From IMG/VR virus record IMGVR_UViG_2718217863_000002: DNA of 41,341 bases. The stretch is one strand, 5' to 3'. The stretch is from a virus. Lineage: Duplodnaviria; Heunggongvirae; Uroviricota; Caudoviricetes. The translations under genes and the position numbers were made by a program. Positions 1 to 41,341 of the stretch are shown piece by piece. The notes under the pieces were generated by a model. The model did no database searches and was not told where the DNA came from. It worked only from the letters and a program-made list of their open reading frames with translations. How positions within the stretch are numbered: the first letter of the stretch is position 1; each line of letters begins with the position of its first letter.

Positions 1-8718: not shown

Positions 8719-11058
8719 CTAGCCCACCAGTTTCTGTAGGGCAGTAAGCCGATCGGTTATCAGTGAGGAAATACGCACAGGCCCCGCGTCCGCATTGAGG
8801 TGGATGCGGGACGGATTTGTATCCCCCTCGGTTAATAAAAAACTAGTGCTATTGAATTTTGTCCAGCCACAGTCAGCGTTAAGGTCTATTAGGGGGAATC
8901 CATATCGCAACGCCACGGCGCGTATGGCCGCTGCATAGTCAGAAACCCGCCCATAGCCATTTGTTTCACCGTCAACCCATGCCGCTGAACGTGGAGAATC
9001 ATAGTCCCCATTGAACGGCGTGGCCCACAGGATAGGTTTTGTTGGGGCCCGCGCCCGCAGTTTCTGAGCGATGATGTTCAGCGCGCCGTAAACGGTTGTA
9101 TTCACTGAGTCGGTGATACTTCCAATCGGAATATTTTGCGCCCAGTCGTTTGTTGCCCACGGACCGCAAATCCACGCCGCCGCCGATGTATCCAGAGCAT
9201 TGATTCGCACATCGTCGCACATGCTGATTTGCGTTGAGGAGCTATCCGGTTTGGCTATTTTCGAACCACCGACCCCGTGATTCAGAAAAGTGCAGCCCAG
9301 TTCTGCCGCGACAAGAGGTTGCCATTTGTTATAAGCAACGTTGCTGTCACCCATCACATCGATGACTTTTCCAGACCACGGACTGACCGTGCTACCACCG
9401 GGAACGACTACATATTTTTTGGCAATAATGGGGACGGCTATACGGGTGGTGATCCCGATTTTGGCGGTGCCGGAAGGAGGTGTTAGCTCGTAATCGGTGT
9501 AGTCCACCGATTCTGTAGTACCGTTCCCTTCGGTGCCGATAACCGTCCCGGCACTGTTCATATACACCGCGAGCGAAACTCCACTGCCGTTAACCCTCGC
9601 TGTGACTTTCCAGCGGTCTCCTGCTGTGTAATTAAAAATTGCACAGTCAAATGCAGCATTTGCCACCACACTGCCATCAGCACGGTTTATATATGCTCCT
9701 GAGGTAATCGTGACGTCGTGTTTAATAAAATCATAAACAAGAGAGTCCTCTATTGTTTGTACCCTGACATCCAGAGAATCGATCGATGCCAGTACTTTGG
9801 CCGTCTCAACGACAGCAAGTTTTTTAACAGCAATTTCCGCAGAATTACGACCCGTTATACCGATCTGTGTTGTCCCGGCAGGAACGTTAAGACGATAATT
9901 AGTATACTGCTGCGGGGTTGCCGTTCCCCGCCCTTCAACACCCAATACCATCCCGGCGCTGTTCATGTACACGGCCAGAGCAGTCGCCGATCCTGTCACA
10001 AGGGCTGTCACCAGCCAGCCATCCCCGTCGGAATGCGGAATGATTGCGCAGTTCAGCGCAGAGTTATCAGTGATGGCCCCTGTAGTTGGGTTGATAAATT
10101 TCCCGACTTGCCAGGCAGCTGCATAAGCATAACCAACAGAGATAGCTCCCTGGAGCGCATCGACGCGTGATGTTAACCCCGAAATACCGGATGATATGAC
10201 GGCTGACAGATAAGTTTTATCCGGCGTGGCGCGAACAAAATCAGGCTGAATAGCCCCCAACGCAGCAGCATAAGCACCGACCTTAAATATCCCTGCCGTA
10301 GTATTTTCAACCCGGATCCTGACGTAGGATGCGCCGGATGGAATGACATCTGTGATAACCGGCGTATTTATACCTGCGGCCAGAGCAAGCTGTGATTTAG
10401 ACGAAATAACAGCGCCAGCGGTGGACATCCAGAAAATATGGAACATAGCACCGGCATCCTGGAACCACGCCAGCACGGAAAAGGTTAACTTATCACCAAC
10501 CCTTACAGGCAGGCGGGCAAGGTCATAATATTTATCTGCAGACCATACGCCGGAATACTGTGCCACTGGAGTCGGTAACGAAATATTGGCATCAGTAGTG
10601 CTGAAGGTGATCACTGCTCCGCGATACCAGTCCCACGCACCGAATTTAGGATCATTTGCTGAATATTCATTCAGAGCATCAAACAGAATGTTCGCCCCGC
10701 GTAGCGAAGAATAAGATGGCATTTTCCGCCCGGTAGGCTGCAGCGTACCGGCGTTATTGATCACTTCTACAGCTAACGCGTTGTCATCCGGGCTACGGTA
10801 ATACGTGGTCGACCCCACCGGAATATTCGCGATATCCGCCTGCGCCGCTGCCAGCGTCTGGTATTGCTTACTGAGCGGGATCAGGTTCTGCCTGACCTCA
10901 TCGTTTTTCGCCATCATCTGGCGCCAGGTATCGAGTGGTTCACCGCCGCGGTCGTCAACCGTTCCGGCCGGACCGTTAACCAGCTCGTCAGCGCGCTTAA
11001 CGTTGTCCATGAATATTTCCGGCGTCGTCGTGCCCAGTGGCGGGTTAAGTTCGGCCAT
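8719..11058 (-). CDS. tail fibre / receptor-binding protein, variant A (in expression position after J)
   Basis: 779 aa; shared N-terminus MAELNPPLGTTTPEIF; C-terminal region with GDSN, GGS and ND motifs suggesting an SGNH-type hydrolase. Confidence 0.75.
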   Translation of the reverse strand: MAELNPPLGTTTPEIFMDNVKRADELVNGPAGTVDDRGGEPLDTWRQMMAKNDEVRQNLIPLSKQYQTLAAAQADIANIPVGSTTYYRSPDDNALAVEVINNAGTLQPTGRKMPSYSSLRGANILFDALNEYSANDPKFGAWDWYRGAVITFSTTDANISLPTPVAQYSGVWSADKYYDLARLPVRVGDKLTFSVLAWFQDAGAMFHIFWMSTAGAVISSKSQLALAAGINTPVITDVIPSGASYVRIRVENTTAGIFKVGAYAAALGAIQPDFVRATPDKTYLSAVISSGISGLTSRVDALQGAISVGYAYAAAWQVGKFINPTTGAITDNSALNCAIIPHSDGDGWLVTALVTGSATALAVYMNSAGMVLGVEGRGTATPQQYTNYRLNVPAGTTQIGITGRNSAEIAVKKLAVVETAKVLASIDSLDVRVQTIEDSLVYDFIKHDVTITSGAYINRADGSVVANAAFDCAIFNYTAGDRWKVTARVNGSGVSLAVYMNSAGTVIGTEGNGTTESVDYTDYELTPPSGTAKIGITTRIAVPIIAKKYVVVPGGSTVSPWSGKVIDVMGDSNVAYNKWQPLVAAELGCTFLNHGVGGSKIAKPDSSSTQISMCDDVRINALDTSAAAWICGPWATNDWAQNIPIGSITDSVNTTVYGALNIIAQKLRARAPTKPILWATPFNGDYDSPRSAAWVDGETNGYGRVSDYAAAIRAVALRYGFPLIDLNADCGWTKFNSTSFLLTEGDTNPSRIHLNADAGPVRISSLITDRLTALQKLVG

Positions 11059-11080
11059 GTTTTTTGCTCCAAAAAGAGGC

Positions 11081-11106
11081 TTCGCCCAAACGAGGGTTTG
11101 AGCGAA
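11081..11106. other. candidate 26-bp invertase crossover site (right), exact inverted copy of 5532-5557
   Basis: TTCGCCCAAACGAGGGTTTGAGCGAA is the exact reverse complement of 5532-5557; lies 22 nt upstream of the fibre A start, about 30 nt after the J stop. Confidence 0.45.
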
Positions 11107-11134
11107 AGAAAAGTTGAAAGGGATTTTTTTGGTA

Positions 11135-14100
11135 TTAAGCAGCGTCGCCGGGGTATGTGGCGTCGTCGTACTGGTAGAACGATTCGAGGTATTCTTTTGC
11201 GGTGACCTGGCAGGTTCCGTCAGACTGCGGGGCGATCTCCTCTACAATGGCGTCGTAGACGTGGCGCGTTGAGCCGCAGAACACCAGGCGGATCGGCTCG
11301 ATGGTTGCCGACGACAGGTCAACCCGCATGGGATCATCAAACTCGCTCAGGTGCGGGACTGACAGCTGAAAATCACCCACCCGGCTCGCCACCATCAGCC
11401 CGGATGCAGAGCCATCCTGATAGCGGATTAGCGCGCGGGGATTTTCGAAAGACCAGTCCAGCGGCTCCGTAACGGTGAACGTTGTCACGCCACCAGCCGT
11501 TGTCATCGCCTCCACCAGACAGGAAATTGTGTTGTTACCCGGAATATCATCCGTGAGCACAATGCGATCGCCCGTGTTGTAGCACAGCGCGTCCAGCTCG
11601 GTAGTGGTCTGGAACGTCACCCGCTGCTGCAGGTATTTCATCAGGCGACGCATGCCGATCTGGTAGGCGTGATCCTGATTCAGTACCCCATCGAGTTTGT
11701 AGTTCTCGATTTTCACCGGCGTGGGATTATCAGGCGTCCGGCATTTAACGGTCTCCTCCGCCCAGGTAGTCCCGTTGATGTATGTCACGTCGACGCCATC
11801 AAAATCATCGTCGGACGGTACGGTAAATCCGCTCTGCAGCTCCTCCACCATCTCATGCGGAGTGATCACGCCAGTCCAGGGCTTAATCCCCTCACGGTTG
11901 ACCGTCGCCAGGCCATCACTCAGCAGAAAACGTGACTTCCCGGCATTGGCTATCTTCTGCAGCATTTCCAGCGCTGAGATACTGTCGCCCGTGGCGAAAT
12001 CAAAATTTTCGCCCCGTGGCGTCCAGTACGCGGATTCCAGCGCGTTGATGGTGTCGACGTCCATCTCCAGCCCCAGCGAGTTCCCGACATGCAGCAGCGC
12101 CCCCGAAATGGTTCTGGCGGTTCCTGAGTCGTAGGCCCGCGTGGCCACAACGTTTACGCGGCGGTCCGACTGCGCCGCCAGCTTCCCACCCGTCTCAACG
12201 GTCACCGCCATCAGCGACACGCCGGGATAGGATGAAGGGCGCGTCAGCAGTCGCCCGCGCAGTGCCTGCCAGTACATCGAATCCCTGGCGTTGTTTGAGC
12301 CCTGCTCATTGCGCCGACGGCAGCGAACCTCTACCAGTCCCGGAGAACTGAGGGTGATCCGCTCAGTGAAACCTAACCCGTTGACGTTTTTCAGCGCATA
12401 CTCGCCCTGGTGACTCACCCACCCCGATCCGGAACCGTAGACGCGATACTGTATCTCCCACTCAACGTGGCGGATCCGTTTTTTGCCCTTACTGTCAAAG
12501 CCGCAAATACCGTTCGGGAAAGAGAAATTCACCTCGAACATATCGACGGTCTCATTTTCAGGGCAAACCAGGAACGGCCCCAGCCAGCTCAGCGTGTCGT
12601 TAAGACCAGTGGCCTCATAGTCGATCATCGTCCGGGCGGTGAATCCCGGCCATGACTCATCAACGGCACCGTTAACCAGGCGCGCCACCGTCGCCGTTGT
12701 GCCGTCGGTCGAGACAATGCGGTACTCATTCCCGCGGTGAGCAAGTGAAAGCCGTTGCACCCCCTCCGGCATGCCGGAAAAGGCCGTTCCCGTGGCGCTG
12801 TTATAGGCAAGCGTCACATTCGCCGTTACCGCCGGGCTGCCGCCGGTTGATGCCGTGCCGGAGGTGTAAACCGGGGCATCACCGAAAACAGCTGCAGGCA
12901 GCGAAGAGGACGTGATCTCCCCACCCGCGAACGGACTGGCCGACTCGGTTATCAGTACGGTGCCGCCGTTGTCCTGCGCAACCAGGCCGGCGCCAGTGAG
13001 TCCCTCGGTGATGGCCGCCAGCAGTCCCGACATCGAGACGTAGTTAGCCACCAGCGACACCGGGTAGGTAACTCCCTGCCAGGTGATCGTGAACGTGCTG
13101 GAGCTGGTCGAAAAATCGTAGGTGGTCGGGGCCGCACTGGCCTGGACTTTTGCCACACTCCCCCCGGTGCCGGGCACTGCAGCCTGACCGGGGGTATATG
13201 ACGCGATAAACAGATCGTAATCGACAGAGTTAAACCCCAGCGTCACCGGCATTCCAACCACCGGCGCGATCTCCGTCAGCAGCGGGCTTGCGATAACGCT
13301 GTATCCGGCCGCCGTGGTGATCTGGTAGTTCGCCTGGGCTTTCAGTTCGACCACGGCGCCAGCGACCCAGCTGGGCGGCAGTGAGTTATCGTTCTCGTCA
13401 TTATCGTCATCATCATCCGTATCCAGCCCGGTAAACGTTACGCTCGAACCGGATACGGTCATGCTGTCTGCGATAATATCGTCGGCATCCGGCGACGTCT
13501 GGGCCATATCCAGCCCGGTACCGGATGATGTCCCTCCGACCTCAGTACTATTGACCCAGTTTTCACTGCGCTCATCGCCGGAAACGTCCGCGCCTGGTGG
13601 AAAATAGGTGATGTTGAAACCCGGCAGCGTTGAAGCTGGCGTACTGCCTACCCTGATATCGCCAGTGGTATAAATCAGTTCACCGACACCGAGACACAGC
13701 AGCATCTGGACGCGCATTTTCGTAGGATCGGCGGCATCGAACCGGGTAACGGGCTGGACCACATAATCCGGGTAGATACGCACCCGGCCAAACACCTCAC
13801 GAATGGCATCACCGAGTTTTGCGGTGTTGGCCCGCGCCGGGTTCAGGTCGAGACTCCGCCCTGTGGATGAGGTATAGCCGCCCGTATCGATGCGGCTCAT
13901 CAAAACAAGCGAATAGGCTGCAGCGGCAACGGAGATACCGACGCCGATCCACGCGATTGTGGCGGCCTCCAGCCCGAAGGGGACCGGATAAAGCCGTACA
14001 TCACTATCAGGGCGGATCACACAGGTAGCCCACTCGCCTGGCGGAATTGACTGACCCTCAACCTCAACGGTCAGCGGTGGGACATCCCGATCGGTATAGT

Positions 14101-14203
14101 TTTCAACATTTTCCACCAGCCAGGTGCGGATACTGGTTACACCATGCTCATGCGTTTCGAGTGGTTCACCGGGAAGCCGGGACGGGTAGAAACGAATGGT
14201 CAT
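11135..14203 (-). CDS. host-specificity / tail-tip protein (J-like)
   Basis: 1022 aa, directly after distal tail genes and before the fibre; size and position typical of a central tail fibre protein. Confidence 0.7.
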   Translation of the reverse strand: MTIRFYPSRLPGEPLETHEHGVTSIRTWLVENVENYTDRDVPPLTVEVEGQSIPPGEWATCVIRPDSDVRLYPVPFGLEAATIAWIGVGISVAAAAYSLVLMSRIDTGGYTSSTGRSLDLNPARANTAKLGDAIREVFGRVRIYPDYVVQPVTRFDAADPTKMRVQMLLCLGVGELIYTTGDIRVGSTPASTLPGFNITYFPPGADVSGDERSENWVNSTEVGGTSSGTGLDMAQTSPDADDIIADSMTVSGSSVTFTGLDTDDDDDNDENDNSLPPSWVAGAVVELKAQANYQITTAAGYSVIASPLLTEIAPVVGMPVTLGFNSVDYDLFIASYTPGQAAVPGTGGSVAKVQASAAPTTYDFSTSSSTFTITWQGVTYPVSLVANYVSMSGLLAAITEGLTGAGLVAQDNGGTVLITESASPFAGGEITSSSLPAAVFGDAPVYTSGTASTGGSPAVTANVTLAYNSATGTAFSGMPEGVQRLSLAHRGNEYRIVSTDGTTATVARLVNGAVDESWPGFTARTMIDYEATGLNDTLSWLGPFLVCPENETVDMFEVNFSFPNGICGFDSKGKKRIRHVEWEIQYRVYGSGSGWVSHQGEYALKNVNGLGFTERITLSSPGLVEVRCRRRNEQGSNNARDSMYWQALRGRLLTRPSSYPGVSLMAVTVETGGKLAAQSDRRVNVVATRAYDSGTARTISGALLHVGNSLGLEMDVDTINALESAYWTPRGENFDFATGDSISALEMLQKIANAGKSRFLLSDGLATVNREGIKPWTGVITPHEMVEELQSGFTVPSDDDFDGVDVTYINGTTWAEETVKCRTPDNPTPVKIENYKLDGVLNQDHAYQIGMRRLMKYLQQRVTFQTTTELDALCYNTGDRIVLTDDIPGNNTISCLVEAMTTAGGVTTFTVTEPLDWSFENPRALIRYQDGSASGLMVASRVGDFQLSVPHLSEFDDPMRVDLSSATIEPIRLVFCGSTRHVYDAIVEEIAPQSDGTCQVTAKEYLESFYQYDDATYPGDAA

Positions 14204-14580
14204 CGCCAGAACTCCACTTTGACAAATCGCCGCTTAAACCGCGGCAACGGCAGAAAGGTGACGTTCGTTCCCGGGTTGCATTCCGCCACATGCAGCAGGC
14301 CACCGATACTGACGACAATCCCCACATGGGTGACGGTCGACCCGGAATAACAGGCCACCCCGGCCCCTTCGCAGGGTTCGCAGCGCTCAAGGGTAAGCAT
14401 CATCCGGCGCGCTTCCCGGTCGAGTCCGCCGTCGTCTTTGGTGACCCCGGCAAAATCAGGCCAGAGAGGCATGCACAAATCGCGGCGTATCTCGTTCACA
14501 ATGCCGAAGCAGTCGAGCTGCGGATATACGCGCCCGCCCTTCAGCCAGGTGACTGAACGGTATTTATCAGGAATAAACAT
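14200..14580 (-). CDS. tail-associated NlpC/P60-like peptidase
   Basis: 126 aa with Cys and His candidates (CYSGSTVTHVG, HVAEC); start overlaps upstream gene; position equals lambda K. Confidence 0.5.
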   Translation of the reverse strand: MFIPDKYRSVTWLKGGRVYPQLDCFGIVNEIRRDLCMPLWPDFAGVTKDDGGLDREARRMMLTLERCEPCEGAGVACYSGSTVTHVGIVVSIGGLLHVAECNPGTNVTFLPLPRFKRRFVKVEFWR

Positions 14581-14590
14581 GATGGATTCC

Positions 14591-15073
14591 TTAGCTGATA
14601 TAACGCAGTCCGGGGAAGACAGGGAGCGTGTAGCGGTAACGTGGCCAGGCGGTATCGAGGATATTCATGTAGCCCGCAGTGATCTGCACCTCTGTCGCCG
14701 TCCAGTAACCAGACTTGATTTTCAGCGTATAAGGCACTGCCGCAGGCACTGCTAAATCCGTGGAGATATAGCTCCGGTATGTCAGCGATGCAGGCAATCT
14801 GTTAGCCAGGGCATTGCGGATCGCCGTTGACACAACACCATCGATATTGCACAGGGCAAATTTCAAATCTTGCGTGCCGTCCGCATTACGCGCCGGCAGC
14901 GCAATGTCTATCGCACAGGCGGTAAACGTTACGGTATCGCCGTTCTCCGTCGTTGCCGTAATATCCTCGTAGCCCTGACACAGGTAGTGAATATCTGAGC
15001 CAACGGTGATCTGCAGCGTTTCAATGATCACCTCCGGGCCGCTGCTGGCGTAGAGGCGTTTAATCTGCGTCAT
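14591..15073 (-). CDS. minor/distal tail protein
   Basis: 160 aa, translationally coupled within the tail operon. Confidence 0.5.
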   Translation of the reverse strand: MTQIKRLYASSGPEVIIETLQITVGSDIHYLCQGYEDITATTENGDTVTFTACAIDIALPARNADGTQDLKFALCNIDGVVSTAIRNALANRLPASLTYRSYISTDLAVPAAVPYTLKIKSGYWTATEVQITAGYMNILDTAWPRYRYTLPVFPGLRYIS

Positions 15074-15539
15074 GATTCGGCCACTCCTTATTCAGGGCGA
15101 TATCAAGCAACGAACTTCCGACTATCCATTCCGGGTAATGCCCCCATCCAGACGGCGGCAATGGGCGCTCCCAGAGTTCTACTGGCGCGGTATATCTCCA
15201 GTAAAGTCCGCCTTCTGGCGTGGGGCCTTTATAAATATCCGTGAAACGACACACGTAATTTTTCAGCCCTACAGGCGTTAATAACGGTATGTTGAACCAC
15301 GCCGCCCCATCTGATAACTCATCCCGAAACCACGCCTCAAAAGCCTGCGCCTGGGCATCAGAAAAAATCCAGGCCAGATCTGTTTGGGTTGGTGTCGAGG
15401 TGTAGGCACGCCGCTGCCGTGCCCGGCCAGTTACCATCTGAGTCCGTTTCAGAGGAGATACAGGAGTTAAACCAAAACTCTCTTTAAGCGGACCAGGCAG
15501 GTAAGCGGAGGGGTAATAAAGCGTTGTGGTGATAGCCAT
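15060..15539 (-). CDS. minor/distal tail protein
   Basis: 159 aa, immediately downstream of the tape measure gene. Confidence 0.5.
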   Translation of the reverse strand: MAITTTLYYPSAYLPGPLKESFGLTPVSPLKRTQMVTGRARQRRAYTSTPTQTDLAWIFSDAQAQAFEAWFRDELSDGAAWFNIPLLTPVGLKNYVCRFTDIYKGPTPEGGLYWRYTAPVELWERPLPPSGWGHYPEWIVGSSLLDIALNKEWPNHDAD

Positions 15540-17974
15540 CAGCTAATTTTCCTCCCCGAGGTAGTTTTCCCCATCAAGGCCTTATGCAAATCACCCTGAC
15601 CGCTTGCGACTGAATTAACCGCCTTCCGGTATCCCCTTTCTGCCCCCTCATCTGCAGCTTTACGGACCAGCGCCAACGTTGCATCGGAAGGGTTACCATT
15701 GATGGGGATATTGATTGTGGGCGAATAAATCGCGCCGCCACCTGTTGACTGGTTTGCAACTCGATCCAGAGTGGCATCCAGTTTTGCGCTGGTTTTAGCT
15801 GTCGTAACGCGCTCACCTTTCTGCAGGAGCCAGGTTCCTGTTTCGGGCACAGAGTCGATACCGTCGTGAGCCTGTCCATGAAGCGCCGATCCGATAGCAG
15901 TCATGAACACGCCAGCAGCAGCTGCCGCAGCTATTGCTTGGGTTGACGCCACCACGGGACCTACATAGGGAACACCAATCCAGGCAGTGAAGGCACTCAA
16001 CGCTGCCATTGCTACCTGAGCAGCCGCATATTGCAGTAATGCAGCCCCAACAGATTGAATGAATGTCGCCGCAAAGTCCTGAGCGTTTAATTTACCGGTT
16101 TCCGCCCAGTTAATTACCATATCAGTTAAACTACTAAACGTTTGTGTACCTACTTGCTGCATATTTGCATATAGGTTTGAATATGCAGCAGCTTGATCTG
16201 ATATTCCAGAAACGAAACCTGCGACACCATCGTTTTGTAACTCTTCTAACTTCTTATAGTGTTCCTCTTGAATTCTTAGCCTTTCATTCAGCGAGTTTTG
16301 AAGCGCTTCTTTCTTTTTATCGTATAGACTTTTTTCAATATCTCCAGACTGAAATTGATTTAAAAGCTCTTCCTGTCGAGAAGCAAAATCTTGCTGAATA
16401 TCATTATTATCCTGCATGCGTGAACGTTCACGACTACCAGAATAACGGCCAACTATTTGGTTTTCAAACCCTTGGCGGACTAATTTATTCTGTCTTTCGA
16501 GATCTGAAACATATTCAGCTACTTTCGCATTTTCCTGATTAAGCCGTAACTCTTCCTTCTTGGAATCAAGGATTTTAGCCGCAGTTCGAAGTTGTTCCTT
16601 CTGCCCTTCAGATAATTTTTTCAGGTTTCCGCTGGTTATATCAAAATTAATCTTCTCCAGCTCGGTTACTTCTGCAGTTTTTTTACCGGTTGTTTCAATG
16701 AGGGCGGCCTGCTTCTGTAAATCAAGAAGCCTACTTTTGAAAGCGTTGTCAGTCGGATTGCTTTTTGGTTTTATTTTGGGCTGATTCTGGTTAGACTCCC
16801 CTTTTCCCAACGAAAAATCATTATCCTTAGCCGTATCAATGCCAAGATCAGAAAGAAGAGATGTGAGTCCTTTCGCTCCTCTATCTACCTGCTCCGGGGT
16901 CATTCTTGACTTTATCGCGCGAAGAAATTGAAGACGTTTAGTTAAAAAGTCTAATTCGTCTTTTTGTTCCTTACTTTGATTCCCTCGTTTATTAAGGAAT
17001 TCAATGCGCTGTGAAATATCACTTTCATCAGCAGCATTATAATTACCTGATACAGCACCTATACGAGAGCGGGTATAAGTAGCAATGGCCCCCAAGCCAC
17101 CAGCAATACGCCCCACAACCCCGGCAAGGCTTATGGCTTCACCAACCAAGTCTGATAGCCCCTGAAGAACAGCAGGATCGGTGAAGACGTCACGAATGTC
17201 ATCAAGCCCATCCTGCAATGGCGTAAGGTCAACCTTAGCCAGCCCCGAAGCCATTTCCATTTTAAGACCGCGGGCGCTAGTCTCTATATCCTGAAAGAAC
17301 TGATTAACCTTAACAAGGTTATCAATATCTTCTTGCGGTGGTGCGACACCAAAATCTTTTGATAGCTGGATAAACTGTTTCAGCTTCTCGTTGTTGTTGT
17401 CGAACAACGGCAGCATTTTTGACAGGTCATTACCCAGACTTTCGAGAATATTAGTTTTCCCGGCCTGAGTGGGTATTTTCTGTAATGCTTCACTGATTGC
17501 CATCAGCTGCTTATCTGGGGATTGCTGAGCCAGCTTCTGAGCTGAAAGCCCCAAAGTATCCAGCGCCTGAGCAGCCTCACCTGATTTATTCAGGACCGCA
17601 TCGCCGACCTTATCATTAATGTCTTTGAAAATATCGGCTATGTTGTCACCGGTTAAACCGGCTTGTTCAGCAGCATATTGCCAGGATAACAAATCCTGGG
17701 TGGACATTTTAAGAGATTTTGCCCAGCGATCAACTTCTGTAACCTGCTGTGCAGTATTTTTAACAATGGCTAGCCCAGCAGCGCCAATACCAACAGCTGC
17801 GGTAGCCGCTGCAGCCCCCACAGCAATGATTGAAGAACTTACCTCTTTAGCGTCTTTTTTTACCTGGTCGCGCCACTTCTGAGAAGATCTTTCGGCTTTA
17901 TCCATGCCCTGAACAAATCCACCTACTTTAGCGATCAGGTCGATTGTTAACGTACCGAGGGACTTGCCAGACAT
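15539..17974 (-). CDS. tail tape measure protein
   Basis: 811 aa; Ala/Gly-rich hydrophobic N-terminal segment, long coiled-coil-like middle, C-terminal hydrophobic block. Confidence 0.85.
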   Translation of the reverse strand: MSGKSLGTLTIDLIAKVGGFVQGMDKAERSSQKWRDQVKKDAKEVSSSIIAVGAAAATAAVGIGAAGLAIVKNTAQQVTEVDRWAKSLKMSTQDLLSWQYAAEQAGLTGDNIADIFKDINDKVGDAVLNKSGEAAQALDTLGLSAQKLAQQSPDKQLMAISEALQKIPTQAGKTNILESLGNDLSKMLPLFDNNNEKLKQFIQLSKDFGVAPPQEDIDNLVKVNQFFQDIETSARGLKMEMASGLAKVDLTPLQDGLDDIRDVFTDPAVLQGLSDLVGEAISLAGVVGRIAGGLGAIATYTRSRIGAVSGNYNAADESDISQRIEFLNKRGNQSKEQKDELDFLTKRLQFLRAIKSRMTPEQVDRGAKGLTSLLSDLGIDTAKDNDFSLGKGESNQNQPKIKPKSNPTDNAFKSRLLDLQKQAALIETTGKKTAEVTELEKINFDITSGNLKKLSEGQKEQLRTAAKILDSKKEELRLNQENAKVAEYVSDLERQNKLVRQGFENQIVGRYSGSRERSRMQDNNDIQQDFASRQEELLNQFQSGDIEKSLYDKKKEALQNSLNERLRIQEEHYKKLEELQNDGVAGFVSGISDQAAAYSNLYANMQQVGTQTFSSLTDMVINWAETGKLNAQDFAATFIQSVGAALLQYAAAQVAMAALSAFTAWIGVPYVGPVVASTQAIAAAAAAGVFMTAIGSALHGQAHDGIDSVPETGTWLLQKGERVTTAKTSAKLDATLDRVANQSTGGGAIYSPTINIPINGNPSDATLALVRKAADEGAERGYRKAVNSVASGQGDLHKALMGKTTSGRKIS

Positions 17975-17992
17975 TTAATTTCTCCAGGCAAC

Positions 17993-18020
17993 AAAAAAAC
18001 CCCGCCGAAGCGAGGTTTTG
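17993..18020 (-). terminator. rho-independent terminator after the lipoprotein gene
   Basis: ACCCCGC-cgaa-GCGAGGT hairpin with T-run on the minus strand, between the lipoprotein stop and the tape measure start. Confidence 0.45.
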
Positions 18021-18043
18021 GTTTGTTTATATATTGGTTAAAA

Positions 18044-18436
18044 TTATTTAACTTTTCCCGTATAGCCCGCATTCACCTGAGCATCAGCGGAGTCTATTTT
18101 CCCATGGGAGTAAAAAATAGTATGTGCTTCAGCACCTGTATATCCACCATAGGAGTTTTTAGCATTAATGGTTATCGGAATAAGCCATCCATATCGCATA
18201 GCCCCACCTGATTCAGCTAAAATGCCATCCTTAAACCATGCTTTCTCTGGTGTACCAAAAGTATAATGAGCAGAATATGGGTCTTTTAACATCCTTCCCC
18301 ACCAATCCTTTATCTGCTGCTGATAGTTATCCGGTAACACCCCATAATCAGCCGAGTGCAACTGAACTTGGCTAGGTGGATTTGCGGCGCACGCAGTTAA
18401 CAATAATGCAAATAACATAATCGCTATTTTCTTCAT
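18044..18436 (-). CDS. lipoprotein (insert between tail chaperone and tape measure genes)
   Basis: Signal peptide MKKIAIMLFALLLTAC with lipobox LLTAC; 130 aa; lower GC than neighbours; own terminator. Confidence 0.6.
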   Translation of the reverse strand: MKKIAIMLFALLLTACAANPPSQVQLHSADYGVLPDNYQQQIKDWWGRMLKDPYSAHYTFGTPEKAWFKDGILAESGGAMRYGWLIPITINAKNSYGGYTGAEAHTIFYSHGKIDSADAQVNAGYTGKVK

Positions 18437-18499
18437 ATCCCTATCCCATTGGTTATTGTTGTACTGATGATATTGATACCTACAGCGATTTAAAAGTTA

Positions 18500-18814
18500 T
18501 CAATGCCAACTTTTCATAGCTTCTTCAAGAGATAATGGCGCTTCGTTGATGTGCGGTGCAAAGTCACTAACCTTGAACGGAGGCGTGTTCTTTGCCTTAT
18601 TGATGTTAGCCAGGACAGAAGCCACCAGCGAAGCCCCCCACTCGGTACGCATCATAACGTTAAGCTGACCATACTTATTACGGTACTTTACCCACACCTG
18701 AAACTCACGAAGGCTCATTCGCTCCTGAGCCTCCGCTATGGTCCGCCCACCGATGCCGTTCATGACTAACTCACACCAGAACTCGTCTTCTCCTGTGAGT
18801 TCGTAGTCTTTCCC
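18500..18814 (-). CDS. tail assembly chaperone GT extension (-1 frame)
   Basis: ORF 18500-18763 lies in the -1 frame relative to G; the -1 frame is open from the slippery site through its ATG. Confidence 0.55.
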   Translation of the reverse strand, partial: GKDYELTGEDEFWCELVMNGIGGRTIAEAQERMSLREFQVWVKYRNKYGQLNVMMRTEWGASLVASVLANINKAKNTPPFKVSDFAPHINEAPLSLEEAMKSWH

Positions 18815-19149
18815 AGATCGTTGACTTCCTGGATGACGGCCAGCAAAGCAATAACGATCGGCCCATCGAGCGCGCCACGATCTGGGGTAGCAGTTCCAAG
18901 AATGTCAGCCGCGGTAAACACTGGGGCGCCGTCCTGATCGCAAATATGCGCCGCAATGCGCTCAGCAATCGGGTCCGATTTCCCGTTATACGCCAGCAGT
19001 TCAGCTTTAGTGGTGTGGTAGCCCATCGGGCGCACATAGACGGTTGCGATATGCTCTTTCCTGTCACGGCCTTTCCACTTAATTTCTTTTTTCACGGGAC
19101 GCCCGGTAAAGGCACCGGTTTCTTTTAACGTATCGAGAGTAAGTTGCAT
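18766..19149 (-). CDS. tail assembly chaperone (lambda G-like)
   Basis: 127 aa, between major tail and tape measure genes; carries the slippery heptamer near its 3' end. Confidence 0.6.
   Translation of the reverse strand: MQLTLDTLKETGAFTGRPVKKEIKWKGRDRKEHIATVYVRPMGYHTTKAELLAYNGKSDPIAERIAAHICDQDGAPVFTAADILGTATPDRGALDGPIVIALLAVIQEVNDLGKTTNSQEKTSSGVS
18808..18814 (-). other. programmed -1 frameshift slippery heptamer G_GGA_AAG
   Basis: Minus-strand GGGAAAG with GGA and AAG in the zero frame of G (frame checked from coordinates). Confidence 0.55.
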
Positions 19150-19160
19150 TTCAGCTCCTG

Positions 19161-19185
19161 AATTGAAAAGCCCGGATAACCGGGC
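19161..19185 (-). terminator. terminator/attenuator after the major tail gene
   Basis: GCCCGG-ttat-CCGGGC hairpin then TTTTCAATT on the minus strand. Confidence 0.45.
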
Positions 19186-19192
19186 ATATTAA

Positions 19193-19684
19193 TTACGCTG
19201 CGGCCTTCGGCACCCATACGGAAGAGCCAGACCGCTGGATCGTGGCGGAGGTCGTCACAACAGCGTTACCCTGAAAATCAAACGGGAAGTCGGAAACGTA
19301 ACCCTGGAAAATGAACCAGGTGCGATCCGATGGCAGCACCAGGCCATCAACAGCATCCTCAGCGCCAGGAGCGGCGGCTGTCGGGATACTGGTTCCATCT
19401 GACCAGCCAACCGCAAAAGTTAACGGCGTCTGATCATTCGCTTCAGCGAGACCATGCAACATAATGTGGCTGGCGTTCGTCGGATCAGCGTTAAGCCCGA
19501 CGGTTGCGGCCGCAGGCGTTTTAAGCCCCTTTTTGTAGGTTCTTGAATCCCGCTCACTCAGACAGGTATCTTCAATCTGATCGGCAGGGTTGCCGCCGGG
19601 GTTGAAACTGGTGATGCATTCAACCTCGCTGACCACGCCAGACTTGAGCACAAAAAATTGCGTGCCTTGCGTTAATACAGACAT
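19193..19684 (-). CDS. major tail protein
   Basis: ATG at 19684 with GGAGA RBS ([12 protein letters not shown]...); 163 aa; track ORF starts at an upstream GTG. Confidence 0.7.
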
Positions 19685-19699
19685 GTTTTGTCTCCATAA

Positions 19700-19723
19700 A
19701 AGAAAAACCCGCACAAGGCGGGT
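19700..19723 (-). terminator. hairpin plus T-run immediately upstream of the major tail gene
   Basis: ACCCGC-cttgt-GCGGGT then TTTTTCTTTT on the minus strand. Confidence 0.35.
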
Positions 19724-19740
19724 CAGTTTGGGGTTGTTGG

Positions 19741-20106
19741 TTATCTGGGCGTTATCCAGTCAACATCGAAGGAATAGCGGTATCGCATTGTTTCAGGATC
19801 ACGGCTTTGTTCACCCCATCGGGTGATATAGGCCTTGCCCTCAATCGCGTCGCGTAAAGCACGGGCAACGGCGATCACGTCGGTGTCAGTATCACCATAG
19901 ACATCAACCTGCAGAGAATAGTGATCTGCATCTGGCCGCTGGTTTAGATAATTTTCAGGGTTGCCACCTATGTTTTGCCAGACTGCATAGGGGTAAACGA
20001 TATTATCGTTCTGCATACCGAACGGATAAAGCCGCACGGGATTAGAGCCTAACAAATCCCTGACTGCCTGGCTGGCTGCGCAAACTGCAAATATTGGAGC
20101 AATCAT
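19741..20106 (-). CDS. tail completion / tail terminator protein
   Basis: 121 aa; position between the gp10-like gene and the major tail gene. Confidence 0.45.
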
Positions 20107-20642
20107 ACCGGCGTTCCTTTTTTAGCCGCCCGTCGCACAGCGCGATCAATGGACTTTTCCAGCTCCGCTGCGAAAATATTAATTACGTCGGTATCAACAC
20201 CATTGATCGCCGGTCGCAAAACAGGCTTTGCTGCTGCGTGCTCTGTGCCGAACTCCAGGAATCGCCAGTACCAGGTATCCCCGCCGGGATTACCTTTATC
20301 TCCGGCAGTGTTAAAGCTTTTACCCACCCTGCCTTTTCGGACGTTGGCCTTTGTATTGGCGTATTGCCTGGCGCCGCCCATCACCCCGACACGAAACGTT
20401 GGATCGCCGGTTCTGCGAAATGCCTTGCTGCTGAAACTGACCACAATGTTTTTGTAGATAGCCTCTTTGGTGAGAGGGTCATCAACCCGCGCGGCATTAT
20501 TGCGCGCTCTGTCCCTGATCACGTTTGCCGCTTTACGCAGCGCTGCACGACCGGATTTATCGCGAGTGACCTGTGAGACGGCATCCAGTTTCCCCAGGAC
20601 GGAATCGAGCCCAGTCAGGTTTACTTCTACGCCATCAGCCAT
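20103..20642 (-). CDS. HK97 gp10-family head-tail joining protein
   Basis: 179 aa; GRAALRKAANVIRDRAR resembles gp10-family proteins. Confidence 0.6.
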   Translation of the reverse strand: MADGVEVNLTGLDSVLGKLDAVSQVTRDKSGRAALRKAANVIRDRARNNAARVDDPLTKEAIYKNIVVSFSSKAFRRTGDPTFRVGVMGGARQYANTKANVRKGRVGKSFNTAGDKGNPGGDTWYWRFLEFGTEHAAAKPVLRPAINGVDTDVINIFAAELEKSIDRAVRRAAKKGTPV

Positions 20643-20967
20643 CGTTAGCCCCCTCTGAACATGGCAGTGTCAGGTATTCCCTGCCGCTCCGGGGGTCAGG
20701 TAAAACGCCCTCAATGTTGTAGATGCGGCCACGAAACAGGATCCGATGTTTGCGGGTAACACCCTCACGGTAACGAATCGTTATCCGGGTGGTAACTTCG
20801 CCCTGAGAGGCCTGGGCGGCGATAAACTCACGTGCGGATAAAGCAGCGACTTCGGCCCAAAGGGTTGCGACATCGCGCCAGGTATTAATCACGGCTCCCG
20901 TTGTCGGGTTCTGTTCTTTTACCGGCTCCTGCAGGGTTATCCTGTGACGCAATTTCCCGGCCTGCAT
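20635..20967 (-). CDS. head closure / head-tail adaptor protein
   Basis: 110 aa; MQAGKLRHRITLQEP ... RITIRYREGV ... RILFRGRIYNIEGV pattern typical of this family. Confidence 0.6.
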   Translation of the reverse strand: MQAGKLRHRITLQEPVKEQNPTTGAVINTWRDVATLWAEVAALSAREFIAAQASQGEVTTRITIRYREGVTRKHRILFRGRIYNIEGVLPDPRSGREYLTLPCSEGANDG

Positions 20968-20968
20968 A

Positions 20969-21181
20969 TCACCCCCTCGTTCTTTGACTCAGGTACACAG
21001 GGCGATCATCACCCAGTGAAGTGATATCAATATCGTCATCTGCAGCCAGCGACTGGATAATTACATCGGACAGGGCGACGTTAGATTCAGCCAGGCGGTT
21101 TATCGCTTCCGTCTGCTCTCTCTGTGCTGCTGTTTGTTCTCTCAGCGCTGCTATCAGCGCGTTTACCAGTTGCTCGTTCAT
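20969..21181 (-). CDS. hypothetical small protein
   Basis: ORF track, 70 aa, within the head-tail joining cluster. Confidence 0.4.
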   Translation of the reverse strand: MNEQLVNALIAALREQTAAQREQTEAINRLAESNVALSDVIIQSLAADDDIDITSLGDDRPVYLSQRTRG

Positions 21182-21241
21182 AGGCTATTTTCGTCCACTT
21201 TTTTAACCATTCACGCCGTTTAGCACATCCAGAGCAGCCCA

Positions 21242-21634
21242 TTAATTCCACCTCCGGTGCCGAATCAGAAGCGCTTCAACACCCAGCGGAACTTCCGAAA
21301 GGTTCTGCGCTACCGCTTCGCGGTTCGCATACCAGTGTCCAATCAGCAAAAGCATTGCCGCCCAGATGCCGGAAGTAAAAATAATCTCACGGGGCTGAGT
21401 TTCCCCTTCCACTGGCGGCGTTAATGTTTCGACCAGCGCCCCGTCGCAGAACCGCTCAACATAATCGACGGAGGCCGACGCATAGGCAGAAATAAGCGTA
21501 TCTTCGTCGTCACCATCAACCTTCAGATGCGCCTTTATCTGCGCCAGCTGTTCCTCGCTTATTTCCACCTTTACCCCCTGGTTTGGCTTTAGCAGGCTCC
21601 GCAGAACCAGAGTCTGTTGCCTTTTCCGGCTCAA
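21242..21634 (-). CDS. head-tail connector protein (gp6-like); true start probably internal
   Basis: EISEEQLAQIKAHLKVDGDDEDTLISAYASA is typical of gp6-like connectors. Confidence 0.55.
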   Translation of the reverse strand: MSRKRQQTLVLRSLLKPNQGVKVEISEEQLAQIKAHLKVDGDDEDTLISAYASASVDYVERFCDGALVETLTPPVEGETQPREIIFTSGIWAAMLLLIGHWYANREAVAQNLSEVPLGVEALLIRHRRWN

Positions 21635-21758
21635 CCGCCTCGGCCAGATGCAGTTTCACCAGTACTTCGCCGATTCCTTTATGCACCTCGCGGATTTCCC
21701 CCTGAGATACCGTACCCAGGTGATAATGCGAGAACATACGGAGAGCTTTAATTTTCAT
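21516..21758 (-). CDS. possible small protein after the capsid gene (overlaps the connector ORF)
   Basis: ATG at 21758 (MKIKALRMF...), low-complexity C-terminus, no clear RBS. Confidence 0.25.
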   Translation of the reverse strand: MKIKALRMFSHYHLGTVSQGEIREVHKGIGEVLVKLHLAEAVEPEKATDSGSAEPAKAKPGGKGGNKRGTAGADKGASEG

Positions 21759-21795
21759 CGCATTTACGCGGCCATTGCTGGCCGCGCCCTTTTTG

Positions 21796-22959
21796 TTATG
21801 CACCAGTGCTGACAGCAATATCACCCGTCACAATCGCTGCCGGGCGATAGTGGGCCAGCGCCAGGCGCTCTTCGCAAAGGATGGTCAGCATGTTTTTAAC
21901 GAAGTTATCGCGGTCCTGGTTGCTGATCTCGATGGTGGCATCCATGCGATCCCAAACCTGCGACGCCAGGCCAAACGCGCCAACGGTGAATTTGCCTGCC
22001 GTCTGCGCCGTGGTCGACACCACCGGAAGCCCCCAAAGCACTTTCGAGGCAAACGCCTGCGGGCCACCGAGAATGTAATTGCCGTTAGCGTCCTTCAGCA
22101 GGGCAATACGGTGCCAGTCCGCCGGGTTCAGAATGATGCCGTCTGCTTCGAACTCACTCAGCGATACCTGATAGATGGCGTGTGCCAGAACATCAGCGCC
22201 AGTATCTCCGGTTGCGTTGAGTGTGGTTTCGTAGTCGTTCGCTACTACGTTGAGCCCCTGCAGGTTATCGCCGGTACCGTCCCCGTTCAGCATCTGGTTC
22301 TCTTCCACCAGTGCCAGTCCGTACATCATGCGGGAATTGATGTAAGACTCGAGCGCCGGGGCATCATCCATGATCTGGCGCGATGCCTGGATCCAGTGGG
22401 CGATAGTTTTCACGTTCGCCGTTTCTTTGGTGAAGGTGATATTACTTTCCGGCTTGAGGGTACCTTCTGCCACTGGTGCTGCAGCGTTGGTAAACACGTT
22501 TTCGCGCACGTATTCCAGCGCGTTACTGGTGATACGCCCCTGTGCCAGCAAGTCACGCACAGTCAGACGGCGAAGGCCCGGCATAAGAATACCCGGCAGC
22601 TGCTGCGGCTGGACCAGGGCGCCTGCCGACGCTGCGCCGGAACCAATCGCTTTATCAAAGCTGGTGACTTTCGCTTTGGTACGCGAGCCGTCCCAGCCCT
22701 TCATCAGATCTTCAGATACGCGCTGAGCAAATGACTTCTGCGCAGTCTGATCAGGAGAGTTCCCGGCCAGTTTCTGCTCAAGATCGAACAGGCGGGCACC
22801 GGTGGCTTTCAGTTCTTCCTGTGCTTTCGTCAGATCGGTCTGCATCTGCTTGTTGATTTCACCGGTCTGGTTGATGGATTTACGCTGTTCTTCGATAAGC
22901 TCCTTTACTTCTTTTTGGGAGTTTTCGATAGCTTTTTCCAGTACAGATAATTCAGACAT
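21796..22959 (-). CDS. major capsid protein, HK97 family
   Basis: 387 aa; N-terminal coiled-coil delta-like region followed by the capsid body, as in HK97 gp5. Confidence 0.85.
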   Translation of the reverse strand: MSELSVLEKAIENSQKEVKELIEEQRKSINQTGEINKQMQTDLTKAQEELKATGARLFDLEQKLAGNSPDQTAQKSFAQRVSEDLMKGWDGSRTKAKVTSFDKAIGSGAASAGALVQPQQLPGILMPGLRRLTVRDLLAQGRITSNALEYVRENVFTNAAAPVAEGTLKPESNITFTKETANVKTIAHWIQASRQIMDDAPALESYINSRMMYGLALVEENQMLNGDGTGDNLQGLNVVANDYETTLNATGDTGADVLAHAIYQVSLSEFEADGIILNPADWHRIALLKDANGNYILGGPQAFASKVLWGLPVVSTTAQTAGKFTVGAFGLASQVWDRMDATIEISNQDRDNFVKNMLTILCEERLALAHYRPAAIVTGDIAVSTGA

Positions 22960-22970
22960 GTGTTACTCCG

Positions 22971-23651
22971 TTAAGGTGTCCGCAGGTTAGCGGCAAATGA
23001 GTTAATGCGCTGTGCCAGCGCGTCAATGTCGTCGCTACCGAACTCGCTTCGGCCTGCAGACTTAACACGGGCGATAAATGCCTGTGCTTCAGAACGCGAA
23101 AGCCCGACTGAATCCCTCAGCCAGGCCTCCGCATCGCGAATAGATTTGATACTGTCGATGCTCTTCATAGCCGTTACGCCAGCGAGCTCGTTGGCCGGGA
23201 AAGTACAGACGCTAATTTCCCGCAGGTAAGAGATGTTTTTGAAGATGAGCCCTGACGTGCCAACGGTGTAATCATCAGGCCCAACGGAAAACCCCACTGA
23301 CATCCCTTCAACCGTGCCATGCTGCATGGCAGCTTTCAGGTCTTCGGCCAGGCTAAGCCCTGGAGTAAGTTGACCACGGACAAATAGCCCCTTGTCATCT
23401 TCATGCATTGCATCCCATTTACCGACCGGGATAGCACGTGTCTGGTGGTTAAAGAACATGGCCACCTTGCGACTCTGGTTAGCAATCACACCAGCGAAAG
23501 CACCTGGCAAAATAATGTCGCCATCGGCGTCGGTGTTATTAAAAACCGAGGCATACCCTTCAAATGTTCCCTTACTGCCGTCGCCGATGAACTTGATTTC
23601 TGTCTGGTCGAAAGCCAGCGTCTTCTGAATGTCAGGCATCATAGCCCCCAT
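22971..23651 (-). CDS. prohead protease (HK97 family)
   Basis: 226 aa, between portal and capsid genes. Confidence 0.8.
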   Translation of the reverse strand: MGAMMPDIQKTLAFDQTEIKFIGDGSKGTFEGYASVFNNTDADGDIILPGAFAGVIANQSRKVAMFFNHQTRAIPVGKWDAMHEDDKGLFVRGQLTPGLSLAEDLKAAMQHGTVEGMSVGFSVGPDDYTVGTSGLIFKNISYLREISVCTFPANELAGVTAMKSIDSIKSIRDAEAWLRDSVGLSRSEAQAFIARVKSAGRSEFGSDDIDALAQRINSFAANLRTP

Positions 23652-23656
23652 AAAAA

Positions 23657-24934
23657 TTAAGCCCCGGCATTGCGGGGCTCTTTGTTTGTTCCGAGATCGG
23701 TAATGGGCACGTTCTGCGACTGCCGTGTCGCCACATCACCTCCGGGCAGCGGCGGCAGGTTATCGAGCCTTCGAACCTCGTTAACGGTCCGAATCCCGGT
23801 ATTGACCATGATTTGCATAAATGATGCCCGGCTTGTTGAATCACCGCGCAACAGCCCGTCGAGGTTATGCTCGGCGTGAATGATGCCCTGTTCTGACTCT
23901 TTGACCAGCCAGCGCTCAATGCTGTACTCCCACCGATCAAGGTAGGGTTTGAGGGTATACTGGAGAAAGCCTAGGTTTTGCTGTTCAATCCCCGATCCCC
24001 AGGAGGTGGTTTTGTCCACATCGCCGACCAGATGTGGAGGCACGCCGTAAAATCGCGCCAGTTCGGCGACCTGAAATTTACGCGCAGACAGAATTTCTGA
24101 ATCCTGAGGCGAAACGCCGATAGGTTGCGTGGTGAAGCCGCTCTCAAGGATCCAAAGCCGCTTTTTGACCGGGCCACCAGCAATCTCCTTAAAGTTTTCC
24201 TCCAACTGCCCGCGCTGCTCTTTCGTCAGCACCTTGCCGTCAGTCATCAGGATCTGCGGAGACTTCGCACCATTGGCGAAAAATTCACGCTGGTTATCTT
24301 CCATCGCTATGGCCACACCAGCAGACTTCGCACTGAACGCCAACGGCGAAAGACCAGTCAGCCCATTGAAGCCAAACCCTTTGAGATGAAAAATTTCTTT
24401 CTGTGAAAAGTCGGCGTATTCAGTGTCCCGTCGGTAGCGATAGATAATATTTTTACCGTTATCGCTGAGCCGAACTTCCATATTGGCGCTCATCAGTGGA
24501 ACCATGCTAATCACGTCACCAACACTGTTTCGCTCAACATGTGCATAGGCGTTGCCGTAGGCACATAGTTGCATAGTCATTGCTTCGCGAAACTCAAGAG
24601 CGGTCATGAAGTTGTTGGGACGGAATCTCAGCAGCTTCGCCAGGGGGTGACTGTTGTCCACTTTCGTGCGCTGATCATTTTTGGTCTGATAAACATCGAG
24701 TGGTAAAGATGCTGTTACGGTGGAGATTAACCTGATGCAGGCCCATACCGTACTGATTTGCATATTACGCTCATCAGTCACAACAGAATCACCAACCACA
24801 CCGTGCGCTGACGTACCCGCCATTTGCGAGCCCTTATCGGGTGTCACCAGGCGGCCGCCGGTCAGGATAGAGGCCATGCGCGCCCAGAATGGCGATCGCG
24901 TCCGCAGGTCAATGCTGTAATCGGTATCTGCCAT
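23657..24934 (-). CDS. portal protein
   Basis: 425 aa, between large terminase and protease. Confidence 0.85.
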   Translation of the reverse strand: MADTDYSIDLRTRSPFWARMASILTGGRLVTPDKGSQMAGTSAHGVVGDSVVTDERNMQISTVWACIRLISTVTASLPLDVYQTKNDQRTKVDNSHPLAKLLRFRPNNFMTALEFREAMTMQLCAYGNAYAHVERNSVGDVISMVPLMSANMEVRLSDNGKNIIYRYRRDTEYADFSQKEIFHLKGFGFNGLTGLSPLAFSAKSAGVAIAMEDNQREFFANGAKSPQILMTDGKVLTKEQRGQLEENFKEIAGGPVKKRLWILESGFTTQPIGVSPQDSEILSARKFQVAELARFYGVPPHLVGDVDKTTSWGSGIEQQNLGFLQYTLKPYLDRWEYSIERWLVKESEQGIIHAEHNLDGLLRGDSTSRASFMQIMVNTGIRTVNEVRRLDNLPPLPGGDVATRQSQNVPITDLGTNKEPRNAGA

Positions 24935-24936
24935 TT

Positions 24937-26469
24937 TTACACGCTCAAAAAGTTGTAAATGAAATCATTAACGTCACCCTGCTCCTCTACCTCGTCACTA
25001 GTCTGCGCGCCAATAGACATCGCCAGCGCTACCATGCCGTCGATACGTCCGCTCGACTTACCTTTCACAAACTTGCGGTTACCGGCAGGGTCAGTGATTA
25101 CCGTGGCGTTTTTGGCGCACATTTCGAGGATCGGATGATTGCCGTGCTTCAGCTGCGCACCGAGCAGTTTGGCTTCCAGCTCCCTGAGAGCAGGCGACAT
25201 GGAAACAAACCCCTGACCGAACTCTACGAATCGTTCGAGCTCCACATCTGTGAAACCAGCATCGATGAGATGCGGGCGAAGGAAGCGCATGTTATAGCGG
25301 TCAAACGCCAGCGCCCTGACGTTACAGAGATCAAAAACGCGCCGCAGCTCCCTCGCGATAAATCCATACTCGATAGCCTTACCAGGTGTCGTGTTTAGCC
25401 AGCCCTGCTTCGCCCATATGTCATAAGGCACACGATCGTTACGCGCCTTATCTGCCAGCCCTTCCTCCGGTAGCCAGAATTTACAGTGCACATCGCCCTG
25501 CGTGGTGTTCAGCACCAGTGCGGTCAGGTCTGACACGCTGGAAAGATCGAGCCCGCCCCATACGGTAGCCCCCGCAAGTTCGCCGGGTTCCTCCTTGTTC
25601 ATATGCCATACACTCTGGCTAACGAACGGGCTTTTCGCTTCAACCCTGCGGTTTAAAACAAGGTTCTCAAACTCTGCCTGGCGAGACGGCAGGCGTTTCG
25701 CACTGGCGGCCATATCCAGCACTTCTTTCTGGTTCATGAACACATCGAAGGCCGGGTTTGCCAGCCTGATTGCCTCGACAGAGAAAGGATCGATATCTTC
25801 CGGCGCGGTCTGAAGCCGGACCACCGTCCGGGGATCGGCTCCGGTCAGGCCATCATCAATCAGCAGGCTAAGCAGGTCGCTCGCATCGGGCGCCTGGGTG
25901 CTGATGATTATCGAAATAGGGTTATCCTGTGCAGCGGTGGCGGTTTCCAGCGCTTCATAAAGCGGATCTCGCGGACCACGCACCTGGCCCAGTTCGTCGT
26001 GTGCGACAAATCGCGGCGAGAAACCGTAGGCCGTGGTAGCTTCGGCACTCAGTGCGCGGTAATAAGAACCCAGCTCAGGGCAGTGGATTTCTTTAGCTGA
26101 ATCCTTGATCGCAACGTACTGCATTAGTACCGGGTTCATCCGGCACATCTTCGAGGCCAGGTTAAACAGAATGGCCGCCTGGTCGCGTGAGCGTGCCGCA
26201 GAATACAGCTGCGAGTTCGGTGCAGCCTCGGGCCCTATCAGGTAGAGCAGCATCAGCATGGCGGTTTCCACCGTTTTGGCGTTTTTTCGCCCGCGACTGA
26301 TGATTGCGCGACGTGTACCATGCTTGTTGTCGAAAATGGCTCTGAAGTCATCCTTCATGAACTCAGCCATTTTCAGCGGCTGGCCGACAAACTTACCTTC
26401 GGGAATATAAATATTTCTTTCGCACCAGAGGATATTCCTCTCGGCTCTTGTCAGAGTTTTTTTAGCCAT
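24937..26469 (-). CDS. terL: terminase large subunit
   Basis: 510 aa; N-terminal ATPase region and C-terminal nuclease-like region; follows the small subunit. Confidence 0.85.
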   Translation of the reverse strand: MAKKTLTRAERNILWCERNIYIPEGKFVGQPLKMAEFMKDDFRAIFDNKHGTRRAIISRGRKNAKTVETAMLMLLYLIGPEAAPNSQLYSAARSRDQAAILFNLASKMCRMNPVLMQYVAIKDSAKEIHCPELGSYYRALSAEATTAYGFSPRFVAHDELGQVRGPRDPLYEALETATAAQDNPISIIISTQAPDASDLLSLLIDDGLTGADPRTVVRLQTAPEDIDPFSVEAIRLANPAFDVFMNQKEVLDMAASAKRLPSRQAEFENLVLNRRVEAKSPFVSQSVWHMNKEEPGELAGATVWGGLDLSSVSDLTALVLNTTQGDVHCKFWLPEEGLADKARNDRVPYDIWAKQGWLNTTPGKAIEYGFIARELRRVFDLCNVRALAFDRYNMRFLRPHLIDAGFTDVELERFVEFGQGFVSMSPALRELEAKLLGAQLKHGNHPILEMCAKNATVITDPAGNRKFVKGKSSGRIDGMVALAMSIGAQTSDEVEEQGDVNDFIYNFLSV

Positions 26470-26478
26470 CGAAGAGCC

Positions 26479-26913
26479 TTATTCAATTTCCCAGGGTTTT
26501 TTCTCCCGCGGCAGATTTTTGTTGGCGCGTCCTACTGTTTTAGGATCAGCAGTCGCCTGCCGGGTGATACGCAGTCGCGTTGCCAGTGAAGACGCAGACC
26601 GTACTTCACGTTCGCGCATCGTGAGCAATTTATCGTAGCGCTTCAGCCCATCATCCCGAGCCAGCCACTCCAGCTCAAACTCCTCGATCTGAGTGGTTAA
26701 CAGTCTCGCCTGCACCACATGCCGACAGTACATTTCCATCATGTCGCGATGTGTTTCAGTAAATGAGCTGGCCGGGTTATCGTTAACCAGTCTGATCCAA
26801 ACGTTTATCTCTGGATCGCTAAGGTGAAACGAGGGCTGCAGCCTGCTTTCAGCCAGAGCCGGAAGCGACACAGCCGTCGTCGCGGCAAGAGATTTTCTGC
26901 CTCGCTGTGCCAT
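26479..26913 (-). CDS. terS: terminase small subunit (P27-like)
   Basis: 144 aa, directly upstream of the large subunit and downstream of the HNH gene. Confidence 0.7.
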   Translation of the reverse strand: MAQRGRKSLAATTAVSLPALAESRLQPSFHLSDPEINVWIRLVNDNPASSFTETHRDMMEMYCRHVVQARLLTTQIEEFELEWLARDDGLKRYDKLLTMREREVRSASSLATRLRITRQATADPKTVGRANKNLPREKKPWEIE

Positions 26914-27034
26914 CGCTTTTTTCCTTTTTTTCTGGACGTTTTTGAAAAGAAAACTGGGGGCGCGGTCTTTTTACGATTGCGGCCAGAGTTTTACCCCTCC
27001 CCCCATCCTGTCGGGCTGATAATGAGAAAAGCTA

Positions 27035-27244
27035 TCATTTCTCGATGATCCGCAGGTTTTCACGGGGAGGACTGGGTAACACCAGGCGCTCACCGACACC
27101 GACAGACATTGTCAGGATGATCGTTGGTAGCGTCTCTTTTGCTGTATGACTGAAGGATATGGCGGATGCAGAAAGAAAGCTCATACCATCAATGCTCAGC
27201 TCCACCAGCTTGCCATCCTGGTATTCAATCTTCAGGTCTTGCAT
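27035..27244 (-). CDS. hypothetical small protein
   Basis: ORF track, 69 aa, between HNH and terS. Confidence 0.3.
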   Translation of the reverse strand: MQDLKIEYQDGKLVELSIDGMSFLSASAISFSHTAKETLPTIILTMSVGVGERLVLPSPPRENLRIIEK

Positions 27245-27256
27245 TGCGTGCTCCTG

Positions 27257-27553
27257 TTACCAGATAACCCTGCCTTCATTGTCGAACTCGGTAACCGTTC
27301 CGCCCTTCTCCATGCGTTGTTTAACCGAGTCGTGGCAGCGCTTGCATAGCGACTGAAGATTGTTCGGGTCGTGGAAGAGGGTTTCATCGCCCTTGTGAGG
27401 TTTGATGTGATCAACAACGGTTGCGGATATCACCTGATTTCGCCTGAGGTGAAACTCGCAGAGTGGTTGCTTCTGAAGCTGGTGATAACGCAGCCGGTAC
27501 CACCGTTTAGTGTTATAGAGATGATGCCAGGGTGAACTTGACGCCATATTCAC
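27257..27553 (-). CDS. HNH endonuclease (terminase-associated)
   Basis: CEFH ... DHIKPH ... NNLQSLCKRCH; 98 aa; GTG start. Confidence 0.8.
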   Translation of the reverse strand: MNMASSSPWHHLYNTKRWYRLRYHQLQKQPLCEFHLRRNQVISATVVDHIKPHKGDETLFHDPNNLQSLCKRCHDSVKQRMEKGGTVTEFDNEGRVIW

Positions 27554-27556
27554 TCC

Positions 27557-27586
27557 AATAAAAAAGCCACCGTTTAAAAGGTGGCT
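27557..27586 (-). terminator. rho-independent terminator ending the AT-rich module
   Basis: AGCCACC-ttttaaac-GGTGGCT then TTTTTATT on the minus strand, 22 nt after the stop at 27608. Confidence 0.6.
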
Positions 27587-27607
27587 TTCATAAATTACAA
27601 AGGGATT

Positions 27608-28084
27608 CTATAGAAGGTTTTTCTTTGCCATTCTTAGCTTATGTTCGAGATTTCTTATTGTTATCCCTAGCTCATTAACTTTCTGCTTGGTATATCGTTC
27701 TGAATATATCCAGTAGTCTGATTTCTTCTCACATATGTCTGACAACTCAGGAGAAATATCTTGAAACAAGAGACCGACACGCCTCCACTCCTTTGCAAGT
27801 TCAAGTTCCCTTTGAGCGTCTTTAACACCTTGGTGTGCGAAATCCCTCAGGTAGGCCCGATTATCTATCAATAAATTTGATAGCGCTTCCAACTTGGATA
27901 ATGTTAGCTCTCGATTCTGTTTGGACCATGACAAATAGCATTCCCATAATCCAGTAATAGTAGCGCTTATATATTCGCCCATATTTAACGACCTGATTGT
28001 GTGCAAGTAGTTAAACATATCACAAACAACCAGTATTTGCATACTGCAGTGCCTTAACTTACCTTTCCTACGTTTTATTGACAC
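27608..28084 (-). CDS. hypothetical protein, third gene of the AT-rich module
   Basis: ORF track, 158 aa (true start may be internal); AT-rich; followed by its own terminator. Confidence 0.45.
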   Translation of the reverse strand: MSIKRRKGKLRHCSMQILVVCDMFNYLHTIRSLNMGEYISATITGLWECYLSWSKQNRELTLSKLEALSNLLIDNRAYLRDFAHQGVKDAQRELELAKEWRRVGLLFQDISPELSDICEKKSDYWIYSERYTKQKVNELGITIRNLEHKLRMAKKNLL

Positions 28085-28176
28085 ACTGCAAAGATTCTCT
28101 ATTGATTACTTTAGTTATCGAACTTGGCTGCTGTATCGACAAAATCATTGAGCCAAAGAACGAACTAAAAATACTA

Positions 28177-28806
28177 CTATTTAGGGTTTCTTGATGCTTG
28201 CGTAGCTAAAAGCGCATACGCTGTCATGAAAATCATAGATATTAAATCAAAAGTCATCAGCATTCCATATAATAATAAAAAGATACTCAACACATGTGTA
28301 ATAAACCCAACCTGGAATAGTTTCAGAAAAAACTCACCCATCAGGACAACAGCATATACCATTAGAGGATAAGCCATATCGACAACCATTAACGATGCGC
28401 CAAATGTTTTATTTTTACCGTTATGTTTGATAAGATTTATTTTCTCAATGAATTGATTCGGAAGGGCAAAAACAACAACAAACACACCAATGCCAAAACC
28501 TAATATGCTCGGAAATATGGATAAAGCAACAAGGGTTGCGTCGAGACCTGCAGTGTTTGAGTTGGGATTGTAAAGCCCATCTCTGAAAAATGTCACAATC
28601 AACAAACTTAAAACAAAAGTAAATAAAACACCAGAAAGTACCCTCCGCACCCAATTTTTGAAATTTGCAATTCGCTTCCTTTCTGATAAAACTCCAGAAT
28701 TAGCATAAAAGTTGGCAATGATAAAAATTGCACCAACATATGGAATAGACTTAATTATTTTAAGTATATTCTCATGATTAATGTCCCATCCACCAACTTT
28801 CATCAT
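28177..28806 (-). CDS. polytopic membrane protein (4-5 predicted TM helices), second gene of the AT-rich module
   Basis: 209 aa; hydrophobic segments IPYVGAIFIIANFYA, VLSGVLFTFVLSLLIVTFF, ATLVALSIFPSILGFGIGVFVVVFALP, MVVDMAYPLMVYAVVLMGEFF, ITHVLSIFLLLYGMLMTF; start 1 nt after the upstream stop. Confidence 0.6.
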   Translation of the reverse strand: MMKVGGWDINHENILKIIKSIPYVGAIFIIANFYANSGVLSERKRIANFKNWVRRVLSGVLFTFVLSLLIVTFFRDGLYNPNSNTAGLDATLVALSIFPSILGFGIGVFVVVFALPNQFIEKINLIKHNGKNKTFGASLMVVDMAYPLMVYAVVLMGEFFLKLFQVGFITHVLSIFLLLYGMLMTFDLISMIFMTAYALLATQASRNPK

Positions 28807-28807
28807 A

Positions 28808-29743
28808 CTATCCTTTTCTAATTTTCTTTAGCAATCCACTTCCTGTTCTGGACTCATTATTAGCTGCATTAATTGTGTTTTTCACATCATAATAATAGTC
28901 TAAAATTGATGCCCTTTTTTTCATAGACTCAGACACACGTTTTCTTACAGGATAATCGGCCATTTTGAAAACTTTTTTCTTATTGCTTTTGTCTTTATAA
29001 GATATTTCAGTATTCCCAAACTTGCATGATAAACCTGCATAAACCAACGCGATTGTACTAACGTCAGTCATTATTGAGTCTTTGTCTGATGACTCTTTAT
29101 GCTCCAGCTTATCAATCCCTTTATCTTTCATTTCAGCCTCAACCCCCTCTAGCAATTCTTCTAGTCCTTCAATAAAATCATTAGAGTTAGAGAAAGTTAT
29201 TTCTGTTTTAAAGGAATAATATCCTTTAGACTCTTTTATAACATTATCTAGACTAGCAGAAGATGTTAATTCATCAACACTCATGCGAAAGGATGGATAT
29301 AATTTCCTGCGCGCATCTTTAAACACCTCATTAAGCACCTTATATAAAACACTTGCGCTAGGTAATGAAGGGCTATCTTCGATAGCAAGGATATGCAATA
29401 CAGGATCAAATACAAACCTATACTCATAAATCTTACTAGACTCGCCAAAACCAGCTGCATAAGTCTGAACTCTGCTAATAGTTTTTCTAACAACATCTAC
29501 CTTGTCAAACTTTAAAAAACGACCATAAACCATGTCCTCTCTAGCATTTATTTCATACGGAGCAAAAAAGAAATCATTCCTCAATGGAACAGCGATATTT
29601 CTTAAATCACCTTCCGATGACAAAACTTTGCGAAGTTTGTCTCCCAGATGCTGGAATAATTTAATATAACCCTCTTTACCAATATGTTTTTTACTATTGG
29701 TTAGAGGTAGCATCTGTATATTATAATATTTGTAAGTAGCCAT
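28808..29743 (-). CDS. hypothetical soluble protein, first gene of the AT-rich module
   Basis: 311 aa; ATG at 29743; charged, Lys-rich; no motif recognised. Confidence 0.6.
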   Translation of the reverse strand: MATYKYYNIQMLPLTNSKKHIGKEGYIKLFQHLGDKLRKVLSSEGDLRNIAVPLRNDFFFAPYEINAREDMVYGRFLKFDKVDVVRKTISRVQTYAAGFGESSKIYEYRFVFDPVLHILAIEDSPSLPSASVLYKVLNEVFKDARRKLYPSFRMSVDELTSSASLDNVIKESKGYYSFKTEITFSNSNDFIEGLEELLEGVEAEMKDKGIDKLEHKESSDKDSIMTDVSTIALVYAGLSCKFGNTEISYKDKSNKKKVFKMADYPVRKRVSESMKKRASILDYYYDVKNTINAANNESRTGSGLLKKIRKG

Positions 29744-29833
29744 AAATATCCATTGCTATGTGAGTGTAAACACACATCATAATTCAATGGATTTTGTAAC
29801 ACTTAGCAACGCAATGGATAATTGGGACTTGCG

Positions 29834-30052
29834 TCACATTTTTAGTTGGTTACAGTTTCTTTTAACTGTTCTGTTGTGGGTTAGAATGTCGCGCTTGGTC
29901 TGCCTATCCAGCACGTCGATATCGTGGTCGGTCAGGTAGATAATGCGAACCCAGCTGCAGGCCGTATCAACGACTACCGGGGCGGGTAAACTTTTCGCGC
30001 AGCTCCCGATCAACATCGTCATCAGGCATATGGCTAACAGTCTGCTGTACAT
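29834..30052 (-). CDS. candidate o-spanin (Rz1-like lipoprotein)
   Basis: 72 aa; MLIGSC lipobox, Pro-rich SLPAPVVV after the Cys; overlaps the 3' end of the Rz-like ORF in another frame. Confidence 0.4.
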   Translation of the reverse strand: MYSRLLAICLMTMLIGSCAKSLPAPVVVDTACSWVRIIYLTDHDIDVLDRQTKRDILTHNRTVKRNCNQLKM

Positions 30053-30242
30053 TACTGGCCCCTTTCACAACTTCCGCCTTACGTTCTGCCGCGGCGATGG
30101 TGGCGGCGGCGTTTTCTTCGGTACGTTGCTGATCGGCTTTGGCTTCCGCCTTATTGGTCCCGCGAGCGTGACCAATGCCGAATGCACCAGCGATAGTGCC
30201 CAGGATTACGACCACCAGCCCAGCAATAATTTCTAAGCTCAT
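29967..30242 (-). CDS. candidate i-spanin (Rz-like)
   Basis: 91 aa; N-terminal TM helix then charged Ala/Lys/Glu-rich region; ATGA overlap with the upstream lipoprotein gene. Confidence 0.45.
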   Translation of the reverse strand: MSLEIIAGLVVVILGTIAGAFGIGHARGTNKAEAKADQQRTEENAAATIAAAERKAEVVKGASNVQQTVSHMPDDDVDRELREKFTRPGSR

Positions 30243-30547
30243 CGTTCATCCCTTACTGATTGCGGAACCTTGCCAACCATCTGGCTATGCGAACCTACCT
30301 CGGAAATCCCAATACCGCTGATACCGATGTATTCCTGTCCGGTCTGCTTATCCTGAATGAGATAAACACCCCGCCAATTTCCATATGCAAGCCCATCGCG
30401 GAACTCAGACATTTTTGTCACGCTAATCCGGTCTGCATCTGCAGAAAGTTGGGATGATACAGCCATAGTCGATTTGGCAGGTTCAGGGCTGGCATCACAC
30501 GCAGAAAGAAGAAGCGCAAAAGCGACCACACATATTTTCAGTTGCAT
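30239..30547 (-). CDS. lipoprotein embedded in the lysis cassette
   Basis: MQLKICVVAFALLLSAC signal peptide with lipobox; 102 aa; coupled to endolysin upstream and Rz-like downstream. Confidence 0.5.
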   Translation of the reverse strand: MQLKICVVAFALLLSACDASPEPAKSTMAVSSQLSADADRISVTKMSEFRDGLAYGNWRGVYLIQDKQTGQEYIGISGIGISEVGSHSQMVGKVPQSVRDER

Positions 30548-30548
30548 G

Positions 30549-31178
30549 TCACACCACCAGTACCGATTTTGCTTTCAGGAAGCGAGCGCGCCGGTTATTA
30601 ATCCCGTTTTGTCCGCCGTTTATAATCTTCGTGACCCGGACAAGATCACCCGGATATTTCAAGCAACCTTTTGAGACATAGAACCATGCTGCACTACGGG
30701 CTGCGTAGGAGGACTGCTCCAGTAATTCTGGCTGTGCCACCAGATCAACCTTCAGCCCGTTGCCGCAGTCCCTGTAATTAGAAAGTCCGGTTATTTGAAT
30801 AAGTCCGCGCCCTCTATAAACCCATCCATCAGTTGCCCTGCTGTTACCCAACCGCTTGCTATAGACAATGTTGGCGATAGCCCGCTGGCGCTCCAGAGGT
30901 AACACAGTTTCCGACTGGCTGCGCCCGAGGGAATTGGCCTGATCCTGCGTTAACCTGCCGTAACGAACAAAATCAGCAAGCCCGGCGATGCTGTAGTTGA
31001 AATTCTCCACTACCCTGTTAAACCCGAGGCTTTCATGGCCGCACTGAGCAATGAACATTGCCTGGTCGATAGCGGAAGTGATGCCAAACTCTTTCATCGC
31101 GGCTGTAAAGTGCGGAAACCAGCGCGCAGCTAACCCGGCGCTGATACCAGCCGCCTTCTGGAATTGTGTTTGATTCAT
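30549..31178 (-). CDS. endolysin, GH19-like (chitinase-class lysozyme)
   Basis: 209 aa; FIAQCGHES ... GRGLIQITG; directly follows the holin genes. Confidence 0.75.
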   Translation of the reverse strand: MNQTQFQKAAGISAGLAARWFPHFTAAMKEFGITSAIDQAMFIAQCGHESLGFNRVVENFNYSIAGLADFVRYGRLTQDQANSLGRSQSETVLPLERQRAIANIVYSKRLGNSRATDGWVYRGRGLIQITGLSNYRDCGNGLKVDLVAQPELLEQSSYAARSAAWFYVSKGCLKYPGDLVRVTKIINGGQNGINNRRARFLKAKSVLVV

Positions 31179-31459
31179 TAGTGCCTCAGTGCATCAACCA
31201 GACGCGCTATATTCCCCCTGAACCAGAGAACCGCGCCGCAGATAAGAATGTTTGCCAGTACCACCAGCCAGTGGGATGACTCGTACAAGCCAAACAGGAA
31301 ACGGAAAGGGATGCTGGCATAAACCAGCACAGTGAAGTAAGCCATCAGCGATATCATGGGGCGGTGTCTTGACCCGTCGCGCCGGTAGAACATCAACGCA
31401 CCAACAATTACAGCGCATATCACCGCATTGACGATTGCGCTCGGATCACTTGTTACCAT
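31178..31459 (-). CDS. holin or antiholin-like small membrane protein
   Basis: Probable start MVTSDPS at 31459; predicted TM helices; overlaps the upstream holin end and the endolysin start. Confidence 0.5.
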   Translation of the reverse strand: MVTSDPSAIVNAVICAVIVGALMFYRRDGSRHRPMISLMAYFTVLVYASIPFRFLFGLYESSHWLVVLANILICGAVLWFRGNIARLVDALRH

Positions 31460-31841
31460 TGCTTGTCCCTCCTCCACGTAAGCGAGAGAGAATCCCAAAC
31501 AGGCTACCCAGATCCTGACTGTTAACGAACGTCAGCAATTTAATGGCTATTGCTGCAACGATTACAGCACCGAGAGCATCAAGCGGCCTGTCACTGTACC
31601 CCGTCCACTTTGAGAAGTAAGACCCCAGCAGAGGAGCACCAATCACACCGAAGATGAATGAAGTTATGAAGTAGCCCACCAGCTTTAGGCGGCTGATATT
31701 TACCGCCGTCGCGACATAGAACACTGCCCCAGCGAACGCACCAAATACCACGCCATAATCAATGCCAGTTGCAAGGCCGAACATACTGGCCCCCATCAGC
31801 CCGCCAGCAGCTACCGTTGTGCCAGAAACAGGATCGGACAT
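31446..31841 (-). CDS. holin
   Basis: 131 aa with several predicted TM helices, first gene of the lysis cassette after Q. Confidence 0.6.
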   Translation of the reverse strand: MSDPVSGTTVAAGGLMGASMFGLATGIDYGVVFGAFAGAVFYVATAVNISRLKLVGYFITSFIFGVIGAPLLGSYFSKWTGYSDRPLDALGAVIVAAIAIKLLTFVNSQDLGSLFGILSRLRGGGTSNGNK

Positions 31842-31970
31842 TTAGCCCCCTCTTTTTGCTGTGAGTCCTCTCAATCGAGGGGAAAGATAAATTCTATTTA
31901 CTTGAATACCGTATGTACTTCTAAGGGTATACTTAGGATCTTTACGTTCGATTTAACACTGGAGCAAGAA

Positions 31971-32567
31971 ATGACCAGTTCAGAACTTTTGGAATTGATC
32001 AAAAAAGATGTAAGTGATGTAAAGCAACAAGGTTCAGAAACCATCCCGGTCGATAATTTACTTCACTATCTTTCAGAAATAGATGTGACAGAGCAGCCAG
32101 AGGCTAATGCTTTAACTCTCGAAGGGATTAAACATCAAAACTCCACCCAATTGGAAATAATGAAAATTGAAAATAGCTTTCAAATAGAGTCTTTCAAAGC
32201 TGCTATCAGTATTGGTGCGAATGCTTGCAGAACATTTCTAATAATGAATGGAGGTGCAGCAATCGCTCTGTTGGCTTTTTTAGGAAATATTTGGAACAAG
32301 AATTCCTCAGCTGAAGCTGCGTCTGCTATCGCATCAGCTCTCTATCTTTTCTGTGGAGGAGTCGTTCTGGCCGGACTTTGTTCGGGCTTATCCTATTTCT
32401 CACAGTGCTGCTTCGCATCATCATATCTTGGAACCAAAAAATTTTATCTTTGGCTCGGGCATACAATAAATGCTGTAGCTTGTATATGCGGCGCCGGTTC
32501 CATCTTCATATTTGCTTATGGTTCCTATTGTGCTTATCAATCAATGATTGCTCAGTTAGTAAAATAA
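31971..32567 (+). CDS. membrane-anchored hypothetical protein (opposite-strand insert at the Q-holin junction)
   Basis: ATG at 31971 with GGAG RBS (MTSSELLELIKK...); soluble N-terminal ~100 aa then about three hydrophobic segments; AT-rich; own terminator. Confidence 0.5.
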   Translation: MTSSELLELIKKDVSDVKQQGSETIPVDNLLHYLSEIDVTEQPEANALTLEGIKHQNSTQLEIMKIENSFQIESFKAAISIGANACRTFLIMNGGAAIALLAFLGNIWNKNSSAEAASAIASALYLFCGGVVLAGLCSGLSYFSQCCFASSYLGTKKFYLWLGHTINAVACICGAGSIFIFAYGSYCAYQSMIAQLVK

Positions 32568-32570
32568 AAA

Positions 32571-32599
32571 AACCCGCTCATTGGCGGGTTTATGTTTTG
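32571..32599 (+). terminator. rho-independent terminator
   Basis: AACCCGC-tcattgg-GCGGGTT then TATGTTTTG immediately after the stop. Confidence 0.55.
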
Positions 32600-32642
32600 T
32601 TCTGCTGCTCAGTTCGCTTTAACGTCCCGAGCCTATCACAAT

Positions 32643-33221
32643 TCAAGCAGTTTCTGGCTCACTTTGCAAGTAAAATCTGTCGCGATTTGTGCCGAATGCG
32701 TCACACATTGGTGCGTACAGCATCGATTCTGCCAAACTTATCCATGCATCAACTCTTCTCCTACAGGTCATAAAGCACCAGTCAGGATGCTTTTCATAGA
32801 GCTCTTCCGCTATGCGGCGTTTGCTCTTCCGTAACCGGTAATGCTCCACCAGCAGGTGATACAGCTCTTTGTGACCACCCGTAATAAGGACTGCCCCCAG
32901 TACCTTATCAATCAGCAGTCCTTCATCGTCTGTACAGAAGGCCAGGCCGCTTTTGTTTTTCCCCGCGAGTATTTCACGAAAAAACGCCTCAAGCTCAGGC
33001 TTCGAGATGCCAGACTTCTTCATCCGGCGTAATGCTTCGTTGATGGCTGTTTTAGTGACTTTCCCGGAAGCCAGTAACTGGTTAAACATATTGCCGCCAC
33101 TACCGCCGCCGATGTAAGACCAGCGGCCCCACATGCGCAGCTTCCCCTGAATCCAGATGGCCTCCAGCGTTTTCAGCCTGACCATTTCACCAGCTTTTCC
33201 AACCTCGGACGGGTTAATCAT
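32643..33221 (-). CDS. putative late antitermination protein (Q-like)
   Basis: ATG at 33221 with GGAGAA RBS (MINPSEVG...); RMWGRW motif resembles the RWGAW motif of some Q proteins; position directly upstream of the lysis genes. Confidence 0.45.
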   Translation of the reverse strand: MINPSEVGKAGEMVRLKTLEAIWIQGKLRMWGRWSYIGGGSGGNMFNQLLASGKVTKTAINEALRRMKKSGISKPELEAFFREILAGKNKSGLAFCTDDEGLLIDKVLGAVLITGGHKELYHLLVEHYRLRKSKRRIAEELYEKHPDWCFMTCRRRVDAWISLAESMLYAPMCDAFGTNRDRFYLQSEPETA

Positions 33222-33234
33222 TATGCGTTCTCCA

Positions 33235-34215
33235 CTATGCCAGCACGCCAATTGCCAGCGAACGATCCAGAAATCGAAACAGCAGCTCAAGCTGTGAGCC
33301 GTACTTCTCCTCAAATGCCACGGTGTCAGCGTGCAACTCGTCGTGATGTGCTCTGCAAAGCGGCAACACAAACAGGTCATGCGCTTTTGTTCCCATTCCA
33401 CCTTGTCCGTGGCCTATCAGGTGATGGGGATCATCTGCTGGTTTGTTACAGCAGACACACTGCTGGGACTTAACCCAGCGCGTCCAGCTCTCGTTTACCC
33501 AGCGGCGGCGCTTTGGTCGCAGCATGAATGATTCCGGCGTTTCAGGATCTACGCGAAGACCGAGAATCTTTTTCTGTACCACTTCGCTCGCCGCTGGCTC
33601 CGGCACAATATCGCTCTCCTTCATCACTGGTTGATGCTTTATTTCCGGCAATCGCAGGGCTTTCCGGGCCAGCGATTCAGGGATGACGTGCGCCAGATTG
33701 TTTATCACCAGCCACCAGCACAACTCCGGGATCGTCAGTTGATGGTCTTCGTTGAACCCCAGCTGTGAGCGGATGACCGTTATCAGCCAGGATACCAGGT
33801 TCTCACGCGCAATGCCTGCCAGCGTCTCTGTGTACTGATCACGCAGCAGGTTATCGCAGGCCCAGCAAAGGCGGATGCTGCCAGGCTCATGCCGGAACAG
33901 CGTAAAATTTTCGCTGTGCCATGAGCCGTGGGGATACTGGCATTCAAAACGACGCTCCAGCTCGGCCTCCAGCGAGCTAATACCACCCGCGCGCAGAATG
34001 ACGTCTTTGTTTTCGAGTACTGGTATCAAAACTGGGTCTTCTGCCAGTGGCTGCGTAGCGGGAGGAATGACGCCGGTTGCATAGTCGCTGTATTTTTCCG
34101 GTGCAGGCTCAATCAGTACCCGCCCTCTCCTGAACATCGGCATGAGATCAGCACCTGGGCGAAGCAGAACAACGCCCATGCGTGGGGCAATCTCAGGGGT
34201 TAGTAGTGCTCTCAT
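33235..34215 (-). CDS. phage protein with C-terminal Cys/His-rich HNH-like motif (DUF968-like)
   Basis: 326 aa; C-terminal CVCCNKPADDPHHLIGHGQGGMGTKAHDLFVLPLCRAHHDELH. Confidence 0.4.
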   Translation of the reverse strand: MRALLTPEIAPRMGVVLLRPGADLMPMFRRGRVLIEPAPEKYSDYATGVIPPATQPLAEDPVLIPVLENKDVILRAGGISSLEAELERRFECQYPHGSWHSENFTLFRHEPGSIRLCWACDNLLRDQYTETLAGIARENLVSWLITVIRSQLGFNEDHQLTIPELCWWLVINNLAHVIPESLARKALRLPEIKHQPVMKESDIVPEPAASEVVQKKILGLRVDPETPESFMLRPKRRRWVNESWTRWVKSQQCVCCNKPADDPHHLIGHGQGGMGTKAHDLFVLPLCRAHHDELHADTVAFEEKYGSQLELLFRFLDRSLAIGVLA

Positions 34216-34227
34216 ATCATCTCCACG

Positions 34228-34605
34228 TCAGGCAGCTGCACGAAAACGACGGATAGTGATTTCTACTTTCCCTTTCTTCACGATGTTCCCCCACTCCACC
34301 AGCATGCGCTTAACCTGACTGTCGTCTTCCCAGACGCCTGTTAGAGTCAGGGCATCGAACAGCGCTTTGTTGTAGTTATCGATATCCCGACGGCGCTGAT
34401 CCGGCGGATACAACACTATGTGAACCTCGGCCAGATCAGAGGATGGCCGGGGAACGGCCCGCAGTTGCTCAATAATCGCCGCTCTCGCTGCCTGCTGGAA
34501 CTTGCGCCCTGTCTCGCTTACCAGATGCCTGCCTTTCAGCGGTCCCTTGCTCGGGGCGCGCCAGTAACTATTTACGCTCGGTGGAAATGGTAAAGTCAGT
34601 TTCAT
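34228..34605 (-). CDS. rusA: Holliday junction resolvase RusA
   Basis: 125 aa; MKLTLPFPPSVNSYWR start, Asp-rich catalytic region (PPDQRRRDIDN). Confidence 0.8.
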   Translation of the reverse strand: MKLTLPFPPSVNSYWRAPSKGPLKGRHLVSETGRKFQQAARAAIIEQLRAVPRPSSDLAEVHIVLYPPDQRRRDIDNYNKALFDALTLTGVWEDDSQVKRMLVEWGNIVKKGKVEITIRRFRAAA

Positions 34606-34614
34606 TTAGCCCCC

Positions 34615-35424
34615 TTAAAGGATCGCGACAACGTCTTTTGCGACTTCCCGCGTACTGCTTTTGCAGGAAATCGAACGGCGCGCTTTGATGAATTGCAGGT
34701 TAAAACCATGCTCCCGGTACAGGTCGAGAACCTTCGGTGCAGATGAGTTAGAAATCACTACCCGAGCGCCACGGTGAAAGGCAGATACGCATTGCTTCGC
34801 CAGGTCCACCTGGTTCTCCCAGCTAAAACCACCAGCGGCATAGGCGGTGAATCCGGTTGTTCCCGGCATCGGTTCGTAAGGCGGATCGCAGTAAACCACA
34901 TCCCCTTTCCCGGCCAGGCTGATTGTCCGGCGGTAATCAGCGGTCATGAAGACGCAGTTATGCGCCATAGCGGCGAAGGATTTCATTTCGACCAGCGGGT
35001 AATACGGCGCCTTGTAGCCTCCCCATCCCACATTGAACTTGTTCGCCTGGTTGTAGCGCATCAGGCCATTGAAACAATGCCGGTTGAGATACAGGAATGC
35101 AGCTGCGCGTTCAGTAGCATCCAGCGTCTGAGCGTTGAACTCGGAACGGATCAGCTCATAGCCATCTGGTGACCGCATGTGCTCGAACATCCAGCGGGCC
35201 TTCAATTCCACTTCATCCGGCACGACCGCTAACATCTGATACAGATTAATCAGGTCCGGGTTAACGTCCGCCAGCAGATAATCTGCGTGCTTATCGCTGT
35301 TCAGGAATACCGACCCACCACCAACGAATGGCTCTATCAGGCGTTTCCCTGCCGGGATATGCACGAACAGGTCAGCCAGCTGGGTATACTTTCCACCTGC
35401 CCATTTCAGAAATGGCTTGCTCAT
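34615..35424 (-). CDS. Dam-family DNA N6-adenine methyltransferase
   Basis: FVGGGSV (AdoMet site) and DPPY catalytic motif; 269 aa. Confidence 0.85.
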   Translation of the reverse strand: MSKPFLKWAGGKYTQLADLFVHIPAGKRLIEPFVGGGSVFLNSDKHADYLLADVNPDLINLYQMLAVVPDEVELKARWMFEHMRSPDGYELIRSEFNAQTLDATERAAAFLYLNRHCFNGLMRYNQANKFNVGWGGYKAPYYPLVEMKSFAAMAHNCVFMTADYRRTISLAGKGDVVYCDPPYEPMPGTTGFTAYAAGGFSWENQVDLAKQCVSAFHRGARVVISNSSAPKVLDLYREHGFNLQFIKARRSISCKSSTREVAKDVVAIL

Positions 35425-36335
35425 GAACGGAACCCCGCTGGCACTGAATAATCCACGTCGGAATAACTGGACTTGAACGCCGTGTCTTGTTTAACCCACT
35501 TTCCGCCAGTCCAGGCTGGGCGCCCGGCTGCTTCCCATTTTTTGGCCTTGTCGAAATACTCGACGCAGTTCTCGGGAGCAAACAGCGTTTTGGGCCGCAG
35601 GTAGTCGCTCATCTTCGGATCCTGAGCCCATTTCTCGTTCAGGTAGTCAACCACCAGCATCAGGTCTTTAGGGCTGTAATCTTCGGCCAGGCGTCCCCGG
35701 ATATAACCCAGCGTCGTTTTGGTTCGTCCCCCCTTGCCATAGGTCGAGTTGGTTACCCGATTGAAATGATCCAGAACGAGTTCTGCCGGATCGGTCTGGT
35801 CTGGTTGCAGCGCAACCGGACAAGAGTCTTTACCTGTAATCTCTGTAGTACTCTCTGTTGTATTCTCTGTAAGATCATCGTGCCAATTTGACCTGATGAC
35901 AGCGGTTCGTTTTGACCCGGTGGAGCGTTTCACAATGACCTCTTCCATCGTGTCATTTTGACCTGATGGAACGGCGCATTTTGACTTCTTCGATTTGGTC
36001 ACTTTGACCTCATCTAAAAGCTCACTCTCGTAGTTGATCGTGTAGTAGTTCGTCATGTCGCGTTGGGACTTGTTCAGCTGCTCAACTTTAAGCACGCCCA
36101 GGCTCTTCAGCCGGGTGAAGGTGCGCTTCAGAGTGGATTCAGACCAGAACGGGAATTGCTCCAGCCATTGCTCTGTCGTGTTGTAGATCCAGCGTACGCC
36201 GTCACGCTCCAGCCCTGAGTTAGTCTCCTGCAGCCAGTAGTTAAGCTGCTGCAGCGCAATGGCTTCATTCAGGCCTATGCTGTACGCAAGGTCAGGATTG
36301 ATGACTATCGGCCTTGATGGCATTAACAGGCTCAT
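35421..36335 (-). CDS. replication initiation protein (lambda O-like role) with internal origin iterons
   Basis: 304 aa; N-terminal HTH-like domain, central low-complexity linker encoded by the iterons, conserved C-terminal domain. Confidence 0.65.
   Translation of the reverse strand: MSLLMPSRPIVINPDLAYSIGLNEAIALQQLNYWLQETNSGLERDGVRWIYNTTEQWLEQFPFWSESTLKRTFTRLKSLGVLKVEQLNKSQRDMTNYYTINYESELLDEVKVTKSKKSKCAVPSGQNDTMEEVIVKRSTGSKRTAVIRSNWHDDLTENTTESTTEITGKDSCPVALQPDQTDPAELVLDHFNRVTNSTYGKGGRTKTTLGYIRGRLAEDYSPKDLMLVVDYLNEKWAQDPKMSDYLRPKTLFAPENCVEYFDKAKKWEAAGRPAWTGGKWVKQDTAFKSSYSDVDYSVPAGFRS
35887..36009. repeat. origin iterons: six TTTGACC-type repeats at ~23-bp spacing
   Basis: TTTGACC (or AATGACC / TTTGACT) at 35887, 35911, 35934, 35957, 35979, 36003; preceded by a (CTCTGT)n-like tract. 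Confidence 0.6.
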
Positions 36336-36504
36336 AAGACCCCTCTATTTCCCTGAATTTTCGTCTGAACTGCTCGAGGGGGCTGAAACACTCGTGCTTA
36401 TACCCTTCGCGCAGGTATATAACGCGCTGTGTCTGGGGCTCCCAGCGTATGACCCTGACCGGGACACCGTAGTGATCTCTGAACCATCGGTTAAGTTCTC
36501 GCAT
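36292..36504 (-). CDS. possible small protein upstream of the replication gene
   Basis: ORF track, 70 aa; overlaps the replication gene start and a competing ORF. Confidence 0.25.
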   Translation of the reverse strand: MRELNRWFRDHYGVPVRVIRWEPQTQRVIYLREGYKHECFSPLEQFRRKFREIEGSYEPVNAIKADSHQS

Positions 36505-36741
36505 ACTTTCTCCGCCTGGCCGTTAAAGTCCCCTACCACCCACTGAGCAAACTGGTAGCAGACAGGTTCGAACCCGCCTGGTACTCTTACCCCATACACG
36601 AACTGCACCGGTCCTGCTCCACCAGGAACTGGCCGCGCTACAAGTTGCGACCTGCGGTACTGTGTTGATAAACTGTTCATGCGTTAGTAATCTCCACTGA
36701 TAACGACACGCCACGACGCCAGGAGCTGCAACTCGCTGGCG

Positions 36742-37203
36742 TCACTTCTTTTTGCGTGAAAATAACGTGATAATTGCGGCAATCTCTTCTTCCCGAGCTG
36801 CCAGATGGCGGCGGTGATGCACCATGATTTCTTCGGCCTCGTGCCTTTCAATAACGCCATCTTCAAGTGCCTGTTCGATAATCTGATCAACCTGTCCCCT
36901 GGCGGCAGAGGTACGCATTGCCCGGCTAAACAAGTCCACGCGATCCAGCTCTTCCAGGTGCGGAACATCCACCAGCAAAGCACCACGACGGCGGGCGAAG
37001 TAGTCTGCCAGTAGTGACGTGTTGGAAATGTCTTCCATCGCTTCCAGCTCCGATACTTCAAAAAATCGACAGCCGTTTTTCTCGTAGAGGTTGTTGTTGA
37101 ACTGCGTCACGGTCATTCCCAGTGCGCCAGCCATTGCTTCGCGCCCACCTGGATATGCTTTGCACATCGCTTTGACGGCTTCTTTGAGGTTTGGCTCTAC
37201 CAT
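36742..37203 (-). CDS. CII-like regulatory protein
   Basis: ATG at 37203 (MVEPNLKEAVKAMCKAYPGGREAMAGALGMTVTQFNN..., HTH-like); directly downstream of cro. Confidence 0.5.
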   Translation of the reverse strand: MVEPNLKEAVKAMCKAYPGGREAMAGALGMTVTQFNNNLYEKNGCRFFEVSELEAMEDISNTSLLADYFARRRGALLVDVPHLEELDRVDLFSRAMRTSAARGQVDQIIEQALEDGVIERHEAEEIMVHHRRHLAAREEEIAAIITLFSRKKK

Positions 37204-37237
37204 ATTGATTTTCCTTTTGTAGTTATCGAATAACCGC

Positions 37238-37480
37238 TTAAGCAGTACGATTATTTGCACTTGGTACGTCATCTGTTTGATAGCGACTTGGGTACAAAAT
37301 GTGTAATTCGCTTATTTCTCCTCTAAAGAACTTGGCTAATCTCTCCGCCAGTTCGACAGATGGGACTTGCTCGCATCTTTCAATGCGGCTCAACGTTGCA
37401 GGATCTACCTGTACCCCGGTTGCAACGTGCAATAAGGTCATGCCATGCGATTTTCGCAATTTTCTTAATGGTGATTGCAT
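37238..37480 (-). CDS. cro: Cro-like HTH repressor
   Basis: 80 aa; HTH GMTLLHVATGVQVDPATLSRIERCEQVP; divergent from the CI gene. Confidence 0.65.
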   Translation of the reverse strand: MQSPLRKLRKSHGMTLLHVATGVQVDPATLSRIERCEQVPSVELAERLAKFFRGEISELHILYPSRYQTDDVPSANNRTA

Positions 37481-37495
37481 AACGCCTCCTATTTT

Positions 37496-37556
37496 TGCGT
37501 ATTACGCATGCTATTCCACGCTAGCGAATTGCGCAAGTTGCTTTGCACGAAACGCA
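37496..37556. promoter_or_regulatory. right operator region: three TGCG-N5-CGCA-type sites between cro and cI
   Basis: TGCGTATTACGCA (37496-37508), AGCGAATTGCGCA (37523-37535), TGCACGAAACGCA (37544-37556). Confidence 0.5.
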
Positions 37557-37577
37557 AAAACAACATGTAATGAGTGA

Positions 37578-38273
37578 ATGAAAATAGGATCTCGCATACG
37601 ACAACTTCGCTTAGCGAAGAACATTAAAATCGCAGAGCTTGCAGAAGCTGTGGGCGTTGATGCTGCCAATATTTCCAGGCTTGAAACTGGTAAACAAAAG
37701 CAGTTTTCAGAACAGACACTTAACCGACTTGCTCAAGCTTTAAGCGTAAGTGTACCTGACCTATTTACCTCTGACGAAAATGATACTACTGTACATATAA
37801 ACAGTAAAAAATATGCATCTCCCGTAAAGGATGTGGATGTATACAGAGTCGAGGTACTTGATGTGAGCGCAAGCGCCGGGGCAGGACATATACACGGTAG
37901 TGACGTCATAGATGTCATTCATGCTATCGAGTTCAGCAATGATCAGGCATTGGCAATGTTTGGTGGCAGGACTCCATCTGGAGTAAAGGTCATCAACGTT
38001 CGCGGTGATAGCATGGCCTCAACGATTGAGCCTGGCGACCTAATCTTTGTGGACGTAACTATCAATGAGTTCGATGGGGATGGGATTTACGTCTTTGGTT
38101 TTGATGGAAAAGTTTATGTTAAACGCCTGCAGATGATACCAGACCAACTGCTAGTCATCTCTGATAACCCTCGTTATAGAGAATGGAATATAACTAAAGA
38201 GAATGAACACAGATTCTATATCTATGGAAAGGTTTTAATAAGCCAGTCTCAGTCCTTTAAACGGCATGGATAG
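37578..38273 (+). CDS. cI: CI-type repressor (N-terminal HTH, C-terminal S24 LexA-like autopeptidase)
   Basis: HTH IKIAELAEAVGVDAANISRLETGK; C-terminal GDSM with Ser and downstream Lys (VKRL); 231 aa. Confidence 0.85.
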   Translation: MKIGSRIRQLRLAKNIKIAELAEAVGVDAANISRLETGKQKQFSEQTLNRLAQALSVSVPDLFTSDENDTTVHINSKKYASPVKDVDVYRVEVLDVSASAGAGHIHGSDVIDVIHAIEFSNDQALAMFGGRTPSGVKVINVRGDSMASTIEPGDLIFVDVTINEFDGDGIYVFGFDGKVYVKRLQMIPDQLLVISDNPRYREWNITKENEHRFYIYGKVLISQSQSFKRHG

Positions 38274-38291
38274 CATTCATCATCATAAACT

Positions 38292-38316
38292 AGGCCTCAT
38301 TCGAGGCCTTTTTTTT
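38292..38316 (+). terminator. rho-independent terminator after cI
   Basis: AGGCCTC-attc-GAGGCCT then TTTTTTT. Confidence 0.6.
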
Positions 38317-38323
38317 CGCCATA

Positions 38324-38366
38324 AAATTGCGAGTAACGCACATAGCTATTGCGTTACTCGCAATTT
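38324..38366. promoter_or_regulatory. candidate left operator: perfect 17-bp inverted repeat carrying two operator motifs
   Basis: AAATTGCGAGTAACGCA-(9)-TGCGTTACTCGCAATTT; each arm contains TGCG-N5-CGCA. Confidence 0.45.
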
Positions 38367-38636
38367 ATGATTATCTTCTACTCGTCGGCACATGACGAAA
38401 CTTACGGACAAGGATGAACAGAACACAACATGGAAGCGCATTCCCCTTCTTTCCGGTGGGGATCGGTTTGTAACTGAAGGAGTGCGCTTCCAGTTGTGTG
38501 GAGAACTAACGTACCGCCATTGCAGTGGCGGTCCCCCATCAGCAAGAAATTTTAACCAGCTATTCACCCACTTTCATGGGTTGGGTTGCTGCACCCTAAA
38601 TTTACGCGTTGCAGCGCGTCAGATGGAGAACAAAAG

Positions 38637-38936
38637 ATGGCTAAGACAGCAAATCAATTGATTAAACAGGCGTACGAAATAGCCAAAACTATGCCACCAG
38701 AACAGGCAGCAATCATCAAGGAACTGGCTACCGTCCTCGATGTTTCGAATGTAGCTCTGCGCCAGACACGCACCGAACGTGACGCCCTTCTCGCAGAGGT
38801 CAAATCTTGGGCGAAGGAGTGTGATCGTATTACTGAGCGATATACCAAGAAGCGCATAAATCTGCATGTCCTCGAAGCAATGCGCGATTTGAAAGCAATT
38901 TGCCCCACCAGCTTCCGTAACGTGGAGGCTCTCTGA
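38637..38936 (+). CDS. hypothetical early-left protein
   Basis: ATG at 38637 with GGAG RBS (MAKTANQLIKQ...); track ORF starts at an upstream TTG. Confidence 0.45.
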   Translation: MAKTANQLIKQAYEIAKTMPPEQAAIIKELATVLDVSNVALRQTRTERDALLAEVKSWAKECDRITERYTKKRINLHVLEAMRDLKAICPTSFRNVEAL

Positions 38937-39721
38937 TGGCTAAAGACTCAAAGCTGGTATATGGCGCGAGTGGCAAAACGAACGTTTTGACGTTCGAACC
39001 TGAAAACCTGCACCTGGTTACCGACAAAACGCACCCGCTTTACGATGAGCGTATCCACCTGCCTATCAGCGAGGCAATGGTGCTGAACATCATGGACCAG
39101 GGCGTTCTTGAGCCGATTATCGTCTGGAAAGACCCGGAGACAGGGCTGTCTTGTGTGGTTGATGGTCGCCAGCGTGTGCGACATACACTGGAAGCCAACA
39201 AGCGTCTGTCGAAAGAGGGCAAAGAACCGTTACTGGTTCCGGCAGTCGCTAAACGTGGCTCTGCCGTTCGCATGGCGCAGGCGATGGTAAGTGCTAACGA
39301 AATCCGCCAGGCTGATACGCCGCTGGGCCGAGCAAAGAAAATGGCTGATGCGCTGGACCGCGGGCACGACGAGGACGATTTATCGCTGATGTTTGGCGTG
39401 AGTGTTCAGACAGTACGTGCAACGCTGTCGCTGCTGGATGCCACCCAGGCTGTCCGCGATGCAGTGGAATCTGGAACTGTCACCGTTACCCAGGCGCGTC
39501 AGCTTGGTGCGCTCCCACCTGAAGAGCAGCGTGCCAAAGTGTCAGCAATCGAGCTGGCGACAGCTGGTACAACCGGCCATGAAAAAGCCCGGCGTCAGCG
39601 TAAGATTCTCGGTGAGGAAAAGCCGCGTCTGAAAACCCGCAAAGAAATTACTAAAGCCCTGGAATCTGCCGAGGGTGAGTATGCAAGCGCACTCCGTTGG
39701 GTGCTTGGGGAGTCCGTATGA
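38936..39721 (+). CDS. ParB-like nuclease domain protein
   Basis: 261 aa; IIVWKDPETGLSCVVDGRQRVRH resembles the ParB N-terminal box. Confidence 0.6.
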   Translation: MAKDSKLVYGASGKTNVLTFEPENLHLVTDKTHPLYDERIHLPISEAMVLNIMDQGVLEPIIVWKDPETGLSCVVDGRQRVRHTLEANKRLSKEGKEPLLVPAVAKRGSAVRMAQAMVSANEIRQADTPLGRAKKMADALDRGHDEDDLSLMFGVSVQTVRATLSLLDATQAVRDAVESGTVTVTQARQLGALPPEEQRAKVSAIELATAGTTGHEKARRQRKILGEEKPRLKTRKEITKALESAEGEYASALRWVLGESV

Positions 39722-39909
39722 CAATCATAAAAACCCATACCGGTACCGTGATCACCAAAGACGGTCCGAAGCTTAAAAAACTGCATCAGACAGAGCGGAT
39801 GTGGGTCGTTGGCAAAAACGAGTTTTACCACAAAGCGACCGGATGCCGTCATTTTGCAGAAAATACGCGCCGCCGGCTGCTGCTCGACACCATCAAGCCT
39901 ATCGAGTGA
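39718..39909 (+). CDS. hypothetical small protein
   Basis: ATGA overlap with the ParB-like stop (MTIIKTHTG...); 63 aa. Confidence 0.35.
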   Translation: MTIIKTHTGTVITKDGPKLKKLHQTERMWVVGKNEFYHKATGCRHFAENTRRRLLLDTIKPIE

Positions 39910-39972
39910 CGACTGGCCCGGAGAAAAGAATTGTAGAAGTTAAGCCGGTTGCAGCCGGTATATGGAGAAGAA

Positions 39973-40209
39973 ATGTCACGTATGGTCTCTTTACTCGAAT
40001 GGGCAAAAGATGAATTCGGTAGTGAAGCCCCTAGCGAGCGAGTATTAAAAAAATATGCTAAAGGCCAGATGATAGCACCACCACCGATGAGAGTCGGGCG
40101 GCGCTGGATGGTTGACAAAGAGGCTCGTTTTATAGGTGTAGTTGCTGAACCTCAACTTCCAATAAATGTTAACCCAAAACTGAGACGGATAATTAGCGAT
40201 GGCAGCTAG
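39973..40209 (+). CDS. xis: excisionase-like protein
   Basis: ATG at 39973 with GGAGA RBS; KGQMIAPPPMRVGRRWMV resembles the lambda Xis region RIFPPPVKDGREYLF; overlaps the int start. Confidence 0.5.
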   Translation: MSRMVSLLEWAKDEFGSEAPSERVLKKYAKGQMIAPPPMRVGRRWMVDKEARFIGVVAEPQLPINVNPKLRRIISDGS

Positions 40210-41341
40210 ACCGCGTACCCATAAAATCACTATTCCAAACCTATATTGCAAACTTGATAAACGTACCGGAAAGGTTTACTGGCAATACAAACACCCTATC
40301 TCTGGTCGTTTTCATAGCCTCGGCACGGACGAAGCTGAAGCAAAGCAGGTGGCAAGTGAAGCAAATACGATTATTGCAGAGCAGCGCACCAGGCAGATCC
40401 TTGGTATTAACGAGCGTCTGGCTCGCATGAAAGGAAACCGCACGGATATTACAGTTTCTTCATGGCTCGACAAATATGAATTGGTGCAGGAGGAAAGATT
40501 GAAACACAACGAACTGCGCCCAAACTCTTTTCGACAGAAAGCTAAACCAATTCGTCTTTTTCGTGAGCATTGTGGTATGCAATATCTAAAAGATATAACA
40601 GCACTTGATATTTCCGAAATAACAGATGCTGTTAAGGCAGAGGGTCATAACAGGATGGCTCAAGTTGTACGCATGGTACTAATAGATGTTTTTAAAGAGG
40701 CTCAACATGCTGGTCACGTTCCTCCGGGATACAACCCTGCCCAAGCAACGAAACAGCCACGAAATAAGATAAGCAGACAAAGGCTATCTCTGGAGGAATG
40801 GGAGGCTATTTATACATCCGCCGAACAACAACAACCTTATTTGCAATGTGGAATGTTGCTTGCCATTGTAACAGGGCAACGCCTCGGGGATATTTGCAAT
40901 ATGAAGTTTTCGGATGTATGGGATGATATGCTGCATATTGAGCAGGAGAAAACAGGAACTCGTTTAGCCATTCCCCTTTCTCTCAGAAATGAGGCGTTAA
41001 ATATTACTCTGAGTGATGTTATTTCAAAATGTAGAGATGCTGTGGTGAGTAAATATCTTGTTCATTTTCGCCATAGCACCTCACAGGCTAGTCGTGGTGA
41101 CCAAGTGTCAGCCAAAACACTTACTTCAACGTTCAAGAAAGCACGGGATAAAAGCGGTCTTACCTGGGAAGAAGGAACAGCACCGACTTTCCATGAACAG
41201 AGGTCTCTTTCAGAGCGATTGTATCGTGAGCAAGGAATAGACACTCAGAAACTATTGGGCCACAAAACAATGAAAATGACTGACATATACAATGATGACC
41301 GCGGCAAAGAGTGGATCGTTGTTGGTAAAAAAGCAGTATGA
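40199..41341 (+). CDS. int: tyrosine integrase (lambda Int family)
   Basis: 380 aa; C-terminus HEQRSLSERLY ... LLGHKTMKMTDIYNDDRGKEWIVV parallels lambda Int including the catalytic Tyr context; stop at the window end. Confidence 0.9.
   Translation: MAARPRTHKITIPNLYCKLDKRTGKVYWQYKHPISGRFHSLGTDEAEAKQVASEANTIIAEQRTRQILGINERLARMKGNRTDITVSSWLDKYELVQEERLKHNELRPNSFRQKAKPIRLFREHCGMQYLKDITALDISEITDAVKAEGHNRMAQVVRMVLIDVFKEAQHAGHVPPGYNPAQATKQPRNKISRQRLSLEEWEAIYTSAEQQQPYLQCGMLLAIVTGQRLGDICNMKFSDVWDDMLHIEQEKTGTRLAIPLSLRNEALNITLSDVISKCRDAVVSKYLVHFRHSTSQASRGDQVSAKTLTSTFKKARDKSGLTWEEGTAPTFHEQRSLSERLYREQGIDTQKLLGHKTMKMTDIYNDDRGKEWIVVGKKAV

What the first reader, a model, noticed from the sequence alone, without database searches (positions are those of the whole stretch)
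17993..18436. Lipoprotein gene with its own terminator between the tail chaperone and tape measure genes
A 130-aa lipoprotein (lipobox LLTAC) with lower GC than its neighbours interrupts the G/GT-H junction, which is normally contiguous, and is followed by a hairpin plus T-run before the tape measure start. The position and secretion signal suggest a moron, possibly a superinfection-exclusion or surface-modifying factor. A terminator here would also require read-through for tape measure expression.
Basis: partly seen in the sequence, partly recalled or inferred. Interest (0 to 1): 0.4.

Follow-up and report, generated by a model that had tools for sequence, protein, structure and literature searches.

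The report
Prophage lipoprotein moron before tape-measure gene
A small outer-membrane lipoprotein gene of unknown function sits as swappable cargo between the tail-chaperone and tape-measure genes of an E. coli/Klebsiella prophage, the same place and layout as the first "moron" ever described (HK97 gene 15), so it is a new example of a known kind, not a new kind of element.

Summary
A 130-aa lipoprotein gene (18044-18436, minus strand) lies between the G/GT tail-chaperone genes and the tape-measure (TMP) gene. A strong hairpin with a T7 run (17993-18019) follows it, then GGAG and the TMP start codon.

It is the cargo of a moron slot:
- Homology to sister phages stops at the T stop codon and resumes at the hairpin.
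- 76 of 76 sister phages fill the slot, with one of five unrelated envelope-protein genes.
- HK97 gene 15 has the same position and anatomy.
- Phage ES18 gp20 is a homolog at the same site, annotated "possible moron" in the record.

The protein belongs to a large family with no Pfam match, seen only on prophages or mobile elements in the contexts sampled here. The gene is under purifying selection (dN/dS about 0.1). Outer-membrane sorting is predicted.

The terminator is not the gene's own. The same hairpin-plus-SD element sits at an empty chaperone|TMP junction and after unrelated cargo. A Q-like antiterminator in the window explains late read-through.

A superinfection-exclusion role is plausible but untested.

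Verdict: new member of a known kind, modest interest.

The parts
18766..19149 (-). Tail assembly chaperone gene G (127 aa)
   Evidence: Pfam Phage_TAC_13 E 1.7e-30; PHROG 1749
18808..18814 (-). Slippery heptamer GGGAAAG for the -1 frameshift that makes G-T
   Evidence: Found in the G frame inside the region where the T frame is open, from 18904
18500..18763 (-). T part of the G-T chaperone (87 aa as a stand-alone ORF)
   Evidence: Pfam Phage_tail_T E 2e-07, above the cut-off. Homology to sister phages ends at its stop codon
18019..18505 (-). Exchangeable cargo cassette: 63-nt spacer, lipoprotein gene and 3' spacer
   Evidence: blastn to vB_EcoS-733R5 and KpF5 breaks at 18506/18491 and resumes at 18018. 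Five unrelated cargo families occupy this interval in 76/76 sister loci
18467..18494 (-). Candidate sigma-70 promoter, TTTAAA-16 nt-TATCAT (weak, unproven)
   Evidence: Consensus scan, 9 of 12 matches. The region gave 11 such sites against 6.2 +/- 2.8 in shuffles, so this is weak evidence
18044..18436 (-). Lipoprotein gene (130 aa), the finding itself
   Evidence: ORF; PHROG 35631 E 3e-59 and PHROG 2320 E 2e-22, both of unknown function; 152 homologs; 7,856 50%-identity clusters at E<=0.001; dN/dS about 0.1; AF2 model pLDDT 85
18389..18436 (-). Signal peptide and lipobox (residues 1-16, LTAC; Cys16 is the lipidated residue; +2 is Ala)
   Evidence: Sequence. Cys invariant in 51/51 and no Asp at +2 in 51/51
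17993..18019 (-). Intrinsic-terminator hairpin (AAAACCUCGC-UUCG-GCGGGGUUUU) plus U7 run; resident junction element
   Evidence: Scan; fold -17.7 kcal/mol, z -3.98; 93% of cells paired over 24 distinct junctions against 42-73% for slid controls; the same element at an empty junction in L183. Sub-threshold Rfam hits only, each spanning the hairpin
17982..17985 (-). Shine-Dalgarno GGAG of the tape measure gene, 7 nt before its ATG and 7 nt after the U-run
   Evidence: Sequence. TTTTTT(T)AT(T)GCCYGGAGA is conserved across junctions
15539..17974 (-). Tape measure protein gene (811 aa)
   Evidence: Pfam Tape_meas_lam_C E 7.5e-14; PHROG 2854 E 5e-290
32643..33221 (-). Q-like late antiterminator gene, directly upstream of the lysis cassette
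   Evidence: Pfam DUF1133 E 3e-93 and Phage_antitermQ 40.4 bits (cut-off 26); PHROG 753 'anti-termination protein Q-like' E 4e-70; position

Best explanation
The gene is the cargo of a moron slot between the tail-chaperone (G/G-T) and tape-measure genes of a lambdoid E. coli/Klebsiella prophage. The prophage has an HK97-type head, a lambda-type tail and a Q-like antiterminator.

Shown:
- The interval from the T stop codon to the hairpin (about 18019-18505) is an exchangeable cassette.
- Its product has a signal peptide, a lipobox and no inner-membrane retention residue. By the +2 rule it should be lipidated and sent to the outer membrane, with a roughly 105-aa alpha+beta domain in the periplasm.
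- It belongs to a large, unnamed family under purifying selection. Every context examined here was a prophage or another mobile element.
- The hairpin, U-run and SD just downstream are a resident feature of the chaperone|TMP junction. They are shared by phages with other cargo and by a phage with none.

Inferred:
- In the lysogen, a weak promoter in the 63-nt spacer transcribes the gene. The resident terminator stops that transcript before the tape measure gene.
- In lytic growth, Q-modified polymerase reads through this and the other late-operon terminators. The lipoprotein is then also made late.
- The protein acts in the cell envelope to protect the lysogen and/or the phage's progeny, by blocking adsorption or DNA entry (superinfection exclusion).

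My confidence by step: moron-type cargo 0.9; exported outer-membrane lipoprotein 0.85; resident terminator with Q read-through 0.7; phage-exclusion function 0.4.
For: Cassette boundaries.

Slot content: the slot was occupied in 76/76 sister loci by five unrelated cargo families, all envelope proteins (three lipoproteins, one secreted, one 2-TM).

Precedents at the same site:
- HK97 gene 15 has the same position and anatomy.
- ES18 gp20 is a homolog (30% identity, E 1e-18) immediately before its TMP. The record notes it as 'possible moron' and annotates a terminator.

Mobility of the family:
- 15 of 22 family clusters in IMG/VR lie directly upstream of TMP genes of 7 lineages and at least 3 Pfam architectures.
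- Other members lie beside cI on the same strand, the position rexAB holds in lambda.
- Others lie after TMP, between tail genes K and I, or near ant/gtr.

Lipoprotein features. Purifying selection.

Terminator. It is resident and generic.

Q-like antiterminator. Further terminator-like hairpins in the same late operon lie at 19185-19170 and 19724-19706.

Literature precedent for prophage lipoproteins and morons that exclude phages: PMC3594210, PMC11893012, PMC9586334, PMC3952083.
Against: - No functional data exist for any member of the family.
- There is no match to PADLOC, Pfam or NCBIfam models.
- The promoter is only a 9/12 consensus match, in a region where such matches are about as common as chance. 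One sister cargo type has no detectable promoter.
- The invariant motifs LKDPYSA and NAKNSYGGYTG are shared by members in phages with very different tails and hosts. That fits a conserved host ligand better than a phage-specific target.
- Cargo type does not track the TMP. TMPs 95-99% identical to the window's are paired with an unrelated cargo. One 90%-identity lipoprotein cluster sits before TMPs of about 785 and about 1,100 aa.
Confidence: 0.55

Rival explanations
1. It is a lysogenic-conversion factor for host fitness, not for phage exclusion. The outer-membrane lipoprotein would change envelope properties such as serum or complement resistance, stress tolerance or adhesion, as lambda Bor and Lom do.
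For: - The invariant surface motifs across Enterobacterales and Pseudomonas members point to a conserved host ligand.
- The exact protein is carried on at least 1,000 contigs, mostly from the Klebsiella pneumoniae complex and other Enterobacteriaceae. The E. coli genomes that carry it are mostly of human origin.
- There is a weak NCBIfam hit to 'resistance to complement killing' (E 0.028), covering residues 1-79 and far below the cut-off.
- Two family members carry a C-terminal PDZ domain, a periplasmic peptide-binding module.
Against: - The NCBIfam hit scores 14 bits against a cut-off of 258, so it is not evidence of homology.
- The positions the family favours (beside cI, beside TMP, near ant/gtr) are the classic sites of exclusion genes.
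- There are no data either way.
Confidence: 0.2
2. It works in the lytic cycle. The gene has no working promoter of its own and is made only by late-operon read-through. It would protect released progeny from being wasted on lysing cells and debris (as T5 Llp does), or modulate the envelope at lysis.
For: - The gene is co-oriented with the late operon in every TMP-adjacent locus.
- Promoter evidence is weak, and absent for one sister cargo.
- There is a literature precedent for progeny-preserving receptor blockers (Taylor et al. 2025, cited in PMC12952977; T5 Llp, PMC9586334).
Against: - Family members directly downstream of cI on the repressor strand in Pseudomonas prophages are placed for expression in the lysogen.
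- Several homologs are preceded by a terminator plus a promoter-like TGn-extended -10, which indicates independent transcription units.
Confidence: 0.15
3. It is a tail structural or assembly component that belongs between G/GT and H.
For: Only its position inside the tail gene cluster, and its frequent adjacency to TMP genes.
Against: - A signal peptide with a lipobox sends the protein out of the cytoplasm, where tails assemble.
- Sister phages with 93-100% identical T, and in one case a TMP 95-99% identical to the window's, carry unrelated genes in the slot.
- An ES18-like phage has nothing in the slot.
- Homologs lie beside cI or near gtr in other prophages.
Confidence: 0.02
4. It is a chance ORF or a decaying remnant with no function.
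For: None beyond the lack of annotation.
Against: - dN/dS is 0.06-0.11.
- 13 columns are invariant across 51 homologs.
- The AF2 model is confident (pLDDT 85).
- There are thousands of family clusters.
Confidence: 0.02

Closest known systems
HK97 gene 15 moron (gp15, a superinfection-exclusion protein; Juhala et al. 2000; Cumby et al. 2012)
   Same: The position is identical, between the G/G-T chaperone and the tape measure gene. The anatomy is also identical: a short spacer, a small envelope-protein gene, a GC hairpin with a T-run, an SD, and the TMP ATG. Both are low-GC insertions in a late operon driven by Q-type antitermination.
   Different: gp15 is a 62-aa inner-membrane protein of the YebO family. 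This is a 130-aa lipoprotein predicted for the outer membrane, with no sequence relation to gp15. The exclusion function is demonstrated for gp15 and untested here.
Salmonella phage ES18 gp20 (annotated 'possible moron; function unknown')
   Same: It is a true homolog (30% identity, E 1e-18; same PHROG 2320) and also a lipoprotein. It lies immediately upstream of the TMP gene. It is followed by a nearly identical terminator/SD, AAACCTCGCTCCGGCGGGGTTTTTTATTGCCCGGAGAAAA.
   Different: ES18 has a different tail backbone (DUF6246 chaperone-position gene; TMP of 1,124 aa). gp20 there is the last of three stacked morons. It carries an extra roughly 20-aa linker.
Cor (phi80, N15, HK022, mEp167) and T5 Llp: outer-membrane lipoproteins that block FhuA
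   Same: They are small phage-encoded lipoproteins sorted to the outer membrane that act from the periplasmic side. They offer a plausible model for how this protein could work.
   Different: No homology. The PHROG 1119 (Cor) hit has E 0.002 and aligns to the N-terminal 60 residues (signal peptide and start of the mature protein) only. Llp (PDB 8a60) scores E 0.99. Cor and llp lie next to receptor-binding genes, not next to TMP. This protein is larger and has a different predicted fold.
Ltp of Streptococcus thermophilus phage TP-J34 (a lipoprotein that blocks DNA injection by targeting the TMP)
   Same: It is a prophage lipoprotein acting outside the cytoplasmic membrane, and a precedent for a lipoprotein that interferes with TMP-dependent DNA entry (PMC3952083; Bebeacua et al. 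2013, cited in PMC10883804).
   Different: The host is Gram-positive and the gene is in the lysogeny module. No sequence match to any solved structure was found. Here the cargo type does not co-vary with the TMP, which argues against TMP-specific recognition.
Lpp exclusion lipoproteins of mEpimmI coliphages (Lpp021, Lpp010)
   Same: These lipoprotein genes lie inside the structural gene cluster of temperate coliphages and were shown to exclude cognate phages (PMC11893012).
   Different: No relation is shown. tblastn of this protein against 50,697 phage records found only 6 records, none of them an mEp phage.

Membership tests
Moron (Juhala/Hendrix sense) | An extra gene lying between two genes that are adjacent in related phages | tested here: met
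   The cassette is bounded by the T stop codon and the hairpin. Unrelated alternative cargo occupies the slot in sister phages. An ES18-like phage has an empty chaperone|TMP junction. In its own lineage no empty site was seen (0 of 76).
Moron (Juhala/Hendrix sense) | Base composition different from the flanking genes | tested here: met
   GC is 0.417 and GC3 0.359, against 0.50-0.53 and 0.56-0.57 for G and T. The difference from the TMP gene is small (0.458 and 0.403).
Moron (Juhala/Hendrix sense) | Own promoter upstream | tested here: inconclusive
   TTTAAA-16-TATCAT at 18494-18467 matches 9 of 12 positions. The region has 11 such sites against 6.2 +/- 2.8 in shuffles. Promoter-like sites occur in some sister cassettes but not all.
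Moron (Juhala/Hendrix sense) | Factor-independent terminator downstream | tested here: met
   A hairpin plus U7 is present. However, it is a resident junction element shared with other cargo and with an empty site, not cargo-specific.
Moron (Juhala/Hendrix sense) | Expression from the repressed prophage | not testable with these tools
   This needs lysogen RNA-seq or a reporter fusion.
Bacterial lipoprotein (Lgt/LspA/Lnt substrate) | Positively charged n-region, hydrophobic h-region, lipobox and an invariant Cys | tested here: met
   MKK, then IAIMLFALL, then LTAC. Cys is invariant in 51/51. The lipobox fits the strict pattern in 43/51 and a relaxed pattern in 48/51.
Bacterial lipoprotein (Lgt/LspA/Lnt substrate) | Outer-membrane sorting (no Asp at +2 in Enterobacteriaceae) | tested here: met
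   +2 is Ala here, and no Asp occurs at +2 in 51/51. The localisation itself is inferred from the +2 rule.
PHROG 2320 / PHROG 35631 (phage protein families of unknown function) | Significant profile match | tested here: met
   E 2.1e-22 and 3.1e-59. ES18 gp20 also matches PHROG 2320 (E 3e-35).
Cor superinfection-exclusion family (PHROG 1119) | Sequence similarity over the mature protein | tested here: not met
   E 0.0021, aligned only to residues 1-60, the signal peptide and the start of the mature protein.
T5 Llp | Sequence or fold similarity to Llp (PDB 8a60) | tested here: not met
HK97 gp15 / YebO family | Small single-pass inner-membrane protein homologous to YebO | tested here: not met
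   This protein is a 130-aa lipoprotein with a cleavable signal peptide. The HK97 gp15 gene (L109 204-392) is 62 aa and reads as unrelated by eye; no alignment was run. Only the position is shared.
Known anti-phage defence systems (PADLOC-DB) | Match to any defence-protein model | tested here: not met
   No family matched at E <= 1 for this protein or for two sister cargos.

The most novel reading that the evidence does not exclude
The LKDPYSA/NAKNSYGGYTG lipoproteins would be a new and very widespread class of prophage-borne, outer-membrane-anchored exclusion factors. They would act on a conserved periplasmic component or step needed for siphophage DNA entry, rather than on a phage-specific receptor. 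That would explain three things:
- motifs that are invariant across hosts;
- placement at the sites typical of exclusion genes (beside cI, beside TMP);
- free exchange between tail backbones.

A second, smaller point: the conserved roughly 40-nt hairpin/U-run/SD element upstream of TMP genes may act as a common docking and recombination joint. It would let envelope-protein cargo be swapped without disturbing TMP translation.
Probability: 0.2. Interest if true: 0.55.

Novelty: new member of a known kind. Interest (0 to 1): 0.3.

Why it matters
The element itself is textbook. A moron at the chaperone/tape-measure junction was described for HK97 in 2000, and a homolog of this very gene is annotated 'possible moron' in the ES18 record.

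What is worth keeping is the protein family:
- It has no Pfam, NCBIfam or PADLOC model and no characterised member.
- It has thousands of sequence clusters.
- The exact protein occurs on at least 1,000 contigs, mostly from the Klebsiella pneumoniae complex and other Enterobacteriaceae.

If it excludes phages, it would matter for predicting the phage susceptibility of Klebsiella and E. coli lysogens, which is relevant to phage therapy. It would also add a Gram-negative lipoprotein exclusion family beyond Cor and Llp.

The comparative result also corrects a common annotation habit. The terminator belongs to the junction, not to the cargo.

Tried and rejected
- Family assignment by sequence. Pfam on the protein and on all 51 aligned homologs gave only signal-peptide-type hits (LPAM_1, weak DUF6491). 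NCBIfam gave nothing near the cut-offs and PADLOC gave nothing.
- PDB by sequence, with the single protein and with a profile: nothing.
- 'The terminator travels with the lipoprotein gene.' I rejected this after the motif scan (6 of 80 loci carry this cargo) and the empty junction in L183.
- 'Cargo specificity is coupled to the TMP.' I rejected this as a strict rule. TMPs 95-99% identical to the window's are paired with an unrelated cargo, and one lipoprotein cluster sits before very different TMPs.
- Covariation support for the hairpin. The stem is mostly conserved rather than covarying, with only 2 double-sided changes, so the support is conservation and pairing, not covariation.
- Rfam on the region gave only sub-threshold hits, each spanning the hairpin.
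- Domain fusions. Two PDZ fusions were found. One HTH_3 fusion is probably a gene-calling artefact next to cI. Neither is decisive.
- Literature. No paper was found on this family. The ES18 and HK97 gp15 primary papers are not held. The lysogen transcriptomics paper had nothing relevant.
Full report
**1. The observation**

All phage genes in this part of the window are on the minus strand. In order they are:
- the tail tube gene (about 19193-19685);
- G (18766-19149; Phage_TAC_13, E 1.7e-30);
- T (18500-18763; Phage_tail_T, E 2e-07);
- a 130-aa ORF (18044-18436);
- an 811-aa tape measure gene (15539-17974; Tape_meas_lam_C; PHROG 2854, E 5e-290).

A lambda-type slippery heptamer GGGAAAG lies at 18814-18808, inside the stretch where the T frame is open. 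G/G-T is therefore a standard frameshifted chaperone pair.

The 130-aa product starts MKKIAIMLFALLLTAC. L-T-A-C fits the lipobox, and the Cys is invariant in 51 of 51 aligned homologs.

Twenty-four nucleotides after the stop codon comes AAAACCUCGC-UUCG-GCGGGGUUUU followed by more U's. The core stem is 18015-18000 and the U7 run is 17999-17993. GGAG follows at 17985-17982 and the tape measure ATG at 17974. The hairpin folds at -17.7 kcal/mol (z -3.98; 0 of 200 shuffles fold as well). The motif is unique in the window, with 0 matches expected by chance.

GC is 0.417 (GC3 0.359) against 0.50-0.53 (GC3 0.56-0.57) for G and T. The tape measure gene is also low (0.458, GC3 0.403). The gene is under purifying selection: dN/dS is 0.06-0.11 against homologs of intermediate divergence.

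The GC contrast holds only on the upstream side.

**2. Where the window comes from**

The region is 100% identical to prophages in 10 of 5,426 complete E. coli genomes. The exact protein occurs on at least 1,000 contigs, mostly from the Klebsiella pneumoniae complex and other Enterobacteriaceae.

The prophage lies next to a partial icd-family dehydrogenase gene, iraM, ycgX and bluR. From memory this is the icd/e14 attachment region. It has an XRE-type repressor/Cro pair, RusA, a lysis cassette, an HK97-type head module and a lambda-type tail module.

Directly upstream of the lysis genes is a Q-like antiterminator at window 32643-33221. It matches DUF1133 (E 3e-93), Phage_antitermQ (40.4 bits, cut-off 26) and PHROG 753.

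**3. It is exchangeable cargo in a known moron slot**

Nucleotide homology to Escherichia phage vB_EcoS-733R5 runs at 95% down to window 18506, the T stop codon. It then vanishes and resumes at 18018, the 5' edge of the hairpin. Klebsiella phage KpF5 shows the same pattern, with a break at 18491 and resumption at 18018.

Sister phages carry different genes in the slot:
- 733R5 carries an unrelated 125-aa protein with a signal-peptidase-I type signal.
- KpF5 carries a 123-aa homologous lipoprotein (43% identity).
- ST16-OXA48phi5.3 and two E. coli prophages carry a 155-aa protein with two hydrophobic, transmembrane-like segments.

I surveyed 80 IMG/VR loci whose T protein is at least 89% identical. 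The slot was occupied in all 76 analysable loci, by five unrelated cargo families:

| Cargo family | Loci |
|---|---|
| This lipoprotein family | 46 |
| 2-TM protein | 15 |
| A second lipoprotein | 7 |
| The secreted protein | 7 |
| A third lipoprotein | 1 |

Every family is an envelope protein.

Cargo is swapped independently of the neighbours. A locus with the third lipoprotein has a TMP 95-99% identical to the window's. A locus with a 77%-identical copy of this lipoprotein has a TMP only 30-70% identical.

The position and layout match the first moron ever described. [quoted passage not shown] In the HK97 record it is followed by ACGACCCGCTATCAAGCGGGTTTTTTTTATGGGTGAAAATATG(H).

A true homolog of the present protein is gp20 of Salmonella phage ES18 (30% identity, E 1e-18; same PHROG 2320). 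It sits immediately before the ES18 tape measure gene. The record notes it as 'possible moron; function unknown' and annotates a terminator after it.

**4. The terminator belongs to the junction, not to the gene**

In 12 of 12 homolog contexts a GC hairpin plus T-run follows the lipoprotein gene. So it does in 20 of 22 IMG/VR family clusters.

Four results show that the element is not cargo-specific:
- Homology with relatives that carry unrelated cargo starts exactly at the hairpin.
- The sequence ACCTCGC-N4-GCGGGG-T6-7-AT(T)GCCYGGAGA-ATG is conserved at nucleotide level before TMP genes of quite different families (window, KpF5, ES18, Serratia prophages, a lambda-like prophage). The loop is free to vary. 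Across 24 distinct junctions, 93% of cells are paired, against 42-73% for slid controls. There are only two double-sided changes, so this is conservation rather than covariation.
In the 80 loci returned, only 6 had a member of this family upstream, and 18 had an ORF of at least 600 aa downstream. The other upstream genes before TMPs are again mostly lipoproteins, secreted proteins or membrane proteins.
- An ES18-like phage (L183) has its DUF6246 gene, which sits where the chaperone is expected, followed directly by CACCTCGCCTTCGCGGGGTTTTTTTATGCCCGGAGATAACGAATG and its TMP_3 tape measure gene. There is no cargo at all.

The hairpin, U-run and SD are therefore a resident feature of the chaperone|TMP junction, and cargo is inserted upstream of it.

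The same late operon has two more terminator-like hairpins, at 19724-19706 before the tube gene and at 19185-19170 after it. Read-through is a general requirement of this operon, and the Q-like protein accounts for it. That last step is an inference from the lambdoid paradigm and is not shown here.

**5. The protein**

There is no Pfam, NCBIfam or PADLOC family. It matches PHROG 35631 and PHROG 2320, both of unknown function.

A word-indexed search found 152 homologs, all 'hypothetical'. A profile search of 1.84 billion cluster representatives found 7,856 at E <= 0.001 and 2,596 at E <= 1e-10.

Invariant positions are C16, D52, P53 and S55 (motif LKDPYSA), and N91, A92, K93, N94, S95, G97, Y99, T100 and G101 (motif NAKNSYGGYTG).

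No family member has Asp at +2 (Ala in 37 of 51). Outer-membrane sorting is predicted by the +2 rule for Enterobacteriaceae, which is established knowledge.

Every genomic context examined is a prophage or another mobile element:
- immediately upstream of TMP genes; 15 of 22 IMG/VR family clusters are so placed, before TMPs of 7 lineages;
- immediately downstream of a TMP (Edwardsiella);
- between tail genes K and I (Pseudomonas phage Medea1);
- directly after the cI-type repressor on the same strand, or near it in the immunity region (Pseudomonas and Brenneria);
- next to ant/gtr in a P22-like prophage;
- in integrase- or transposase-rich islets.

Homologs are not consistently structural.

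**6. How it most likely works, and the rivals**

Shown:
- It is an exchangeable cassette.
- Its product is an exported lipoprotein.
- The gene is under purifying selection.
- The junction carries a resident terminator.
- A Q-like gene is present in the window.

Inferred:
- A weak promoter (TTTAAA-16-TATCAT, 18494-18467; 9 of 12, no better than the chance rate in this region) transcribes the gene in the lysogen.
- The resident terminator insulates the tape measure gene.
- Late Q-modified transcription reads through, so the lipoprotein is also made late.

For function I commit to envelope-level protection against phage: superinfection exclusion and/or preservation of progeny. My probability for this is about 0.4. 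It rests on four things:
- the precedent at this exact site (HK97 gp15);
- the all-envelope cargo set of the slot;
- the family's placement at exclusion-gene sites beside cI;
- known phage lipoprotein excluders (Cor, Llp, Ltp, mEpimmI Lpp; PMC3594210, PMC9586334, PMC3952083, PMC11893012).

The invariant motifs across very different phages, and the lack of cargo-TMP coupling, argue that the target is a conserved host component. They argue against a particular receptor-binding protein or TMP as the target.

Rivals:
- a host-fitness conversion factor of the Bor/Lom type (0.2);
- a purely late, lytic-cycle role (0.15);
- a structural role (0.02), rejected by export, replaceability and the empty site;
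- no function (0.02), rejected by selection.

**7. Comparison and novelty**

It works like, and is placed like, the HK97 gene 15 moron. It is not a member of the gp15/YebO, Cor, Llp or Ltp families; the tests are listed in the membership table.

It is a member of an unnamed family that includes ES18 gp20. The record for that phage already flags gp20 as a possible moron.

The finding is therefore a new member of a known kind. Its residual interest lies in the size and ubiquity of an uncharacterised prophage lipoprotein family, and in the conserved junction element.

**8. Limits**

- There are no expression or phenotype data.
- The promoter call is weak.
- Localisation is inferred from sequence rules.
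- The IMG/VR surveys are capped at 80 loci each and biased toward close relatives of the query.
- The ES18 and HK97 gp15 primary papers could not be read. Statements about them rest on the GenBank records and on PMC3594210.

Noticed in passing
window 4919-11106: There is a probable invertible tail-fibre (host-range) segment. 393-nt inverted repeats (5532-5924 and 10714-11106, 85% complementary) cover the 5' ends of two convergent fibre-like genes: 5580-7739 (+), 719 aa, and 8719-11058 (-), 779 aa with an SGNH/GDSL hydrolase domain. A 189-aa 'recombinase family' gene lies at 4919-5488 (-) just outside. The layout resembles the Mu G or P1 C segments, but the repeats are unusually long.
   Followed up: partly
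It stands before TMP genes and also before other ORFs of roughly 390-520 aa, after many different small genes. It may serve as a shared joint for cargo exchange.
   Followed up: partly
L230-L308 (sister phages), slot equivalent to window 18019-18505: All five cargo families found in this slot are envelope proteins: three different lipoproteins, one secreted protein and one 2-TM protein. No empty slot was seen in 76 loci. None of the other four has an assigned function; one matches only PHROG 8032, of unknown function.
   Followed up: partly
window 19170-19185 and 19706-19724 (minus strand): Two more terminator-like hairpins with T-runs flank the tail tube gene: GACCCGCCTTGTGCGGGTT+TTTCTTTT before it and GCCCGGTTATCCGGGC+TTTTCAATT after it. 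The late operon therefore has at least three such sites within 2 kb.
   Followed up: no
window 15539-17974: The tape measure gene is itself mosaic and low in GC. Its central part (about 16100-16900) has GC 0.36-0.41. Nucleotide homology to vB_EcoS-733R5 is 82% over 18018-16461, absent over 16460-15873, and 93% from 15872 onward.
   Followed up: no
window 2668-4354 (minus strand): UmuD/UmuC-like translesion polymerase V genes lie near the prophage end. Just beyond them are a partial isocitrate/isopropylmalate-family dehydrogenase gene and iraM/ycgX/bluR, which from memory is the icd/e14 attachment region.
   Followed up: no
proteins P0162, P0194, P0240, P0121: Some family members are longer. 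Two carry a C-terminal PDZ domain. One has three tandem copies of the domain (464 aa). One has an N-terminal HTH_3, probably a gene-call fusion with the neighbouring cI-type repressor.
   Followed up: partly
L008-L010 (Serratia prophages), L017 (ES18), L018 (Medea1): In ES18-like and some Pseudomonas phages the same tail junctions hold stacks of several accessory genes (KilA-N, P22-type antirepressor, HTH regulators, a DUF4041 protein). The lipoprotein gene is always the last one before the structural gene.
   Followed up: no

Follow-up and report, generated by a model that had tools for sequence, protein, structure and literature searches.

The window (by which we mean the whole stretch of 41,341 nt of DNA that was analysed) carries on its minus strand two consecutive open reading frames in a cluster of tail genes, and the question raised by this locus is whether the second one is a gene in its own right, as it appears in public records, or the downstream part of a fusion protein synthesised by a programmed -1 frameshift. 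We consider it very probable that the two ORFs are the G and T members of an HK022/D3-type siphophage chaperone pair, in an E. coli prophage next to icd, and that the fusion, GT, is made by a -1 slip on G_GGA_AAG. Several E. coli chromosomes contain prophages with 100% identity to the window, integrated beside a partial icd copy. This prophage has an HK97-type head and an HK022-type tail, and it also carries genes for a umuD/umuC-like polymerase V, a DNA adenine methylase, a ParB, a DUF4747 protein and an SGNH hydrolase tail protein. A copy of ISKpn26 is located just upstream of the major capsid gene in strain 5CRE51. The features considered below are collected in Table 1.

Table 1. Features of the G/T locus, with their positions in the window
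Feature	Position	Strand	Basis or remark
G, tail assembly chaperone ORF	18766..19149	minus	zero frame, 127 aa
Slippery heptamer G_GGA_AAG	18808..18814	minus	register and conservation in relatives
T segment, -1 frame, 102 codons and stop	18500..18808	minus	Pfam PF06223, PHROG 337
Annotated T start ATG	18761..18763	minus	start of RefSeq 'tail assembly protein T'
Predicted local hairpin	18768..18801	minus	-13.6 kcal/mol; probably incidental
Weak Shine-Dalgarno-like AGGAAGT	18824..18830	minus	9 nt 5′ of the heptamer
Tail tube (major tail) gene, directly upstream of G	19193..19684	minus	PF16460 Phage_TTP_11, E 9e-65
Tape measure gene, downstream of T	15539..17974	minus	PHROG 2854, E 5e-290; Pfam Tape_meas_lam_C

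The first ORF (G) consists of 127 codons and its product has a mass of 13.7 kDa. The heptamer GGGAAAG begins at index 335 of this ORF (335 mod 3 = 2), hence in the X_XXY_YYZ register, and the zero-frame codons at this point are CTG GGA AAG (L112, G113 and K114), 15 codons before the G stop (TAG, 18768-18766); the C-terminal end of G in the zero frame reads ...VNDLGKTTNSQEKTSSGVS*. The -1 frame is free of stop codons from 90 nt 5′ of the heptamer to the TGA at 18502-18500, and the annotated ORF 18763-18500 is in frame with it. A -1 slip at the heptamer, with the T segment opened by re-reading G18808, would hence give a GT protein of 216 aa and 24.1 kDa, with the junction ...VNDLGK/DYELTGEDEFWCELVMNGIGGR... 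The initial annotation had located the heptamer at these positions and in this register near the 3′ end of G, and had described the -1 frame as open through the second ORF; when we recomputed positions and frames, both statements were correct.

The family memberships of the two ORFs are those of a tail chaperone pair. G matches Pfam PF16459 (Phage_TAC_13) with 105.7 bits against a gathering threshold of 28.8 (E 1.7e-30), it is also in PHROG 1749, and its domain is structurally similar to the tail assembly chaperone fold (HK97 TAC, PDB 2OB9). The T ORF, which is in PHROG 337, matches PF06223 (Phage_tail_T) with 31.8 bits, a small margin over the cut-off of 25.9, and the GT fusion scores 29.4 bits on the same model (cut-off 25.9). 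Among the NCBIfam models none matched G, T or GT, and a sequence search of the PDB with GT gave no match. The gene order (tail tube, G, T, tape measure) points in the same direction, with a tail terminator gene among the neighbours, a tail tube CDS of 492 nt that RefSeq names 'phage tail tube protein', and a tape measure protein of 811 aa.

This order is not strictly canonical, since a moron-like insert sits between T and the tape measure gene. The insert (18044-18436, minus strand) encodes a 130-aa lipoprotein with the signal MKKIAIMLFALLLTAC, belonging to PHROG families 35631 and 2320 (unknown function) and matching no Pfam family; on its two sides, at 18467-18494 and 17996-18019 (both minus strand), are a promoter-like site and a terminator-like hairpin (AAAACCTCGCTTCGGCGGGGTTTT and then a run of T). 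Related phages have a different gene at this position, and nucleotide similarity to them ends where T ends. On the other side of the pair, the 43-nt gap between the tube stop and the G start holds a GC-rich terminator-like hairpin (19170-19185, minus strand; GCCCGGTTATCCGGGC followed by TTTTC), by which chaperone expression could be lowered relative to the tube protein.

The heptamer by itself is not enriched in the window, in which we counted 7 copies of GGGAAAG on both strands against 5.3 ± 2.1 expected from shuffles. Since the bare heptamer occurs at chance rate, the case for a frameshift site rests on its context (register and position) and on its conservation. As regards the context, we scanned all the window ORFs of at least 100 aa and found 38 canonical heptamers in register, of which only the G/T site has a long -1 frame (102 codons, 88 of them past the zero-frame stop), the next best values being 22 and 17 codons. 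Among the tail genes, just one further in-register heptamer of the coding strand has a -1 frame reaching past the zero-frame stop. It is a TTTTTTA at 8842 (minus strand), where the SGNH hydrolase tail gene (ORF 11058-8719) has its 3′ end; its -1 frame extends for 61 codons, of which 22 lie past the zero-frame stop, and this heptamer is probably there by chance.

As regards conservation, we considered 80 close relatives (viral contigs) and 62 diverse loci, the latter with one genome per species and drawn from Enterobacterales, Pseudomonas, Marinobacter, Halopseudomonas, Thermomonas, Pelagibacterium and Aidingimonas; the most divergent G among them is 45% identical. GGGAAAG was found in register at the equivalent codon, and followed by a -1 ORF of about 100 codons, in 141 of 144 loci; the remaining three had GGGAAAA, GGGGAAG and a locus cut by the contig end, respectively. 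Gly113 and Lys114 are invariant residues. Precisely, in the diverse set the codon for Gly113 was GGA in 61 of 62 loci, whereas the other invariant glycine columns had GGA in merely 2-11 of 56-62; the codon for Lys114 was AAG in 61 of 62, and the third base of codon 112 was G in 62 of 62, with L, M, T, A, P or Q as the residue. The diverse loci were retrieved with two patterns, one of which included the Gly-Lys residues and was therefore biased towards the site; all the 28 loci that did not match this pattern, and that were found by the other one, carry the heptamer. Taken together, these codon counts indicate that the heptamer is kept at the nucleotide level well beyond what the protein would require.

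The two heptamer variants, the only ones in the diverse set, come from Candidatus Pantoea communis (L094) and from a Thermomonas MAG (L133). The first has the degenerate GGGGAAG, on which the A-site tRNA-Lys would mispair after the slip, and the second has GGGAAAA; the T frame is open in both. We also considered proteins in which G and T appear in a single frame as possible evidence for GT and did not use them. In fact, P0001 and P0022, which happen to read into the T frame, change frame midway and look like ORFs produced by assembly indels, and P0015 (158 aa) is an apparent deletion variant in which G continues in frame into the final ~40 residues of T.

We then looked at which frame is under constraint past the site. 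Across the relatives the zero-frame tail past the heptamer is of low complexity and has anything from 3 to 48 codons, whereas the -1 extension is steady at 98-108 codons, and conservation of its peptide begins directly with the codon that follows the heptamer (D-[YDE]-E-L-[TS]-x-x-D-E-x-W-[CH]-E-L...). Over the 12 codons past the site the mean pairwise identity reached 66% in the -1 frame, while the zero frame had 43% and the remaining one 47%, and column entropy peaked at the third positions of the -1 frame (1.12, against 0.67 and 0.54 at the other positions). The pattern of substitutions hence indicates purifying selection on T in the -1 frame, starting immediately after the heptamer. Moreover, in many relatives the -1 frame is closed 1-4 codons 5′ of the heptamer, and this fixes the place of the shift at the site.

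The most direct competitor of a frameshift is translation of T alone from the ATG at 18763, either independently or by termination-reinitiation, which would release a free 87-aa protein and leave the heptamer without a role. This ATG is indeed present 2 nt past the TAG of G, it is preceded by a weak GGTG (anti-Shine-Dalgarno pairing of -5.3 kcal/mol), and an 87-aa 'phage tail assembly protein T' is what RefSeq and the database entries listed contain. Nevertheless, its column holds an ATG in just 14 of 64 non-redundant relatives and a codon other than ATG, GTG or TTG in 49 of 64, and 32 of 64 have none of these three codons in the -1 frame between the upstream stop and 32 codons past the heptamer, so that in them T could be reached only via a shift at or beside the heptamer. 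The 15 residues upstream of the window ATG, including the peptide DYELTGEDEFWCELV, are moreover conserved family-wide in the -1 frame, the Shine-Dalgarno match is poor, and the nucleotide conservation of the heptamer exceeds the need of the protein. We consider separate translation of T very unlikely as the explanation of the locus, and the ATG at 18763 is most likely an internal Met codon of GT; some free T could possibly arise here by reinitiation at this codon, unlike in the half of the relatives lacking it.

It might also be argued that the heptamer arises by chance where a Leu-Gly-Lys motif is conserved and that the T ORF is here a non-functional remnant, a reading to which the chance rate of the bare heptamer in the window and the invariance of Gly113 and Lys114 would lend themselves. 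The codon counts make it untenable, because the synonymous codons for these residues go almost unused and the preceding base is G even where residue 112 is M, T, A, P or Q; together with the purifying selection on T in the -1 frame, this leaves the chance reading hardly credible. The probability that RNA polymerase, by slipping on the run of three A or three G, generates the fusion in place of the ribosome is smaller still and close to negligible. No specific point speaks for the polymerase, the -1 product being the same by either route, and the homopolymer runs are just 3 nt long, whereas runs of 9 A or T are given as an example for bacterial transcriptional slippage (PMC5009743); what is conserved is, furthermore, the full heptamer in its codon register, which is relevant only to the ribosome. 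A ribosomal -1 slip at the heptamer is thus the reading that we retain, with the T segment expressed, as far as the sequences indicate, only as the C-terminal half of GT.

A downstream stimulatory structure had been suggested as something to look for, and a modest hairpin does exist in the window, starting 6 nt 3′ of the heptamer (z -2.15; Table 1), although it is not conserved. RNAalifold on 64 relatives gave 0 consensus pairs for the downstream structure; when the window structure was imposed on the relatives, 55% of the cells were paired and the covariation was no better than with a slide of +1; and the stability of the hairpin, ranked within each relative's own G-T genes, had a median of 0.31. 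In one close relative (L012) the identical peptide is encoded by other codons and the hairpin is lost. The pairing in the window comes partly from two Glu-Leu codon pairs, GAGCTC, which are self-complementary. For the lack of a consensus, the 55% pairing, the median rank and the loss in L012 we rejected the hairpin as a conserved element, and in the window it is probably incidental.

On the 5′ side, the AGGAAGT of the window has an anti-Shine-Dalgarno pairing of -4.9 kcal/mol (rank 0.30). At the same distance of 9 nt from the heptamer, a GGAGGT ranks in the top 5% of the anti-Shine-Dalgarno pairing of the G-T genes in 32 of 64 relatives, and the GGAGGT of L083-L147 resembles the upstream stimulator of dnaX. 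The codon for Glu108 is GAG in 41 and GAA in 15 relatives; as this signal overlaps the conserved Glu-Val codons, it is to be read as suggestive only. Stimulation of the dnaX type, in which a 3′ stem-loop is conserved and an internal Shine-Dalgarno lies on the 5′ side, was hence not found at this site, where there is no consensus structure and the window Shine-Dalgarno is weak. No conserved stimulatory element was found from which the efficiency of the slip could be predicted. We also considered that the family might tune its G:GT ratio by a dnaX-like upstream Shine-Dalgarno (GGAGGT, in about half of the members), and that the lineage of the window might have weakened it to GGAAGT and gained the ATG 2 nt past the G stop, with free T as a third product obtained by termination-reinitiation; we regard this scenario as unlikely.

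The closest studied relative, as judged from the sequence comparisons, is the gp13/gp14 pair of phage HK022 (AF069308). By tblastn of the fusion against phage records, which matched HK022, D3 and others, it has 62% identity across the whole of GT, in two frames; it has the same pair of Pfam families (PF16459 and PF06223), shares the neighbours of G and T, and carries the heptamer at the equivalent codon between nearly identical flanks (CAGGAAGTnAACGATCT GGGAAAG ACT). The HK022 record describes gp14 as a two-piece join that is 'presumed to be expressed as the downstream part of a translational frameshift product'. The two loci differ in that the zero-frame tail of G past the site has 48 codons in HK022 against 13 in the window, T of HK022 is without a start codon, its downstream hairpin is stronger (-22.4 kcal/mol), and no moron separates T from the tape measure gene. 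Pseudomonas phage D3 has a similar pair, orf17/orf18, with 56% identity over both frames and the same heptamer and register, and its RefSeq record gives two separate genes, as for the window.

Phage lambda (J02459) likewise has GGGAAAG towards the 3′ end of its G and in the register found here, as had been claimed for it, and its G/GT has V (tail tube) on one side and H (tape measure) on the other; its T domain is in PF06223, like the T of the window. The G proteins differ in family, since lambda G is in PF06894 (Phage_TAC_2, 204 bits), a family that neither the window G nor GT matched at E ≤ 0.01, whereas the window G is in PF16459. Pairwise BLAST found no similarity between the window T and lambda T, and lambda GT has 279 aa against the 216 of the window. 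As the Pfam family in common with lambda concerns the T half alone, the pair is more precisely called 'HK022-type'. The term 'lambda-type' used by the initial annotation thus holds for the mechanism, because heptamer and register are shared, and fails for the G family.

The site can also be compared with that of E. coli dnaX, which consists of A_AAA_AAG with an upstream Shine-Dalgarno and a downstream hairpin. At the window site, as at dnaX, a tandem slippage would end on AAG, read by a single tRNA-Lys (PMC5009743), and half of the relatives of the window share with dnaX the upstream feature, as the GGAGGT described above. Unlike dnaX, the window has a weak Shine-Dalgarno-like sequence (-4.9 kcal/mol) and no conserved 3′ hairpin, and by analogy with lambda its expected efficiency would be a few percent and not the 50% of dnaX.

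More in general, G/GT of the long-tailed phages forms a class with a conserved -1 frameshift (Xu, Hendrix & Duda 2004, summarised in PMC5009743). G_GGA_AAG is highly shift-prone in E. coli, whose sole tRNA-Lys pairs better with AAA than with AAG, and in lambda a low-level -1 shift gives G and GT at about 30:1, the tape measure being bound by G and by the G part of GT, and the major tail protein by the T part (PMC5009743). In the prophage of the window, most of the ribosomes would therefore, if the same scheme holds, read G to its stop and release the 127-aa chaperone, while a minority would slip back by 1 nt on G_GGA_AAG and read the -1 frame to 18500 to give the 216-aa GT. In this slip, tRNA-Gly would leave GGA and pair with GGG, and the one tRNA-Lys of E. 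coli would leave AAG and pair with AAA. If the roles are as in lambda, the tape measure would be coated by G and by the G half of GT, and the T half would recruit the tail tube protein, in which case the slip efficiency would set a fixed G:GT ratio. That this ratio matters is indicated by phage TP901-1, in which a hard-wired fusion gave non-infectious particles (PMC4493119). The prophage may be defective or silent.

The proposal of a GT fusion product is hence supported by the gene order, by the conservation of the site, by the selection acting on the -1 frame, by the missing T start in half of the relatives and by the join in the HK022 record. The frameshift is an ordinary and strongly conserved one, of a known class, and is absent from the public annotation of this prophage. 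RefSeq splits the pair into two separate CDSs, 'phage tail assembly chaperone family protein, TAC' and 'phage tail assembly protein T', the latter of 87 aa from the ATG at 18763; among the 120 database homologues of T listed, none is a fusion and most have 87 aa; those with a name are called 'phage tail assembly protein T', 'phage tail protein' or the like, and others have none.

Beyond annotation and the benchmark mentioned below, the current understanding of these systems is not challenged. The main value of the result lies in the annotation, since the 216-aa GT is omitted in RefSeq and in the database entries listed for the prophage and its Klebsiella and E. coli relatives, and the 'tail assembly protein T' of 87 aa listed in its place is probably never present in that form. 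A corrected annotation would be useful for proteomics searches and for phage or tailocin engineering, and the family-wide codon statistics provide a clean benchmark for frameshift predictors.

Follow-up and report, generated by a model that had tools for sequence, protein, structure and literature searches.

The gene for the tail tube (major tail) protein of an Escherichia coli prophage is preceded, inside its late operon, by a hairpin and U-run that is, as judged by comparison with related phages, under selection as a directional RNA structure. The conserved site spans phages of Escherichia, Klebsiella, Pseudomonas, Vibrio, Halomonas and Acinetobacter, covariation of its putative stem included, and is shared by modules whose tube proteins are only 30-70% identical. 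A second hairpin with a U-rich tail follows the tube gene; this one is, among the phages compared, lineage-specific, confined to the prophage's own clade and a few others. The explanation that is preferred here, with a probability put at roughly 0.55, is that both elements are intrinsic terminators in one Q-antiterminated late operon: stops for unmodified RNA polymerase that would be mostly overridden by Q and would persist as RNA hairpins.

The window (the whole stretch of DNA that was analysed, 41,341 nucleotides) is an E. coli prophage with all of its late genes on the - strand. A 701-base stretch around the tube gene (19100-19800) is present in 28 of 5426 complete E. coli genomes, with 100% identity in at least 8 E. 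coli genomes among the matches listed; strains 5CRE51 and MRSN346595 are examples of carriers of an identical segment. The product of the gene enclosed by the two hairpins belongs to PF16460 (Phage_TTP_11, E 7e-65, Pfam) and to phrog_158, and its identity to HK022 gp12 is 71% and to the major tail protein of D3 56%; its designation as the major tail protein in the original prediction is correct. The tube gene is a core gene, found in every relative compared. It is flanked by intergenic gaps of 56 nt on its 5' side, toward the tail terminator gene, and 43 nt on its 3' side, where the order is two tail assembly chaperone genes, an inserted lipoprotein-like gene and the tape measure gene. On a larger scale, the genes for holins, endolysin, spanin, terminase, portal, protease, capsid, neck and tail follow the Q gene on one strand, and the strongest sense-strand terminator in the window, 3' of the last - strand tail fibre gene, is likely to be the end of the late operon. 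Both hairpins lie within this operon, as had been proposed. The coordinates of these features are collected in Table 1.

Table 1. Genes and hairpin elements of the late region, in order along the - strand (positions are those of the window)
Feature	Position	Strand	Basis or detail
Q-like late antiterminator gene	32643..33401	-	phrog_753, E 1e-69; PF06576, 309 bits; PF06530 Phage_antitermQ, 39.3 bits (cut-off 26)
Hairpin + T-run 52 nt past the Q stop codon	32570..32591	-	scan; d-score +13.5
Stable hairpin 10 nt past the end of the major capsid gene	21767..21786	-	fold -19.1 kcal/mol, z -2.8; d-score -20
Tail terminator / tail completion gene (upstream neighbour of tube gene)	19741..20106	-	phrog_78, E 2e-26; PF11367
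Upstream stem-loop, GACCCGC-CTTGT-GCGGGTT	19724..19706	-	scan + fold
Upstream U-rich run TTTCTTTTAT, directly 3' of the stem	19705..19696	-	sequence
Tail tube (major tail) protein gene	19193..19684	-	163 aa; ATG at 19684
Downstream stem-loop, GCCCGG-TTAT-CCGGGC	19185..19170	-	scan + fold
Downstream short U-rich tail TTTTCAATTC	19169..19160	-	sequence
Tail assembly chaperone gene (downstream neighbour of tube gene)	18766..19149	-	phrog_1749; PF16459
Hairpin + T-run between the lipoprotein-like inserted gene and the tape measure gene	17996..18019	-	scan; fold -20 kcal/mol, z -3.8
Strongest sense-strand terminator in the window	8566..8590	-	scan; d-score +26.6

The upstream stem-loop begins 16 nt past the tail terminator gene's stop codon and consists of 7 pairs (5 of them G-C) closed by a 5-nt loop; the U-rich tract right after the stem, as scored for the terminator criterion, reads UUUUUCUUUUAU. 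The Shine-Dalgarno sequence of the tube gene, GGAG (19695..19692), adjoins the U-run and is set off from the ATG by a 7-nt spacer. The downstream stem-loop begins 7 nt past the tube gene's stop codon and has 6 G-C pairs and a 4-nt loop; its U-run, UUUUCAAUUC, is weaker than the upstream one, and its tail is followed by AGGAG and then by the chaperone gene's ATG at 19149. Both elements are oriented with late transcription, and both qualify by anatomy (a G+C-rich stem, a short loop and an adjacent sense U-run) as predicted intrinsic terminators. In these respects, and in its coordinates, the original prediction, which placed terminator-like hairpin and T-run elements at either side of the gene, is upheld by the sequence, by the scan, by folding and by terminator score.

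The upstream hairpin folds with a centroid energy of about -11 kcal/mol (z -1.9; 9 of 200 shuffles are equally stable) and the downstream segment with -14.8 kcal/mol (z -3.0; 2 of 200). A consensus scan of positions 12000..28000 finds 25 terminator-like sites, as against 17.0 +/- 4.7 in shuffled sequence, so that the evidence to be had from a single sequence is modest. The terminator d-score, whose values are qualitative only (formula after d'Aubenton-Carafa 1990, energies from ViennaRNA), is +8 to +20 for the upstream element, depending on the assumed end of the stem, and +14 for the downstream element; in being positive, these scores match those of the hairpins after Q and at the end of the operon, and are counted in favour of the terminator reading. 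Negative scores are obtained at the portal/protease junction, ahead of the tail fibre gene and behind the capsid gene, where the hairpins all lack a proper sense-strand U-run; at the capsid-gene hairpin the T-run is on the + strand. Nor are hairpins a property of every gap in this operon, since two of its gaps (21165-21250 and 18430-18505) fold no better than shuffles. Searched with the Rfam 15 covariance models, neither hairpin gives a match at E <= 1; the sole sub-threshold matches fall on the terminator at 17994-18097. The HK022 and D3 GenBank/RefSeq records annotate coding genes alone at the tail terminator/tube junction.

Lambdoid Q proteins render RNA polymerase terminator-resistant along the whole late operon, and the window encodes a Q-like protein, mainly of the DUF1133 type. 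The hairpin and T-run that follow the Q gene are at the position expected of a promoter-proximal late terminator and would serve in the role of tR'; the promoter scan of the region after the Q gene returns nothing above its threshold. (The same hairpin doubles as a terminator for a + strand ORF, 31902..32567.) Between the upstream hairpin and the tube gene's ATG there are 20 nt, in which the scan finds no promoter-like site. The best overlapping candidate that could be picked out by eye, CTGACC-18-TTTTAT, matches at 8 of 12 positions and would start transcription within the Shine-Dalgarno sequence; a promoter belonging to the tube gene was rejected. With so little room and no promoter-like site in it, polymerase has to pass the upstream hairpin in order to reach the tube gene and the essential tail genes beyond it, and both hairpins to reach anything after the tube gene, such as the chaperone gene. 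The hairpin and T-run before the tape measure gene, also inside the operon, is yet another site that late transcription must cross.

The weight of the argument falls on the comparison with relatives. The 80 IMG/VR loci whose tube proteins are 98-100% identical to that of the window retain both stems unchanged, their differences being confined to loop, T-run length and flanks; at the upstream element, only the loop changes. These loci are too similar for covariation to be read from them, and more divergent queries were required. Annotated phages were accordingly collected, and IMG/VR was scanned using as queries the tube proteins from HK022, D3, Vibrio phage H20 and Acinetobacter phage fLi-Aba03, yielding 357 loci, 240 of them with distinct flanks, which fall into 40 clusters at 80% protein identity. 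A terminator-like site was defined in these relatives just as in the consensus scan of the window.

A site ending within 100 nt of the tube start codon on its 5' side is found in 215 of the 240 loci with distinct flanks, and a sense hairpin with its U-run within 120 nt in 26 of the 40 clusters. When one representative is taken from each cluster, the last 100 nt before the tube gene hold 28 sense sites, compared with about 1.9 expected from locus-wide density and with 5 on the antisense strand; every other bin within +/-3 kb of the tube start has 6 sites or fewer. On the same reckoning, the ORF preceding the tube gene has a site behind its end in 19 of 37 instances, compared with 16 of the 279 other long ORF ends (Fisher p = 2e-11). 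In most clusters the distance from the end of the hairpin to the start codon is 19-40 nt, and even in the Pseudomonas D3-like clade 35 of 37 loci still have the U-run. The element is missing from 14 of the 40 clusters, most of which have gaps of only 9-45 nt; it is, then, not indispensable.

What is retained is the pairing, not the letters. The stem differs from clade to clade (CCGGC/GCCGG, CCCGC/GCGGG, GCACCC/GGGTGC, GCCCTC/GAGGGT, GCCTCTGC/GCAGGGGC, GCCAGAC/GTCTGGC and others), and the loop varies freely within clades. When 43 distinct hairpins are aligned by MAFFT with no fitting to structure, the covariation score is 0.294 as against 0.158 in shuffles (none of 500 reaches it) and 0.04-0.11 in slid controls; 80% of the alignment cells pair, compared with 71.5% after shuffling. 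Two stem pairs swap CG for GC in at least one third of the sequences, and the compensatory pairs include columns composed of CG 18 / GC 14 and of GC 27 / CG 8 / UA 2.

The downstream element has a different history. It is invariant in the window's own clade with respect to its stem, with tails among close relatives that read TTTTCTATTC, TTTTCTGTTC and TTTTCTTTTC. HK022-like phages have a different hairpin in the same place, AGGGCG-GCAA-CGCCCT, with a poor T-run (tail TATTAATCAG), and where the tube-chaperone gap shrinks to 0-10 nt (D3, H20, QHHSV-1 and fLi-Aba03) the element is missing. Family-wide there is no enrichment: 4 of 38, compared with a 5.7% background (p = 0.28). (A technical note: counts of hairpins 3' of the tube gene with no T-run required were used only for two enterobacterial clades; such counts are limited by the background in G+C-rich phages, 0.26 per 60 nt, with most matches lying inside the next gene.) The suggestion that the two elements form a functional pair is thus at odds with their evolution, the upstream one being old and widespread and the downstream one peculiar to a lineage.

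How might conditional stops under Q work? The preferred explanation can be set out as a series of steps: 1) Polymerase unmodified by Q, whether from stray initiation within the prophage or from read-in transcription, would be released at both hairpins. 2) Q-modified polymerase from the late promoter would read through to the tube, chaperone, tape measure and tip genes. 3) The hairpins would still fold in the read-through mRNA, where they could block 3' exonucleases: the upstream hairpin would cap the head/neck message, and the downstream hairpin would provide a protected 3' end for the tube cistron, either after partial termination or after cleavage further downstream. 4) The upstream hairpin would also leave the ribosome binding site of the tube gene in an unstructured, U/A-rich leader just 3' of the stem. 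The net outcome would be a tube expression decoupled from that of its low-copy neighbours, for the most part post-transcriptionally, by way of a strong ribosome binding site that belongs to the tube gene itself; any excess of tube protein would owe nothing to attenuation at the upstream hairpin. Actual termination, its override by Q and the stabilisation of RNA by both hairpins are what we infer.

The hairpins might, alternatively, be primarily a form of RNA punctuation, marking off a stable monocistronic tube message after endonucleolytic cutting: the downstream hairpin would block 3' exonucleases, the upstream one would be a 5' hairpin, and the single-stranded U-rich leader would offer a platform for S1 or for ribosome standby that raises translation of the tube gene. 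Differential stability of the messages for major subunits is familiar from papBA, from the REP elements of malEFG and from the 5' hairpin of ompA. The constrained distance from hairpin to start codon is what such a scheme would lead one to expect, as is the U/A-rich spacer that runs into a good Shine-Dalgarno sequence; the HK022-like clade keeps a hairpin after its tube gene despite the poor T-run, the capsid gene is followed by a hairpin with no sense U-run at all, and the 3' arm and U-run of the upstream element could, once the 5' arm had been removed, form a 5'-terminal hairpin with a repeat that lies downstream (of which more below). An exonuclease block or a 5' cap, however, has no need of a U-run, yet a U-run stands beside the stem in all 26 of the clusters that carry the element, few of the remaining clusters have a hairpin lacking one, and it is the U-run that defines the asymmetry between sense and antisense strands. 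RNA punctuation is a possibility to be entertained at distinctly less than even odds, and it does not exclude the other readings.

The original prediction had gone further than anatomy in proposing attenuation: both hairpins would be leaky terminators in lytic growth, and stepwise attenuation would raise the tube protein above the products of neighbouring genes. For the downstream element this is a fit with precedent. Leaky terminators balance gene expression in phages, more than 60% of the mapped termination sites of LUZ7 allowing read-through (PMC9163698), and in Listeria phage CKA15 an intrinsic termination site has been mapped after the tail tube gene (PMC12282133). Both elements of the window have the anatomy of terminators, and the weak downstream U-run would suit a leaky stop; it is reasonable to suppose, by analogy, that tube mRNA would be kept above that of the chaperones, the tape measure and the tip genes by a leaky terminator, or a stabiliser, placed behind the tube gene. 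For the upstream element the proposal runs the wrong way, since termination there would cut tube mRNA relative to that of the neck genes. A siphophage virion has about 6-12 copies of its neck proteins and about 200 of its tube protein. Against attenuation there is also the Q-type antiterminator that the prophage encodes: Q-modified polymerase is expected largely to ignore the hairpins, so that attenuation in lytic growth may be small. The want of family-wide enrichment of the downstream site counts against it as well. As an account of both hairpins, attenuation is rather unlikely.

The downstream repeat brings up a more elaborate scheme. In about 12 of the 26 clusters the 3' arm and U-run can pair instead with a downstream segment composed of an A-run and a copy of the 5' arm, and the alternative hairpin is at least as stable as the terminator hairpin. 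Measured against composition-matched shuffles, the alternative pairing passes the 5% level in 8 of 26 clusters, with about 1.3 expected; in the window's own clade it is not significant. In fLi-Aba03 the alternative hairpin takes in the Shine-Dalgarno sequence. One can accordingly imagine the upstream element as a three-segment cis-regulatory leader of the tail module (5' arm; 3' arm plus U-run; A-run plus 5' arm copy), the RNA of many clades switching between the terminator fold and one in which the U-run, and in some phages the Shine-Dalgarno sequence as well, is sequestered. If this were so, tube synthesis would be tied either to processing of the RNA or to polymerase state, and the element would in addition mark an exchange point of head and tail modules. 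An antiterminator role is ruled out for the alternative partner, since it is transcribed later than the U-run. Such a leader is a speculative construction and quite unlikely, although a plain terminator has no need of a downstream repeat of its 5' arm, which hints at some additional function at the level of RNA.

Other candidates were tried and set aside. An attenuator or riboswitch leader of the conventional kind finds no partner for the 5' arm in the upstream flank, which is C/A-rich and G-poor, and no Rfam match; the sole alternative pairing in the relatives lies downstream of the U-run. A small ORF beginning at an ATG or GTG after the U-run (TTTTTATGCC and similar) is distributed 7/4/2 among the three frames with respect to the tube gene, and neither the lengths nor the sequences of its peptides are conserved. 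The tube gene cannot be taken for a moron either: it has no promoter-like site and is present in all relatives.

Since the upstream hairpin sits at the joint between head/neck and tail genes, it might instead be an element of the module boundary, either as a tolerated point of crossing over or as a short shared sequence that promotes it between divergent phages. Pairwise comparison shows that, in some lineages, the gap between the tail terminator and tube genes is indeed a mosaic joint: of 1560 pairs with tube proteins at least 95% identical, 81 have tail terminator proteins less than 80% identical, the converse holds for 87 of 1092, and near-identical chaperones are joined to divergent tube proteins in 0 of 1107; in two pairs taken as examples, DNA that is about 55-65% identical gives way to DNA that is 93-100% identical precisely at the hairpin/U-run. 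Between the window and HK022 no joint is seen there, the neighbouring proteins all being 54-88% identical. Junctions would be expected in any non-coding gap, and a patch for recombination needs neither a compensating stem nor a strand-specific U-run nor a loop that varies freely. It is very unlikely that marking a joint is the primary function of the element. That the hairpins are functionless chance inverted repeats is barely credible: pattern matches are common in the 16 kb that were scanned and the upstream z-score is unimpressive, but both stems are invariant among 80 close relatives in which loops and tails vary, and for the upstream element positional conservation and covariation allow chance to be regarded as excluded.

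To return to conditional stops under Q: if the hairpins serve to insulate the prophage against stray transcription, why should the junction before the tube gene, and not others, be the conserved one? Insulation does not explain this. The upstream site is a well-defined object on which to test the silencing of stray transcription in the lysogen, the setting of expression ratios or the stability of mRNA. Tube protein can matter to the host as well, some hosts carrying defence systems that sense the tail tube: lambda gpV triggers HigBAC (bioRxiv 10.1101/2024.02.24.581848). It is also of use for annotation, and in the engineering of prophages or tail-derived particles, in which removing or retaining a hairpin may alter the yield of tube protein.

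Terminators are already known inside antiterminated phage late operons, and also after the genes of major structural subunits. With regard to the second location, the T7 terminator T-phi is an inefficient terminator after the major capsid gene 10 that leads to an excess of its product over those of distal genes, a precedent cited in PMC9163698. T7 differs from the window in having its own polymerase and no processive antiterminator, and nothing comparable precedes gene 10. In SPP1, a predicted terminator (11255-11304) lies just after gene 17.1* (PMC6316719); in the Cluster O mycobacteriophages, a predicted stem-loop and T-run follows the tube gene, which is Corndog gene 49 (PMC4351075). SPP1, Cluster O and CKA15 thus share a stem-loop and T-run after the tube gene, in phages and with tube proteins that are unrelated to the window's. 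None of the corresponding papers (PMC6316719, PMC4351075, PMC12282133) reports a conserved terminator before the tube gene, and the literature searched (the original HK97/HK022 and D3 genome papers aside) holds no statement of a conserved, covarying site at that place.

Outside the phages, a gene for a major subunit that is bounded by hairpins in the midst of low-copy genes may be likened to papBA, to malEFG with its REP elements and to ompA with its 5' hairpin. A gene within the late operon that is followed by a terminator is also reminiscent of a moron, and a real one lies nearby, at 18044..18436 with its terminator at 18019..17996. The closest likenesses are with the lambdoid phages. Like lambda with its Q gene and tR', the window has a Q-like gene, then a hairpin and T-run, then lysis and morphogenesis genes on one strand; the type of the Q protein sets it apart from lambda. 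The gap between the lambda U and V genes is very short and is not known to contain a hairpin of this kind.

Terminators internal to a lambdoid late operon have been remarked upon by Casjens and co-workers for phage L and P22: they are "not unique", their "roles are not known", and the options offered are partial termination or the stopping of transcription begun without antitermination (PMC8022706). The likeness to the window is considerable, in that each has a predicted Rho-independent terminator at a module boundary in a late operon with a Q-type antiterminator and, in the window presumably, a single promoter (PMC8022706). The phage L / P22 site ends the procapsid module, whereas that of the window lies between the tail terminator and tube genes of a siphophage tail; and, unlike its phage L / P22 counterpart, the window's upstream site is one for which conservation, with covariation, can be followed across several genera.

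The terminator that precedes the tail tube gene stands, in some lineages, at a mosaic boundary: in two pairs of loci from otherwise related phages (L102 vs L106 and L082 vs L188), DNA identity is ~55-65% in the tail terminator gene and 93-100% in the tube gene. Because the step in identity is located exactly at the hairpin and U-run (-70 to -25 from the tube gene start), the upstream element is placed on a head/neck-to-tail mosaic joint in these pairs. Discordant pairs at the tail terminator/tube joint come to 81/1560 and 87/1092.

The sequence flanking the upstream hairpins has its own regularities. For 15-25 nt 5' of the stem it is C/A-rich and G-poor (many clusters of homologous tail modules, alignment A1). 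The motif (A/G)TGCC very often follows the U-run (for example, TTTTTATGCC) in phages of different genera (again many clusters in alignment A1); across many clusters, the ATG after the U-run of these hairpins opens no conserved reading frame.

The leader between this terminator and the tube gene also offers an alternative pairing: in ~12 of the 26 clusters that carry the upstream terminator, its 3' arm and U-run have a second potential partner downstream, consisting of an A-run and a copy of the 5' arm. D3 provides one example (AAGAAGCCCGC) and fLi-Aba03 another (AAAAGGAGCGCUC), the latter with the Shine-Dalgarno sequence inside the alternative hairpin. In the clusters showing this pairing the alternative hairpin is at least as stable as the terminator hairpin; it is better than 95% of shuffles in 8 of the 26 clusters, and in the window's own clade the alternative pairing does not reach significance against shuffles.

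Features of the window and of related leaders (L-numbers designate compared phage loci)
Feature	Position	Strand	Remarks
Alternative-pairing segment	20-45 nt, from U-run to tube gene start		L081/L093-L172 (HK022-like clade), L082/L173-L252 (D3-like clade); further loci L087, L092, L260, L262, L275, L327
Antisense ORF, 221 aa	31902..32567	+	between Q gene and holin genes
Hairpin at end of antisense ORF	32570..32591		T-runs on both strands
Hairpin 10 nt 3' of major capsid gene	21767..21786		very stable, -19 kcal/mol
Hairpin overlapping last portal gene codons	23659..23680		terminator-like match on both strands
Tail fibre genes, convergent	5580..7739 and 8719..11058	+ and -	
Inverted repeat arms, 393 nt	5532-5924 and 10714-11106		85% complementary
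Hairpin at outer end of one repeat arm	11107..11080		
DNA invertase gene, adjoining tail fibre genes	4919..5488	-	phrog_125, E 2e-85
Lipoprotein-like gene, 130 aa	18044..18436	-	signal peptide MKKIAIMLFALLLTAC; phrog_35631
Strong hairpin and T-run 3' of lipoprotein-like gene	18019..17996	-	
Tail chaperone ORFs, G-like and T-like	18500..18763 and 18766..19149	-	

The antisense ORF has no PHROG match, and ~730 nt of this antisense gene must lie in the path of late transcription. The hairpin beyond the major capsid gene has its T-run on the + strand only; its role on the sense strand can only be that of an RNA structure, or else it could be a stop for antisense transcription. At the end of the portal gene, the prohead protease start codon lies within the T-rich tail of the hairpin.

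The inverted repeat is common to both tail fibre genes, spanning their leaders and 5' ends; together with the invertase, the arrangement appears to be an invertible segment for host range, of the Mu G/P1 C type. The lipoprotein-like gene, for which Pfam gives no match, is an insertion that separates the tail chaperone genes from the tape measure gene. With its hairpin it looks like a moron: the homology of the closest phages to the window ends at ~18490-18510, and in those phages another gene takes its place. The window's two chaperone ORFs are adjacent without overlapping, whereas gp13 and gp14 of HK022 overlap.

Follow-up and report, generated by a model that had tools for sequence, protein, structure and literature searches.

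The window, that is, the whole 41,341-nucleotide stretch of DNA analysed here, contains three co-directional ORFs on the minus strand with coding capacities of 311, 209, and 158 amino acids, at precisely the positions given for them in a first-pass annotation. They are carried by an HK97-like prophage of E. coli that has icd as its integration site. The slot that holds them is bounded by holin, endolysin, and spanin genes on one side and by HNH, TerS, and TerL genes on the other, which agrees with the earlier placement of the insert between terminase and lysis genes. The following features were distinguished:

28808–29743, minus strand: P1, a 311-aa cytoplasmic DUF4747 protein with a RexA/RdgC-type fold; proposed infection sensor and activator
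28177–28806, minus strand: P2, a 208/209-aa inner-membrane partner; proposed effector
29744–29871, minus strand: 5′ end of the cassette, located by comparing breakpoints with three relatives and by aligning the Serratia and Enterobacter copies
28060–28176, minus strand: non-coding 3′ end of the cassette; the homology of loci L005 and L006 stops at window positions 28072 and 28059, respectively
27608–28021, minus strand: gene 3, encoding a soluble neighbour of 124–136 aa outside the P1/P2 system
27557–27588, minus strand: terminator-like hairpin and T-run, from sequence and fold, which marks the end of the cargo slot immediately ahead of HNH

The low GC content of the insert, previously judged by eye, was confirmed by measurement: the P1–P2 cassette has a value of 0.34 and the gene-3 segment one of 0.38, whereas the late genes on either side have 0.54 and 0.52; compared with segments of equal size from the rest of the window, the cassette is 3.6 standard deviations lower. 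P1 and P2 meet at the junction AGGA-TAG-t-ATG-ATG, in which an AGGA Shine-Dalgarno motif precedes the P2 start. One nucleotide separates the P1 stop from the first ATG, as noted before, and an alternative second ATG follows at 4 nt. P2 is translationally coupled to P1 and is inherited together with it. No RNA family was found by an Rfam scan of positions 27000–30500.

With its clean breakpoints, the P1/P2 segment behaves as a cassette. The 5′ recombination junction with the phage backbone maps to approximately 29871/29872, within the 3′ end of an o-spanin-like ORF, and the 3′ junction with the gene-3 backbone to approximately 28060–28072; 3′ of the P2 stop the sequences of the cassette copies diverge. 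A non-coding leader of about 90 nt (29744–29833) travels with the pair; in it, the hexamer TATGAT/TAAGAT is conserved some 45 nt upstream of the P1 ATG, as seen in the aligned Serratia and Enterobacter copies. The promoter region that had been attributed to the module is not demonstrable from sequence, as sigma-70-like matches are no more common than in shuffled sequences (10 observed versus 9.2 ± 3.1) and scans in three contexts revealed no sigma-70 match whose position is shared by three cassette copies. Nor was a promoter for lysogenic expression identified. The cassette is rare and patchily distributed (10 of 5,426 E. coli genomes, plus small clusters). In close relatives of the phage the pair is missing altogether and the slot is occupied by different cargo, and in an Enterobacter prophage the same slot holds the pair without gene 3.

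This distribution bears directly on the extent of the system, which the first-pass annotation had taken to comprise three genes and a terminator. Gene 3 is adjacent to the pair, co-directional with it, similarly AT-rich, and followed by a terminator that all three genes would share, and it might accordingly serve as a functional third component such as a regulator or antitoxin. However, it is missing from all nine non-identical DUF4747 loci, the Enterobacter prophage with the same slot included, and homology breaks between P2 and gene 3. Moreover, gene 3 exists without P1/P2, L005 and L006 being examples, and copies of 92–96% identity that lack the pair as neighbours are carried by Klebsiella phage ST101-KPC2phi6.3 and by E. 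coli prophages. A three-gene system is largely ruled out by this distribution and must be considered very improbable. The hairpin before the HNH gene, in contrast, was correctly recognised: it consists of AAAGCCACC-8 nt-GGTGGCTTT followed by TTTATT, with a folding energy of −18.7 kcal/mol (z −2.4), and was missed by a simple terminator scanner. Homology to phage ST16-OXA48phi5.3 reaches position 27571, and L005 and L006 cover the entire hairpin; because relatives with other cargo also possess it, the terminator is not a property of the cassette. Gene 3 and the terminator are therefore separable elements of the phage backbone and lie outside the system.

Gene 3 itself belongs to the function-unknown families PHROG 28881/12412 and is common in Klebsiella prophages. 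Most of its homologs have 124 aa, and conserved ATG codons are located at 28021 and 27982, so that the protein (P3) probably comprises 124–136 aa and a 158-aa form initiated at the GTG at 28084 is unlikely. The ORF is intact and has a mild third-position bias, but PGAP leaves it unannotated in E. coli. P3 had no match in NCBIfam and no significant match in PADLOC, where the best candidate, CARF3 (E 0.034), was put down to chance.

None of the proteins had at first been assigned to a known family, which is incorrect for P1. A search with hmmscan placed this protein in Pfam family DUF4747 (PF15931) with 88.1 bits (cutoff 27) and an E-value of 8.4e-25 over model positions 1–255 of 257, so that the gathering threshold is exceeded over the full model, and the identical RefSeq protein is labelled “DUF4747 family protein”. 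In structural comparisons, the RexA structure 8TWQ was the top fold match by two methods. P1 therefore has the fold of lambda RexA. Searches of PDB sequences with P1, with the profile of the P1-family alignment (A1), and with P3 returned nothing relevant. By tblastn, P1 had no match in 50,697 cultured phage records, and its one match among plasmids fell on a record of 4 Mb, evidently a chromosome.

P2 is polytopic, as had been proposed with four to five transmembrane helices. Hydropathy and the AF2 model (pLDDT 80, pTM 0.76) agree on four long helices at residues 49–73, 90–113, 137–162, and 168–206, preceded by an N-terminal helical hairpin. The loop charges obey the positive-inside rule for an N-in/C-in orientation with a basic central cytoplasmic loop, and the motif PxxLGFGIG in the second transmembrane helix is invariant. 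No family in Pfam, PADLOC, or NCBIfam includes P2. A Foldseek comparison of the model with viral structures gave nothing at E ≤ 0.001; the ten best viral fold matches include a 165-aa protein of phage Sbash, gp31 judging by its length, at a non-significant E of 1.5. The best match to a holin PHROG (E 0.56) was put down to chance, and since the pair also resides in loci without lysis genes, P2 was rejected as a holin.

At the sequence level, neither protein could be connected to its lambda counterpart. BLASTP found no significant match between P1 and RexA and nothing between P2 and RexB, and P1 matched neither PF15969 nor the PADLOC RexA model. Profile comparisons by hhalign gave probabilities of 0.1% for the P1 family against RexA and 0.2% against CarolAnn gp44, and of 0.1% for the P2-family alignment (A3) against both RexB and gp43, although comparisons with single-sequence templates such as these have little power. 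Lambda RexA and RexB themselves matched their own models in Pfam (1e-97 and 8.5e-92) and PADLOC (9e-110 and 8.6e-61), whereas the cassette escapes both of these PADLOC models. A check for recognised defence systems against PADLOC-DB 2.0 yielded no match at E ≤ 1 for P1 or P2, and NCBIfam likewise had nothing for P1.

A functional unit is indicated by the conserved association of the two genes. In 10 of the 10 independent loci with readable downstream sequence (the prophage in the window, L009, L010, which is split, L012, L013, L016, L017, L020, L021, and L022; the hosts include Halomonas, Photobacterium, Salinivibrio, and Serratia), a homolog of P2 lies directly downstream of the DUF4747 gene. 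These homologs (phmmer E 1e-15 to 1e-29) have at least four hydrophobic segments, and their genes overlap P1 or start within a few tens of nucleotides of it; P1 identities across these loci are 24–83%. A locus search with a narrower P1-family alignment recovered three loci only. Outside prophages, the pair adjoins Septu PtuA/PtuB (E ≤ 1e-143); elsewhere it sits between MmeI-type and type II restriction-modification systems or directly upstream of the gop-beta-cII genes of the P4 hotspot, and it is also found in loci devoid of lysis or phage genes. Across prophages and defence islands, P1 and P2 move together as one unit.

These neighbourhoods argue against two explanations that do not involve defence. 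The first is a role in the development of the phage itself, in which the pair, expressed within the late or lysis operon, would tune lysis timing or the transition from lysogeny to the lytic cycle. Such a role has been proposed for lambda RexA and RexB, RexA pushes the lambda switch toward lytic growth (bioRxiv 10.1101/2021.04.19.439022), and P1 and P2 are encoded on the same strand as the holin, endolysin, and spanin genes, immediately downstream of these and with no identifiable promoter of their own; the faint resemblance of P2 to a holin points in the same direction. However, this resemblance is not significant, the slot is filled by other cargo in close relatives, and a lysis-related function is difficult to reconcile with a pair that accompanies Septu, restriction-modification systems, or the P4 hotspot. 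We consider it improbable. Secondly, an AT-rich, mobile, and rare cassette could be inert hitch-hiking cargo or a selfish addiction element without any anti-phage role, particularly as a membrane-toxic protein with a soluble partner resembles some toxin-antitoxin modules. Yet both proteins are conserved over their full length, at identities from 24 to 83%, and retain invariant motifs, the pair recurs in defence hotspots, and the RexA fold ties it to exclusion systems that have been proven experimentally. This explanation, too, appears to have little chance of being correct.

Taken together, the region from approximately 28073 to 29871 is best interpreted, with a probability of about 0.65, as a mobile two-gene cassette that occupies the cargo slot separating the lysis genes from HNH/terminase and functions as a RexAB-type abortive-infection or phage-exclusion module. 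It combines a cytoplasmic component with a RexA fold, an adjacent co-oriented gene for a protein with about four transmembrane helices, and joint inheritance across divergent homologs. The RexA/RexB-like layout first suggested for this locus, a soluble and a membrane protein in a moron slot, hence stands in its pairing of P1 with a conserved four-helix P2 and is strengthened by the defence-island context, but not in its inclusion of a third gene. Lambda RexAB, Sbash gp30/31, CarolAnn gp44/43, and P. putida RexAB-pp suggest by analogy how such a module would work. P1 is probably a dimer that binds DNA, for which its basic pI and RexA/RdgC fold are indirect support, and would sense a product or DNA–protein intermediate of a superinfecting phage. 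Activated P1 would then engage the basic central loop of P2, which might oligomerise or open and dissipate membrane potential and ATP, so that the infected cell would be arrested and the infection aborted. Several results count against this reading: neither protein could be connected to known Rex proteins by sequence, the fold search with P2 gave no significant match, and the cassette lies away from the immunity repressor, with no identifiable promoter for lysogenic expression. In the literature searched, we found no experimental test of a bona fide PF15931 member.

The assignment of the roles could also be reversed, with P1 itself being the antiviral or toxic effector and P2 only tethering or sequestering it at the membrane until infection sets it free. 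There is a precedent in mycobacteriophage Butters, whose gp30 acts as the main antagonist under modulation by gp31, and the invariant residues Y26, H117, N186, and G243 of the P1 family might belong to an active site or a binding site in this basic protein (pI 9.2). However, neither a nuclease nor any other enzymatic fold is among the fold matches of P1, and the strong conservation of P2, with its invariant transmembrane motif rich in glycine, is more typical of a pore or channel element than of a passive anchor. Furthermore, in four of the only five Rex-like systems described by 2026 (PMC12894663), the effector role falls to the membrane protein and neither gene can be dispensed with. Reversed roles are accordingly unlikely, and a RexAB-type module with P2 as the effector remains the preferred reading. 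Within it, we tentatively consider that the DUF4747/P2 pair is a distinct, proteobacteria-wide Rex-like lineage that shares only the sensor fold with RexA; the P2 effector would then have arisen independently of RexB and could use a different membrane mechanism, although this is rather doubtful at present.

Lambda Rex exclusion has been known for about 70 years, and how it is triggered and gated is a long-standing question. If the pair does represent a distinct lineage, it would offer a tractable second Rex model, because it occurs naturally in E. coli prophages and goes unseen by PADLOC, and could help to address how Rex-type sensors are triggered and open their membrane partners; the E. coli-native example is directly testable. 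Bona fide DUF4747 proteins have the RexA fold and, in the loci examined, are always accompanied by one conserved four-helix partner family, which has no Pfam or PADLOC model. This two-gene signature makes such cassettes detectable in Gammaproteobacteria and at least one betaproteobacterium, within prophages as well as defence islands. The cassette may also affect the phage susceptibility of prophage-carrying clinical E. coli and Klebsiella lineages.

Comparison with known systems reveals a shared architecture on divergent sequences. Lambda RexA/RexB (PF15969/PF15968; 8TWQ) have no detectable sequence similarity to P1 or P2: RexA belongs to its own Pfam family and P1 to DUF4747, and RexB, with 144 aa versus the 209 aa of P2, lacks the PxxLGFGIG motif and the additional N-terminal helical hairpin. 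Unlike lambda rex, which is located beside cI under P_RM, the cassette occupies a late-region cargo slot away from the immunity repressor. Sbash gp30/gp31, CarolAnn gp44/gp43, and Butters gp30/gp31, which are proven prophage-mediated defence systems with literature links to DUF4747 and RexA, likewise consist of a soluble and a four-helix protein, and the Sbash genes directly follow the lysis cassette, as does the pair here. Their soluble components are larger (370–372 aa versus 311 aa for P1) and the host phyla differ; the published link to DUF4747 is a weak HHpred match, and neither gp44 nor Sbash gp30 matched DUF4747 by hmmscan or the P1-family profile by hhalign. The RexAB-type system of P. 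putida prophage P1 (RexAB-pp, PP_5643/PP_5644), validated recently (Sci Rep 2026, PMC12894663) and compared here by its description, lies near a CI-like repressor, whereas the cassette does not. The requirement of both genes for exclusion, with depolarisation and growth arrest upon activation, has been demonstrated only for the lambda, Sbash, CarolAnn, and P. putida systems. The system is also not uncharacterised as a class, as had been assumed: “DUF4747/CarolAnn” operons, found downstream of capK-capS in 17 cases in Acinetobacter and controlled by this DNA-damage kinase/repressor pair, are already treated as immune operons, an assignment made by analogy and not by assay (EMBO J 2026, PMC13373217). 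They bear the same Pfam label and often adjoin restriction-modification systems, as does the pair in L013, but capK/capS are absent at the cassette. The type of system is therefore already recognised in the literature, and the DUF4747/P2 lineage is a new, candidate member of it, in which P2 shares the four-helix N-in/C-in topology and basic central loop with RexB, gp31/gp43, and PP_5644.

The AT-rich segment between the lysis genes and the HNH and terminase genes carries three minus-strand ORFs, as placed by the first-pass annotation:

29743-28808, minus strand, P1, ORF of 311 aa
28806-28177, minus strand, P2, ORF of 209 aa
28084-27608, minus strand, gene 3, ORF of 158 aa

The low GC content, previously judged by eye, is borne out by calculation: it drops to 0.31–0.39 across 27600-29800, compared to 0.50–0.57 on both sides (P1 0.339, P2 0.346, gene 3 0.388; flanking late genes 0.536 and 0.521), and the P1-P2 cassette lies 3.6 standard deviations under same-size windows from the rest of the window. 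The P1/P2 junction, AAAAGGA-TAG-t-ATG-ATG, indeed leaves a single nucleotide between stop and start. Upstream of the cassette are genes for two holins and a GH19 endolysin along with spanin-like ORFs; downstream come HNH, a candidate small terminase, TerL, portal, protease, and capsid. The segment is identical in 10 of 5,426 complete E. coli genomes, where it resides within a prophage adjoining icd whose backbone has its nearest relatives in Klebsiella prophages. Strongly AT-rich sequence recurs in the window only at ~1-2500 (GC 0.29–0.40), where a DUF1398 ORF is found (1-405, plus strand); beyond it comes a gene for a Y-family polymerase resembling UmuC (IMS, IMS_C, DUF4113; 2668-3993, minus strand). 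Additionally, a 221-aa ORF at 31902-32567 (plus strand, opposite to the late genes) is located between the gene of a Q-like antiterminator (DUF1133) and the holins. It has a GC content of ~0.39–0.41 and a hydrophobic C-terminal half, is called a hypothetical protein by PGAP, matches no Pfam family, and is a candidate for a second moron-like cargo.

According to breakpoint mapping and gene distribution, the cassette is delimited to two genes, and the three-gene unit proposed earlier was overstated. Homology to Klebsiella phage ST16-OXA48phi5.3 ends at 27571 and restarts at 29872. Phage ST101-KPC2phi6.3 and an E. coli prophage share gene 3 and the terminator (93–94% identity) up to 28059-28072, which places a break between P2 and gene 3, and their homology likewise restarts at 29872. 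In these relatives the P1-P2 slot is occupied by DUF2560, DUF551, and other small genes instead. The slot of an Enterobacter roggenkampii prophage, in turn, holds P1 and P2 (83 and 69% identity); the next gene there is HNH, and gene 3 is absent. When all compared loci were searched with the three proteins by tblastn, gene 3 was confined to near-identical copies of the prophage or stood by itself, and was seen in 0 of the nine other DUF4747 loci. It is frequent in Klebsiella prophages, mostly called at 124 aa, just upstream of the terminator and the HNH gene. The ORF is intact in diverged copies (differences by codon position 6/3/8 and 3/3/10). PGAP calls no gene there in the identical E. coli record, and several start codons are conceivable (GTG at 28084; ATG at 28042, 28021, or 27982).

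The hairpin and T-run reported before the HNH gene are present at 27557-27588 (AAAGCCACC/GGTGGCTTT, 8-nt loop), where the terminator pattern scanner missed them. The claim of a dedicated promoter went too far. A leader of ~90 nt moves along with the cassette and keeps a TATGAT/TAAGAT hexamer, but it has no consistent -35 and no promoter-scanner match at a conserved position. In Serratia the gene upstream of P1 is divergent, and therefore a promoter must lie there within 540 nt upstream of P1. In the prophage, transcription by read-through from the late operon is possible.

P1 had been assigned to no known family. It belongs, however, to Pfam DUF4747 over its full length (E 8.4e-25), and falls into PHROG 10040 of unknown function; PADLOC and NCBIfam gave no match. 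HMMER, run exhaustively against 1.84 billion representatives, recovered just 93 clusters, almost all of them single-domain proteins of ~300 aa, with named members in Serratia, Enterobacter, Hafnia, Salinivibrio, Idiomarina, Allochromatium, Halomonas, Photobacterium, and Comamonas. The AlphaFold2 model, built from an alignment of 70 sequences, is confident (pLDDT 93.6, pTM 0.90). Among 350,542 PDB chains, Foldseek ranked lambda RexA first and second (8TWQ chain B, E 1.2e-6; chain A, E 1.3e-5; probability 1.00, whole-length alignment), followed by E. coli RdgC. P1 has a pI of 9.2. In the same 70 DUF4747 proteins (mean column identity ~29%), Y26, H117, N186, and G243 are invariant, candidate roles of which are DNA binding, partner contact, or catalysis.

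Pfam, PADLOC, and NCBIfam assigned P2 to no family. Its AlphaFold2 model (14-sequence alignment; pLDDT 80, pTM 0.76) begins with two short helices at the N-terminus, after which come four long ones (49-73, 90-113, 137-162, and 168-206), in line with the polytopic protein described initially. Lys/Arg counts (N-terminal region 6, loop 1 1, central loop 4, loop 3 0, C-terminus 2) fit a four-TM protein of N-in/C-in topology whose central loop is basic and faces the cytoplasm. Invariant in the family are P99, L102, G103, F104, G105, I106, and G107 in TM2 and P147 and L148 in TM3. The resulting TM2 motif, P-x-x-L-G-F-G-I-G (residues 99-107, window 28486-28512), occurs in all P2 homologs and, glycine-rich as it is, may contribute to a pore lining or to the packing of oligomers.

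A P2 homolog immediately follows DUF4747 in all loci with readable downstream sequence, overlapping by 14–47 nt or separated by 3–44 nt. These partners (186–219 aa, phmmer E 1e-15 to 1e-29) each have at least four hydrophobic segments. Such pairs occur in Halomonas, Photobacterium (partner split), Salinivibrio, Serratia, Enterobacter, and four metagenomic lineages with 24–29% P1 identity. In Serratia the pair adjoins Septu-type PtuA/PtuB (PADLOC PDC-M01A 3.5e-166, PtuA 1.2e-143). This copy sits in a non-prophage chromosomal island, and a ~250-bp o-spanin gene fragment upstream (L020, an S. marcescens contig, 5740-6000) shows capture from a phage of the window's type. In locus L013 the pair is flanked on one side by an MmeI-family enzyme and a DEAD helicase, and on the other by a type II methylase and its restriction partner (3e-80, 1.2e-39). 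The gop-beta-cII region is a known defence hotspot of P4-like satellites; in locus L017 (18-3719), gop-beta (3.9e-139) and P4 cII are immediately preceded by a distant pair (24% identity for P1, 28% for P2). Moreover, DUF4747 operons of Acinetobacter are controlled by CapK/CapS, regulators that respond to DNA damage, and R-M genes are often located upstream (PMC13373217). The context of the pair outside prophages thus points to defence.

To the P1 fold, the P2 topology and conservation, the gene coupling, the pair's mobility, and the defence-island context observed here, the studied Rex-like systems would add a mechanism. P1 would be the sensor, probably a DNA-binding dimer, that activates P2 upon infection by another phage; P2 would then compromise membrane potential and integrity, so that the cell arrests and the infection is aborted. 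A reversed logic as in phage Butters, in which P1 would be the effector and P2 its tether, is possible.

The Rex-like reading of the first-pass annotation was right in substance but overstated in novelty, as the system class is already known: the literature describes five Rex-like systems (PMC12894663), and "DUF4747/CarolAnn" operons have been counted among immune operons (PMC13373217). No experiments on a bona fide PF15931 pair were found in the searchable literature. RexA and actinophage proteins are said to "contain DUF4747" on the basis of weak HHpred hits. PF15969 was the sole Pfam match of lambda RexA, CarolAnn gp44 and Sbash gp30 matched no Pfam family, and the DUF4747 profile aligned with neither RexA nor gp44. 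The PADLOC RexA/RexB models matched the lambda proteins strongly, but not P1 and P2. P2 has no sequence relation to RexB or gp43, and comparing its fold with viral structures returned no significant match; the ninth-ranked hit (E 1.5), a Sbash protein of 165 aa that would be gp31 judging from its length, had the best TM-scores of the top ten (0.43/0.51). Sbash also parallels the window in placement, its defence genes 30/31 directly following the lysin A, lysin B, and holin cassette (L023, 26933-28508). Contributed here are the direct fold evidence linking DUF4747 with RexA, the definition of a conserved partner family and its motif, and the two-gene bounds and defence-island context of the cassette. 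Judged by sequence, the cassette is a DUF4747 member with an unnamed partner family, outside the RexA/RexB and gp44/gp43 sequence families; P1 nevertheless shares the RexA fold, and by analogy we infer that the cassette works like RexAB.

What the first reader, a model, noticed from the sequence alone, without database searches (positions are those of the whole stretch)
29834..31841. Lysis cassette with two holin-like genes and a lipoprotein between endolysin and spanins
Holin, holin-like, GH19-like endolysin, a 102-aa lipoprotein, an Rz-like and an overlapping Rz1-like gene are all joined by overlapping or 1-nt-spaced stop/start codons. The extra lipoprotein is therefore part of the lysis transcript, and the cassette holds two lipoproteins. 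Which one is the true o-spanin is unclear. The Rz-like protein is short at 91 aa.
Basis: inference. Interest (0 to 1): 0.35.

Follow-up and report, generated by a model that had tools for sequence, protein, structure and literature searches.

The report
Phage lysis cassette with extra lipoprotein
This is an ordinary prophage lysis operon (two holin-type genes, an endolysin, a two-part spanin) carrying one extra gene for a small lipoprotein of unknown function that is not the outer-membrane spanin but recurs at this exact position in several unrelated lysis operons.

Summary
Six minus-strand genes at 29834-31841 are joined by overlaps or a 1-nt spacer.

- **The o-spanin is the 72-aa lipoprotein.** It matches a spanin family, starts in the +1 frame inside the i-spanin gene, has Ala at +2 and has two periplasmic cysteines.
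- **The 91-aa length is normal** for this i-spanin family. Plaque-forming phage mEp390 has the same length.
- **The 102-aa lipoprotein is not a spanin.** Its +2 Asp predicts inner-membrane retention, it lies upstream of the i-spanin, and it matches no lysis family. Otherwise equivalent cassettes lack it (mEp390, Klebsiella phages, E. coli MLI106K4).

It belongs to a large uncharacterised exported family (360 clusters at 50% identity) with an invariant C-terminal DER and a GIY-x10-YIG-like hairpin.
- It has no Pfam, NCBIfam, PDB or fold match.
- It is under strong purifying selection (dN/dS 0.05-0.19).
- Copies 85-97% identical sit between endolysin and i-spanin in cassettes with unrelated endolysins (GH19, GH24) and unrelated spanins.
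- Homologues at 68% identity or less sit in nin or early regions.

Best reading: an accessory periplasmic factor of the lytic cycle that acts on a conserved host or incoming-phage target. Its function is undetermined. Interest is moderate.

The parts
31446..31841 (-). Holin-family gene 1 (131 aa, 3-4 hydrophobic segments)
   Evidence: PF16931 Phage_holin_8 E=5.4e-39 and phrog_198 holin E=2.6e-41. Hydrophobic segments at residues 29-50, 54-76 and 85-109. Good Shine-Dalgarno sequence (AAGAGGGGG).
31178..31459 (-). Holin-family gene 2 (93 aa from ATG 31459, 3 TM segments). It is either the holin or the antiholin partner of gene 1.
   Evidence: PF05449 3TM holin E=2e-18 and phrog_217 E=5e-34. GGAGGAGGG Shine-Dalgarno before the ATG at 31459. 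Homologues are annotated as 93 aa. It overlaps holin 1 by 14 nt.
30549..31178 (-). Soluble GH19 endolysin (209 aa, no signal or SAR segment)
   Evidence: PF00182 at 34 bits against a cutoff of 25.5, and phrog_181 E=2e-84. No hydrophobic segment. PGAP names it 'glycoside hydrolase family 19 protein'.
30239..30547 (-). Accessory lipoprotein (102 aa): signal peptide with lipobox LSA|C17, Asp at +2, a disordered linker of about 22 aa, and a small five-stranded beta domain ending in DER. Function unknown.
   Evidence: - **Family:** phrog_16585 (unknown function) E=2e-22. No Pfam, NCBIfam or PDB match.
- **Conservation:** C17 invariant and D18 at 90% or more in the enterobacterial clade.
- **Structure:** AF2 mean pLDDT 77.9, core 87-91.
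- **Selection:** dN/dS 0.05-0.19.
- **Context:** the same slot in unrelated cassettes; absent from equivalent cassettes.
29967..30242 (-). i-spanin (Rz-like, 91 aa): N-terminal TM segment (about residues 4-26), Ala/Glu/Lys-rich periplasmic part, no cysteine
   Evidence: phrog_1026 Rz-like spanin E=5.7e-33 over profile positions 5-84 of 85. Hydrophobic segment at residues 1-27. Homologues are annotated as Rz-like spanin in mEp390 and other phages.
29834..30052 (-). o-spanin (Rz1-like, 72 aa): lipobox IGS|C18, Ala at +2, Pro-rich start, periplasmic Cys32 and Cys67. It starts in the +1 frame 86 nt before the i-spanin stop (overlapped architecture).
   Evidence: phrog_1275 Rz-like spanin E=2.5e-32. 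Sequence and frame. The combination of 0 Cys in the i-spanin and 2 Cys in the o-spanin is the commonest one in the survey in PMC6139136.
32643..33221 (-). Q-type late antiterminator (DUF1133/Phage_antitermQ) upstream of the cassette. Presumed driver of the late transcript.
   Evidence: PF06576 E=7e-93 and PF06530 E=7e-10. PGAP calls a 192-aa DUF1133 protein at the corresponding position.
32570..32591 (.). Bidirectional terminator-like hairpin just downstream of Q. A candidate tR'-like site that Q-modified polymerase would read through (inferred).
   Evidence: Stem of 8-9 pairs followed by a T-run on both strands.

Best explanation
The region is a Q-dependent late lysis operon of a lambdoid E. 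coli prophage.

**The lysis machinery**
- Two holin-family membrane proteins time and make the inner-membrane lesion. Which is the holin and which the antiholin is not resolved.
- A soluble GH19 endolysin degrades the murein.
- A two-component spanin removes the outer membrane. It is a 91-aa type-II inner-membrane protein plus a 72-aa outer-membrane lipoprotein, in the overlapped gene architecture.

**The extra gene**
- The 102-aa lipoprotein gene lies between the endolysin and the i-spanin and is translationally coupled to both. It is an accessory gene and not part of the spanin.
- Its product is exported, lipidated at Cys17 and, because of Asp at +2, predicted to stay in the inner membrane.
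- A small beta domain would then hang on a flexible linker of about 22 residues into the periplasm.
- The same protein (85-97% identical) serves in cassettes whose holins, endolysins and spanins are unrelated. More distant homologues are expressed from nin or early regions, or by virulent phages.
- It therefore most likely acts during the lytic cycle on a conserved host-envelope component or incoming-phage component, not on a specific lysis-protein partner.

**Most likely role (inferred, about 0.35)**
- A periplasmic exclusion or protection function against superinfecting phages or their tail enzymes, analogous in logic to T4 Sp/Imm or Ltp.
- A partner-independent modulator of lysis or egress is nearly as likely (about 0.3).

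**What is shown and what is inferred**
- Shown: the gene structure, the family matches, the sorting signals, the comparative contexts and the purifying selection.
- Inferred: co-transcription, localisation and function.
For: - **Cassette identity:** Pfam and PHROG matches for five of the six genes, the junctions, and Q upstream with TerL downstream.
- **The 72-aa protein is the o-spanin:**
  - it matches phrog_1275;
  - it starts in the +1 frame with an 86-nt overlap;
  - it has Ala at +2 and two periplasmic Cys, paired with a Cys-free i-spanin, which is the commonest combination in PMC6139136.
- **The 102-aa protein is not a spanin:**
  - +2 Asp is conserved in at least 90% of enterobacterial members;
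  - +2 Asp is the E. coli Lol-avoidance signal (PMC6469965);
  - an inner-membrane-retained Rz1 allele is described in PMC6139136;
  - it matches no lysis PHROG.
- **It is dispensable by comparison:** the cassette lacks it in mEp390, E. coli MLI106K4 and Klebsiella phages.
- **It is a real, constrained gene:** dN/dS 0.05-0.19, with synonymous sites saturated between alleles.
- **The slot is conserved across unrelated cassettes:** GH19 with a 91-aa Rz, SAR-type GH24 with Rz of 125-155 aa, and a 179-aa lysozyme. Identical mature lipoproteins lie next to Rz proteins of 125, 153 and 154 aa.
- **Other contexts:**
  - nin regions in Erwinia-like, Salmonella, Citrobacter, Hafnia and Enterobacter phages;
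  - in Salmonella and Citrobacter it sits directly behind two tandem terminators, so expression depends on antitermination;
  - early or accessory regions of Drexlerviridae and jumbo phages;
  - no lysis PHROG among the 25 commonest families hit by 57 neighbours of distant members.
Against: - No experiment supports localisation, co-transcription or function.
- Several alleles have Arg at +3 (CDR...). By the rule quoted in PMC6469965, a basic residue next to the Asp weakens inner-membrane retention.
- A late-operon position is odd for an exclusion function, which is classically early.
- Constant placement and coupling between endolysin and i-spanin in at least three or four cassette types argue for a link to lysis.
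  - P2 keeps a lysis regulator (lysA) in that very slot (PMC3091744).
  - A 3-TM DUF7940 protein occupies the slot in E. coli 41EC2.
- Absence in relatives shows dispensability only for those phages, not for this one.
Confidence: 0.8

Rival explanations
1. The 102-aa lipoprotein is a partner-independent lysis or egress factor. It would be a timing regulator or an auxiliary envelope-disrupting or envelope-protecting protein that acts on a conserved host structure (murein, inner-membrane outer leaflet, lipid-linked glycopolymers) in concert with whatever holin, endolysin and spanin are present.
For: - It sits in the same slot and is translationally coupled in cassettes with unrelated components.
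- It is under strong purifying selection.
- Precedents exist for extra lysis genes:
  - P2 lysA lies between K and lysB (PMC3091744);
  - Lcc6 in LambdaSo;
  - LysZ in corynephages.
- A different membrane protein (DUF7940) occupies the slot in a related cassette.
Against: - Homologues at 40-68% identity lie far from lysis genes, in nin or early regions and in virulent phages.
- Plaque-forming mEp390 and other phages lyse with the same cassette without it.
- It shows no similarity to any known lysis protein.
Confidence: 0.3
2. The 102-aa lipoprotein is a second or alternative o-spanin that pairs with the 91-aa i-spanin.
For: It is a lipoprotein encoded next to an i-spanin gene within a lysis operon.
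Against: - Asp at +2 predicts inner-membrane retention.
- The gene lies upstream of the i-spanin, not embedded in, overlapped with or downstream of it.
- It has no periplasmic Cys, and the i-spanin also has none. Only 21 of 526 surveyed systems have no cysteine at all.
- It matches no spanin PHROG, whereas the 72-aa protein does.
- It lacks the Pro-rich, extended character of an o-spanin and is predicted as a folded beta domain.
- It occurs without any spanin neighbour in many phages.
Confidence: 0.02
3. The lipoprotein is a minimal exported GIY-YIG-type phosphodiesterase or nuclease, tethered to the periplasmic face of the inner membrane. It might, for example, destroy incoming DNA or cleave a phosphodiester-linked envelope component.
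For: - The family consensus reads RGIY-x10-YIG.
- hhalign puts this in register with the GIY-YIG hairpins of I-TevI, UvrC and YhbQ.
- 58 of 90 family members hit the same 20 positions of the PADLOC UzuA model. Uzume is reported to contain a GIY-YIG domain.
- Some database records label the protein 'GIY-YIG nuclease family protein'.
- His87 is invariant and lies 12 residues after the YIG glycine, the spacing I recall for I-TevI His31. Glu101 and Arg102 are invariant or nearly invariant.
Against: - The alignments cover only 16-19 columns, with probabilities of 0.5-5.6%.
- The Pfam GIY-YIG model matches none of the 90 members and not the window protein even at E<=1.
- The position of the catalytic Arg holds Glu, and the domain ends before the region where the metal-binding Glu and the Asn lie in known enzymes.
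- The AF2 model is all-beta and lacks the helices of the GIY-YIG fold.
- No exported GIY-YIG enzyme is known to me.
Confidence: 0.05
4. The gene is a passive moron with no role for the phage, and its position reflects only a recombination hot spot at the endolysin/Rz junction.
For: - The slot is variable among related cassettes: empty, holding the lipoprotein, or holding DUF7940.
- AT-rich morons flank the cassette.
Against: - dN/dS is 0.05-0.19 with saturated synonymous sites.
- The family has 360 clusters at 50% identity and includes virulent phages.
- Start and stop coupling is preserved in every cassette type.
- Its GC content (0.49) is close to that of its neighbours.
Confidence: 0.05

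Closest known systems
Lambda Rz/Rz1 and P2 LysB/LysC two-component spanins
   Same: - A type-II inner-membrane protein pairs with a small outer-membrane lipoprotein.
- The lipoprotein gene starts in the +1 frame inside the first gene and runs past its end, the overlapped architecture seen in P2 lysB/lysC (PMC3091744).
- The pair lies last in the lysis operon.
   Different: - The i-spanin is much shorter: 91 aa against 153 aa for lambda Rz, with no detectable sequence similarity to it.
- The cysteine pattern is T4-like (0 + 2) and not lambda-like.
Lysis cassette of coliphage mEp390 (Hendrixvirinae) and of Klebsiella prophages such as ST16-OXA48phi5.3
   Same: - The same two holin families, a GH19 (epsilon15-like) endolysin, and the 91-aa and roughly 60-70-aa spanin pair, in the same order.
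- Protein identity is 64-100% in the Klebsiella cassettes. mEp390 shares 82.7% DNA identity over the holin genes and about 70% i-spanin identity.
   Different: They lack the 102-aa lipoprotein gene. The endolysin is followed by the i-spanin after 7 nt.
P2 lysA (antiholin, encoded between endolysin K and lysB)
   Same: An accessory, non-essential gene occupying the endolysin/i-spanin slot of a lysis operon (PMC3091744).
   Different: - LysA is a 4-TM integral membrane protein that acts on the holin.
- The protein here is a lipoprotein with a periplasmic beta domain.
- The protein here occurs with unrelated holins and also outside lysis cassettes.
Periplasmic or membrane-anchored superinfection-exclusion proteins (T4 Spackle and Imm; Ltp of Streptococcus phage TP-J34; T5 Llp / T1 Cor)
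   Same: They are small exported phage proteins. Some (Ltp, Llp, Cor) are lipoproteins that act in the envelope on incoming phages. Llp is also said to protect progeny from lysed-cell debris.
   Different: - No sequence or fold similarity was found.
- Llp and Cor are outer-membrane proteins that block a receptor.
- Sp and Imm are early genes.
- No exclusion phenotype is known for this family.
GIY-YIG nuclease superfamily (I-TevI, UvrC, YhbQ; UzuA of the Uzume defence system)
   Same: A GIY-x10-YIG beta hairpin that aligns in register.
   Different: - The similarity is limited to the hairpin.
- The protein is exported.
- It lacks the catalytic Arg, Glu and Asn in their usual places and lacks the helices of the fold.

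Membership tests
Two-component spanin (i-spanin + o-spanin): the 91-aa and 72-aa pair | The i-spanin is a type-II inner-membrane protein with a single N-terminal TM segment | tested here: met
   One hydrophobic segment at residues 1-27 and none elsewhere.
Two-component spanin (i-spanin + o-spanin): the 91-aa and 72-aa pair | The o-spanin is a lipoprotein with an outer-membrane sorting signal (lipobox, no Asp at +2) | tested here: met
   - The N-terminus reads MYSRLLAICLMTMLIGS|C18-A-K.
- The lipobox IGSC deviates at position -2 from the consensus [LVI][ASTVI][GAS]C. Such deviations are recorded in PMC6139136.
- A homologue has the lipobox IASC.
Two-component spanin (i-spanin + o-spanin): the 91-aa and 72-aa pair | The o-spanin gene is embedded in, overlapped with, or directly downstream of the i-spanin gene | tested here: met
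   The start at 30052 is in the +1 frame, 86 nt before the i-spanin stop at 29967.
Two-component spanin (i-spanin + o-spanin): the 91-aa and 72-aa pair | Sequence membership in described spanin families | tested here: met
   phrog_1026 E=5.7e-33 and phrog_1275 E=2.5e-32. Homologues are annotated as Rz-like or O-spanin in phage records.
Two-component spanin (i-spanin + o-spanin): the 91-aa and 72-aa pair | At least one periplasmic cysteine in the pair, for disulfide-linked dimers | tested here: met
   The i-spanin has 0 Cys. The o-spanin has Cys32 and Cys67. This is the commonest combination.
Two-component spanin (i-spanin + o-spanin): the 91-aa and 72-aa pair | Helical or coiled-coil periplasmic domain of the i-spanin, and physical complex formation | not tested
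   Residues 29-60 are Ala/Glu/Lys/Gln-rich, but no coiled-coil or complex prediction was run.
Two-component spanin (i-spanin + o-spanin): the 91-aa and 72-aa pair | Required for outer-membrane disruption; complements lambda Rz/Rz1 mutants | not testable with these tools
   This needs an experiment.
o-spanin: candidacy of the 102-aa lipoprotein | Outer-membrane sorting signal | tested here: not met
   The sequence reads LSA|C17-D18-A. Asp at +2 is conserved in at least 90% of the clade. This is the Lol-avoidance rule for E. coli.
o-spanin: candidacy of the 102-aa lipoprotein | Gene position relative to the i-spanin gene (embedded, overlapped or downstream) | tested here: not met
   It lies upstream. 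Only its stop codon overlaps the i-spanin start.
o-spanin: candidacy of the 102-aa lipoprotein | Sequence membership in an o-spanin family, and constant association with an i-spanin | tested here: not met
   - It matches only phrog_16585, of unknown function.
- Many homologues have no spanin neighbour.
GIY-YIG nuclease superfamily: the 102-aa lipoprotein | GIY-x(9-11)-YIG hairpin | tested here: met
   G60-V-Y62 followed by 10 residues and then Y73-I-G75. The family consensus is RGIY...YIG. It aligns in register with I-TevI, UvrC and YhbQ.
GIY-YIG nuclease superfamily: the 102-aa lipoprotein | Significant match to the domain as a whole | tested here: not met
   - The Pfam model matches 0 of 90 members at E<=0.01, and no GIY-YIG hit appears at E<=1 for the window protein.
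- hhalign gives probabilities of 0.5-5.6% over 16-19 columns.
GIY-YIG nuclease superfamily: the 102-aa lipoprotein | Catalytic Arg about 8 residues after the YIG glycine, then a distal metal-binding Glu and an Asn, in an alpha/beta fold | tested here: not met
   - Position +8 is Glu83.
- The protein ends 27 residues after Gly75.
- The model is all-beta.
- The residue spacings of I-TevI are from my own knowledge.
Cor/Llp-type superinfection-exclusion lipoproteins | [quoted passage not shown] | tested here: not met
   The +2 Asp predicts the inner membrane. No named family matched in PHROGs, Pfam or NCBIfam.

The most novel reading that the evidence does not exclude
The DER-tailed lipoprotein family is a new class of lysis-cassette protein. 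It would be an inner-membrane-tethered periplasmic effector that acts on a conserved host-envelope target, possibly as a minimal GIY-YIG-like phosphodiesterase. It would tune or complete lysis and egress whatever holin, endolysin and spanin the phage uses. That would explain why one highly conserved protein has been retained at the endolysin/i-spanin junction of several unrelated enterobacterial lysis operons.
Probability: 0.2. Interest if true: 0.7.

Novelty: new variant of a known kind. Interest (0 to 1): 0.4.

Why it matters
Lysis of Gram-negative hosts is usually taught as three steps: holin, endolysin, spanin. Recent work keeps adding required or modulating factors, such as Lcc6 in LambdaSo, LysZ in corynephages and a standalone SH3 protein in T1-like phages.

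This finding adds a candidate to that list:
- It is a small exported protein family found in hundreds of phage lineages and in no curated family database.
- It is under strong purifying selection.
- In Enterobacteriaceae it has been kept at one precise place in lysis operons whose other parts are unrelated.

It is a cheap and well-defined target for a knockout or for expression in trans. Such an experiment could reveal either a new lysis or egress factor or a new periplasmic exclusion mechanism.

There is also a practical point for annotation:
- The gene should not be called an o-spanin.
- It should not be called a GIY-YIG nuclease, as two RefSeq records do.
- The true o-spanin start is mis-called by PGAP in the identical E. 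coli prophage.

Tried and rejected
- **Fold searches.**
  - The afdb50 library was unavailable.
- **Profile of 90 family members.**
  - Against PDB sequences it gave only chance hits with E>=0.5.
  - Against Pfam it gave nothing beyond the lipid-attachment site model.
  - NCBIfam gave nothing.
- **A recollection that failed.** I recalled that E. coli K-12 Qin carries ydfR between its endolysin and Rz. This was wrong: ydfR lies between the holin essQ and the endolysin rrrQ. I do not use it as a precedent for the slot.
- **The standalone SH3 (DUF7244) protein of T1-like lysis modules** (PMC13164509). It is a different protein at a different position, upstream of the pinholin. No Pfam hit of that kind was found for the lipoprotein.
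- **The PADLOC UzuA hit**.
  - It is consistent across the family but covers only the 20-residue GIY-YIG-like hairpin.
  - I do not take it as evidence that the protein is a defence protein.
- **Internal promoter for lysogen expression.** No promoter-like site lies on the coding strand within the cassette. This is a weak negative, because the scan is a simple consensus match.
- **DNA-level count in complete E. coli genomes.**
  - The window's allele was found in 10 of 5426 genomes.
  - This is only a lower bound for the family, because synonymous sites are saturated between alleles.


Full report
**Observation**

| Gene | Coordinates | Size | Family evidence |
|---|---|---|---|
| holin 1 | 31841-31446 | 131 aa | PF16931, E=5e-39; phrog_198 |
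| holin 2 | 31459-31178 | 93 aa | PF05449, E=2e-18; phrog_217 |
| GH19 endolysin | 31178-30549 | 209 aa | PF00182 above cutoff; phrog_181, E=2e-84 |
| lipoprotein | 30547-30239 | 102 aa | phrog_16585, unknown function |
| i-spanin | 30242-29967 | 91 aa | phrog_1026, E=6e-33 |
| o-spanin | 30052-29834 | 72 aa | phrog_1275, E=2.5e-32 |

- Holin 2 is counted from the ATG that follows a GGAGGAGGG Shine-Dalgarno sequence.
- The endolysin has no hydrophobic N-terminus.
- Junctions read from the sequence:
  - a 14-nt overlap between the two holin genes;
  - TAATG between holin 2 and the endolysin;
  - a 1-nt spacer between the endolysin and the lipoprotein;
  - ATGA between the lipoprotein and the i-spanin;
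  - an 86-nt, +1-frame overlap between the i-spanin and the o-spanin.
- The cassette lies between a Q-type antiterminator (DUF1133/antitermQ) and the large terminase gene.
- No promoter-like site lies on the coding strand inside the cassette, and terminator-like hits there are at chance level.
- The cassette DNA (lipoprotein and spanin genes, 29834-30547) is 100% identical to a prophage of E. coli 5CRE51, and this allele is present in 10 complete E. coli genomes.

**Which lipoprotein is the o-spanin**

The 72-aa protein has every feature expected of an o-spanin:
- It matches a spanin family.
- Its gene begins in the +1 frame inside the i-spanin gene and runs past it. This is the overlapped architecture seen in P2 lysB/lysC (PMC3091744).
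- It has a signal peptide with a lipobox ending at Cys18, followed by Ala, and a Pro-rich start.
- It has two periplasmic cysteines, while the i-spanin has none. That is the commonest combination among 526 surveyed spanin pairs (PMC6139136).

The 102-aa protein fails the same tests:
- It has Asp at +2, conserved in at least 90% of its enterobacterial relatives.
  - In E. coli this is the Lol-avoidance (inner-membrane retention) signal (PMC6469965).
  - An Rz1 allele whose sorting signal was changed to retain it in the inner membrane is described in PMC6139136.
- Its gene lies upstream of the i-spanin gene.
- It has no cysteine beyond the lipidated one.
- It matches only a PHROG of unknown function.

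The 91-aa length of the i-spanin is normal for its family:
- The PHROG profile is 85 positions long.
- Plaque-forming lambdoid phages mEp390 and HK639 carry homologues matching over 88-89 residues, annotated as a 91-aa gene in mEp390.

**The extra gene is accessory to this cassette type**

- Klebsiella phage ST16-OXA48phi5.3, E. coli MLI106K4 and phage mEp390 have the same two holins, GH19 endolysin and spanin pair. In all three the endolysin is followed directly by the i-spanin.
- In E. coli 41EC2 the slot holds a different gene, a 115-aa, three-TM DUF7940 protein.
- So the endolysin/i-spanin junction is a variable slot.

**What the lipoprotein is**

*Family and conservation*
- It belongs to a large family: 360 clusters at 50% identity with E<=0.001, nearly all about 100 aa long.
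- In all, 170 of the 187 family proteins retrieved in the two searches end in Asp-Glu-Arg.
- Most members have a lipobox. Others have an N-terminal TM segment or a pilin-like N-terminus. The family is therefore exported and membrane-tethered.
- Hosts range from Enterobacteriaceae to Betaproteobacteria and beyond, and the contexts are mostly phage.
- No Pfam, NCBIfam or PDB sequence match exists.
- Invariant residues are C17, D51, R59, D66, S77, G80, H87 and E101.

*Structure*
- An AF2 model built on 90 sequences has a mean pLDDT of 77.9, with 87-91 in the core.
  - It shows a signal helix, a disordered linker of about 22 residues, and five antiparallel strands.
- Fold searches with the earlier, weaker model found nothing significant.

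*Selection*
- Between the window allele and alleles from other cassettes, dN/dS is 0.05-0.19.
- Synonymous sites are saturated in the more distant comparisons.
- This is a real gene under strong constraint.

**The GIY-YIG-like hairpin**

- The most conserved stretch reads RG(I/V)Y-x10-YIG.
- This explains three observations:
  - two RefSeq records and one nr entry call the protein a "GIY-YIG nuclease";
  - 58 of 90 members hit 20 positions of the PADLOC UzuA model, and Uzume is reported to contain a GIY-YIG domain;
  - hhalign aligns the stretch in register with I-TevI, UvrC and YhbQ.
- The alignments cover only 16-19 columns, with probability of 5.6% or less.
- The Pfam GIY-YIG model matches no member.
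- The usual catalytic Arg position is Glu, and the model has no helices.
- I therefore do not file the protein as a GIY-YIG enzyme. I keep this as a low-probability lead.

**Genomic contexts**

*Inside lysis cassettes.* Alleles whose mature parts are 85-97% identical to the window's lie between endolysin and i-spanin, with the same ATGA coupling to the i-spanin start. The cassettes are otherwise unrelated:
- GH19 endolysin with an 89-91-aa i-spanin.
- An S21-like pinholin with a SAR-type GH24 endolysin and an i-spanin of 152-155 aa, or of 125-129 aa.
- A 110-aa holin with a 152-aa GH24 endolysin.
- A 179-aa lysozyme.

The lipoprotein does not co-diverge with its neighbours:
- Identical mature lipoproteins lie next to i-spanins of 125, 153 and 154 aa.
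- The window's allele is closer to one from a GH24 cassette (91%) than to alleles from other GH19 cassettes (88%).
- It therefore probably does not bind a specific lysis protein.

*Outside lysis cassettes.* At 68% identity or less the gene is elsewhere:
- The nin region of Erwinia-like, Salmonella, Citrobacter, Hafnia and Enterobacter lambdoid phages.
- In Salmonella and Citrobacter it lies directly behind two tandem intrinsic terminators. Expression there would need N-type antitermination.
- Early or accessory regions of Drexlerviridae and of Serratia jumbo phages; homologues also occur in Pectobacterium and Burkholderia jumbo phages, where the context was not examined.
- The 25 PHROG families most often hit by 57 immediate neighbours of distant members include no lysis family. 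They include HNH endonucleases, regulators, SSB, NinB, ParB, a methyltransferase, terminase and portal.

**Inference on function**

- Every context implies expression during lytic growth: delayed-early, late, or in a virulent phage. None implies expression from the prophage.
- The product is predicted to sit on the periplasmic face of the inner membrane.
- It is conserved while its lysis neighbours change.

The two best readings are:
- **(a) A periplasmic exclusion or protection function** against superinfecting phages or their tail enzymes. This has the logic of T4 Sp/Imm, Ltp or Llp.
- **(b) A partner-independent modulator of lysis or egress** that acts on a conserved host structure. Precedents for extra lysis genes are P2 lysA in the same slot, Lcc6 and LysZ.

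I rate (a) at about 0.35 and (b) at about 0.3, and neither is shown. A second o-spanin role is effectively excluded, at about 0.02.

**Caveats**

- Localisation rests on the +2 rule. Several alleles have Arg at +3, which should weaken retention.
- The promoter scan is a simple consensus search.
- The count of 10 E. coli genomes is a lower bound, because alleles are too diverged at synonymous sites for blastn.
- The second, better structure model could not be searched against fold libraries.

**Verdict**

- The cassette is an ordinary member of a known lysis-operon type.
- What remains interesting is the extra lipoprotein. It belongs to an uncharacterised, widespread and strongly constrained exported phage family with a striking positional association with enterobacterial lysis operons.

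Noticed in passing
window 27500-29800 (minus strand): An AT-rich island (GC 0.30-0.39) lies directly downstream of the o-spanin. It holds a 311-aa DUF4747 protein (28808-29743, E=8e-25), an abutting 209-aa multi-TM protein (28177-28806) with no family match, and a 158-aa ORF (27608-28084). None has a PADLOC hit. It looks like a moron, or a candidate two-gene defence or exclusion module, between the lysis and packaging genes.
   Followed up: partly
window 31850-32600 (plus strand): A second AT-rich island lies between Q and the first holin gene. It carries an opposite-strand ORF (31902-32567, 221 aa; PGAP aa from 31971) with C-terminal hydrophobic segments and no Pfam, NCBIfam or PADLOC match. 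It ends at a bidirectional terminator-like hairpin at 32570-32591. The late transcript would have to read through it in antisense.
   Followed up: partly
window 29834-30052; L103 3727-3909: In the identical E. coli 5CRE51 prophage, PGAP annotates the o-spanin as a 60-aa 'hypothetical protein' starting at an internal ATG (MLIGSC...). That start leaves no signal peptide. The 72-aa start (MYSRLL...) gives a proper n-region and h-region. The i-spanin and the lipoprotein are also just 'hypothetical protein' there.
   Followed up: yes
L105 2157-2504 (E. coli 41EC2) and L105 2918-3211; L014 3781-4065: In a related cassette (holin + GH108 endolysin + the same spanin family) the endolysin/i-spanin slot holds a 115-aa, three-TM DUF7940 protein. 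An Acb2/Tad1-type anti-defence gene follows the o-spanin in this and another relative. The flanks of this spanin pair seem to be a cargo hot spot.
   Followed up: partly
window 30239-30547; RefSeq NZ_CM136177.1 and NZ_CM136176.1: The exported lipoprotein is labelled 'GIY-YIG nuclease family protein' in two RefSeq genomes and in one nr entry. 58 of 90 family members also give sub-threshold hits to the PADLOC UzuA models. Both trace to a 20-residue GIY-x10-YIG-like hairpin. This is probably a source of mis-annotation.
   Followed up: yes
L061 3510-3683 (IMG/VR UViG_3300029337_000233): A truncated copy of the lipoprotein gene (57 aa, lacking the signal peptide) still abuts a 153-aa i-spanin gene. 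Here it is preceded by a NinG-like gene, not by a holin and endolysin. This appears to be a rearranged or decayed cassette.
   Followed up: no
L106 and L109, 2913-2981: In Salmonella and Citrobacter lambdoid prophages the lipoprotein homologue is preceded by two tandem intrinsic terminator-like hairpins with T-runs, in the gap after the replication genes. This resembles the nin-region terminators of lambda.
   Followed up: partly
window 28177-29743 versus L103 4000-5553: PGAP coordinates for the DUF4747 gene (261 aa) and its neighbour in E. coli 5CRE51 do not map exactly onto the window's ORFs (311 aa, with a 13-nt offset for the neighbour). The window therefore differs from that genome by at least one indel in the AT-rich island, even though the lysis cassette is identical.
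   Followed up: no

Follow-up and report, generated by a model that had tools for sequence, protein, structure and literature searches.

Most of a lambdoid prophage is contained in the window (the whole stretch of 41,341 nt analysed here), including genes for a lambda-type integrase (40199–41341) and a CI-like S24 repressor (37578–38273), both on the plus strand. On the minus strand are the gene for a Q-like antiterminator (DUF1133/Phage_antitermQ, 32643–33221; Pfam PF06576, 7e-93, and PF06530, 7e-10; PHROG 753) and the lysis cassette, the first gene of which specifies a Phage_holin_8 protein (31446–31841; Pfam PF16931, 5e-39; PHROG 198). Beyond it, on the same strand, are genes for a 3TM holin, a GH19 endolysin, a small lipoprotein and an Rz-like spanin. 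Between the Q-like gene and the Phage_holin_8 gene lies a plus-strand ORF of 198 codons (31971–32567), which runs from ATG 31971 to a TAA stop codon at 32565–32567 and encodes a protein of 198 aa (WP_057077933.1 / A0A1X9TP34), labeled as hypothetical in both RefSeq and UniProt. The genes that surround it are all on the minus strand, and it faces against the late operon. The original prediction had placed it antisense to the late operon, between a Q-like gene and a holin, and annotation of the neighbors with Pfam and PHROGs confirms that placement.

A GGAG ribosome-binding site (31961–31964, plus strand, read from the sequence) is found 6 nt 5' of the ATG. An upstream TTG at 31902 would give a product of 221 aa, but was dropped as a start codon because every homologue begins at an ATG equivalent to 31971. 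The earlier call of a plus-strand gene of 198 aa, with its start at ATG 31971 and a GGAG ribosome-binding site, is therefore borne out by the sequence and by the homologue starts. Protein conservation is patterned across homologues of 27–98% identity, and dN/dS ranges from 0.08 to 0.25 for pairs with unsaturated synonymous sites. As judged from these sequence comparisons, the ORF is a real gene under purifying selection. An identical protein, with the ORF intact, occurs on 390 contigs, clinical E. coli and Klebsiella prophages being among the carriers, and its 90% cluster is drawn chiefly from Klebsiella pneumoniae. Taken with the protein features described below, we are highly confident that the locus is a moron carrying a genuine gene for an inner-membrane protein.

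The Q-to-holin interval and its cargo

The closest view of the site without the gene is provided by E. coli strain 219, where the holin proteins are identical to those of the window, the Q protein is related, and just 156 bp lie between them. In a BLASTn comparison, homology of 97.9% ends at 31891 of the window and restarts at 32562, and strain 219 has a 23-bp spacer in place of the intervening 670 bp (31892–32561), which we refer to as the cargo segment. The boundaries obtained from a comparison with ES4 agree with these to within a few bases. In ES4 itself, the slot holds a gene of 110 aa on the late strand, while DETEC-E223 carries two hypothetical genes on the late strand, EC31 has some 500 bp in which no gene is annotated, and D10 encodes an unrelated, single-TM protein. 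The D10 protein is also 198 aa long, but was rejected as a homologue since there was no HMM match. Because relatives fill the same interval with different content, the Q-to-holin slot is a cargo hotspot. Among 5426 complete E. coli genomes, 63 contain the Q module (32562–33240), and the moron gene accompanies it in ten of the 63. In one E. coli copy the gene is split by an IS3 element, and it must therefore be dispensable.

The GC content of the cargo segment is 38.7%, compared to 48.6% in its flanks; part of this difference may reflect the codon composition of a membrane protein. The gene had been described as AT-rich, in agreement with values of 39% for the gene and 49% for the flanks. An empty site in a close relative and a base composition unlike that of the surrounding phage genes are both features of a moron in the Hendrix/Juhala sense. 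The reading of this gene as a moron is well supported, not only by the empty site and the deviant GC but also by the alternative cargo found at the same position and by the recurrence of that position with varied types of Q, holin and endolysin (described below). The moron is a foreign, AT-rich, single-gene insert of 670 bp that is oriented against the late operon and lies between a tR'-like terminator, upstream in the late direction, and the leader of the holin gene.

The holin leader (31842–31891, minus strand) is part of the backbone. It contains a conserved CCCCTC...GAGGGGG pairing that would be able to cover the holin Shine-Dalgarno sequence, and which is kept in the window and in loci L013, L107, L112, L118, L122, L146 and L151 (the last being E. 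coli strain 219). The predicted fold of the leader (-12.8 kcal/mol, z-score -0.96) showed no significant stability, and a search of Rfam returned only sub-threshold matches, which were caused by the terminator hairpin.

Terminator and transcription at the insertion site

At 32570–32591 the Q module has an intrinsic terminator hairpin that can act on either strand. On the plus strand it would mark the end of the moron transcript, with a folding energy of -15.4 kcal/mol (z -4.5) and an interrupted U-tract downstream (UUUAUGUUUUGUU). On the late strand it resembles tR', with a folding energy of -12.0 kcal/mol (z about -4) and a perfect U7 run as its tail (32572–32566). The stop codon of the moron gene sits within the A7 run that flanks the hairpin, and which is the U7 run of the late strand. 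Apart from changes in the loop, the hairpin is kept in all relatives examined, whether the cargo is present or absent. The original prediction gave the gene a terminator of its own; the hairpin is real, but it is bidirectional and accompanies the Q module even in relatives without the gene. It therefore belongs to the Q-module backbone, from which the gene has borrowed it. At the empty site of strain 219 there is a second late-strand terminator past the hairpin and before the holin leader, giving two in tandem.

Since terminators separate the antiterminator gene from the lysis genes, the late transcript is expected to start upstream of them. From this layout, and from the established biology of lambdoid phages, polymerase modified by Q would have to traverse the whole cargo segment in the antisense direction to reach the holin gene. 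The block that separates the Q stop codon from the hairpin (32592–32650, minus strand) is non-coding and conserved, and is a candidate for a late promoter or Q-utilization region. Over about 50 nt beside the Q stop codon, identity is 94% and 84%, compared to 72% in the adjoining Q coding sequence, and the annotation of P22 has a PR'-qut-tR' set at the equivalent location. A scan of the block for a consensus promoter found none.

The region upstream of the moron gene (31892–31970, plus strand) is presumed to contain its promoter, and includes a -10-like hexamer, TATACT, at 31928–31933, but a plus-strand scan for the sigma-70 consensus gave no match. The upstream regions of homologues also have -10-like hexamers, 25–45 nt before the ATG, yet these regions are unalignable and not conserved. 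In a lysogen, the moron gene would be transcribed from its own weak promoter, independently of Q, and after induction of late expression, Q-modified polymerase reading through the terminator and across the gene in the antisense direction would shut it down.

The absence of a consensus promoter in the scan raises the question of whether the gene might be a silent passenger, one that has hitch-hiked into the prophage, is unexpressed and has no effect there. The copy cut by IS3, and the restriction of the gene to 10 of the 63 E. coli genomes that have the Q module, would also suit such an explanation. It is countered by the intact ORF and the identical protein on 390 contigs, by dN/dS values well under 1, by the good ribosome-binding site and by the ending of the gene at a terminator, and we regard it as highly improbable.

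Architecture and family of the encoded protein

The protein has no signal peptide. Hydropathy peaks at three places (around residues 95, 130 and 175), behind an acidic N-terminal part of 85 aa, which agrees with the earlier description of a soluble N-terminal domain followed by about three C-terminal transmembrane (TM) segments. The AF2 model (pLDDT 92.8) consists of helices at residues 3–19 and 27–36, which form a helix-loop-helix, and at 43–108, 114–150 and 157–196. Residues 1–84 (31971–32222) form an acidic, all-helical head that is predicted from charge counts and hydropathy to be cytoplasmic, and which is the most variable part of the family. In the model, the head runs into the membrane as one long helix of 66 residues (43–108). 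TM1 corresponds to residues 85–107 (32223–32291) and carries the signature N93-G-G-A-A-I-A-L-L-A-F-L-G105; TM2 to residues 117–141 (32319–32393), followed by the conserved Y142 and Q145; and TM3 to residues 161–186 (32451–32528), with the conserved F181 and G184 (all on the plus strand). The positive-inside signal from charge counts weakly favors a topology with the N-terminus in and the C-terminus out, and the predicted periplasmic loops are tiny, at about 9 and 12 residues. Overall, the protein is predicted to be a three-helix bundle of the inner membrane with a cytoplasmic helical head of about 85 residues.

Conservation is concentrated in TM1, where the mean frequency of the commonest residue is 0.71–0.89, compared to 0.25–0.69 elsewhere, and the N93–G105 signature is unchanged in all 25 enteric homologues compared. 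Rich in Gly and Ala, TM1 is constrained on every face. Outside of it, conservation is limited to E73, G82, A85, F127, G130, Y142, Q145, F181 and G184, and the head and loops are variable. The conserved polar residues E73, N93, Y142 and Q145 are placed near the cytoplasmic face of the bundle. TM1 (NGGAAIALLAFLG) would be the conserved functional core of the protein. A variable head that is rigidly joined to a conserved bundle, together with the constraint on TM1 and the polar residues at the cytoplasmic face, suggests either a membrane effector or the partner of a conserved membrane component.

Searches of Pfam, PHROGs, NCBIfam and PADLOC (PADLOC-DB 2.0, no family at E ≤ 1) left the moron protein unmatched, and a Pfam search with 69 relatives also gave no matches. 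A line for cola_mem in the NCBIfam results (E 0.046) was far under the cut-off of that model and was dismissed as noise. A profile search of the PDB produced weak matches to mL40 and calmodulin within the head, which were rejected as compositional or as reflecting a generic helix-loop-helix. The calmodulin match (E 0.06–0.3 over residues 1–49) is not significant, and the loop that would form the EF-hand (K19-QQGSETI-P27) has no acidic ligands and the wrong Gly-to-Ile spacing. No literature on the family described next came up in searches for WP_057077933.1 / A0A1X9TP34 or for comparable membrane proteins of prophages; papers on svsR and HepS concern other loci.

Relatives were nevertheless plentiful. 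A word-indexed search recovered 34, in Klebsiella, Enterobacter, Kosakonia, Phytobacter, Pectobacterium, Pantoea and Citrobacter, and a profile search matched 4161 clusters at E ≤ 1e-3, including 1853 at E ≤ 1e-10. Nearly all of the best 150 of these 4161 clusters are about 185–210 aa in length, and among those of the 150 that carry a name in their source, none of the names is functional. The statement in the original prediction that no family could be recognized holds for the curated libraries, but not more widely, since the profile search reveals more than 4000 clusters, most of them chromosomal. We define here the 'NGGAA-TM1' family as proteins of about 190–200 aa with a helical head and three TM segments, in which N93, G94, A99, F103, G105, Y142, Q145 and F181 (numbered as in the moron protein) are conserved, and the moron protein is a member by this definition (alignments A1, A2 and A5). 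An apparent fusion of 445 aa (locus L058, from a MAG) looks like a truncated member that reads through into the downstream ORF and was not accepted as a domain fusion. That downstream ORF carries a GxGxG motif (SAM methyltransferase-like), read from the sequence.

Within Enterobacterales prophages, the gene is consistently antisense in the Q-to-lysis interval, as seen in Pectobacterium, Pantoea, Citrobacter, Serratia, Klebsiella/E. coli and several metagenomic contigs. The Q partners there are DUF1133, PF03589 or unassigned proteins, and they are combined with at least three types of holin (the contexts being Phage_holin_8 plus 3_7, Phage_holin_3_1 and unassigned) and two of endolysin. Additional cargo (for example, an NS endonuclease or an N6/N4 methyltransferase) sometimes shares the slot. 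Neighbors of the gene on IMG/VR contigs are mostly Q-like proteins, holins, endolysins and spanins, and both neighbors are on the opposite strand in 18 of 21 contigs of the enteric type. On more distant viral contigs, the gene is found at the opposite end of the lysis cassette, where it converges on an Rz-like spanin gene, and in Paraburkholderia phage IPK the homologue adjoins the integrase. Members of this family have thus been captured repeatedly at the borders of phage lysis cassettes.

Such a location could mean that the gene modulates the lysis or late expression of its own phage, either as an antiholin-like or proton-motive-force-stabilizing protein, or in cis, where convergent transcription and antisense RNA against the late leader, or else read-through into Q, would keep leaky late expression in the lysogen low. 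Copies in phages lie 5' of the holin gene (enteric) or converge on the spanin gene (distant), late transcripts must traverse the gene in the antisense direction, and the interrupted plus-strand U-tract at the hairpin may leak towards Q, for which the a23 RNA annotated in P22 provides a precedent of antisense control. Against this, the holin partners vary between contexts, making a specific antiholin unlikely; neither phage genes nor holins are found near most family members; the strong selection at the protein level opposes a role purely in RNA or in cis; and operon borders are generic sites for morons, such as nmpC and bor. Searches of Pfam and PHROGs gave no match to a holin or antiholin, and the hhalign probability against both holins of the window was about 1% or less. 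The original prediction would have been refuted by homology to a standard lysis accessory gene, and none was seen in these three comparisons. Nor is the gene co-transcribed with the lysis cassette, being opposite to the holin, endolysin and spanin genes. Modulation of lysis is, on balance, a distinctly unlikely function.

Outside of prophages, the family has a very different distribution, and is mostly chromosomal. Homologues were present in only one of 50,697 GenBank phage records and in three of 72,556 plasmids, while 80 genome loci come from Alpha-, Beta- and Gammaproteobacteria, Nitrospirota, Planctomycetota, Verrucomicrobiota and others. These genome loci show no orientation bias, and an all-against-all clustering of their 1063 ORFs found no recurrent neighbor. 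Annotation of 137 immediate neighbors with Pfam and PADLOC gave a heterogeneous set that includes, by raw count, a handful of defence-like genes. The Methylophaga copy lies in housekeeping surroundings, between an ABC transporter and pdxH. Compared with its flanks, the family gene is poorer in GC at 65 of 70 genome loci and 42 of 43 viral loci. Given this lower GC and the lack of a conserved neighbor, the gene behaves as a stand-alone mobile gene.

The breadth of the family, with its 4161 mostly chromosomal clusters across many phyla, is the main argument for the chief rival to the anti-phage role considered below, which is that the moron is a lysogenic-conversion gene, captured from a chromosome, that alters the physiology of the host membrane (for example, as a small channel or a factor in envelope or ion homeostasis) and is unrelated to other phages. 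It is also consistent with the copies found in housekeeping neighborhoods, the absence of an orientation bias in genomes, the polar residues near the cytoplasmic face and the Gly/Ala-rich TM1, a composition that, by our comparison, would resemble that of many pore-lining helices. A conserved operon partner or synteny is missing, however, the lower GC at most genome loci (65 of 70) points to an accessory gene and not to a core one, and a housekeeping task would leave the repeated capture at lysis-cassette borders unexplained. We consider a role in host physiology possible, although somewhat unlikely.

Relation to known phage genes and possible functions

Genes expressed in the lysogen and lying antisense within lytic operons have precedents in sieB and bor of lambda, sieA and sieB of P22, and nmpC and borD of DLP12. 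The nearest analogue in layout is nmpC (the lc porin gene, found also in phage PA-2) in DLP12 of E. coli K-12, where the gene order is quuD(+) - nmpC(-) - essD/rrrD/rzpD(+). It is likewise a single-gene cargo in the slot between Q and the holin gene, has the same antisense orientation, and is interrupted by an IS in K-12, as one E. coli copy of the moron gene is by IS3. The two proteins are not homologous, since NmpC is an outer-membrane beta-barrel porin with a signal peptide, whereas the moron protein is all-helical and predicted to be in the inner membrane. Similarly, bor of lambda and borD of DLP12 are antisense, single-gene morons directly past Rz/Rz1, the position held by the distant family members, but Bor is an outer-membrane lipoprotein of about 97 aa with a part in serum resistance, and differs from the moron protein in fold, location and family.

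The stx genes of Stx phages also occupy the Q-to-holin slot, are co-oriented with the late operon, depend on read-through by Q and are expressed on induction. The original prediction drew a parallel with this arrangement, which is apt for the slot but not for the orientation or the dependence on Q. Because the moron gene is antisense, any expression of it would come at times when late transcription is off, and nmpC in DLP12 is the closer precedent.

In protein type, the nearest analogue is SieA of P22, which is located in the inner membrane, is about 160 aa long and has three predicted TM segments (PMC10883804). The SieA motif FxRYPxEAxxFNK (PMC10883804) is missing in the moron protein, and the hhalign probability between the two is 0.1% (A5). 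As with the moron protein, SieA has no signal peptide, and sieA is antisense within the late region with a promoter of its own; SieA differs in lacking a cytoplasmic head of 85 residues. To our knowledge, SieA is limited to P22-like phages, unlike the huge and mostly chromosomal 'NGGAA-TM1' family. SieB of lambda and P22 (184–192 aa) is similar in size, and sieB is also antisense within the lytic operon. SieB and RexB are components of abortive infection that are expressed in the lysogen. The moron protein had no Pfam match to SieB, and hhalign probabilities were 0.15% and 0.5% against SieB of lambda and P22, and 0.2% against RexB. In all, comparisons with known exclusion and defence proteins (PADLOC, and hhalign against SieA, SieB and RexB with probabilities below 1%) found no homology.

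Small polytopic proteins of the inner membrane may also provide immunity to membrane-damaging toxins. Colicin immunity proteins, with 3–4 TM segments, intercept the toxin helices inside the membrane, and the moron protein could act in the same way against a pore-forming bacteriocin or an effector delivered by contact or by a T6SS. Its size, its highly conserved TM helix, the stand-alone occurrence of the gene in variable regions and the presence of an Imm33 protein as one neighbor are in keeping with this. On the other hand, a toxin gene was never adjacent among the loci examined, the Pfam models for colicin and bacteriocin immunity proteins were unmatched, and we know of no immunity protein with a cytoplasmic head of 85 residues. 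Immunity to a toxin is, accordingly, a very unlikely role.

A lone, AT-rich, mobile gene lying antisense in lytic operons matches the known protective genes that phages express in lysogens, and for this reason our best guess, offered tentatively, is that the moron encodes a lysogen-expressed, inner-membrane exclusion or abortive-infection factor directed against other phages. The protein would protect the lysogen at the inner membrane, either by blocking the entry of genomes, in the manner of SieA, or by aborting infection through a membrane lesion coupled to a sensor. For the latter mechanism, sensing would fall to the variable cytoplasmic head, and an oligomer centered on TM1 would act as the effector. 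The periplasmic loops, of about 9 and 12 residues, offer little surface with which to meet incoming phage proteins, and this counts against the proposal. An anti-phage role is also at variance with a family that is mostly chromosomal, has some copies among housekeeping genes and few defence-like neighbors, and is found in one of 50,697 phage records. The original prediction, in which the orientation implied lysogen expression and fitted a conversion or exclusion factor, is supported in part, firmly for the moron and tentatively for its expression and role.

A more far-reaching version of the anti-phage proposal is that this large, unmodelled family represents a new single-gene type of membrane-acting defence, in which the head senses infection and an oligomer of NGGAAxALLAFxG helices blocks DNA entry or collapses the membrane. 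We hold this to be doubtful. If true, placement of the gene antisense at the lysis border would be functional, as late transcription driven by Q would silence the gene and so spare the phage that carries it.

The arrangement itself is textbook moron biology and already known. The locus does show how a moron can dispense with a terminator of its own by landing beside the bidirectional, tR'-like hairpin of the Q module, and because late transcription must run over the gene, its antisense position would serve as an inherent switch that permits expression in the lysogen and silences the gene in the lytic cycle. What is added is an uncharacterized gene that opens onto a very large, unannotated family. 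With a confident structure model and a near-invariant membrane helix, it is a handy entry to more than 4000 clusters that lie outside the curated libraries, and a function assigned to the moron protein could extend to thousands of hypothetical proteins.

Other occupants of the Q-holin slot and relatives of the moron

The slot between the genes for the Q-like antiterminator and the holin carries different genes in different prophages. In E. coli D10, it is occupied by an unrelated gene (L150, 1876-2472) on the late strand, whose product is also 198 aa long and has one hydrophobic segment; this protein is a further uncharacterised membrane cargo. In E. coli GENOMIC23-001 (L003, 4122-5644), the moron itself is broken after about 90 codons by an IS3-family element, which makes the gene dispensable for this strain. 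In DLP12, nmpC occupies the same slot and is likewise IS-interrupted, in that case by IS5.

The only homologue of the moron among GenBank phages is found in Paraburkholderia phage IPK (L002, 3598-8398), the record of which is unannotated. It is flanked by an integrase gene and by an opposite-strand ORF of 588 aa that, as read from the sequence, is strongly hydrophobic, an arrangement typical of att-proximal moron regions. A Methylotenera MAG (L077) carries two members of the family on the same strand (483-881 and 2623-3195), within a span of about 2 kb, and local paralogues therefore exist.

Additional genes in the lysis cassette and beyond

The lysis cassette has an extra member (30239-30547, minus strand), flanked by the genes for the endolysin and an Rz-like spanin. 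It specifies a 102 aa protein with a lipoprotein signal (LLSAC) that belongs to PHROG 16585, a group of unknown function; a PADLOC match to UzuA (E = 1e-4) covers just 20 residues and is probably spurious. ES4 (L146) apparently lacks this gene: in its annotation, the 276 nt gene comes immediately after the one for the GH19 endolysin.

A second AT-rich block (27600-29750, 33-39% GC) separates the lysis cassette from the terminase genes and looks like additional cargo on the late (minus) strand. It includes genes for a DUF4747 protein (28808-29743) and for proteins of 209 aa (28177-28806) and 158 aa (27608-28084), all on the minus strand, and searches of Pfam and PADLOC returned no function for any of the three. 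The annotation of E. coli 5CRE51 gives a shorter DUF4747 gene (786 nt).

The left end of the window encodes a UmuC-like polymerase (2668-3993) and, at 3935-4369, what may be its UmuD partner, along with a Gin/Cin-type invertase (4919-5488). Two plus-strand ORFs adjoin the invertase gene (5580-7739, 719 aa; 7648-8463, 271 aa), neither with a Pfam match, and may represent an invertible tail-fibre segment.

Conserved non-coding sequences flanking the slot

The holin leader (31842-31891, minus strand) contains a pairing, CCCCTC...GAGGGGG, that is conserved across prophages; the sequence is retained in at least eight that carry the same holin, with a variable loop. Judging by the sequence, its formation would mask the Shine-Dalgarno site of the holin gene. 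Compared with shuffled sequences, the predicted fold was not significant (z = -0.96).

On the other side of the slot, the non-coding block from the Q stop codon to the tR'-like hairpin (32592-32650; 2469-2525 in L151, the empty site of E. coli 219) shows 84-94% sequence identity, compared with 72% for the Q coding sequence, and no consensus promoter could be read within it. At the empty site, Q and holin are separated by two tandem terminators on the late strand. To our knowledge, the late promoter, Q-utilisation site and tR' of DUF1133-type antiterminators have not been mapped so far, and the block and terminators together probably constitute this set.

Follow-up and report, generated by a model that had tools for sequence, protein, structure and literature searches.

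The question raised by this locus is whether the short repeats located inside the replication initiator gene are the replication origin of the element, and which of its parts would then be opened for replication. The whole stretch of DNA analyzed (41,341 bp; IMG/VR record IMGVR_UViG_2718217863_000002) is hereafter called the window. A sequence-only reading of the window had pointed to six repeats next to a CTCTGT-rich tract and likened them to the origin of phage lambda. Our analysis indicates, with high confidence, that the segment 35795–36009 is the vegetative replication origin of a lambdoid Klebsiella prophage, located centrally in the prophage’s own initiator gene, where a linker is encoded. 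At least three regular repeats, about two helical turns apart, within the initiator ORF, their location in the linker, a meltable neighbor, and conservation and co-variation in relatives, sequence features by which this functional class is recognized, were all found.

Initiator gene and its iteron array

The gene carrying the repeats is a replication initiator, as had been proposed: its product matched phrog_428 (“replication initiation protein”) over its full length (aa 5–303, E 2.4e-55), and the gene occupies an early operon of the order cI/cro/cII-like/DUF4222/initiator. The product also matched “O-like” and “DnaD-like” PHROGs, the label “replication initiation O-like” being a naming convention. 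The Pfam domain Phg_2220_C (PF09524) was recognized with 62.9 bits against a curated cut-off of 27, whereas the match to TIGR02220 (NCBIfam) remained under its cut-off (46.6 vs. 66.65 bits). Neither Phage_rep_O (PF04492, at E ≤ 0.01) nor RepA_N (PF06970) matched the initiator, and queries of PDB sequences with the protein or the profile of its N-terminal domain gave nothing below E 0.27. Downstream of the initiator gene dam is encoded; neither a P-like loader nor a phage helicase gene was found there. In current databases the gene is named “transcriptional regulator” or “conserved phage C-terminal domain-containing protein”; both names are corrected here to replication initiator.

The AlphaFold model contained folded domains on either side of a disordered region (pLDDT below 50 for aa 109–179), confirming the placement of the repeats in the stretch of the gene that codes for the linker. 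The DNA coding for this linker coincides with the iterons, the CTCTGT tract, and a small hairpin (Table 1).

Table 1. Features of the initiator gene and of the candidate origin, in window coordinates
Feature	Position	Strand	Evidence and remarks
Replication initiator gene, 304 aa	35421–36335	-	ORF, PF09524, phrog_428, AlphaFold
N-terminal winged-helix domain, about aa 1–108	36012–36335	-	AlphaFold secondary structure
Disordered linker, aa 109–179	35799–36011	-	AlphaFold pLDDT <50
Helical C-terminal domain, aa 183–271	35523–35789	-	AlphaFold; Pfam Phg_2220_C at aa 187–261
Iteron 1 (gene order)	35997–36009	-	GGTCAAAGTGACC; flanks perfectly palindromic; gene nt 327; codon phase 2; encodes EVKVT
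Iteron 2	35974–35986	-	AGTCAAAATGCGC; codon phase 1; encodes KSKCA
Iteron 3	35951–35963	-	GGTCAAAATGACA; codon phase 0; encodes GQNDT
Iteron 4	35928–35940	-	GGTCATTGTGAAA; codon phase 2; encodes EVIVK; most degenerate copy
Iteron 5	35905–35917	-	GGTCAAAACGAAC; codon phase 1; encodes GSKRT
Iteron 6	35881–35893	-	GGTCAAATTGGCA; codon phase 1; encodes RSNWH; adjoins the 12-bp-unit tract
Tract, three 12-bp units	35836–35871	-	TACAGAGAATAC AACAGAGAGTAC TACAGAGATTAC in gene sense; encodes TENTTESTTEIT; TRF
GC-rich inverted repeat	35795–35825		14-nt arms, 86% complementary, 3-nt loop (repeat search)

Direct reading of the sequence revealed TTTGACC at 35887, 35911, 35957, and 36003, AATGACC at 35934, and TTTGACT at 35980. 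Thus, the six TTTGACC-type repeats reported at near-constant spacing of 23–24 bp are present (24, 23, 23, 23, and 23 bp), and five of the proposed starts (35887, 35911, 35934, 35957, 36003) stand; at the sixth, 35979, the sequence is TTTTGACT, TTTGACT beginning one base further. With the G of TGAC taken as reference, the six positions are 35890, 35914, 35937, 35960, 35983, and 36006. They form six imperfect 13-bp palindromes of the GGTCA-AAW-TGACC type within 35881–36009; iteron 3 is additionally framed by outer inverted arms CCATC...GATGG (repeat search).

The array is not a chance occurrence. TTTGACC was found seven times on the plus strand of the window, with four of the copies within the 123 bp of the array (Poisson P ~8e-9). 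A chain of six TGAC at 22–24 bp steps was found in none of 300 dinucleotide-preserving shuffles, both strands considered; the longest chain obtained consisted of three copies and was reached in 5 of the 300. Tandem Repeats Finder (TRF) reported only the 12-bp tract and missed the 23-bp array because outside the core the similarity among its copies is only about 70%; the array was detected by anchored and seeded methods with anchored counting. The iteron cores occupy all three reading frames and encode unrelated peptides; therefore, the repeat is a feature of the DNA and not of the protein. No DnaA boxes were found in the candidate origin, the nearest one-mismatch site being at 36663. Rfam gave no match within 35000–37800, and neither a second repeat array nor a second initiator was seen in the operon.

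Conservation in homologous phages, on which the sequence-only reading had staked its interpretation, was evident. The array was found in register in mEp460, HannyBb, and PSTCR8lys, that is, in E. coli phages and in a Providencia phage; in the latter (PSTCR8lys) the register is kept though the N-terminal domain is only 59% identical. Distant homologues contained other palindromes (repeated core GGGCAAATTGCCC, GTATCAAAATGATAC, and others) in the same place in the gene and with the same period of 21–24 bp. Two comparative sets, one of 187 unique genes selected by homology of the N-terminal domain and one of 98 unique loci selected by the tract, had 3–7 repeats 5' of the tract with a period of 22–24 bp. 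The 98 loci had a mean of 4.1 repeat copies 5' of the tract vs. 2.1 downstream and 2.2 in shuffled sequences, counts which overstate the number of independent observations because the sets are not phylogenetically independent. The same upstream pattern, with periods of 21–24 bp, was found in a set with one genome per species.

In the family defined by the N-terminal domain the cores follow the pattern NNN-CAAWnTG-NNN. In each of the four largest flank classes (GGT/ACC, GGG/CCC, GCT/AGC, TAT/ATA), the 3' flank seen most often is the reverse complement of its 5' counterpart, and 162 perfectly symmetric sites were observed vs. 66 expected. Such symmetric co-variation of the palindrome flanks is the signature of a symmetric dimer. 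Iteron classes also track the sub-families of the N-terminal domain, their flanks co-varying palindromically. Within the close GGTCA class, phase-averaged conservation was uninformative because the whole region is 70–100% conserved there. Judging from these sequence comparisons, the six repeats are very probably the initiator-binding sites of the prophage’s replication origin. None of the related phage records examined annotates an origin.

The 12-bp-unit tract and the hairpin behind it

The CTCTGT-rich tract described earlier is indeed present beside the repeats and is slightly wider than the bounds given for it (35836–35871 instead of 35841–35870). Its units are in exact 12-mer register (TRF score 51) and belong to a family with the consensus ACAGAGAnTACw. 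A search for an AT-rich unwinding region nearby, suggested in the same reading, was answered by this tract: its G+C content is 36% (window, 49.8%), and no 36-mer of the gene is less stable, but it is not simply AT-rich, being less so than the unwinding regions of classical intragenic origins. Its stability lies at the 5th percentile of the window and so is not extreme. On the coding strand, 67% of its bases are purines.

Among the homologues, the tract consists of 2–5 ACAGAGAnTACw units with a phase of 12 bp, or sometimes 11 bp, and in most of them it starts 18–21 nt past the last iteron core, as located with a position weight matrix. Eleven of the 12 unit positions are conserved at the nucleotide level, the middle base of the third codon being free; that a single position of each 12-mer varies freely points to purifying selection on the remaining eleven and not to recent exchange. 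The encoded TExT motifs reflect the same constraint. In the family genes, their threonine was encoded by ACA in 333 of 333 cases vs. 22% elsewhere in the same genes and their glutamate by GAG in 99% vs. 49%; the third codon was always AnT though it encodes N, I, S, or T. This bias holds across genes of 28% to 55% GC. Codon phase was identical in 117 of the 120 occurrences among the matches listed; some units, spaced at 11 nt, were out of frame.

A signature of 21 specified bases gave at least 120 exact matches in each of two collections. The carriers are initiator genes of phages and prophages from many bacterial phyla, in which the 12-base motif is preserved to the letter. Hosts include Gamma-, Alpha-, and Deltaproteobacteria, Firmicutes, Cyanobacteria, Chloroflexi, Gracilibacteria, and others, with Staphylococcus, Bacillus, Klebsiella, and Pseudomonas among them. 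The module encoded after the tract varies: Phg_2220_C was found in 21 of 63 tract-bearing initiators, besides which DnaT, DnaB_2, and a lambda-O-like C-terminus occur, while PF04492 was absent from all 63 at E ≤ 0.001. The O genes of Stx phages share with the window only a 41-bp stretch containing the tract (92.7% identity). The tract is paired with iteron arrays of very different sequence, with different DNA-binding specificities, and with different C-terminal domains.

In the open-access literature no relevant description of an ACAGAGA/CAGAGA motif as an origin, iteron, or phage element was found, subscription literature lying outside the search. For phage DnaD-like initiators with intragenic repeats, the open-access literature gave lambda, Stx, and SPP1 only and nothing on the present family. 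We regard the tract, of which no earlier description was found in these sources, as the more interesting part of the locus than the iterons.

A GC-rich inverted repeat lies directly past the tract in the direction of the gene. Stems of at least 6 bp within 60 nt after the tract were found in 134 of 187 homologues vs. 18 of 187 shuffled controls, which is weak evidence because the homologues are related to one another.

A GATC site was observed at the junction of iterons and tract (35872), dam being encoded next door; as a general feature it was rejected, only 33 of 187 homologues having one. Two loci were considered as possible non-coding copies of iterons plus tract, which would prove a role at the DNA level, but neither is a clear case. 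In one (L076) a stop codon immediately precedes the tract, within a contig that looks frameshift-ridden; the other (L074) contains iterons and tract without the N-terminal domain beside a tape-measure gene and is probably a remnant.

Origin model and competing explanations

From these data we infer three steps: binding of the initiator, melting at the tract, and recruitment of host factors. The early operon of rightward type (cro, cII-like, DUF4222, initiator) would supply the initiator. Through its N-terminal winged-helix domain, the protein would bind as dimers to the six 13-bp palindromes, which are 23 bp, or about 2.2 helical turns, apart, and the bound dimers might wrap the DNA into a nucleoprotein complex comparable to the lambda O-some or to that of pSK41 RepA with its Rep boxes. 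The stress could be released by strand opening at the neighboring 12-bp-phased ACAGAGAnTACw tract, the segment of lowest stability, and we propose 35836–35871 as the candidate DNA-unwinding or helicase-entry element of the origin. The C-terminal Phg_2220_C domain would then recruit the host primosome (DnaB–DnaC and/or DnaG), a step proposed because the initiator gene is not followed by any phage gene for a helicase or loader; here gene context and analogy are our guides. More broadly, the tract might be a near-universal “second half” of such phage origins, serving as a sequence-specific signal for unwinding or for helicase/primase entry. We advance this generalization tentatively, at somewhat less than even chances. 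If it holds, the tract could be read by a factor common to the hosts, through single-strand contacts of the initiator, or through an R-loop of the purine-rich transcript.

Several other explanations of the locus were weighed against this model. The region encodes a disordered linker and the in-frame tract encodes TExT repeats, 117 of 120 occurrences among the matches listed being in one codon phase, so that repeats and tract could merely mirror a low-complexity linker or a tandem duplication made by slippage, with no function at the DNA level. We consider this highly improbable: the 23-bp period spreads the cores over three frames and unrelated peptides, and the invariant ACA, the nearly invariant GAG, the AnT third codons, and the out-of-frame units argue for constraint on the nucleotides. 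It is barely credible that the TTGACC motifs are -35 elements of intragenic antisense promoters exerting oop-like control. They are indeed one position off the sigma-70 consensus TTGACA, and all six are on the strand antisense to the gene; however, a promoter scan paired none of the six copies with a -10 element, no Rfam RNA was detected, and the cores of the distant homologues are not -35-like, yet keep position and period.

A regulatory reading, according to which the repeats mainly serve as control sites (autoregulation, a transcription roadblock in the operon, titration, or handcuffing as in iteron plasmids) and replication starts elsewhere, is quite unlikely. The iterons of plasmids and the extra iterons of Stx phages have regulatory roles, only four of the six iterons of Stx origins were strongly bound in vitro (PMC7466680), and the anatomy of the window’s array is compatible with such a function. 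Against it stand the invariable pairing of the arrays with an unwinding-type tract at a fixed 18–21 nt, the positional equivalence to the lambda origin, and the lack of a second array or initiator in the operon. Control and initiation roles of the repeats can coexist. It also seems unlikely that the tract is a recombination joint rather than an unwinding element, providing short homology for swapping the module of N-terminal domain plus iterons against C-terminal modules. Its place exactly between the origin-specific N-terminal module and the variable C-terminal ones fits such a joint, as do the 41 bp that alone are shared with Stx O genes and the existence of natural hybrids; but conservation spans hosts unable to exchange DNA often, and the single free position per 12-mer speaks for purifying selection on the rest of the unit. 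Here, too, both roles of the tract could coexist.

Under the origin reading, the comparison shows one design recurring in phage initiators that are very numerous and phylogenetically widespread: palindromes of the dimer type at intervals of roughly two helical turns, followed by a 12-bp-phased ACAGAGAnTACw tract, all within the disordered linker. To our knowledge, origin melting and helicase/primase entry are poorly understood in phages, even for lambda. The tract would offer a mutable target for studying both, as synonymous recoding leaves the protein intact, and could also serve as a simple signature by which the origins of phages are located in genomic DNA. Locating the origin of this prophage serves annotation, Klebsiella phage-derived replicons, and the reading of induction data.

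Comparison with known intragenic origins

The comparisons support assignment of the origin to the intragenic type already known from lambda ori, pSK41 RepA, and SPP1 oriL. Intragenic repeats are also a feature of the Rep proteins of lactococcal phages Tuc2009 and TP901-1 (TIGR01714), in which, according to the family description, a low-complexity region reflects direct repeats in the DNA that can act as a phage origin; at the cut-offs applied, the protein of the window had no match to either PF09681 or TIGR01714.

In Foldseek, the predicted protein resembled most closely the RepA initiators of the staphylococcal plasmids pSK41 and pTZ2162, representing the RepA_N group of Gram-positive plasmids. 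The E-values of these matches were weak (0.011 or higher), and the model of the N-terminal domain is of modest confidence (pLDDT 55–77, shallow alignment). In RepA_N proteins, a winged-helix N-terminal domain binds repeats located centrally in its own gene, the origin-encoded central domain serves as a linker only, the C-terminal domain contacts host primosome proteins, and A+T tracts in the binding sites add to bending (PMC5703833). The layout of domains and origin is alike in the window’s initiator; the differences are that the replicon is a phage, its host is Gram-negative, and Pfam RepA_N was not matched. Among staphylococcal plasmid records the ACAGAGA tract turned up once only, the gene concerned being annotated “conserved phage C-terminal domain-containing protein”. 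This lone match being in a phage-type gene, typical RepA_N plasmids appear to be without the tract.

The gp38 protein of SPP1 binds direct repeats in its own gene 38 (oriL), beside an AT-rich DNA-unwinding element (PMC6316719). The likeness to the window, drawn from this description, is that of repeats in an initiator gene next to an unwinding element; SPP1 differs in carrying its origin in a second copy (oriR) and in encoding a loader and a helicase of its own (gp39, gp40).

The parallel with lambda drawn in the sequence-only reading holds for the design of an origin inside the initiator gene but not for the family of the initiator. Homology of the N-terminal domain with lambda O was rejected (hhalign of its profile vs. 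lambda O, probability 0.65%). With PF04492 unmatched as well and RepA proteins as the nearest folds, lambda is an analogue in design, without demonstrated kinship. The lambda origin comprises four 18-bp iterons (starts 39034, 39054, 39078, and 39101) and a 38-bp AT-rich region inside O. In both phages the origin is located centrally in the initiator gene, where the gene encodes the linker that joins a DNA-binding N-terminal half to a recruiting C-terminal half, and in both the operon context is cro, cII, initiator. The sites are several and imperfectly palindromic with an A-tract center (lambda: TCCCTCAAAACGAGGGA), and their starts are 20–24 bp apart in lambda vs. 23–24 bp in the window. On the C-terminal side there follow a low-stability segment, purine-rich on the coding strand, and then an inverted repeat; the window’s hairpin at 35795–35825 matches the relative position of the palindrome to the right of lambda’s AT-rich region. 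The window differs in having six sites instead of four, three sequence-specific ACAGAGAnTACw 12-mers instead of the 38-bp AT-rich run, a Phg_2220_C C-terminal domain, and dam in place of a P-like loader.

Positional equivalence to the lambda origin is established by a natural hybrid (L026), in which an N-terminal domain, iterons, and tract of the window type are joined to the lambda palindrome and the C-terminal half of O, the latter being 46% identical to lambda O. In the alignment, the tract of this hybrid falls exactly at the position of lambda’s AT-rich region.

Repeat array, tract and early operon

We analyzed the TTTGACC-type repeats that the sequence-only reading had described as six copies at near-constant spacing within the replication initiator gene. 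Anchored on the G of TGAC, the copies lie at 35890, 35914, 35937, 35960, 35983, and 36006, with intervals of 24, 23, 23, 23, and 23 bp; TTTGACC is exact in four copies, and the other two read AATGACC and TTTGACT. The described positions were correct to a base or a few bases, and the adjoining CTCTGT-rich stretch proved to consist of three 12-mers in exact register (hereafter the tract). TTTGACC occurs seven times on the + strand and twice on the other strand of the whole 41,341-bp window; the Poisson probability of four copies within 123 bp is ~8e-9. The real chain of TGAC at 22-24 bp steps has six members, versus a maximum of three (in 5/300, usually two) among 300 dinucleotide-preserving shuffles of the window with either strand counted. 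In gene sense, each unit is an imperfect palindrome of 13 bp. A protein-level repeat as the source of the array was ruled out because the unit starts use three codon phases (2, 1, 0, 2, 1, 1) and encode unlike peptides. A second, weak 12-bp tandem (GTAGTTGATCGT GTAGTAGTTCGT, 36030-36053; TRF score 34) was found on the other side of the array, where the coding region of the N-terminal domain ends; it probably arose by chance.

Features of the initiator operon and of the repeat region (window coordinates)
Feature	Position	Strand	Remarks
S24/HTH cI-type repressor	37578-38273	+	
Cro-like HTH protein	37238-37480		
CII (CP76)-like protein	36742-37272		
DUF4222 ORF	36292-36504	same as initiator	70 aa; overlaps initiator 5' end by 44 nt
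Initiator ORF	35421-36335	-	304 aa; contains the repeats
Repeat array	within 35880-36010	+	GTGCCAATTTGACCTGATGACAGCGGTTCGTTTTGACCCGGTGGAGCGTTTCACAATGACCTCTTCCATCGTGTCATTTTGACCTGATGGAACGGCGCATTTTGACTTCTTCGATTTGGTCACTTTGACC
Iteron 1, gene sense			GGTCAAAGTGACC; codon phase 2; EVKVT
Iteron 2, gene sense			AGTCAAAATGCGC; codon phase 1; KSKCA
Iteron 3, gene sense			GGTCAAAATGACA; codon phase 0; GQNDT
Iteron 4, gene sense			GGTCATTGTGAAA; codon phase 2; EVIVK
Iteron 5, gene sense			GGTCAAAACGAAC; codon phase 1; GSKRT
Iteron 6, gene sense			GGTCAAATTGGCA; codon phase 1; RSNWH
Tract, gene sense	35836-35871	-	TACAGAGAATAC AACAGAGAGTAC TACAGAGATTAC; encodes TENTTESTTEIT
GC-rich inverted repeat	35795-35825		14-nt arms, 3-nt loop; directly after the tract in gene direction
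Dam-type methylase gene	34615-35424		start overlaps initiator stop codon (ATGA)
RusA, then DUF968/HNH protein			after Dam methylase in gene order

The gene order cI/Cro/CII-like/DUF4222/initiator/Dam/RusA identifies the region as a lambdoid early-right operon, and among its ORFs none after the initiator encodes a helicase or helicase loader. Over its full length the initiator matched phrog_428, "replication initiation protein" (E 2.4e-55); its N-terminal 165 residues additionally matched several PHROGs named "replication initiation O-like" and "DnaD-like helicase loader", and its C-terminus is Pfam Phg_2220_C. The gene is 98% identical in Klebsiella phages vB_VIPKPNMC05 and ST147-VIM1phi7.2. 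Its public names are "conserved phage C-terminal domain-containing protein", "transcriptional regulator", "Primosomal protein I", and "hypothetical protein", and no origin was annotated in the related phage records fetched. Adenine methylase genes near the initiator were also present in phages mEp460, HannyBb, PSTCR8lys, and PEp14. A GATC site occurs at the iteron/tract junction of the window (35872), yet in only 33/187 homologues.

The tract has a G+C content of 36% versus 49.8% for the window, and its coding strand is 67% purine. By nearest-neighbour energy, every other 36-mer of the initiator gene is more stable than the tract, whose -41.6 kcal/mol (mean over the window, -49.6) falls in the window's 5th percentile. 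Stems of at least 6 bp at the position of the inverted repeat were found in 134/187 homologues, which are mutually related, versus 18/187 shuffled controls.

Conservation of the iterons and constraint on the tract

The array was retained in register, with unchanged cores and period, in three phages whose N-terminal domains are 76-81% (mEp460 and HannyBb, of E. coli) or 59% (PSTCR8lys, of Providencia) identical to that of the window initiator, so the absence of the repeats from homologous phages, which would have spoken against the sequence-only reading, was not observed. More distant homologues of the N-terminal domain carried other palindromes at the unchanged position, each followed by an ACAGAGA-type tract: GAGGGCAAATTGCCC in Erwinia PEp14, Pantoea AH07, Klebsiella SopranoGao, and Pseudomonas 8P and AF; GGACAAAATGGCCCGAC in Staphylococcus P954; GTGTCAAAATGAATCAA in Bacillus TP21-L; and CCTACCCAAAATGGGG in Stenotrophomonas QH16.

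A total of 187 unique genes were gathered by protein homology of the N-terminal domain alone. Three to seven copies of a 9-mer were present between the N-terminal domain and the tract in 170 of them (91%), at intervals of 23 bp (370), 22 bp (69), 24 bp (64), and 45-47 bp (80). The cores have the form NNN-CAAWnTG-NNN, and the flank classes coincide with N-terminal-domain sub-families. In the four largest classes (GGT/ACC, GGG/CCC, GCT/AGC, TAT/ATA), the 5' flank is most often paired with its reverse complement on the 3' side; perfectly symmetric sites numbered 162 versus 66 expected under flank independence. Such symmetric co-variation is expected if the reader is dimeric, as for lambda O.

Constraint on the tract was analyzed in this homology-selected set only, and therefore the analysis was not circular. 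CAGAGA occurred at nt 300-800 at least once in 187/187 genes and two or more times in 162, with copies 12 nt apart in 246 intervals and out-of-frame copies 11 nt apart in 16. In the TExT motifs of the linker, the first Thr was encoded by ACA in 333/333 cases (22% elsewhere in the same genes) and Glu by GAG in 99.1% (49% elsewhere), counts that come from related sequences and are not independent events, with synonymous sites elsewhere in those genes clearly not frozen. The third codon was always AnT, encoding N, I, S, or T, and the last Thr was ACA or ACT, almost never ACC or ACG. The bias persisted at gene GC of 28-38%, 38-50%, and >50%. A position weight matrix built from 465 units reads A C A G A G A n T A C w and leaves position 8 free. 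From the codon bias and the matrix, 11 of the 12 positions are constrained as nucleotide sequence (or in the transcript), and the residue encoded at the free position is not constrained. Together with the codon phases of the iterons, the codon use led us to reject protein repeats as the explanation. In the homology-selected set (L133-L372), low-GC (Firmicute-phage) genes have C at the free position in 77% of units, which gives CAGAGACTAC, and the other genes in only 4-13%; host-specific recognition, such as a primase trinucleotide preference, and shared ancestry are candidate causes.

Distribution of the tract

The exact pattern ACAGAGANTACNACAGAGANTAC, with 21 specified bases, had at least 120 matches in IMG/VR (L013-L132). 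Among the matches listed, 117/120 were in sense and in one codon phase, at residue 135-200 of ORFs of ~260-400 aa; 55 of the 63 non-redundant ORFs matched phrog_428, and their C-terminal domains included Phg_2220_C (21/63), HNH (3), GntR (2), DnaT (1), and DnaB_2 (1). At the 98 unique loci among these matches, the 230 bp upstream of the tract held a mean of 4.1 copies of some 9-mer, versus 2.1 downstream and 2.2 in shuffles, spaced 23 bp (167 intervals), 24 bp (34), or 46 bp (33). The 9-mers vary by locus (GGTCAAAAT, GAGGGCAAA, GGGAAACCC, GACCCTCCC, CTACCCAAG, GGTATTACC, and others).

A BLAST search of GenBank phages with the tract gave 99 records, with Acinetobacter, Klebsiella, Bacillus, Staphylococcus, E. 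coli, Burkholderia, Erwinia, Vibrio, Xanthomonas, Geobacillus, and Synechococcus among the hosts; functionally named genes among the records listed were replication, DnaD-like, O-like, and primosomal, with a few "transcriptional regulators". In plasmids, chiefly of Bacillus, the tract lay mostly in genes for "conserved phage C-terminal domain-containing protein", which suggests that these plasmids are phage-derived. A scan of one genome per species (L373-L492) also gave at least 120 matches; those listed came from Gamma-, Alpha-, and Deltaproteobacteria, many Firmicutes, Cyanobacteria, Chloroflexi, Gracilibacteria, Bacteroidota, Nitrospirae, and Fibrobacteres, and 108/120 were in one codon phase, with upstream repeats spaced 21-24 bp. 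In the initiator genes of phages and prophages among the matches listed, the tract always stands 3' of iteron arrays of 21-24 bp period and unrelated sequence. No earlier description of the tract conservation and the iteron period was found in the open-access literature searched; the wide, nucleotide-exact conservation of the tract and this period across phage initiators merit follow-up.

DNA likeness between the initiator gene and the O genes of Stx-converting phages is limited to 41 bp at the tract (92.7% identity), which there adjoins quite different iterons of the TTTCCC/GGGAAA type. The O gene of Stx2a-converting phage Stx2_14040 (L003, 2040-2160) has four tract units beside GGTTTCCC / GGGAAAAC palindromes and is followed by a DnaB-type helicase gene; therefore, the tract is used with another specificity and helicase strategy. 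One IMG/VR locus (3300017658_000175, L074, 11000-11300) has four CGACAAAATGACGG-type iterons and the tract shortly after a tape-measure-like gene, and no sequence encoding an N-terminal domain; the element might be a remnant or a copy of the origin that has become detached.

Protein fold, comparison with lambda and proposed mechanism

In the AlphaFold model, the initiator has an N-terminal domain (aa 14-100, H-H-E-E-H-H-E-E, pLDDT 55-77) and a C-terminal domain (aa 183-271) that is helical and confidently modelled. Between them, residues 109-179, encoded by 35799-36011, are unstructured (pLDDT block means mostly ~30), and this segment contains exactly the six repeats, the tract, and the small GC-rich inverted repeat, in agreement with the proposal that the repeats lie in the linker-coding part of the gene. 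The N-terminal domain showed no detectable relation to lambda O, with no PF04492 match and an hhalign probability of 0.65%, and no solved sequence relative was found. In Foldseek its fold came closest to staphylococcal RepA initiators from multiresistance plasmids, namely 4pql, 4pt7, and 5kbj, the last a Rep-DNA complex (weak E of 0.011-0.07, at a probability of 1.0 and a target TM-score of 0.55); next came generic winged-helix regulators, DnaB (5wtn), and the winged helices of ORC/Cdc6. In pSK41 Rep, the N-terminal domain binds four Rep boxes central in the rep gene, the C-terminal domain binds DnaG, and the central domain, encoded by the origin, is a linker that can be dispensed with (PMC5703833). 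The origin-in-gene design is therefore common to the window initiator, lambda, and RepA_N plasmids, a likeness that is claimed for the design and not for the protein family.

The lambda origin (39034-39160) comprises four 18-bp iterons, with annotated starts at 39034, 39054, 39078, and 39101, and a 38-bp AT-rich segment inside O (PMC3349717), which O is known to destabilise (PMC7466680). A natural hybrid, L026 (IMG/VR 2905380325_000008, 774-1865), encodes a window-type N-terminal domain with GGTCAAAATG iterons, then four tract units, then GATCATTCGTCGCAGAATTCTGGCGAATCCAGCGACCAGCC, matching the origin-proximal palindrome of lambda (GATTATTCGTCAGAGAATTCTGGCGAATCCTCTGACCAGCC), and last a C-terminal half that shares 46% identity with lambda O residues 125-274; similar chimeras are the L028, L067, L071, and L098 types. 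Aligned to lambda, the tract of L026 falls at the position of the AT-rich region, the best available argument that the tract may be the unwinding or helicase-entry part.

Anatomy, conservation, and homology all support the reading of a lambda-like origin inside the initiator gene, a previously unannotated example of a well-known kind. The DNA would be wrapped by dimers of the N-terminal domain bound to the six palindromes, one every 23 bp (~2.2 turns), and the 12-bp-phased tract beside the array would open. Since no helicase or primase is encoded nearby by the phage, the Phg_2220_C domain is proposed to recruit that of the host; operon transcription across the origin may help, as in lambda.

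Antisense promoters (by promoter scan), DnaA boxes, and structured RNA were rejected as explanations. The sequence specificity of the tract across phyla might stem from contacts of the initiator with single strands, of the kind that plasmid Rep proteins make at 13-mers, from a factor that all the hosts share, or from an R-loop formed by the purine-rich transcript. The tract may also be a recombination joint, which could coexist with the unwinding role: the junction of L026 lies at the tract and may be a point of module exchange.

Follow-up and report, generated by a model that had tools for sequence, protein, structure and literature searches.

A candidate TTGCG-N5-CGCAA operator in the immunity region of a lambda-like prophage of Klebsiella and E. 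coli

In phage lambda, the divergent promoters PR and PRM start 82 bp apart, and the PRM transcript is leaderless. Phage 434 uses a 14-bp operator, ACAA-N6-TTGT, and its Cro and CI act on the same operators through similar recognition helices, while the operator of P22 measures 18 bp. Extra operators within the lytic unit are found in several phages, i.e., OFR in HK022, OD in the cro-like gene mor of TP901-1, and a third operator in phi105. For the immunity type considered here, a 2025 study of phage LLS gave the CI and Cro of phage mEp460_4F5 as the closest relatives, and stated the specificity of the mEp460/LLS-type repressor to be unknown (PMC12315714). The switch described below is standard lambda-type in concept, and its repeated motif is very probably the repressor binding site. 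We found no description of a TTGCG-N5-CGCAA operator in the literature, including that on ST64B, SfII, and mEp460, on Klebsiella prophage operators, and on ymfK of e14.

We analyzed a 41,341-nucleotide stretch of a Caudoviricetes genome (IMG/VR record IMGVR_UViG_2718217863_000002; hereafter “the window”). Judging from sequence comparisons, there is a high probability that a lambda-like Klebsiella and E. coli prophage has its immunity region in this 41-kb window, and that its SOS-cleavable CI, and probably also Cro, recognize a 15-bp dyad, TTGCG-N5-CGCAA, with A/T at its center. The module is 98–99% identical in the Klebsiella pneumoniae phages P7641, Kp48xx series, 1 LV-2017, and ST147-VIM1phi7.2, and the chromosome of E. 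coli 5CRE51 contains a 100% identical copy. Modules that are ≥99% identical were found in 18 complete E. coli genomes, and ~70% identical ones in 1060 of 5426. The same immunity type occurs in ST64B, SfII, mEp460, and some Stx2a phages.

The immunity module and its two regulators

A cro-like gene (37238–37480, minus strand; 80 aa, Pfam HTH_3) and a cI repressor gene (37578–38273, plus strand; 231 aa, Pfam HTH_3/HTH_31 and Peptidase_S24), both assigned to PHROG transcriptional repressor families, diverge from a 97-bp intergenic region (37481–37577). At the gene level, this is the arrangement of a lambdoid CI/Cro switch, i.e., an HTH + S24 repressor gene divergent from a small Cro-type HTH gene. 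Beyond cro lie a CII-like gene (CP76/YmfL family), a replication gene, and a Dam methylase gene. On the plus strand, cI is followed by an intrinsic terminator (38292–38316; a 7-bp GC-rich stem and then a T run) whose position is kept in relatives, a palindrome, a phrog_15091 gene, a ParB-like gene, excisionase (xis), and integrase (int). An Rfam search of 36500–39200 returned just one sub-threshold match, to Atu_C8 RNA (E 0.65), which was dropped.

CI combines a 434-like XRE HTH domain with an S24 autocleavage domain of the LexA/UmuD type: its N-terminal domain aligns with the 434 repressor at a phmmer E of 1e-4 and with the engineered variant dh434 at 1e-5, and the protein matches UmuD/UmuD'. 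Residues A100, G103, S145 (in GDSM), and K182 are invariant in nine aligned repressors, and the predicted protein thus carries the Ala-Gly site and Ser/Lys dyad of a repressor that would undergo RecA-stimulated self-cleavage. A homologous-protein search yielded only generic names, e.g., “XRE family transcriptional regulator”, and NCBIfam returned no specific family for either CI or Cro. A BLASTP comparison of Cro with the CI N-terminal domain gave no significant similarity. The helix 3 of Cro (VDPATLSRIE) resembles that of CI (VDAANISRLE), a likeness that is visible only on the HTH_3 profile register, and the Cro helix 3 is nearly the same as that of its partner CI and co-varies with it between subfamilies.

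A dyad at fixed positions around cI

An initial annotation of this DNA had placed three 13-bp sites of the form TGCG-N5-CGCA at 37496, 37523, and 37544, i.e., with start-to-start spacings of 27 and 21 bp. These positions and spacings are correct, and all three sites lie inside the cro/cI intergenic region; the motif itself is exact in the first only. Specifically, site 1 (hereafter O1, 37496–37508, TGCGTATTACGCA) has an exact core, while site 2 (O2, 37523–37535, AGCGAATTGCGCA) and site 3 (O3, 37544–37556, TGCACGAAACGCA) each carry one mismatch. The recurrence of the motif in the palindrome downstream of cI was also confirmed, with two exact copies starting at 38328 (OLa) and 38350 (OLb). The genome-wide motif search that the annotation had proposed recovered 5 exact matches where 1.25 would be expected for the window, a count reached in 1 of 100 shuffles of the window, and 4 of the 5 fell within 917 bp around cI. 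The fourth of these (S0, 37446–37458, TGCGATTTTCGCA) lies inside cro and was absent from the annotated sites. The sole exact core outside the immunity region, at 18383 (TGCGGCGCACGCA), scored 4.3 with the weight matrix described below and was taken as a chance match. One-mismatch matches were not enriched across the whole window (22 vs 24.6 expected), so that sites 2 and 3 could not be judged by the 8-base pattern alone and needed independent evidence.

This evidence came from relatives. Searches by tblastn with CI and its N-terminal domain retrieved phages with a DNA-binding domain 45–75% identical (ST64B, F1055, SfII, mEp460, Stx2a_1447, Eeyore, phiNP, and phages of Yersinia, Morganella, and Cronobacter), a scan of species-representative genomes contributed 66 further loci, and five intermediate relatives (75–91% identical) were obtained via exact protein look-up. 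The subfamily nearest the window, with a helix 3 of VDAANISRLE or IDGANVSRVE, is referred to as group A, and a second branch of the family as group B. Intergenic regions of the relatives align nearly gap-free, and group A sites stand at fixed offsets from the cI ATG: −132 (in cro), −82 (O1), −34 (O3), about +750, and about +772. The same offsets are seen in ST64B, SfII, Eeyore, phiNP, Stx2a_1447, mEp460, and genome loci with a CI 45–91% identical. O1 was found at −82/−83 in all group A and B relatives, the positions of O1 and O3 are conserved in all relatives examined, and S0 is present at −132/−133 in 19 of 23 group A relatives and absent from group B; as the relatives share descent, these site counts represent non-independent events. 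The initial annotation had made its reading depend on conservation of the motif in phages with the same repressor, and the motif is indeed conserved there: half-sites and positions are kept, while the 5-nt spacers are unrelated from one relative to another.

We then scored the window with a symmetrized 19-nt weight matrix, built from 60 distinct sites (120 half-sites) of the relatives with the window sequence excluded. The matrix lengthened the consensus to TTGCG-N5-CGCAA with an obligatory central A/T, and its five best matches in the 41 kb were OLb (21.1), OLa (18.9), S0 (17.9; extended form ATGCGATTTTCGCAA, 37445–37459), O1 (17.7; extended form TTGCGTATTACGCAT), and O3 (17.4; extended form TTGCACGAAACGCAA). 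No score ≥15 occurred outside the immunity region. The sixth-best match, at 24759 in a structural gene, scored 13.7, which is within the usual maxima of shuffled sequence (7–14, with 1 of 20 shuffles hitting 20.8), and was not retained as an operator. In a conservation profile across 34 loci, the peaks corresponded to the half-sites of O1 and O3 and to predicted promoter hexamers, including TAnnAT (37513–37508), the element TTGCGCAAG (37529–37537), and TnnAAT (37566–37571). No variation was seen in O1, O3, or S0 among the Klebsiella phages that are 98–99% identical.

S0 provides a separate view of this conservation, since it overlaps cro codons 8–12 (L-R-K-S-H), about +44 to +56 of the predicted PR transcript and 50 bp from O1 center to center. 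In a set of 12 diverged cro genes, TTG (10/12, Leu) and GTG (2/12, Val) are the only triplets at codon 8, TCG (10/12, Ser) and GCG (2/12, Ala) the only ones at codon 11, and codon 12 is always CAN, also where His is replaced by Gln. For the Arg at codon 9, only CGN is used, in all four of its forms, and every possible value was seen at third positions within the S0 spacer. Nearby codons use other synonyms, i.e., mostly AGR for Arg at codon 6 and TCA for Ser at codon 3. Synonymous positions are thus fixed in the half-sites and variable in the spacer, which points to selection on the DNA itself at the S0 half-sites.

To relate the dyad to its likely binders, repressors with a helix 3 of D-[VAG]-[AG]-N-x-S-R-x-E (i.e., D-x-x-N-x-S-R-x-E) were grouped by the residue preceding this pattern. 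When this residue was V, I, or S, 61 of 66 loci displayed ≥1 exact core in the 150 bp that precede the repressor gene, compared to a chance expectation of about 0.005 per locus, and these 66 loci include Providencia, Aeromonas, Achromobacter, Paraburkholderia, Ralstonia, and Gallionella, reaching into the Burkholderiales. When it was W or G, an exact core was found upstream in none of the five loci (Fels-1, L028, L030, L023, L043). The proposal that the motif is the repressor recognition sequence is therefore supported both by conservation in relatives and by co-occurrence with helix-3 type. It is because of this co-occurrence that we consider CI and Cro as the binders, and TTGCG-N5-CGCAA is very likely their operator.

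Putative promoters, the middle site, and the downstream palindrome

Candidate sigma-70 promoters, each with a 17-nt spacer, were assigned to both sides of the intergenic region and to the region beyond cI. On the minus strand, PR would comprise a −35 TTGCGC (37536–37531) and a −10 TAGCAT (37513–37508), with a start at about 37500–37502 (score 8.6). On the plus strand, PRM would comprise a −35 TTGCAC (37543–37548) and a −10 TGTAAT (37566–37571), with a start at 37578 (score 6.3), and PL a −35 TTGCGT (38349–38354) and a −10 TATCTT (38372–38377), with a start at about 38384 (score 8.4). The −10/−35 scoring suggested in the initial annotation thus returned these three as the best candidates in their respective regions, but with scores (6.3–8.6) in the range expected by chance, as random 160-bp pieces of the window gave a median of 6.5 and a 90th percentile of 9.6. 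A consensus promoter scan reported none of PR, PRM, and PL, and its matches at 37808 and 38398, both on the minus strand, were rejected as they clash with the gene layout. With scores at chance level, the three assignments draw only on positional conservation. The putative PR −35 hexamer is part of the invariant TTGCGCAAG element and its −10 TAnnAT is conserved in the 34 loci, TATCTT is found at the same distance from OLb in most relatives, and both group A and group B keep T-n-n-A-A-T 6–7 nt ahead of the ATG of cI. The PRM −10 ends 6 nt before this ATG and lacks the usual A at position 2, and its assignment is tentative. The predicted PRM start coincides with the A of the cI ATG and no Shine-Dalgarno sequence was found before cI, suggesting a leaderless cI mRNA.

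The sites would overlap both intergenic promoters, with O1 on the predicted PR start (about −7 to +6) and O3 on the predicted PRM −35 (−34 to −22), its left half forming the hexamer. Beyond cI, two exact and position-conserved sites, as expected for an OL/PL region, lie at the predicted PL: OLa (38328–38340, TGCGAGTAACGCA) at −56 to −44, and OLb (38350–38362, TGCGTTACTCGCA), the best match in the window, at −34 to −22 with its left half as the −35 hexamer. From there, PL would drive the plus-strand operon of the phrog_15091 gene, the ParB-like gene, xis, and int.

The initial annotation had described the intergenic sites as a tripartite operator analogous to OR1-3. The general analogy to the lambda OR and OL regions holds, and O1 and O3 are significant and position-conserved, but site 2 is weak and its left half unconserved. 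A third intergenic operator at site 2 is plausible in this phage, though weak, and the tripartite layout is no family trait. Site 2 scores 9.3 compared to 17–21 for the other sites, a value that elsewhere in the window has a frequency of 5e-5 per position and that is attained or exceeded by the best score in only 0.28% of shuffles of the intergenic region. On PR, it would share the −34 to −22 geometry of O3 on PRM and OLb on PL, its 21-bp distance from O3 resembles the 22 bp between OLa and OLb, and its register scores ≥9 in 9 of 17 group A loci (with left halves AGCG, GGCG, TACG, TGTG, TGTA, and TGTC) and 11.1 in the 91% identical E. coli and 87% identical Enterobacter relatives. Its right half (CGCAA) is also invariant, albeit in the very stretch that would serve as the PR −35. 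However, there is a somewhat less than even chance that the intergenic operator is effectively bipartite (O1 and O3), with S0 as the third real site and site 2 a chance near-match arising from TTGCGCAAG, kept as the PR −35. The left half of site 2 (37523–37526) reaches only 0–3 on a 0–9 conservation scale across the 34 loci, and positions 37523 and 37526 vary even among the 98–99% identical Klebsiella phages (AGCG, GGCG, AGCA). The register further drops to between −8.7 and −12.3 in ST64B, SfII, Stx2a_1447, mEp460, and L019, and site 2 lacks the outer T that 99% of the 120 training half-sites have. An alternative register overlapping site 2, O2' (37530–37542, TGCGCAAGTTGCT), would place a middle operator with its center (37536) 42 bp from the predicted PRM start, a position that could allow CI to activate PRM in the way that lambda CI does when bound at OR2. 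At this position, group B has a good and nearly invariant site with one mismatch (TGCGCAAGGCGCT), the Citrobacter amalonaticus locus L013 has an exact one (TGCGCAAGTCGCA), and the adjacent PL sites of group B, 15 bp apart, indicate that close packing exists in the family. For the window, we nevertheless consider O2' improbable: its right half, TGCT, has two of the four core bases, its score of 6.8 is below that of site 2, its 14-bp center-to-center distance from O3 makes joint occupancy doubtful, and ST64B and SfII have TGAT as their right half, with scores of −1.8 to −2.2.

Two further alternatives concern the nature of the sites as a whole. OLa and OLb form a perfect 17-nt inverted repeat, and the palindrome (38324–38366, with a 9-nt loop) could instead act as an RNA or DNA hairpin, i.e., a terminator or a transcript-stabilizing element. 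The fold of 38280–38375, cI terminator hairpin included, has a minimum free energy of −39.3 kcal/mol (z −9.4), and a terminator scan flagged 38348–38364 as terminator-like. Yet a canonical terminator is already present at 38292–38316, and the palindrome, whose stem is stable and is followed by TTTATGATTATC with no T run, was rejected as a rho-independent terminator, its stem also being unconserved. In the closest Klebsiella relatives (98–99% identical), ~10 substitutions within 30 bp affect the spacer and flanks of OLa, which breaks the long stem and leaves both cores untouched; the perfect repeat is thus peculiar to this window. More broadly, both post-terminator sites keep their cores and a 22–24 bp spacing in relatives with usually non-complementary spacers, as in ST64B, SfII, Eeyore, L013, L014, L018, and L019, and an element upstream of the predicted PL start would be transcribed by read-through only. 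This leaves a hairpin function very improbable, and the conservation pattern favors reading the downstream palindrome as an operator pair on the putative PL rather than a conserved hairpin. Similarly, the TTGCG elements might represent only −35 hexamers (TTGCxx) in an AT-rich promoter context, or sites of a CII/YmfL-like or host protein, given that three half-sites coincide with predicted −35 hexamers and that the binder was deduced from sequence. We see hardly any likelihood of this, since every site keeps the partner half CGCA(A) at a distance of exactly 5 nt, including S0 in coding DNA, O1 at a predicted transcription start, and OLa upstream of a predicted −35, and since the sites follow the repressor helix-3 type across differing neighbor genes and hosts and vanish with one residue-class change.

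A possible circuit and its place among known switches

Given this layout, CI dimers in a lysogen would bind the four sites with a perfect core (O1, S0, OLa, and OLb), turning PR and PL off. With its one core mismatch, O3 should fill at a higher CI concentration and, lying over the PRM −35, would then limit cI transcription through negative autoregulation, while O2, which lies 21 bp from O3, would at most be filled through cooperativity with that site. Once CI cleaves itself under RecA stimulation, PR and PL would be free, and Cro, with its similar helix 3, could then bind the same sites. In this scheme, we infer the binders, promoter positions, occupancy order, cooperativity, and looping between OR and OL (about 0.8 kb). 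Relative to the predicted PRM start, O3 covers the −35, site 2 is centered at −49, and only the weak O2' is centered at −42; with O3 over the −35 and no good site at −42, a lambda-style activation of PRM is not evident. A broader reading joins these elements, and we offer it tentatively, as somewhat unlikely to hold in full: three full-strength sites 50 and 48 bp apart (S0, O1, O3) and an OL pair would act with no PRM-activating site, so that cI would be maintained by pure negative autoregulation, perhaps with OR-OL looping; S0 would be kept via synonymous cro positions; a helix 3 of the D-x-x-N-x-S-R-x-E type would go with TGCG-N5-CGCA as a general recognition rule from Enterobacterales to Burkholderiales; and the preceding residue, V/I/S vs W/G, would act as a specificity switch.

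These results provide a concrete and testable operator sequence for a common, unstudied enterobacterial prophage immunity type. A known operator would enable the prediction of cross-immunity, the design of virulent or inducible derivatives, and a search for host genes under prophage repressor control. If true, the helix-3/motif rule would also make immunity groups readable from sequence in the roughly 20% of complete E. coli genomes with a related module.

At the sequence level, the locus qualifies as a lambdoid immunity region, and it would operate much as the switches of lambda, 434, and P22 do. Compared to lambda, the locus shares the divergent cI and cro genes, back-to-back PR and PRM with predicted starts about 77 bp apart, odd-length dyad operators over the (here putative) promoters, and a CI with an S24 autocleavage domain. 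It also shares a cI start 6 nt after the predicted −10 with no Shine-Dalgarno sequence, and a second operator cluster on the putative PL, beyond cI, on the cI strand and towards xis and int, the order cI, terminator, OL/PL, early left operon, xis, and int being the lambda layout. The differences lie in the operators and their use. Lambda has a 17-bp operator of the TATCACCGCCAGTGGTA type, as opposed to TTGCG-N5-CGCAA here, and three sites 23–24 bp apart, whereas here 48 bp separate the two strong intergenic sites, and only a weak one lies between them. Here, O3 would lie on the PRM −35 and positive autoregulation is not evident, an extra strong site is found inside cro, OL has two sites instead of three, and the CII-like protein belongs to the CP76/YmfL family.

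The similarity to 434 lies in the CI fold family and in the similar recognition helices of Cro and CI. The consensus here, odd-length with a central A/T base pair, is not a 434-type operator, and residues Q28, Q29, and Q33 of 434 correspond to A29, A30, and R34, so that base contacts must differ. In both sequence and geometry, the operator thus differs from those of lambda, 434, and P22, and its consensus is also different from that of the CP-933P PaaR2/YdaS operators. As in HK022, TP901-1, and phi105, S0 is a full-strength site downstream of the (here predicted) lytic promoter and in the first lytic gene; it differs from those systems in its fixed distance of 50 bp from O1 and in being overprinted on cro codons 8–12. 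S0 might act as a roadblock, or through cooperativity or looping. The mEp460/LLS/ST64B/SfII immunity type has the same CI/Cro family and operator layout. ST64B, SfII, and mEp460 share an identical recognition helix (VDAANISRLETGKQKQ) with the window, although their CI proteins are only ~70% identical overall (68–75% in the N-terminal domain) and their intergenic regions are without site 2.

Distribution of the cro-cI module

An identical copy (100%) of the cro-cI module (window 37238-38273) was found in the chromosome of Escherichia coli 5CRE51. Eighteen complete E. coli genomes carried a module of ≥99% identity, and modules of ~70% identity, with ≥80% of the query covered, were present in 1060 of the 5426 complete genomes of this species. 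The closest phage records were all from Klebsiella. An enterobacterial-type module, with operators the same as those of the window and a CI 81% identical to the window CI, was also found on a 1.4-kb contig of an actinomycete assembly (NZ_JBHSON010000232.1, labelled Actinomadura rugatobispora), which probably represents contamination of that assembly.

Diversity of operators and repressors

Among Klebsiella phages 98–99% identical to the window, substitutions were concentrated in a hot spot at 38317-38345 (11 variable columns in 30 bp, vs 1–2% elsewhere), where they affected only the spacer of OLa, the predicted operator at 38328-38340, and the sequence flanking it. Within this set, only the window had OLa and OLb (38350-38362) paired as a perfect 17-nt inverted repeat. 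Perfect OLa-OLb repeats with other spacers occur independently in a prophage of Lonsdalea and in phiNP, a pattern suggesting that one OL site is now and then copied onto its partner.

In the SDVGNxSRLERG repressor subfamily (loci L006, L007, and L008, and other loci of group B, a CI subfamily more distant from the window), operators were only 14–15 bp apart, centre to centre, a tighter packing than usual for two HTH dimers. These close-packed operators occurred both beside O3 (TGCGCAAGGCGCT), the predicted operator on the putative PRM -35, and at PL (e.g., ATGCGCTTGACGCAT, followed directly by ATGCGCTATACGCAT).

No TGCG-N5-CGCA sites were detected at five related repressor loci, i.e., L009 (Fels-1), L028, L030, L023, and L043. 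Their recognition helix, N-x-S-R-L-E, was unchanged, and the residue immediately preceding it was W or G, as opposed to S, V, or I. This replacement ahead of the helix may constitute a natural specificity switch. The Fels-1 type instead displayed a conserved dyad, ATGTATAAAATACAT, along with a leader bearing a Shine-Dalgarno sequence.

Inferred PR and PL transcripts

A C at window position 37511 yields an inferred PR -10 of TAGCAT. At this position, all four close Klebsiella relatives carried a T (hence TAACAT), as did ST64B and SfII, while the inferred -10 of more distant relatives was TAATAT, so that the predicted PR -10 of the window copy is the furthest from consensus within the family.

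About 250 nt (window 38384-38636) separate the inferred PL start from the first recognisable gene, with the phrog_15091 match beginning at residue 18 of the 38586 ORF (~38637). This stretch was predicted to fold into a long hairpin (38423-38500) and a GC-rich hairpin (38513-38532), with a z-score of -2.8 and no equally good fold among 200 shuffles, and had no match in Rfam. It could correspond to a leader RNA or to an element of the nut/put kind involved in antitermination.

Start and affiliation of the CII-like gene

Family matches to the CII-like gene (window 36742-37272) start only at residue 26–29, and the annotated product of relatives is 153–156 aa long, both pointing to a later start. 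The true start is probably an internal ATG near 37203, in which case the overlap with cro would likely be only apparent. The gene belongs to the CP76/YmfL family, i.e., the phage 186 CII / e14 YmfL type, and lies outside the family of lambda CII.
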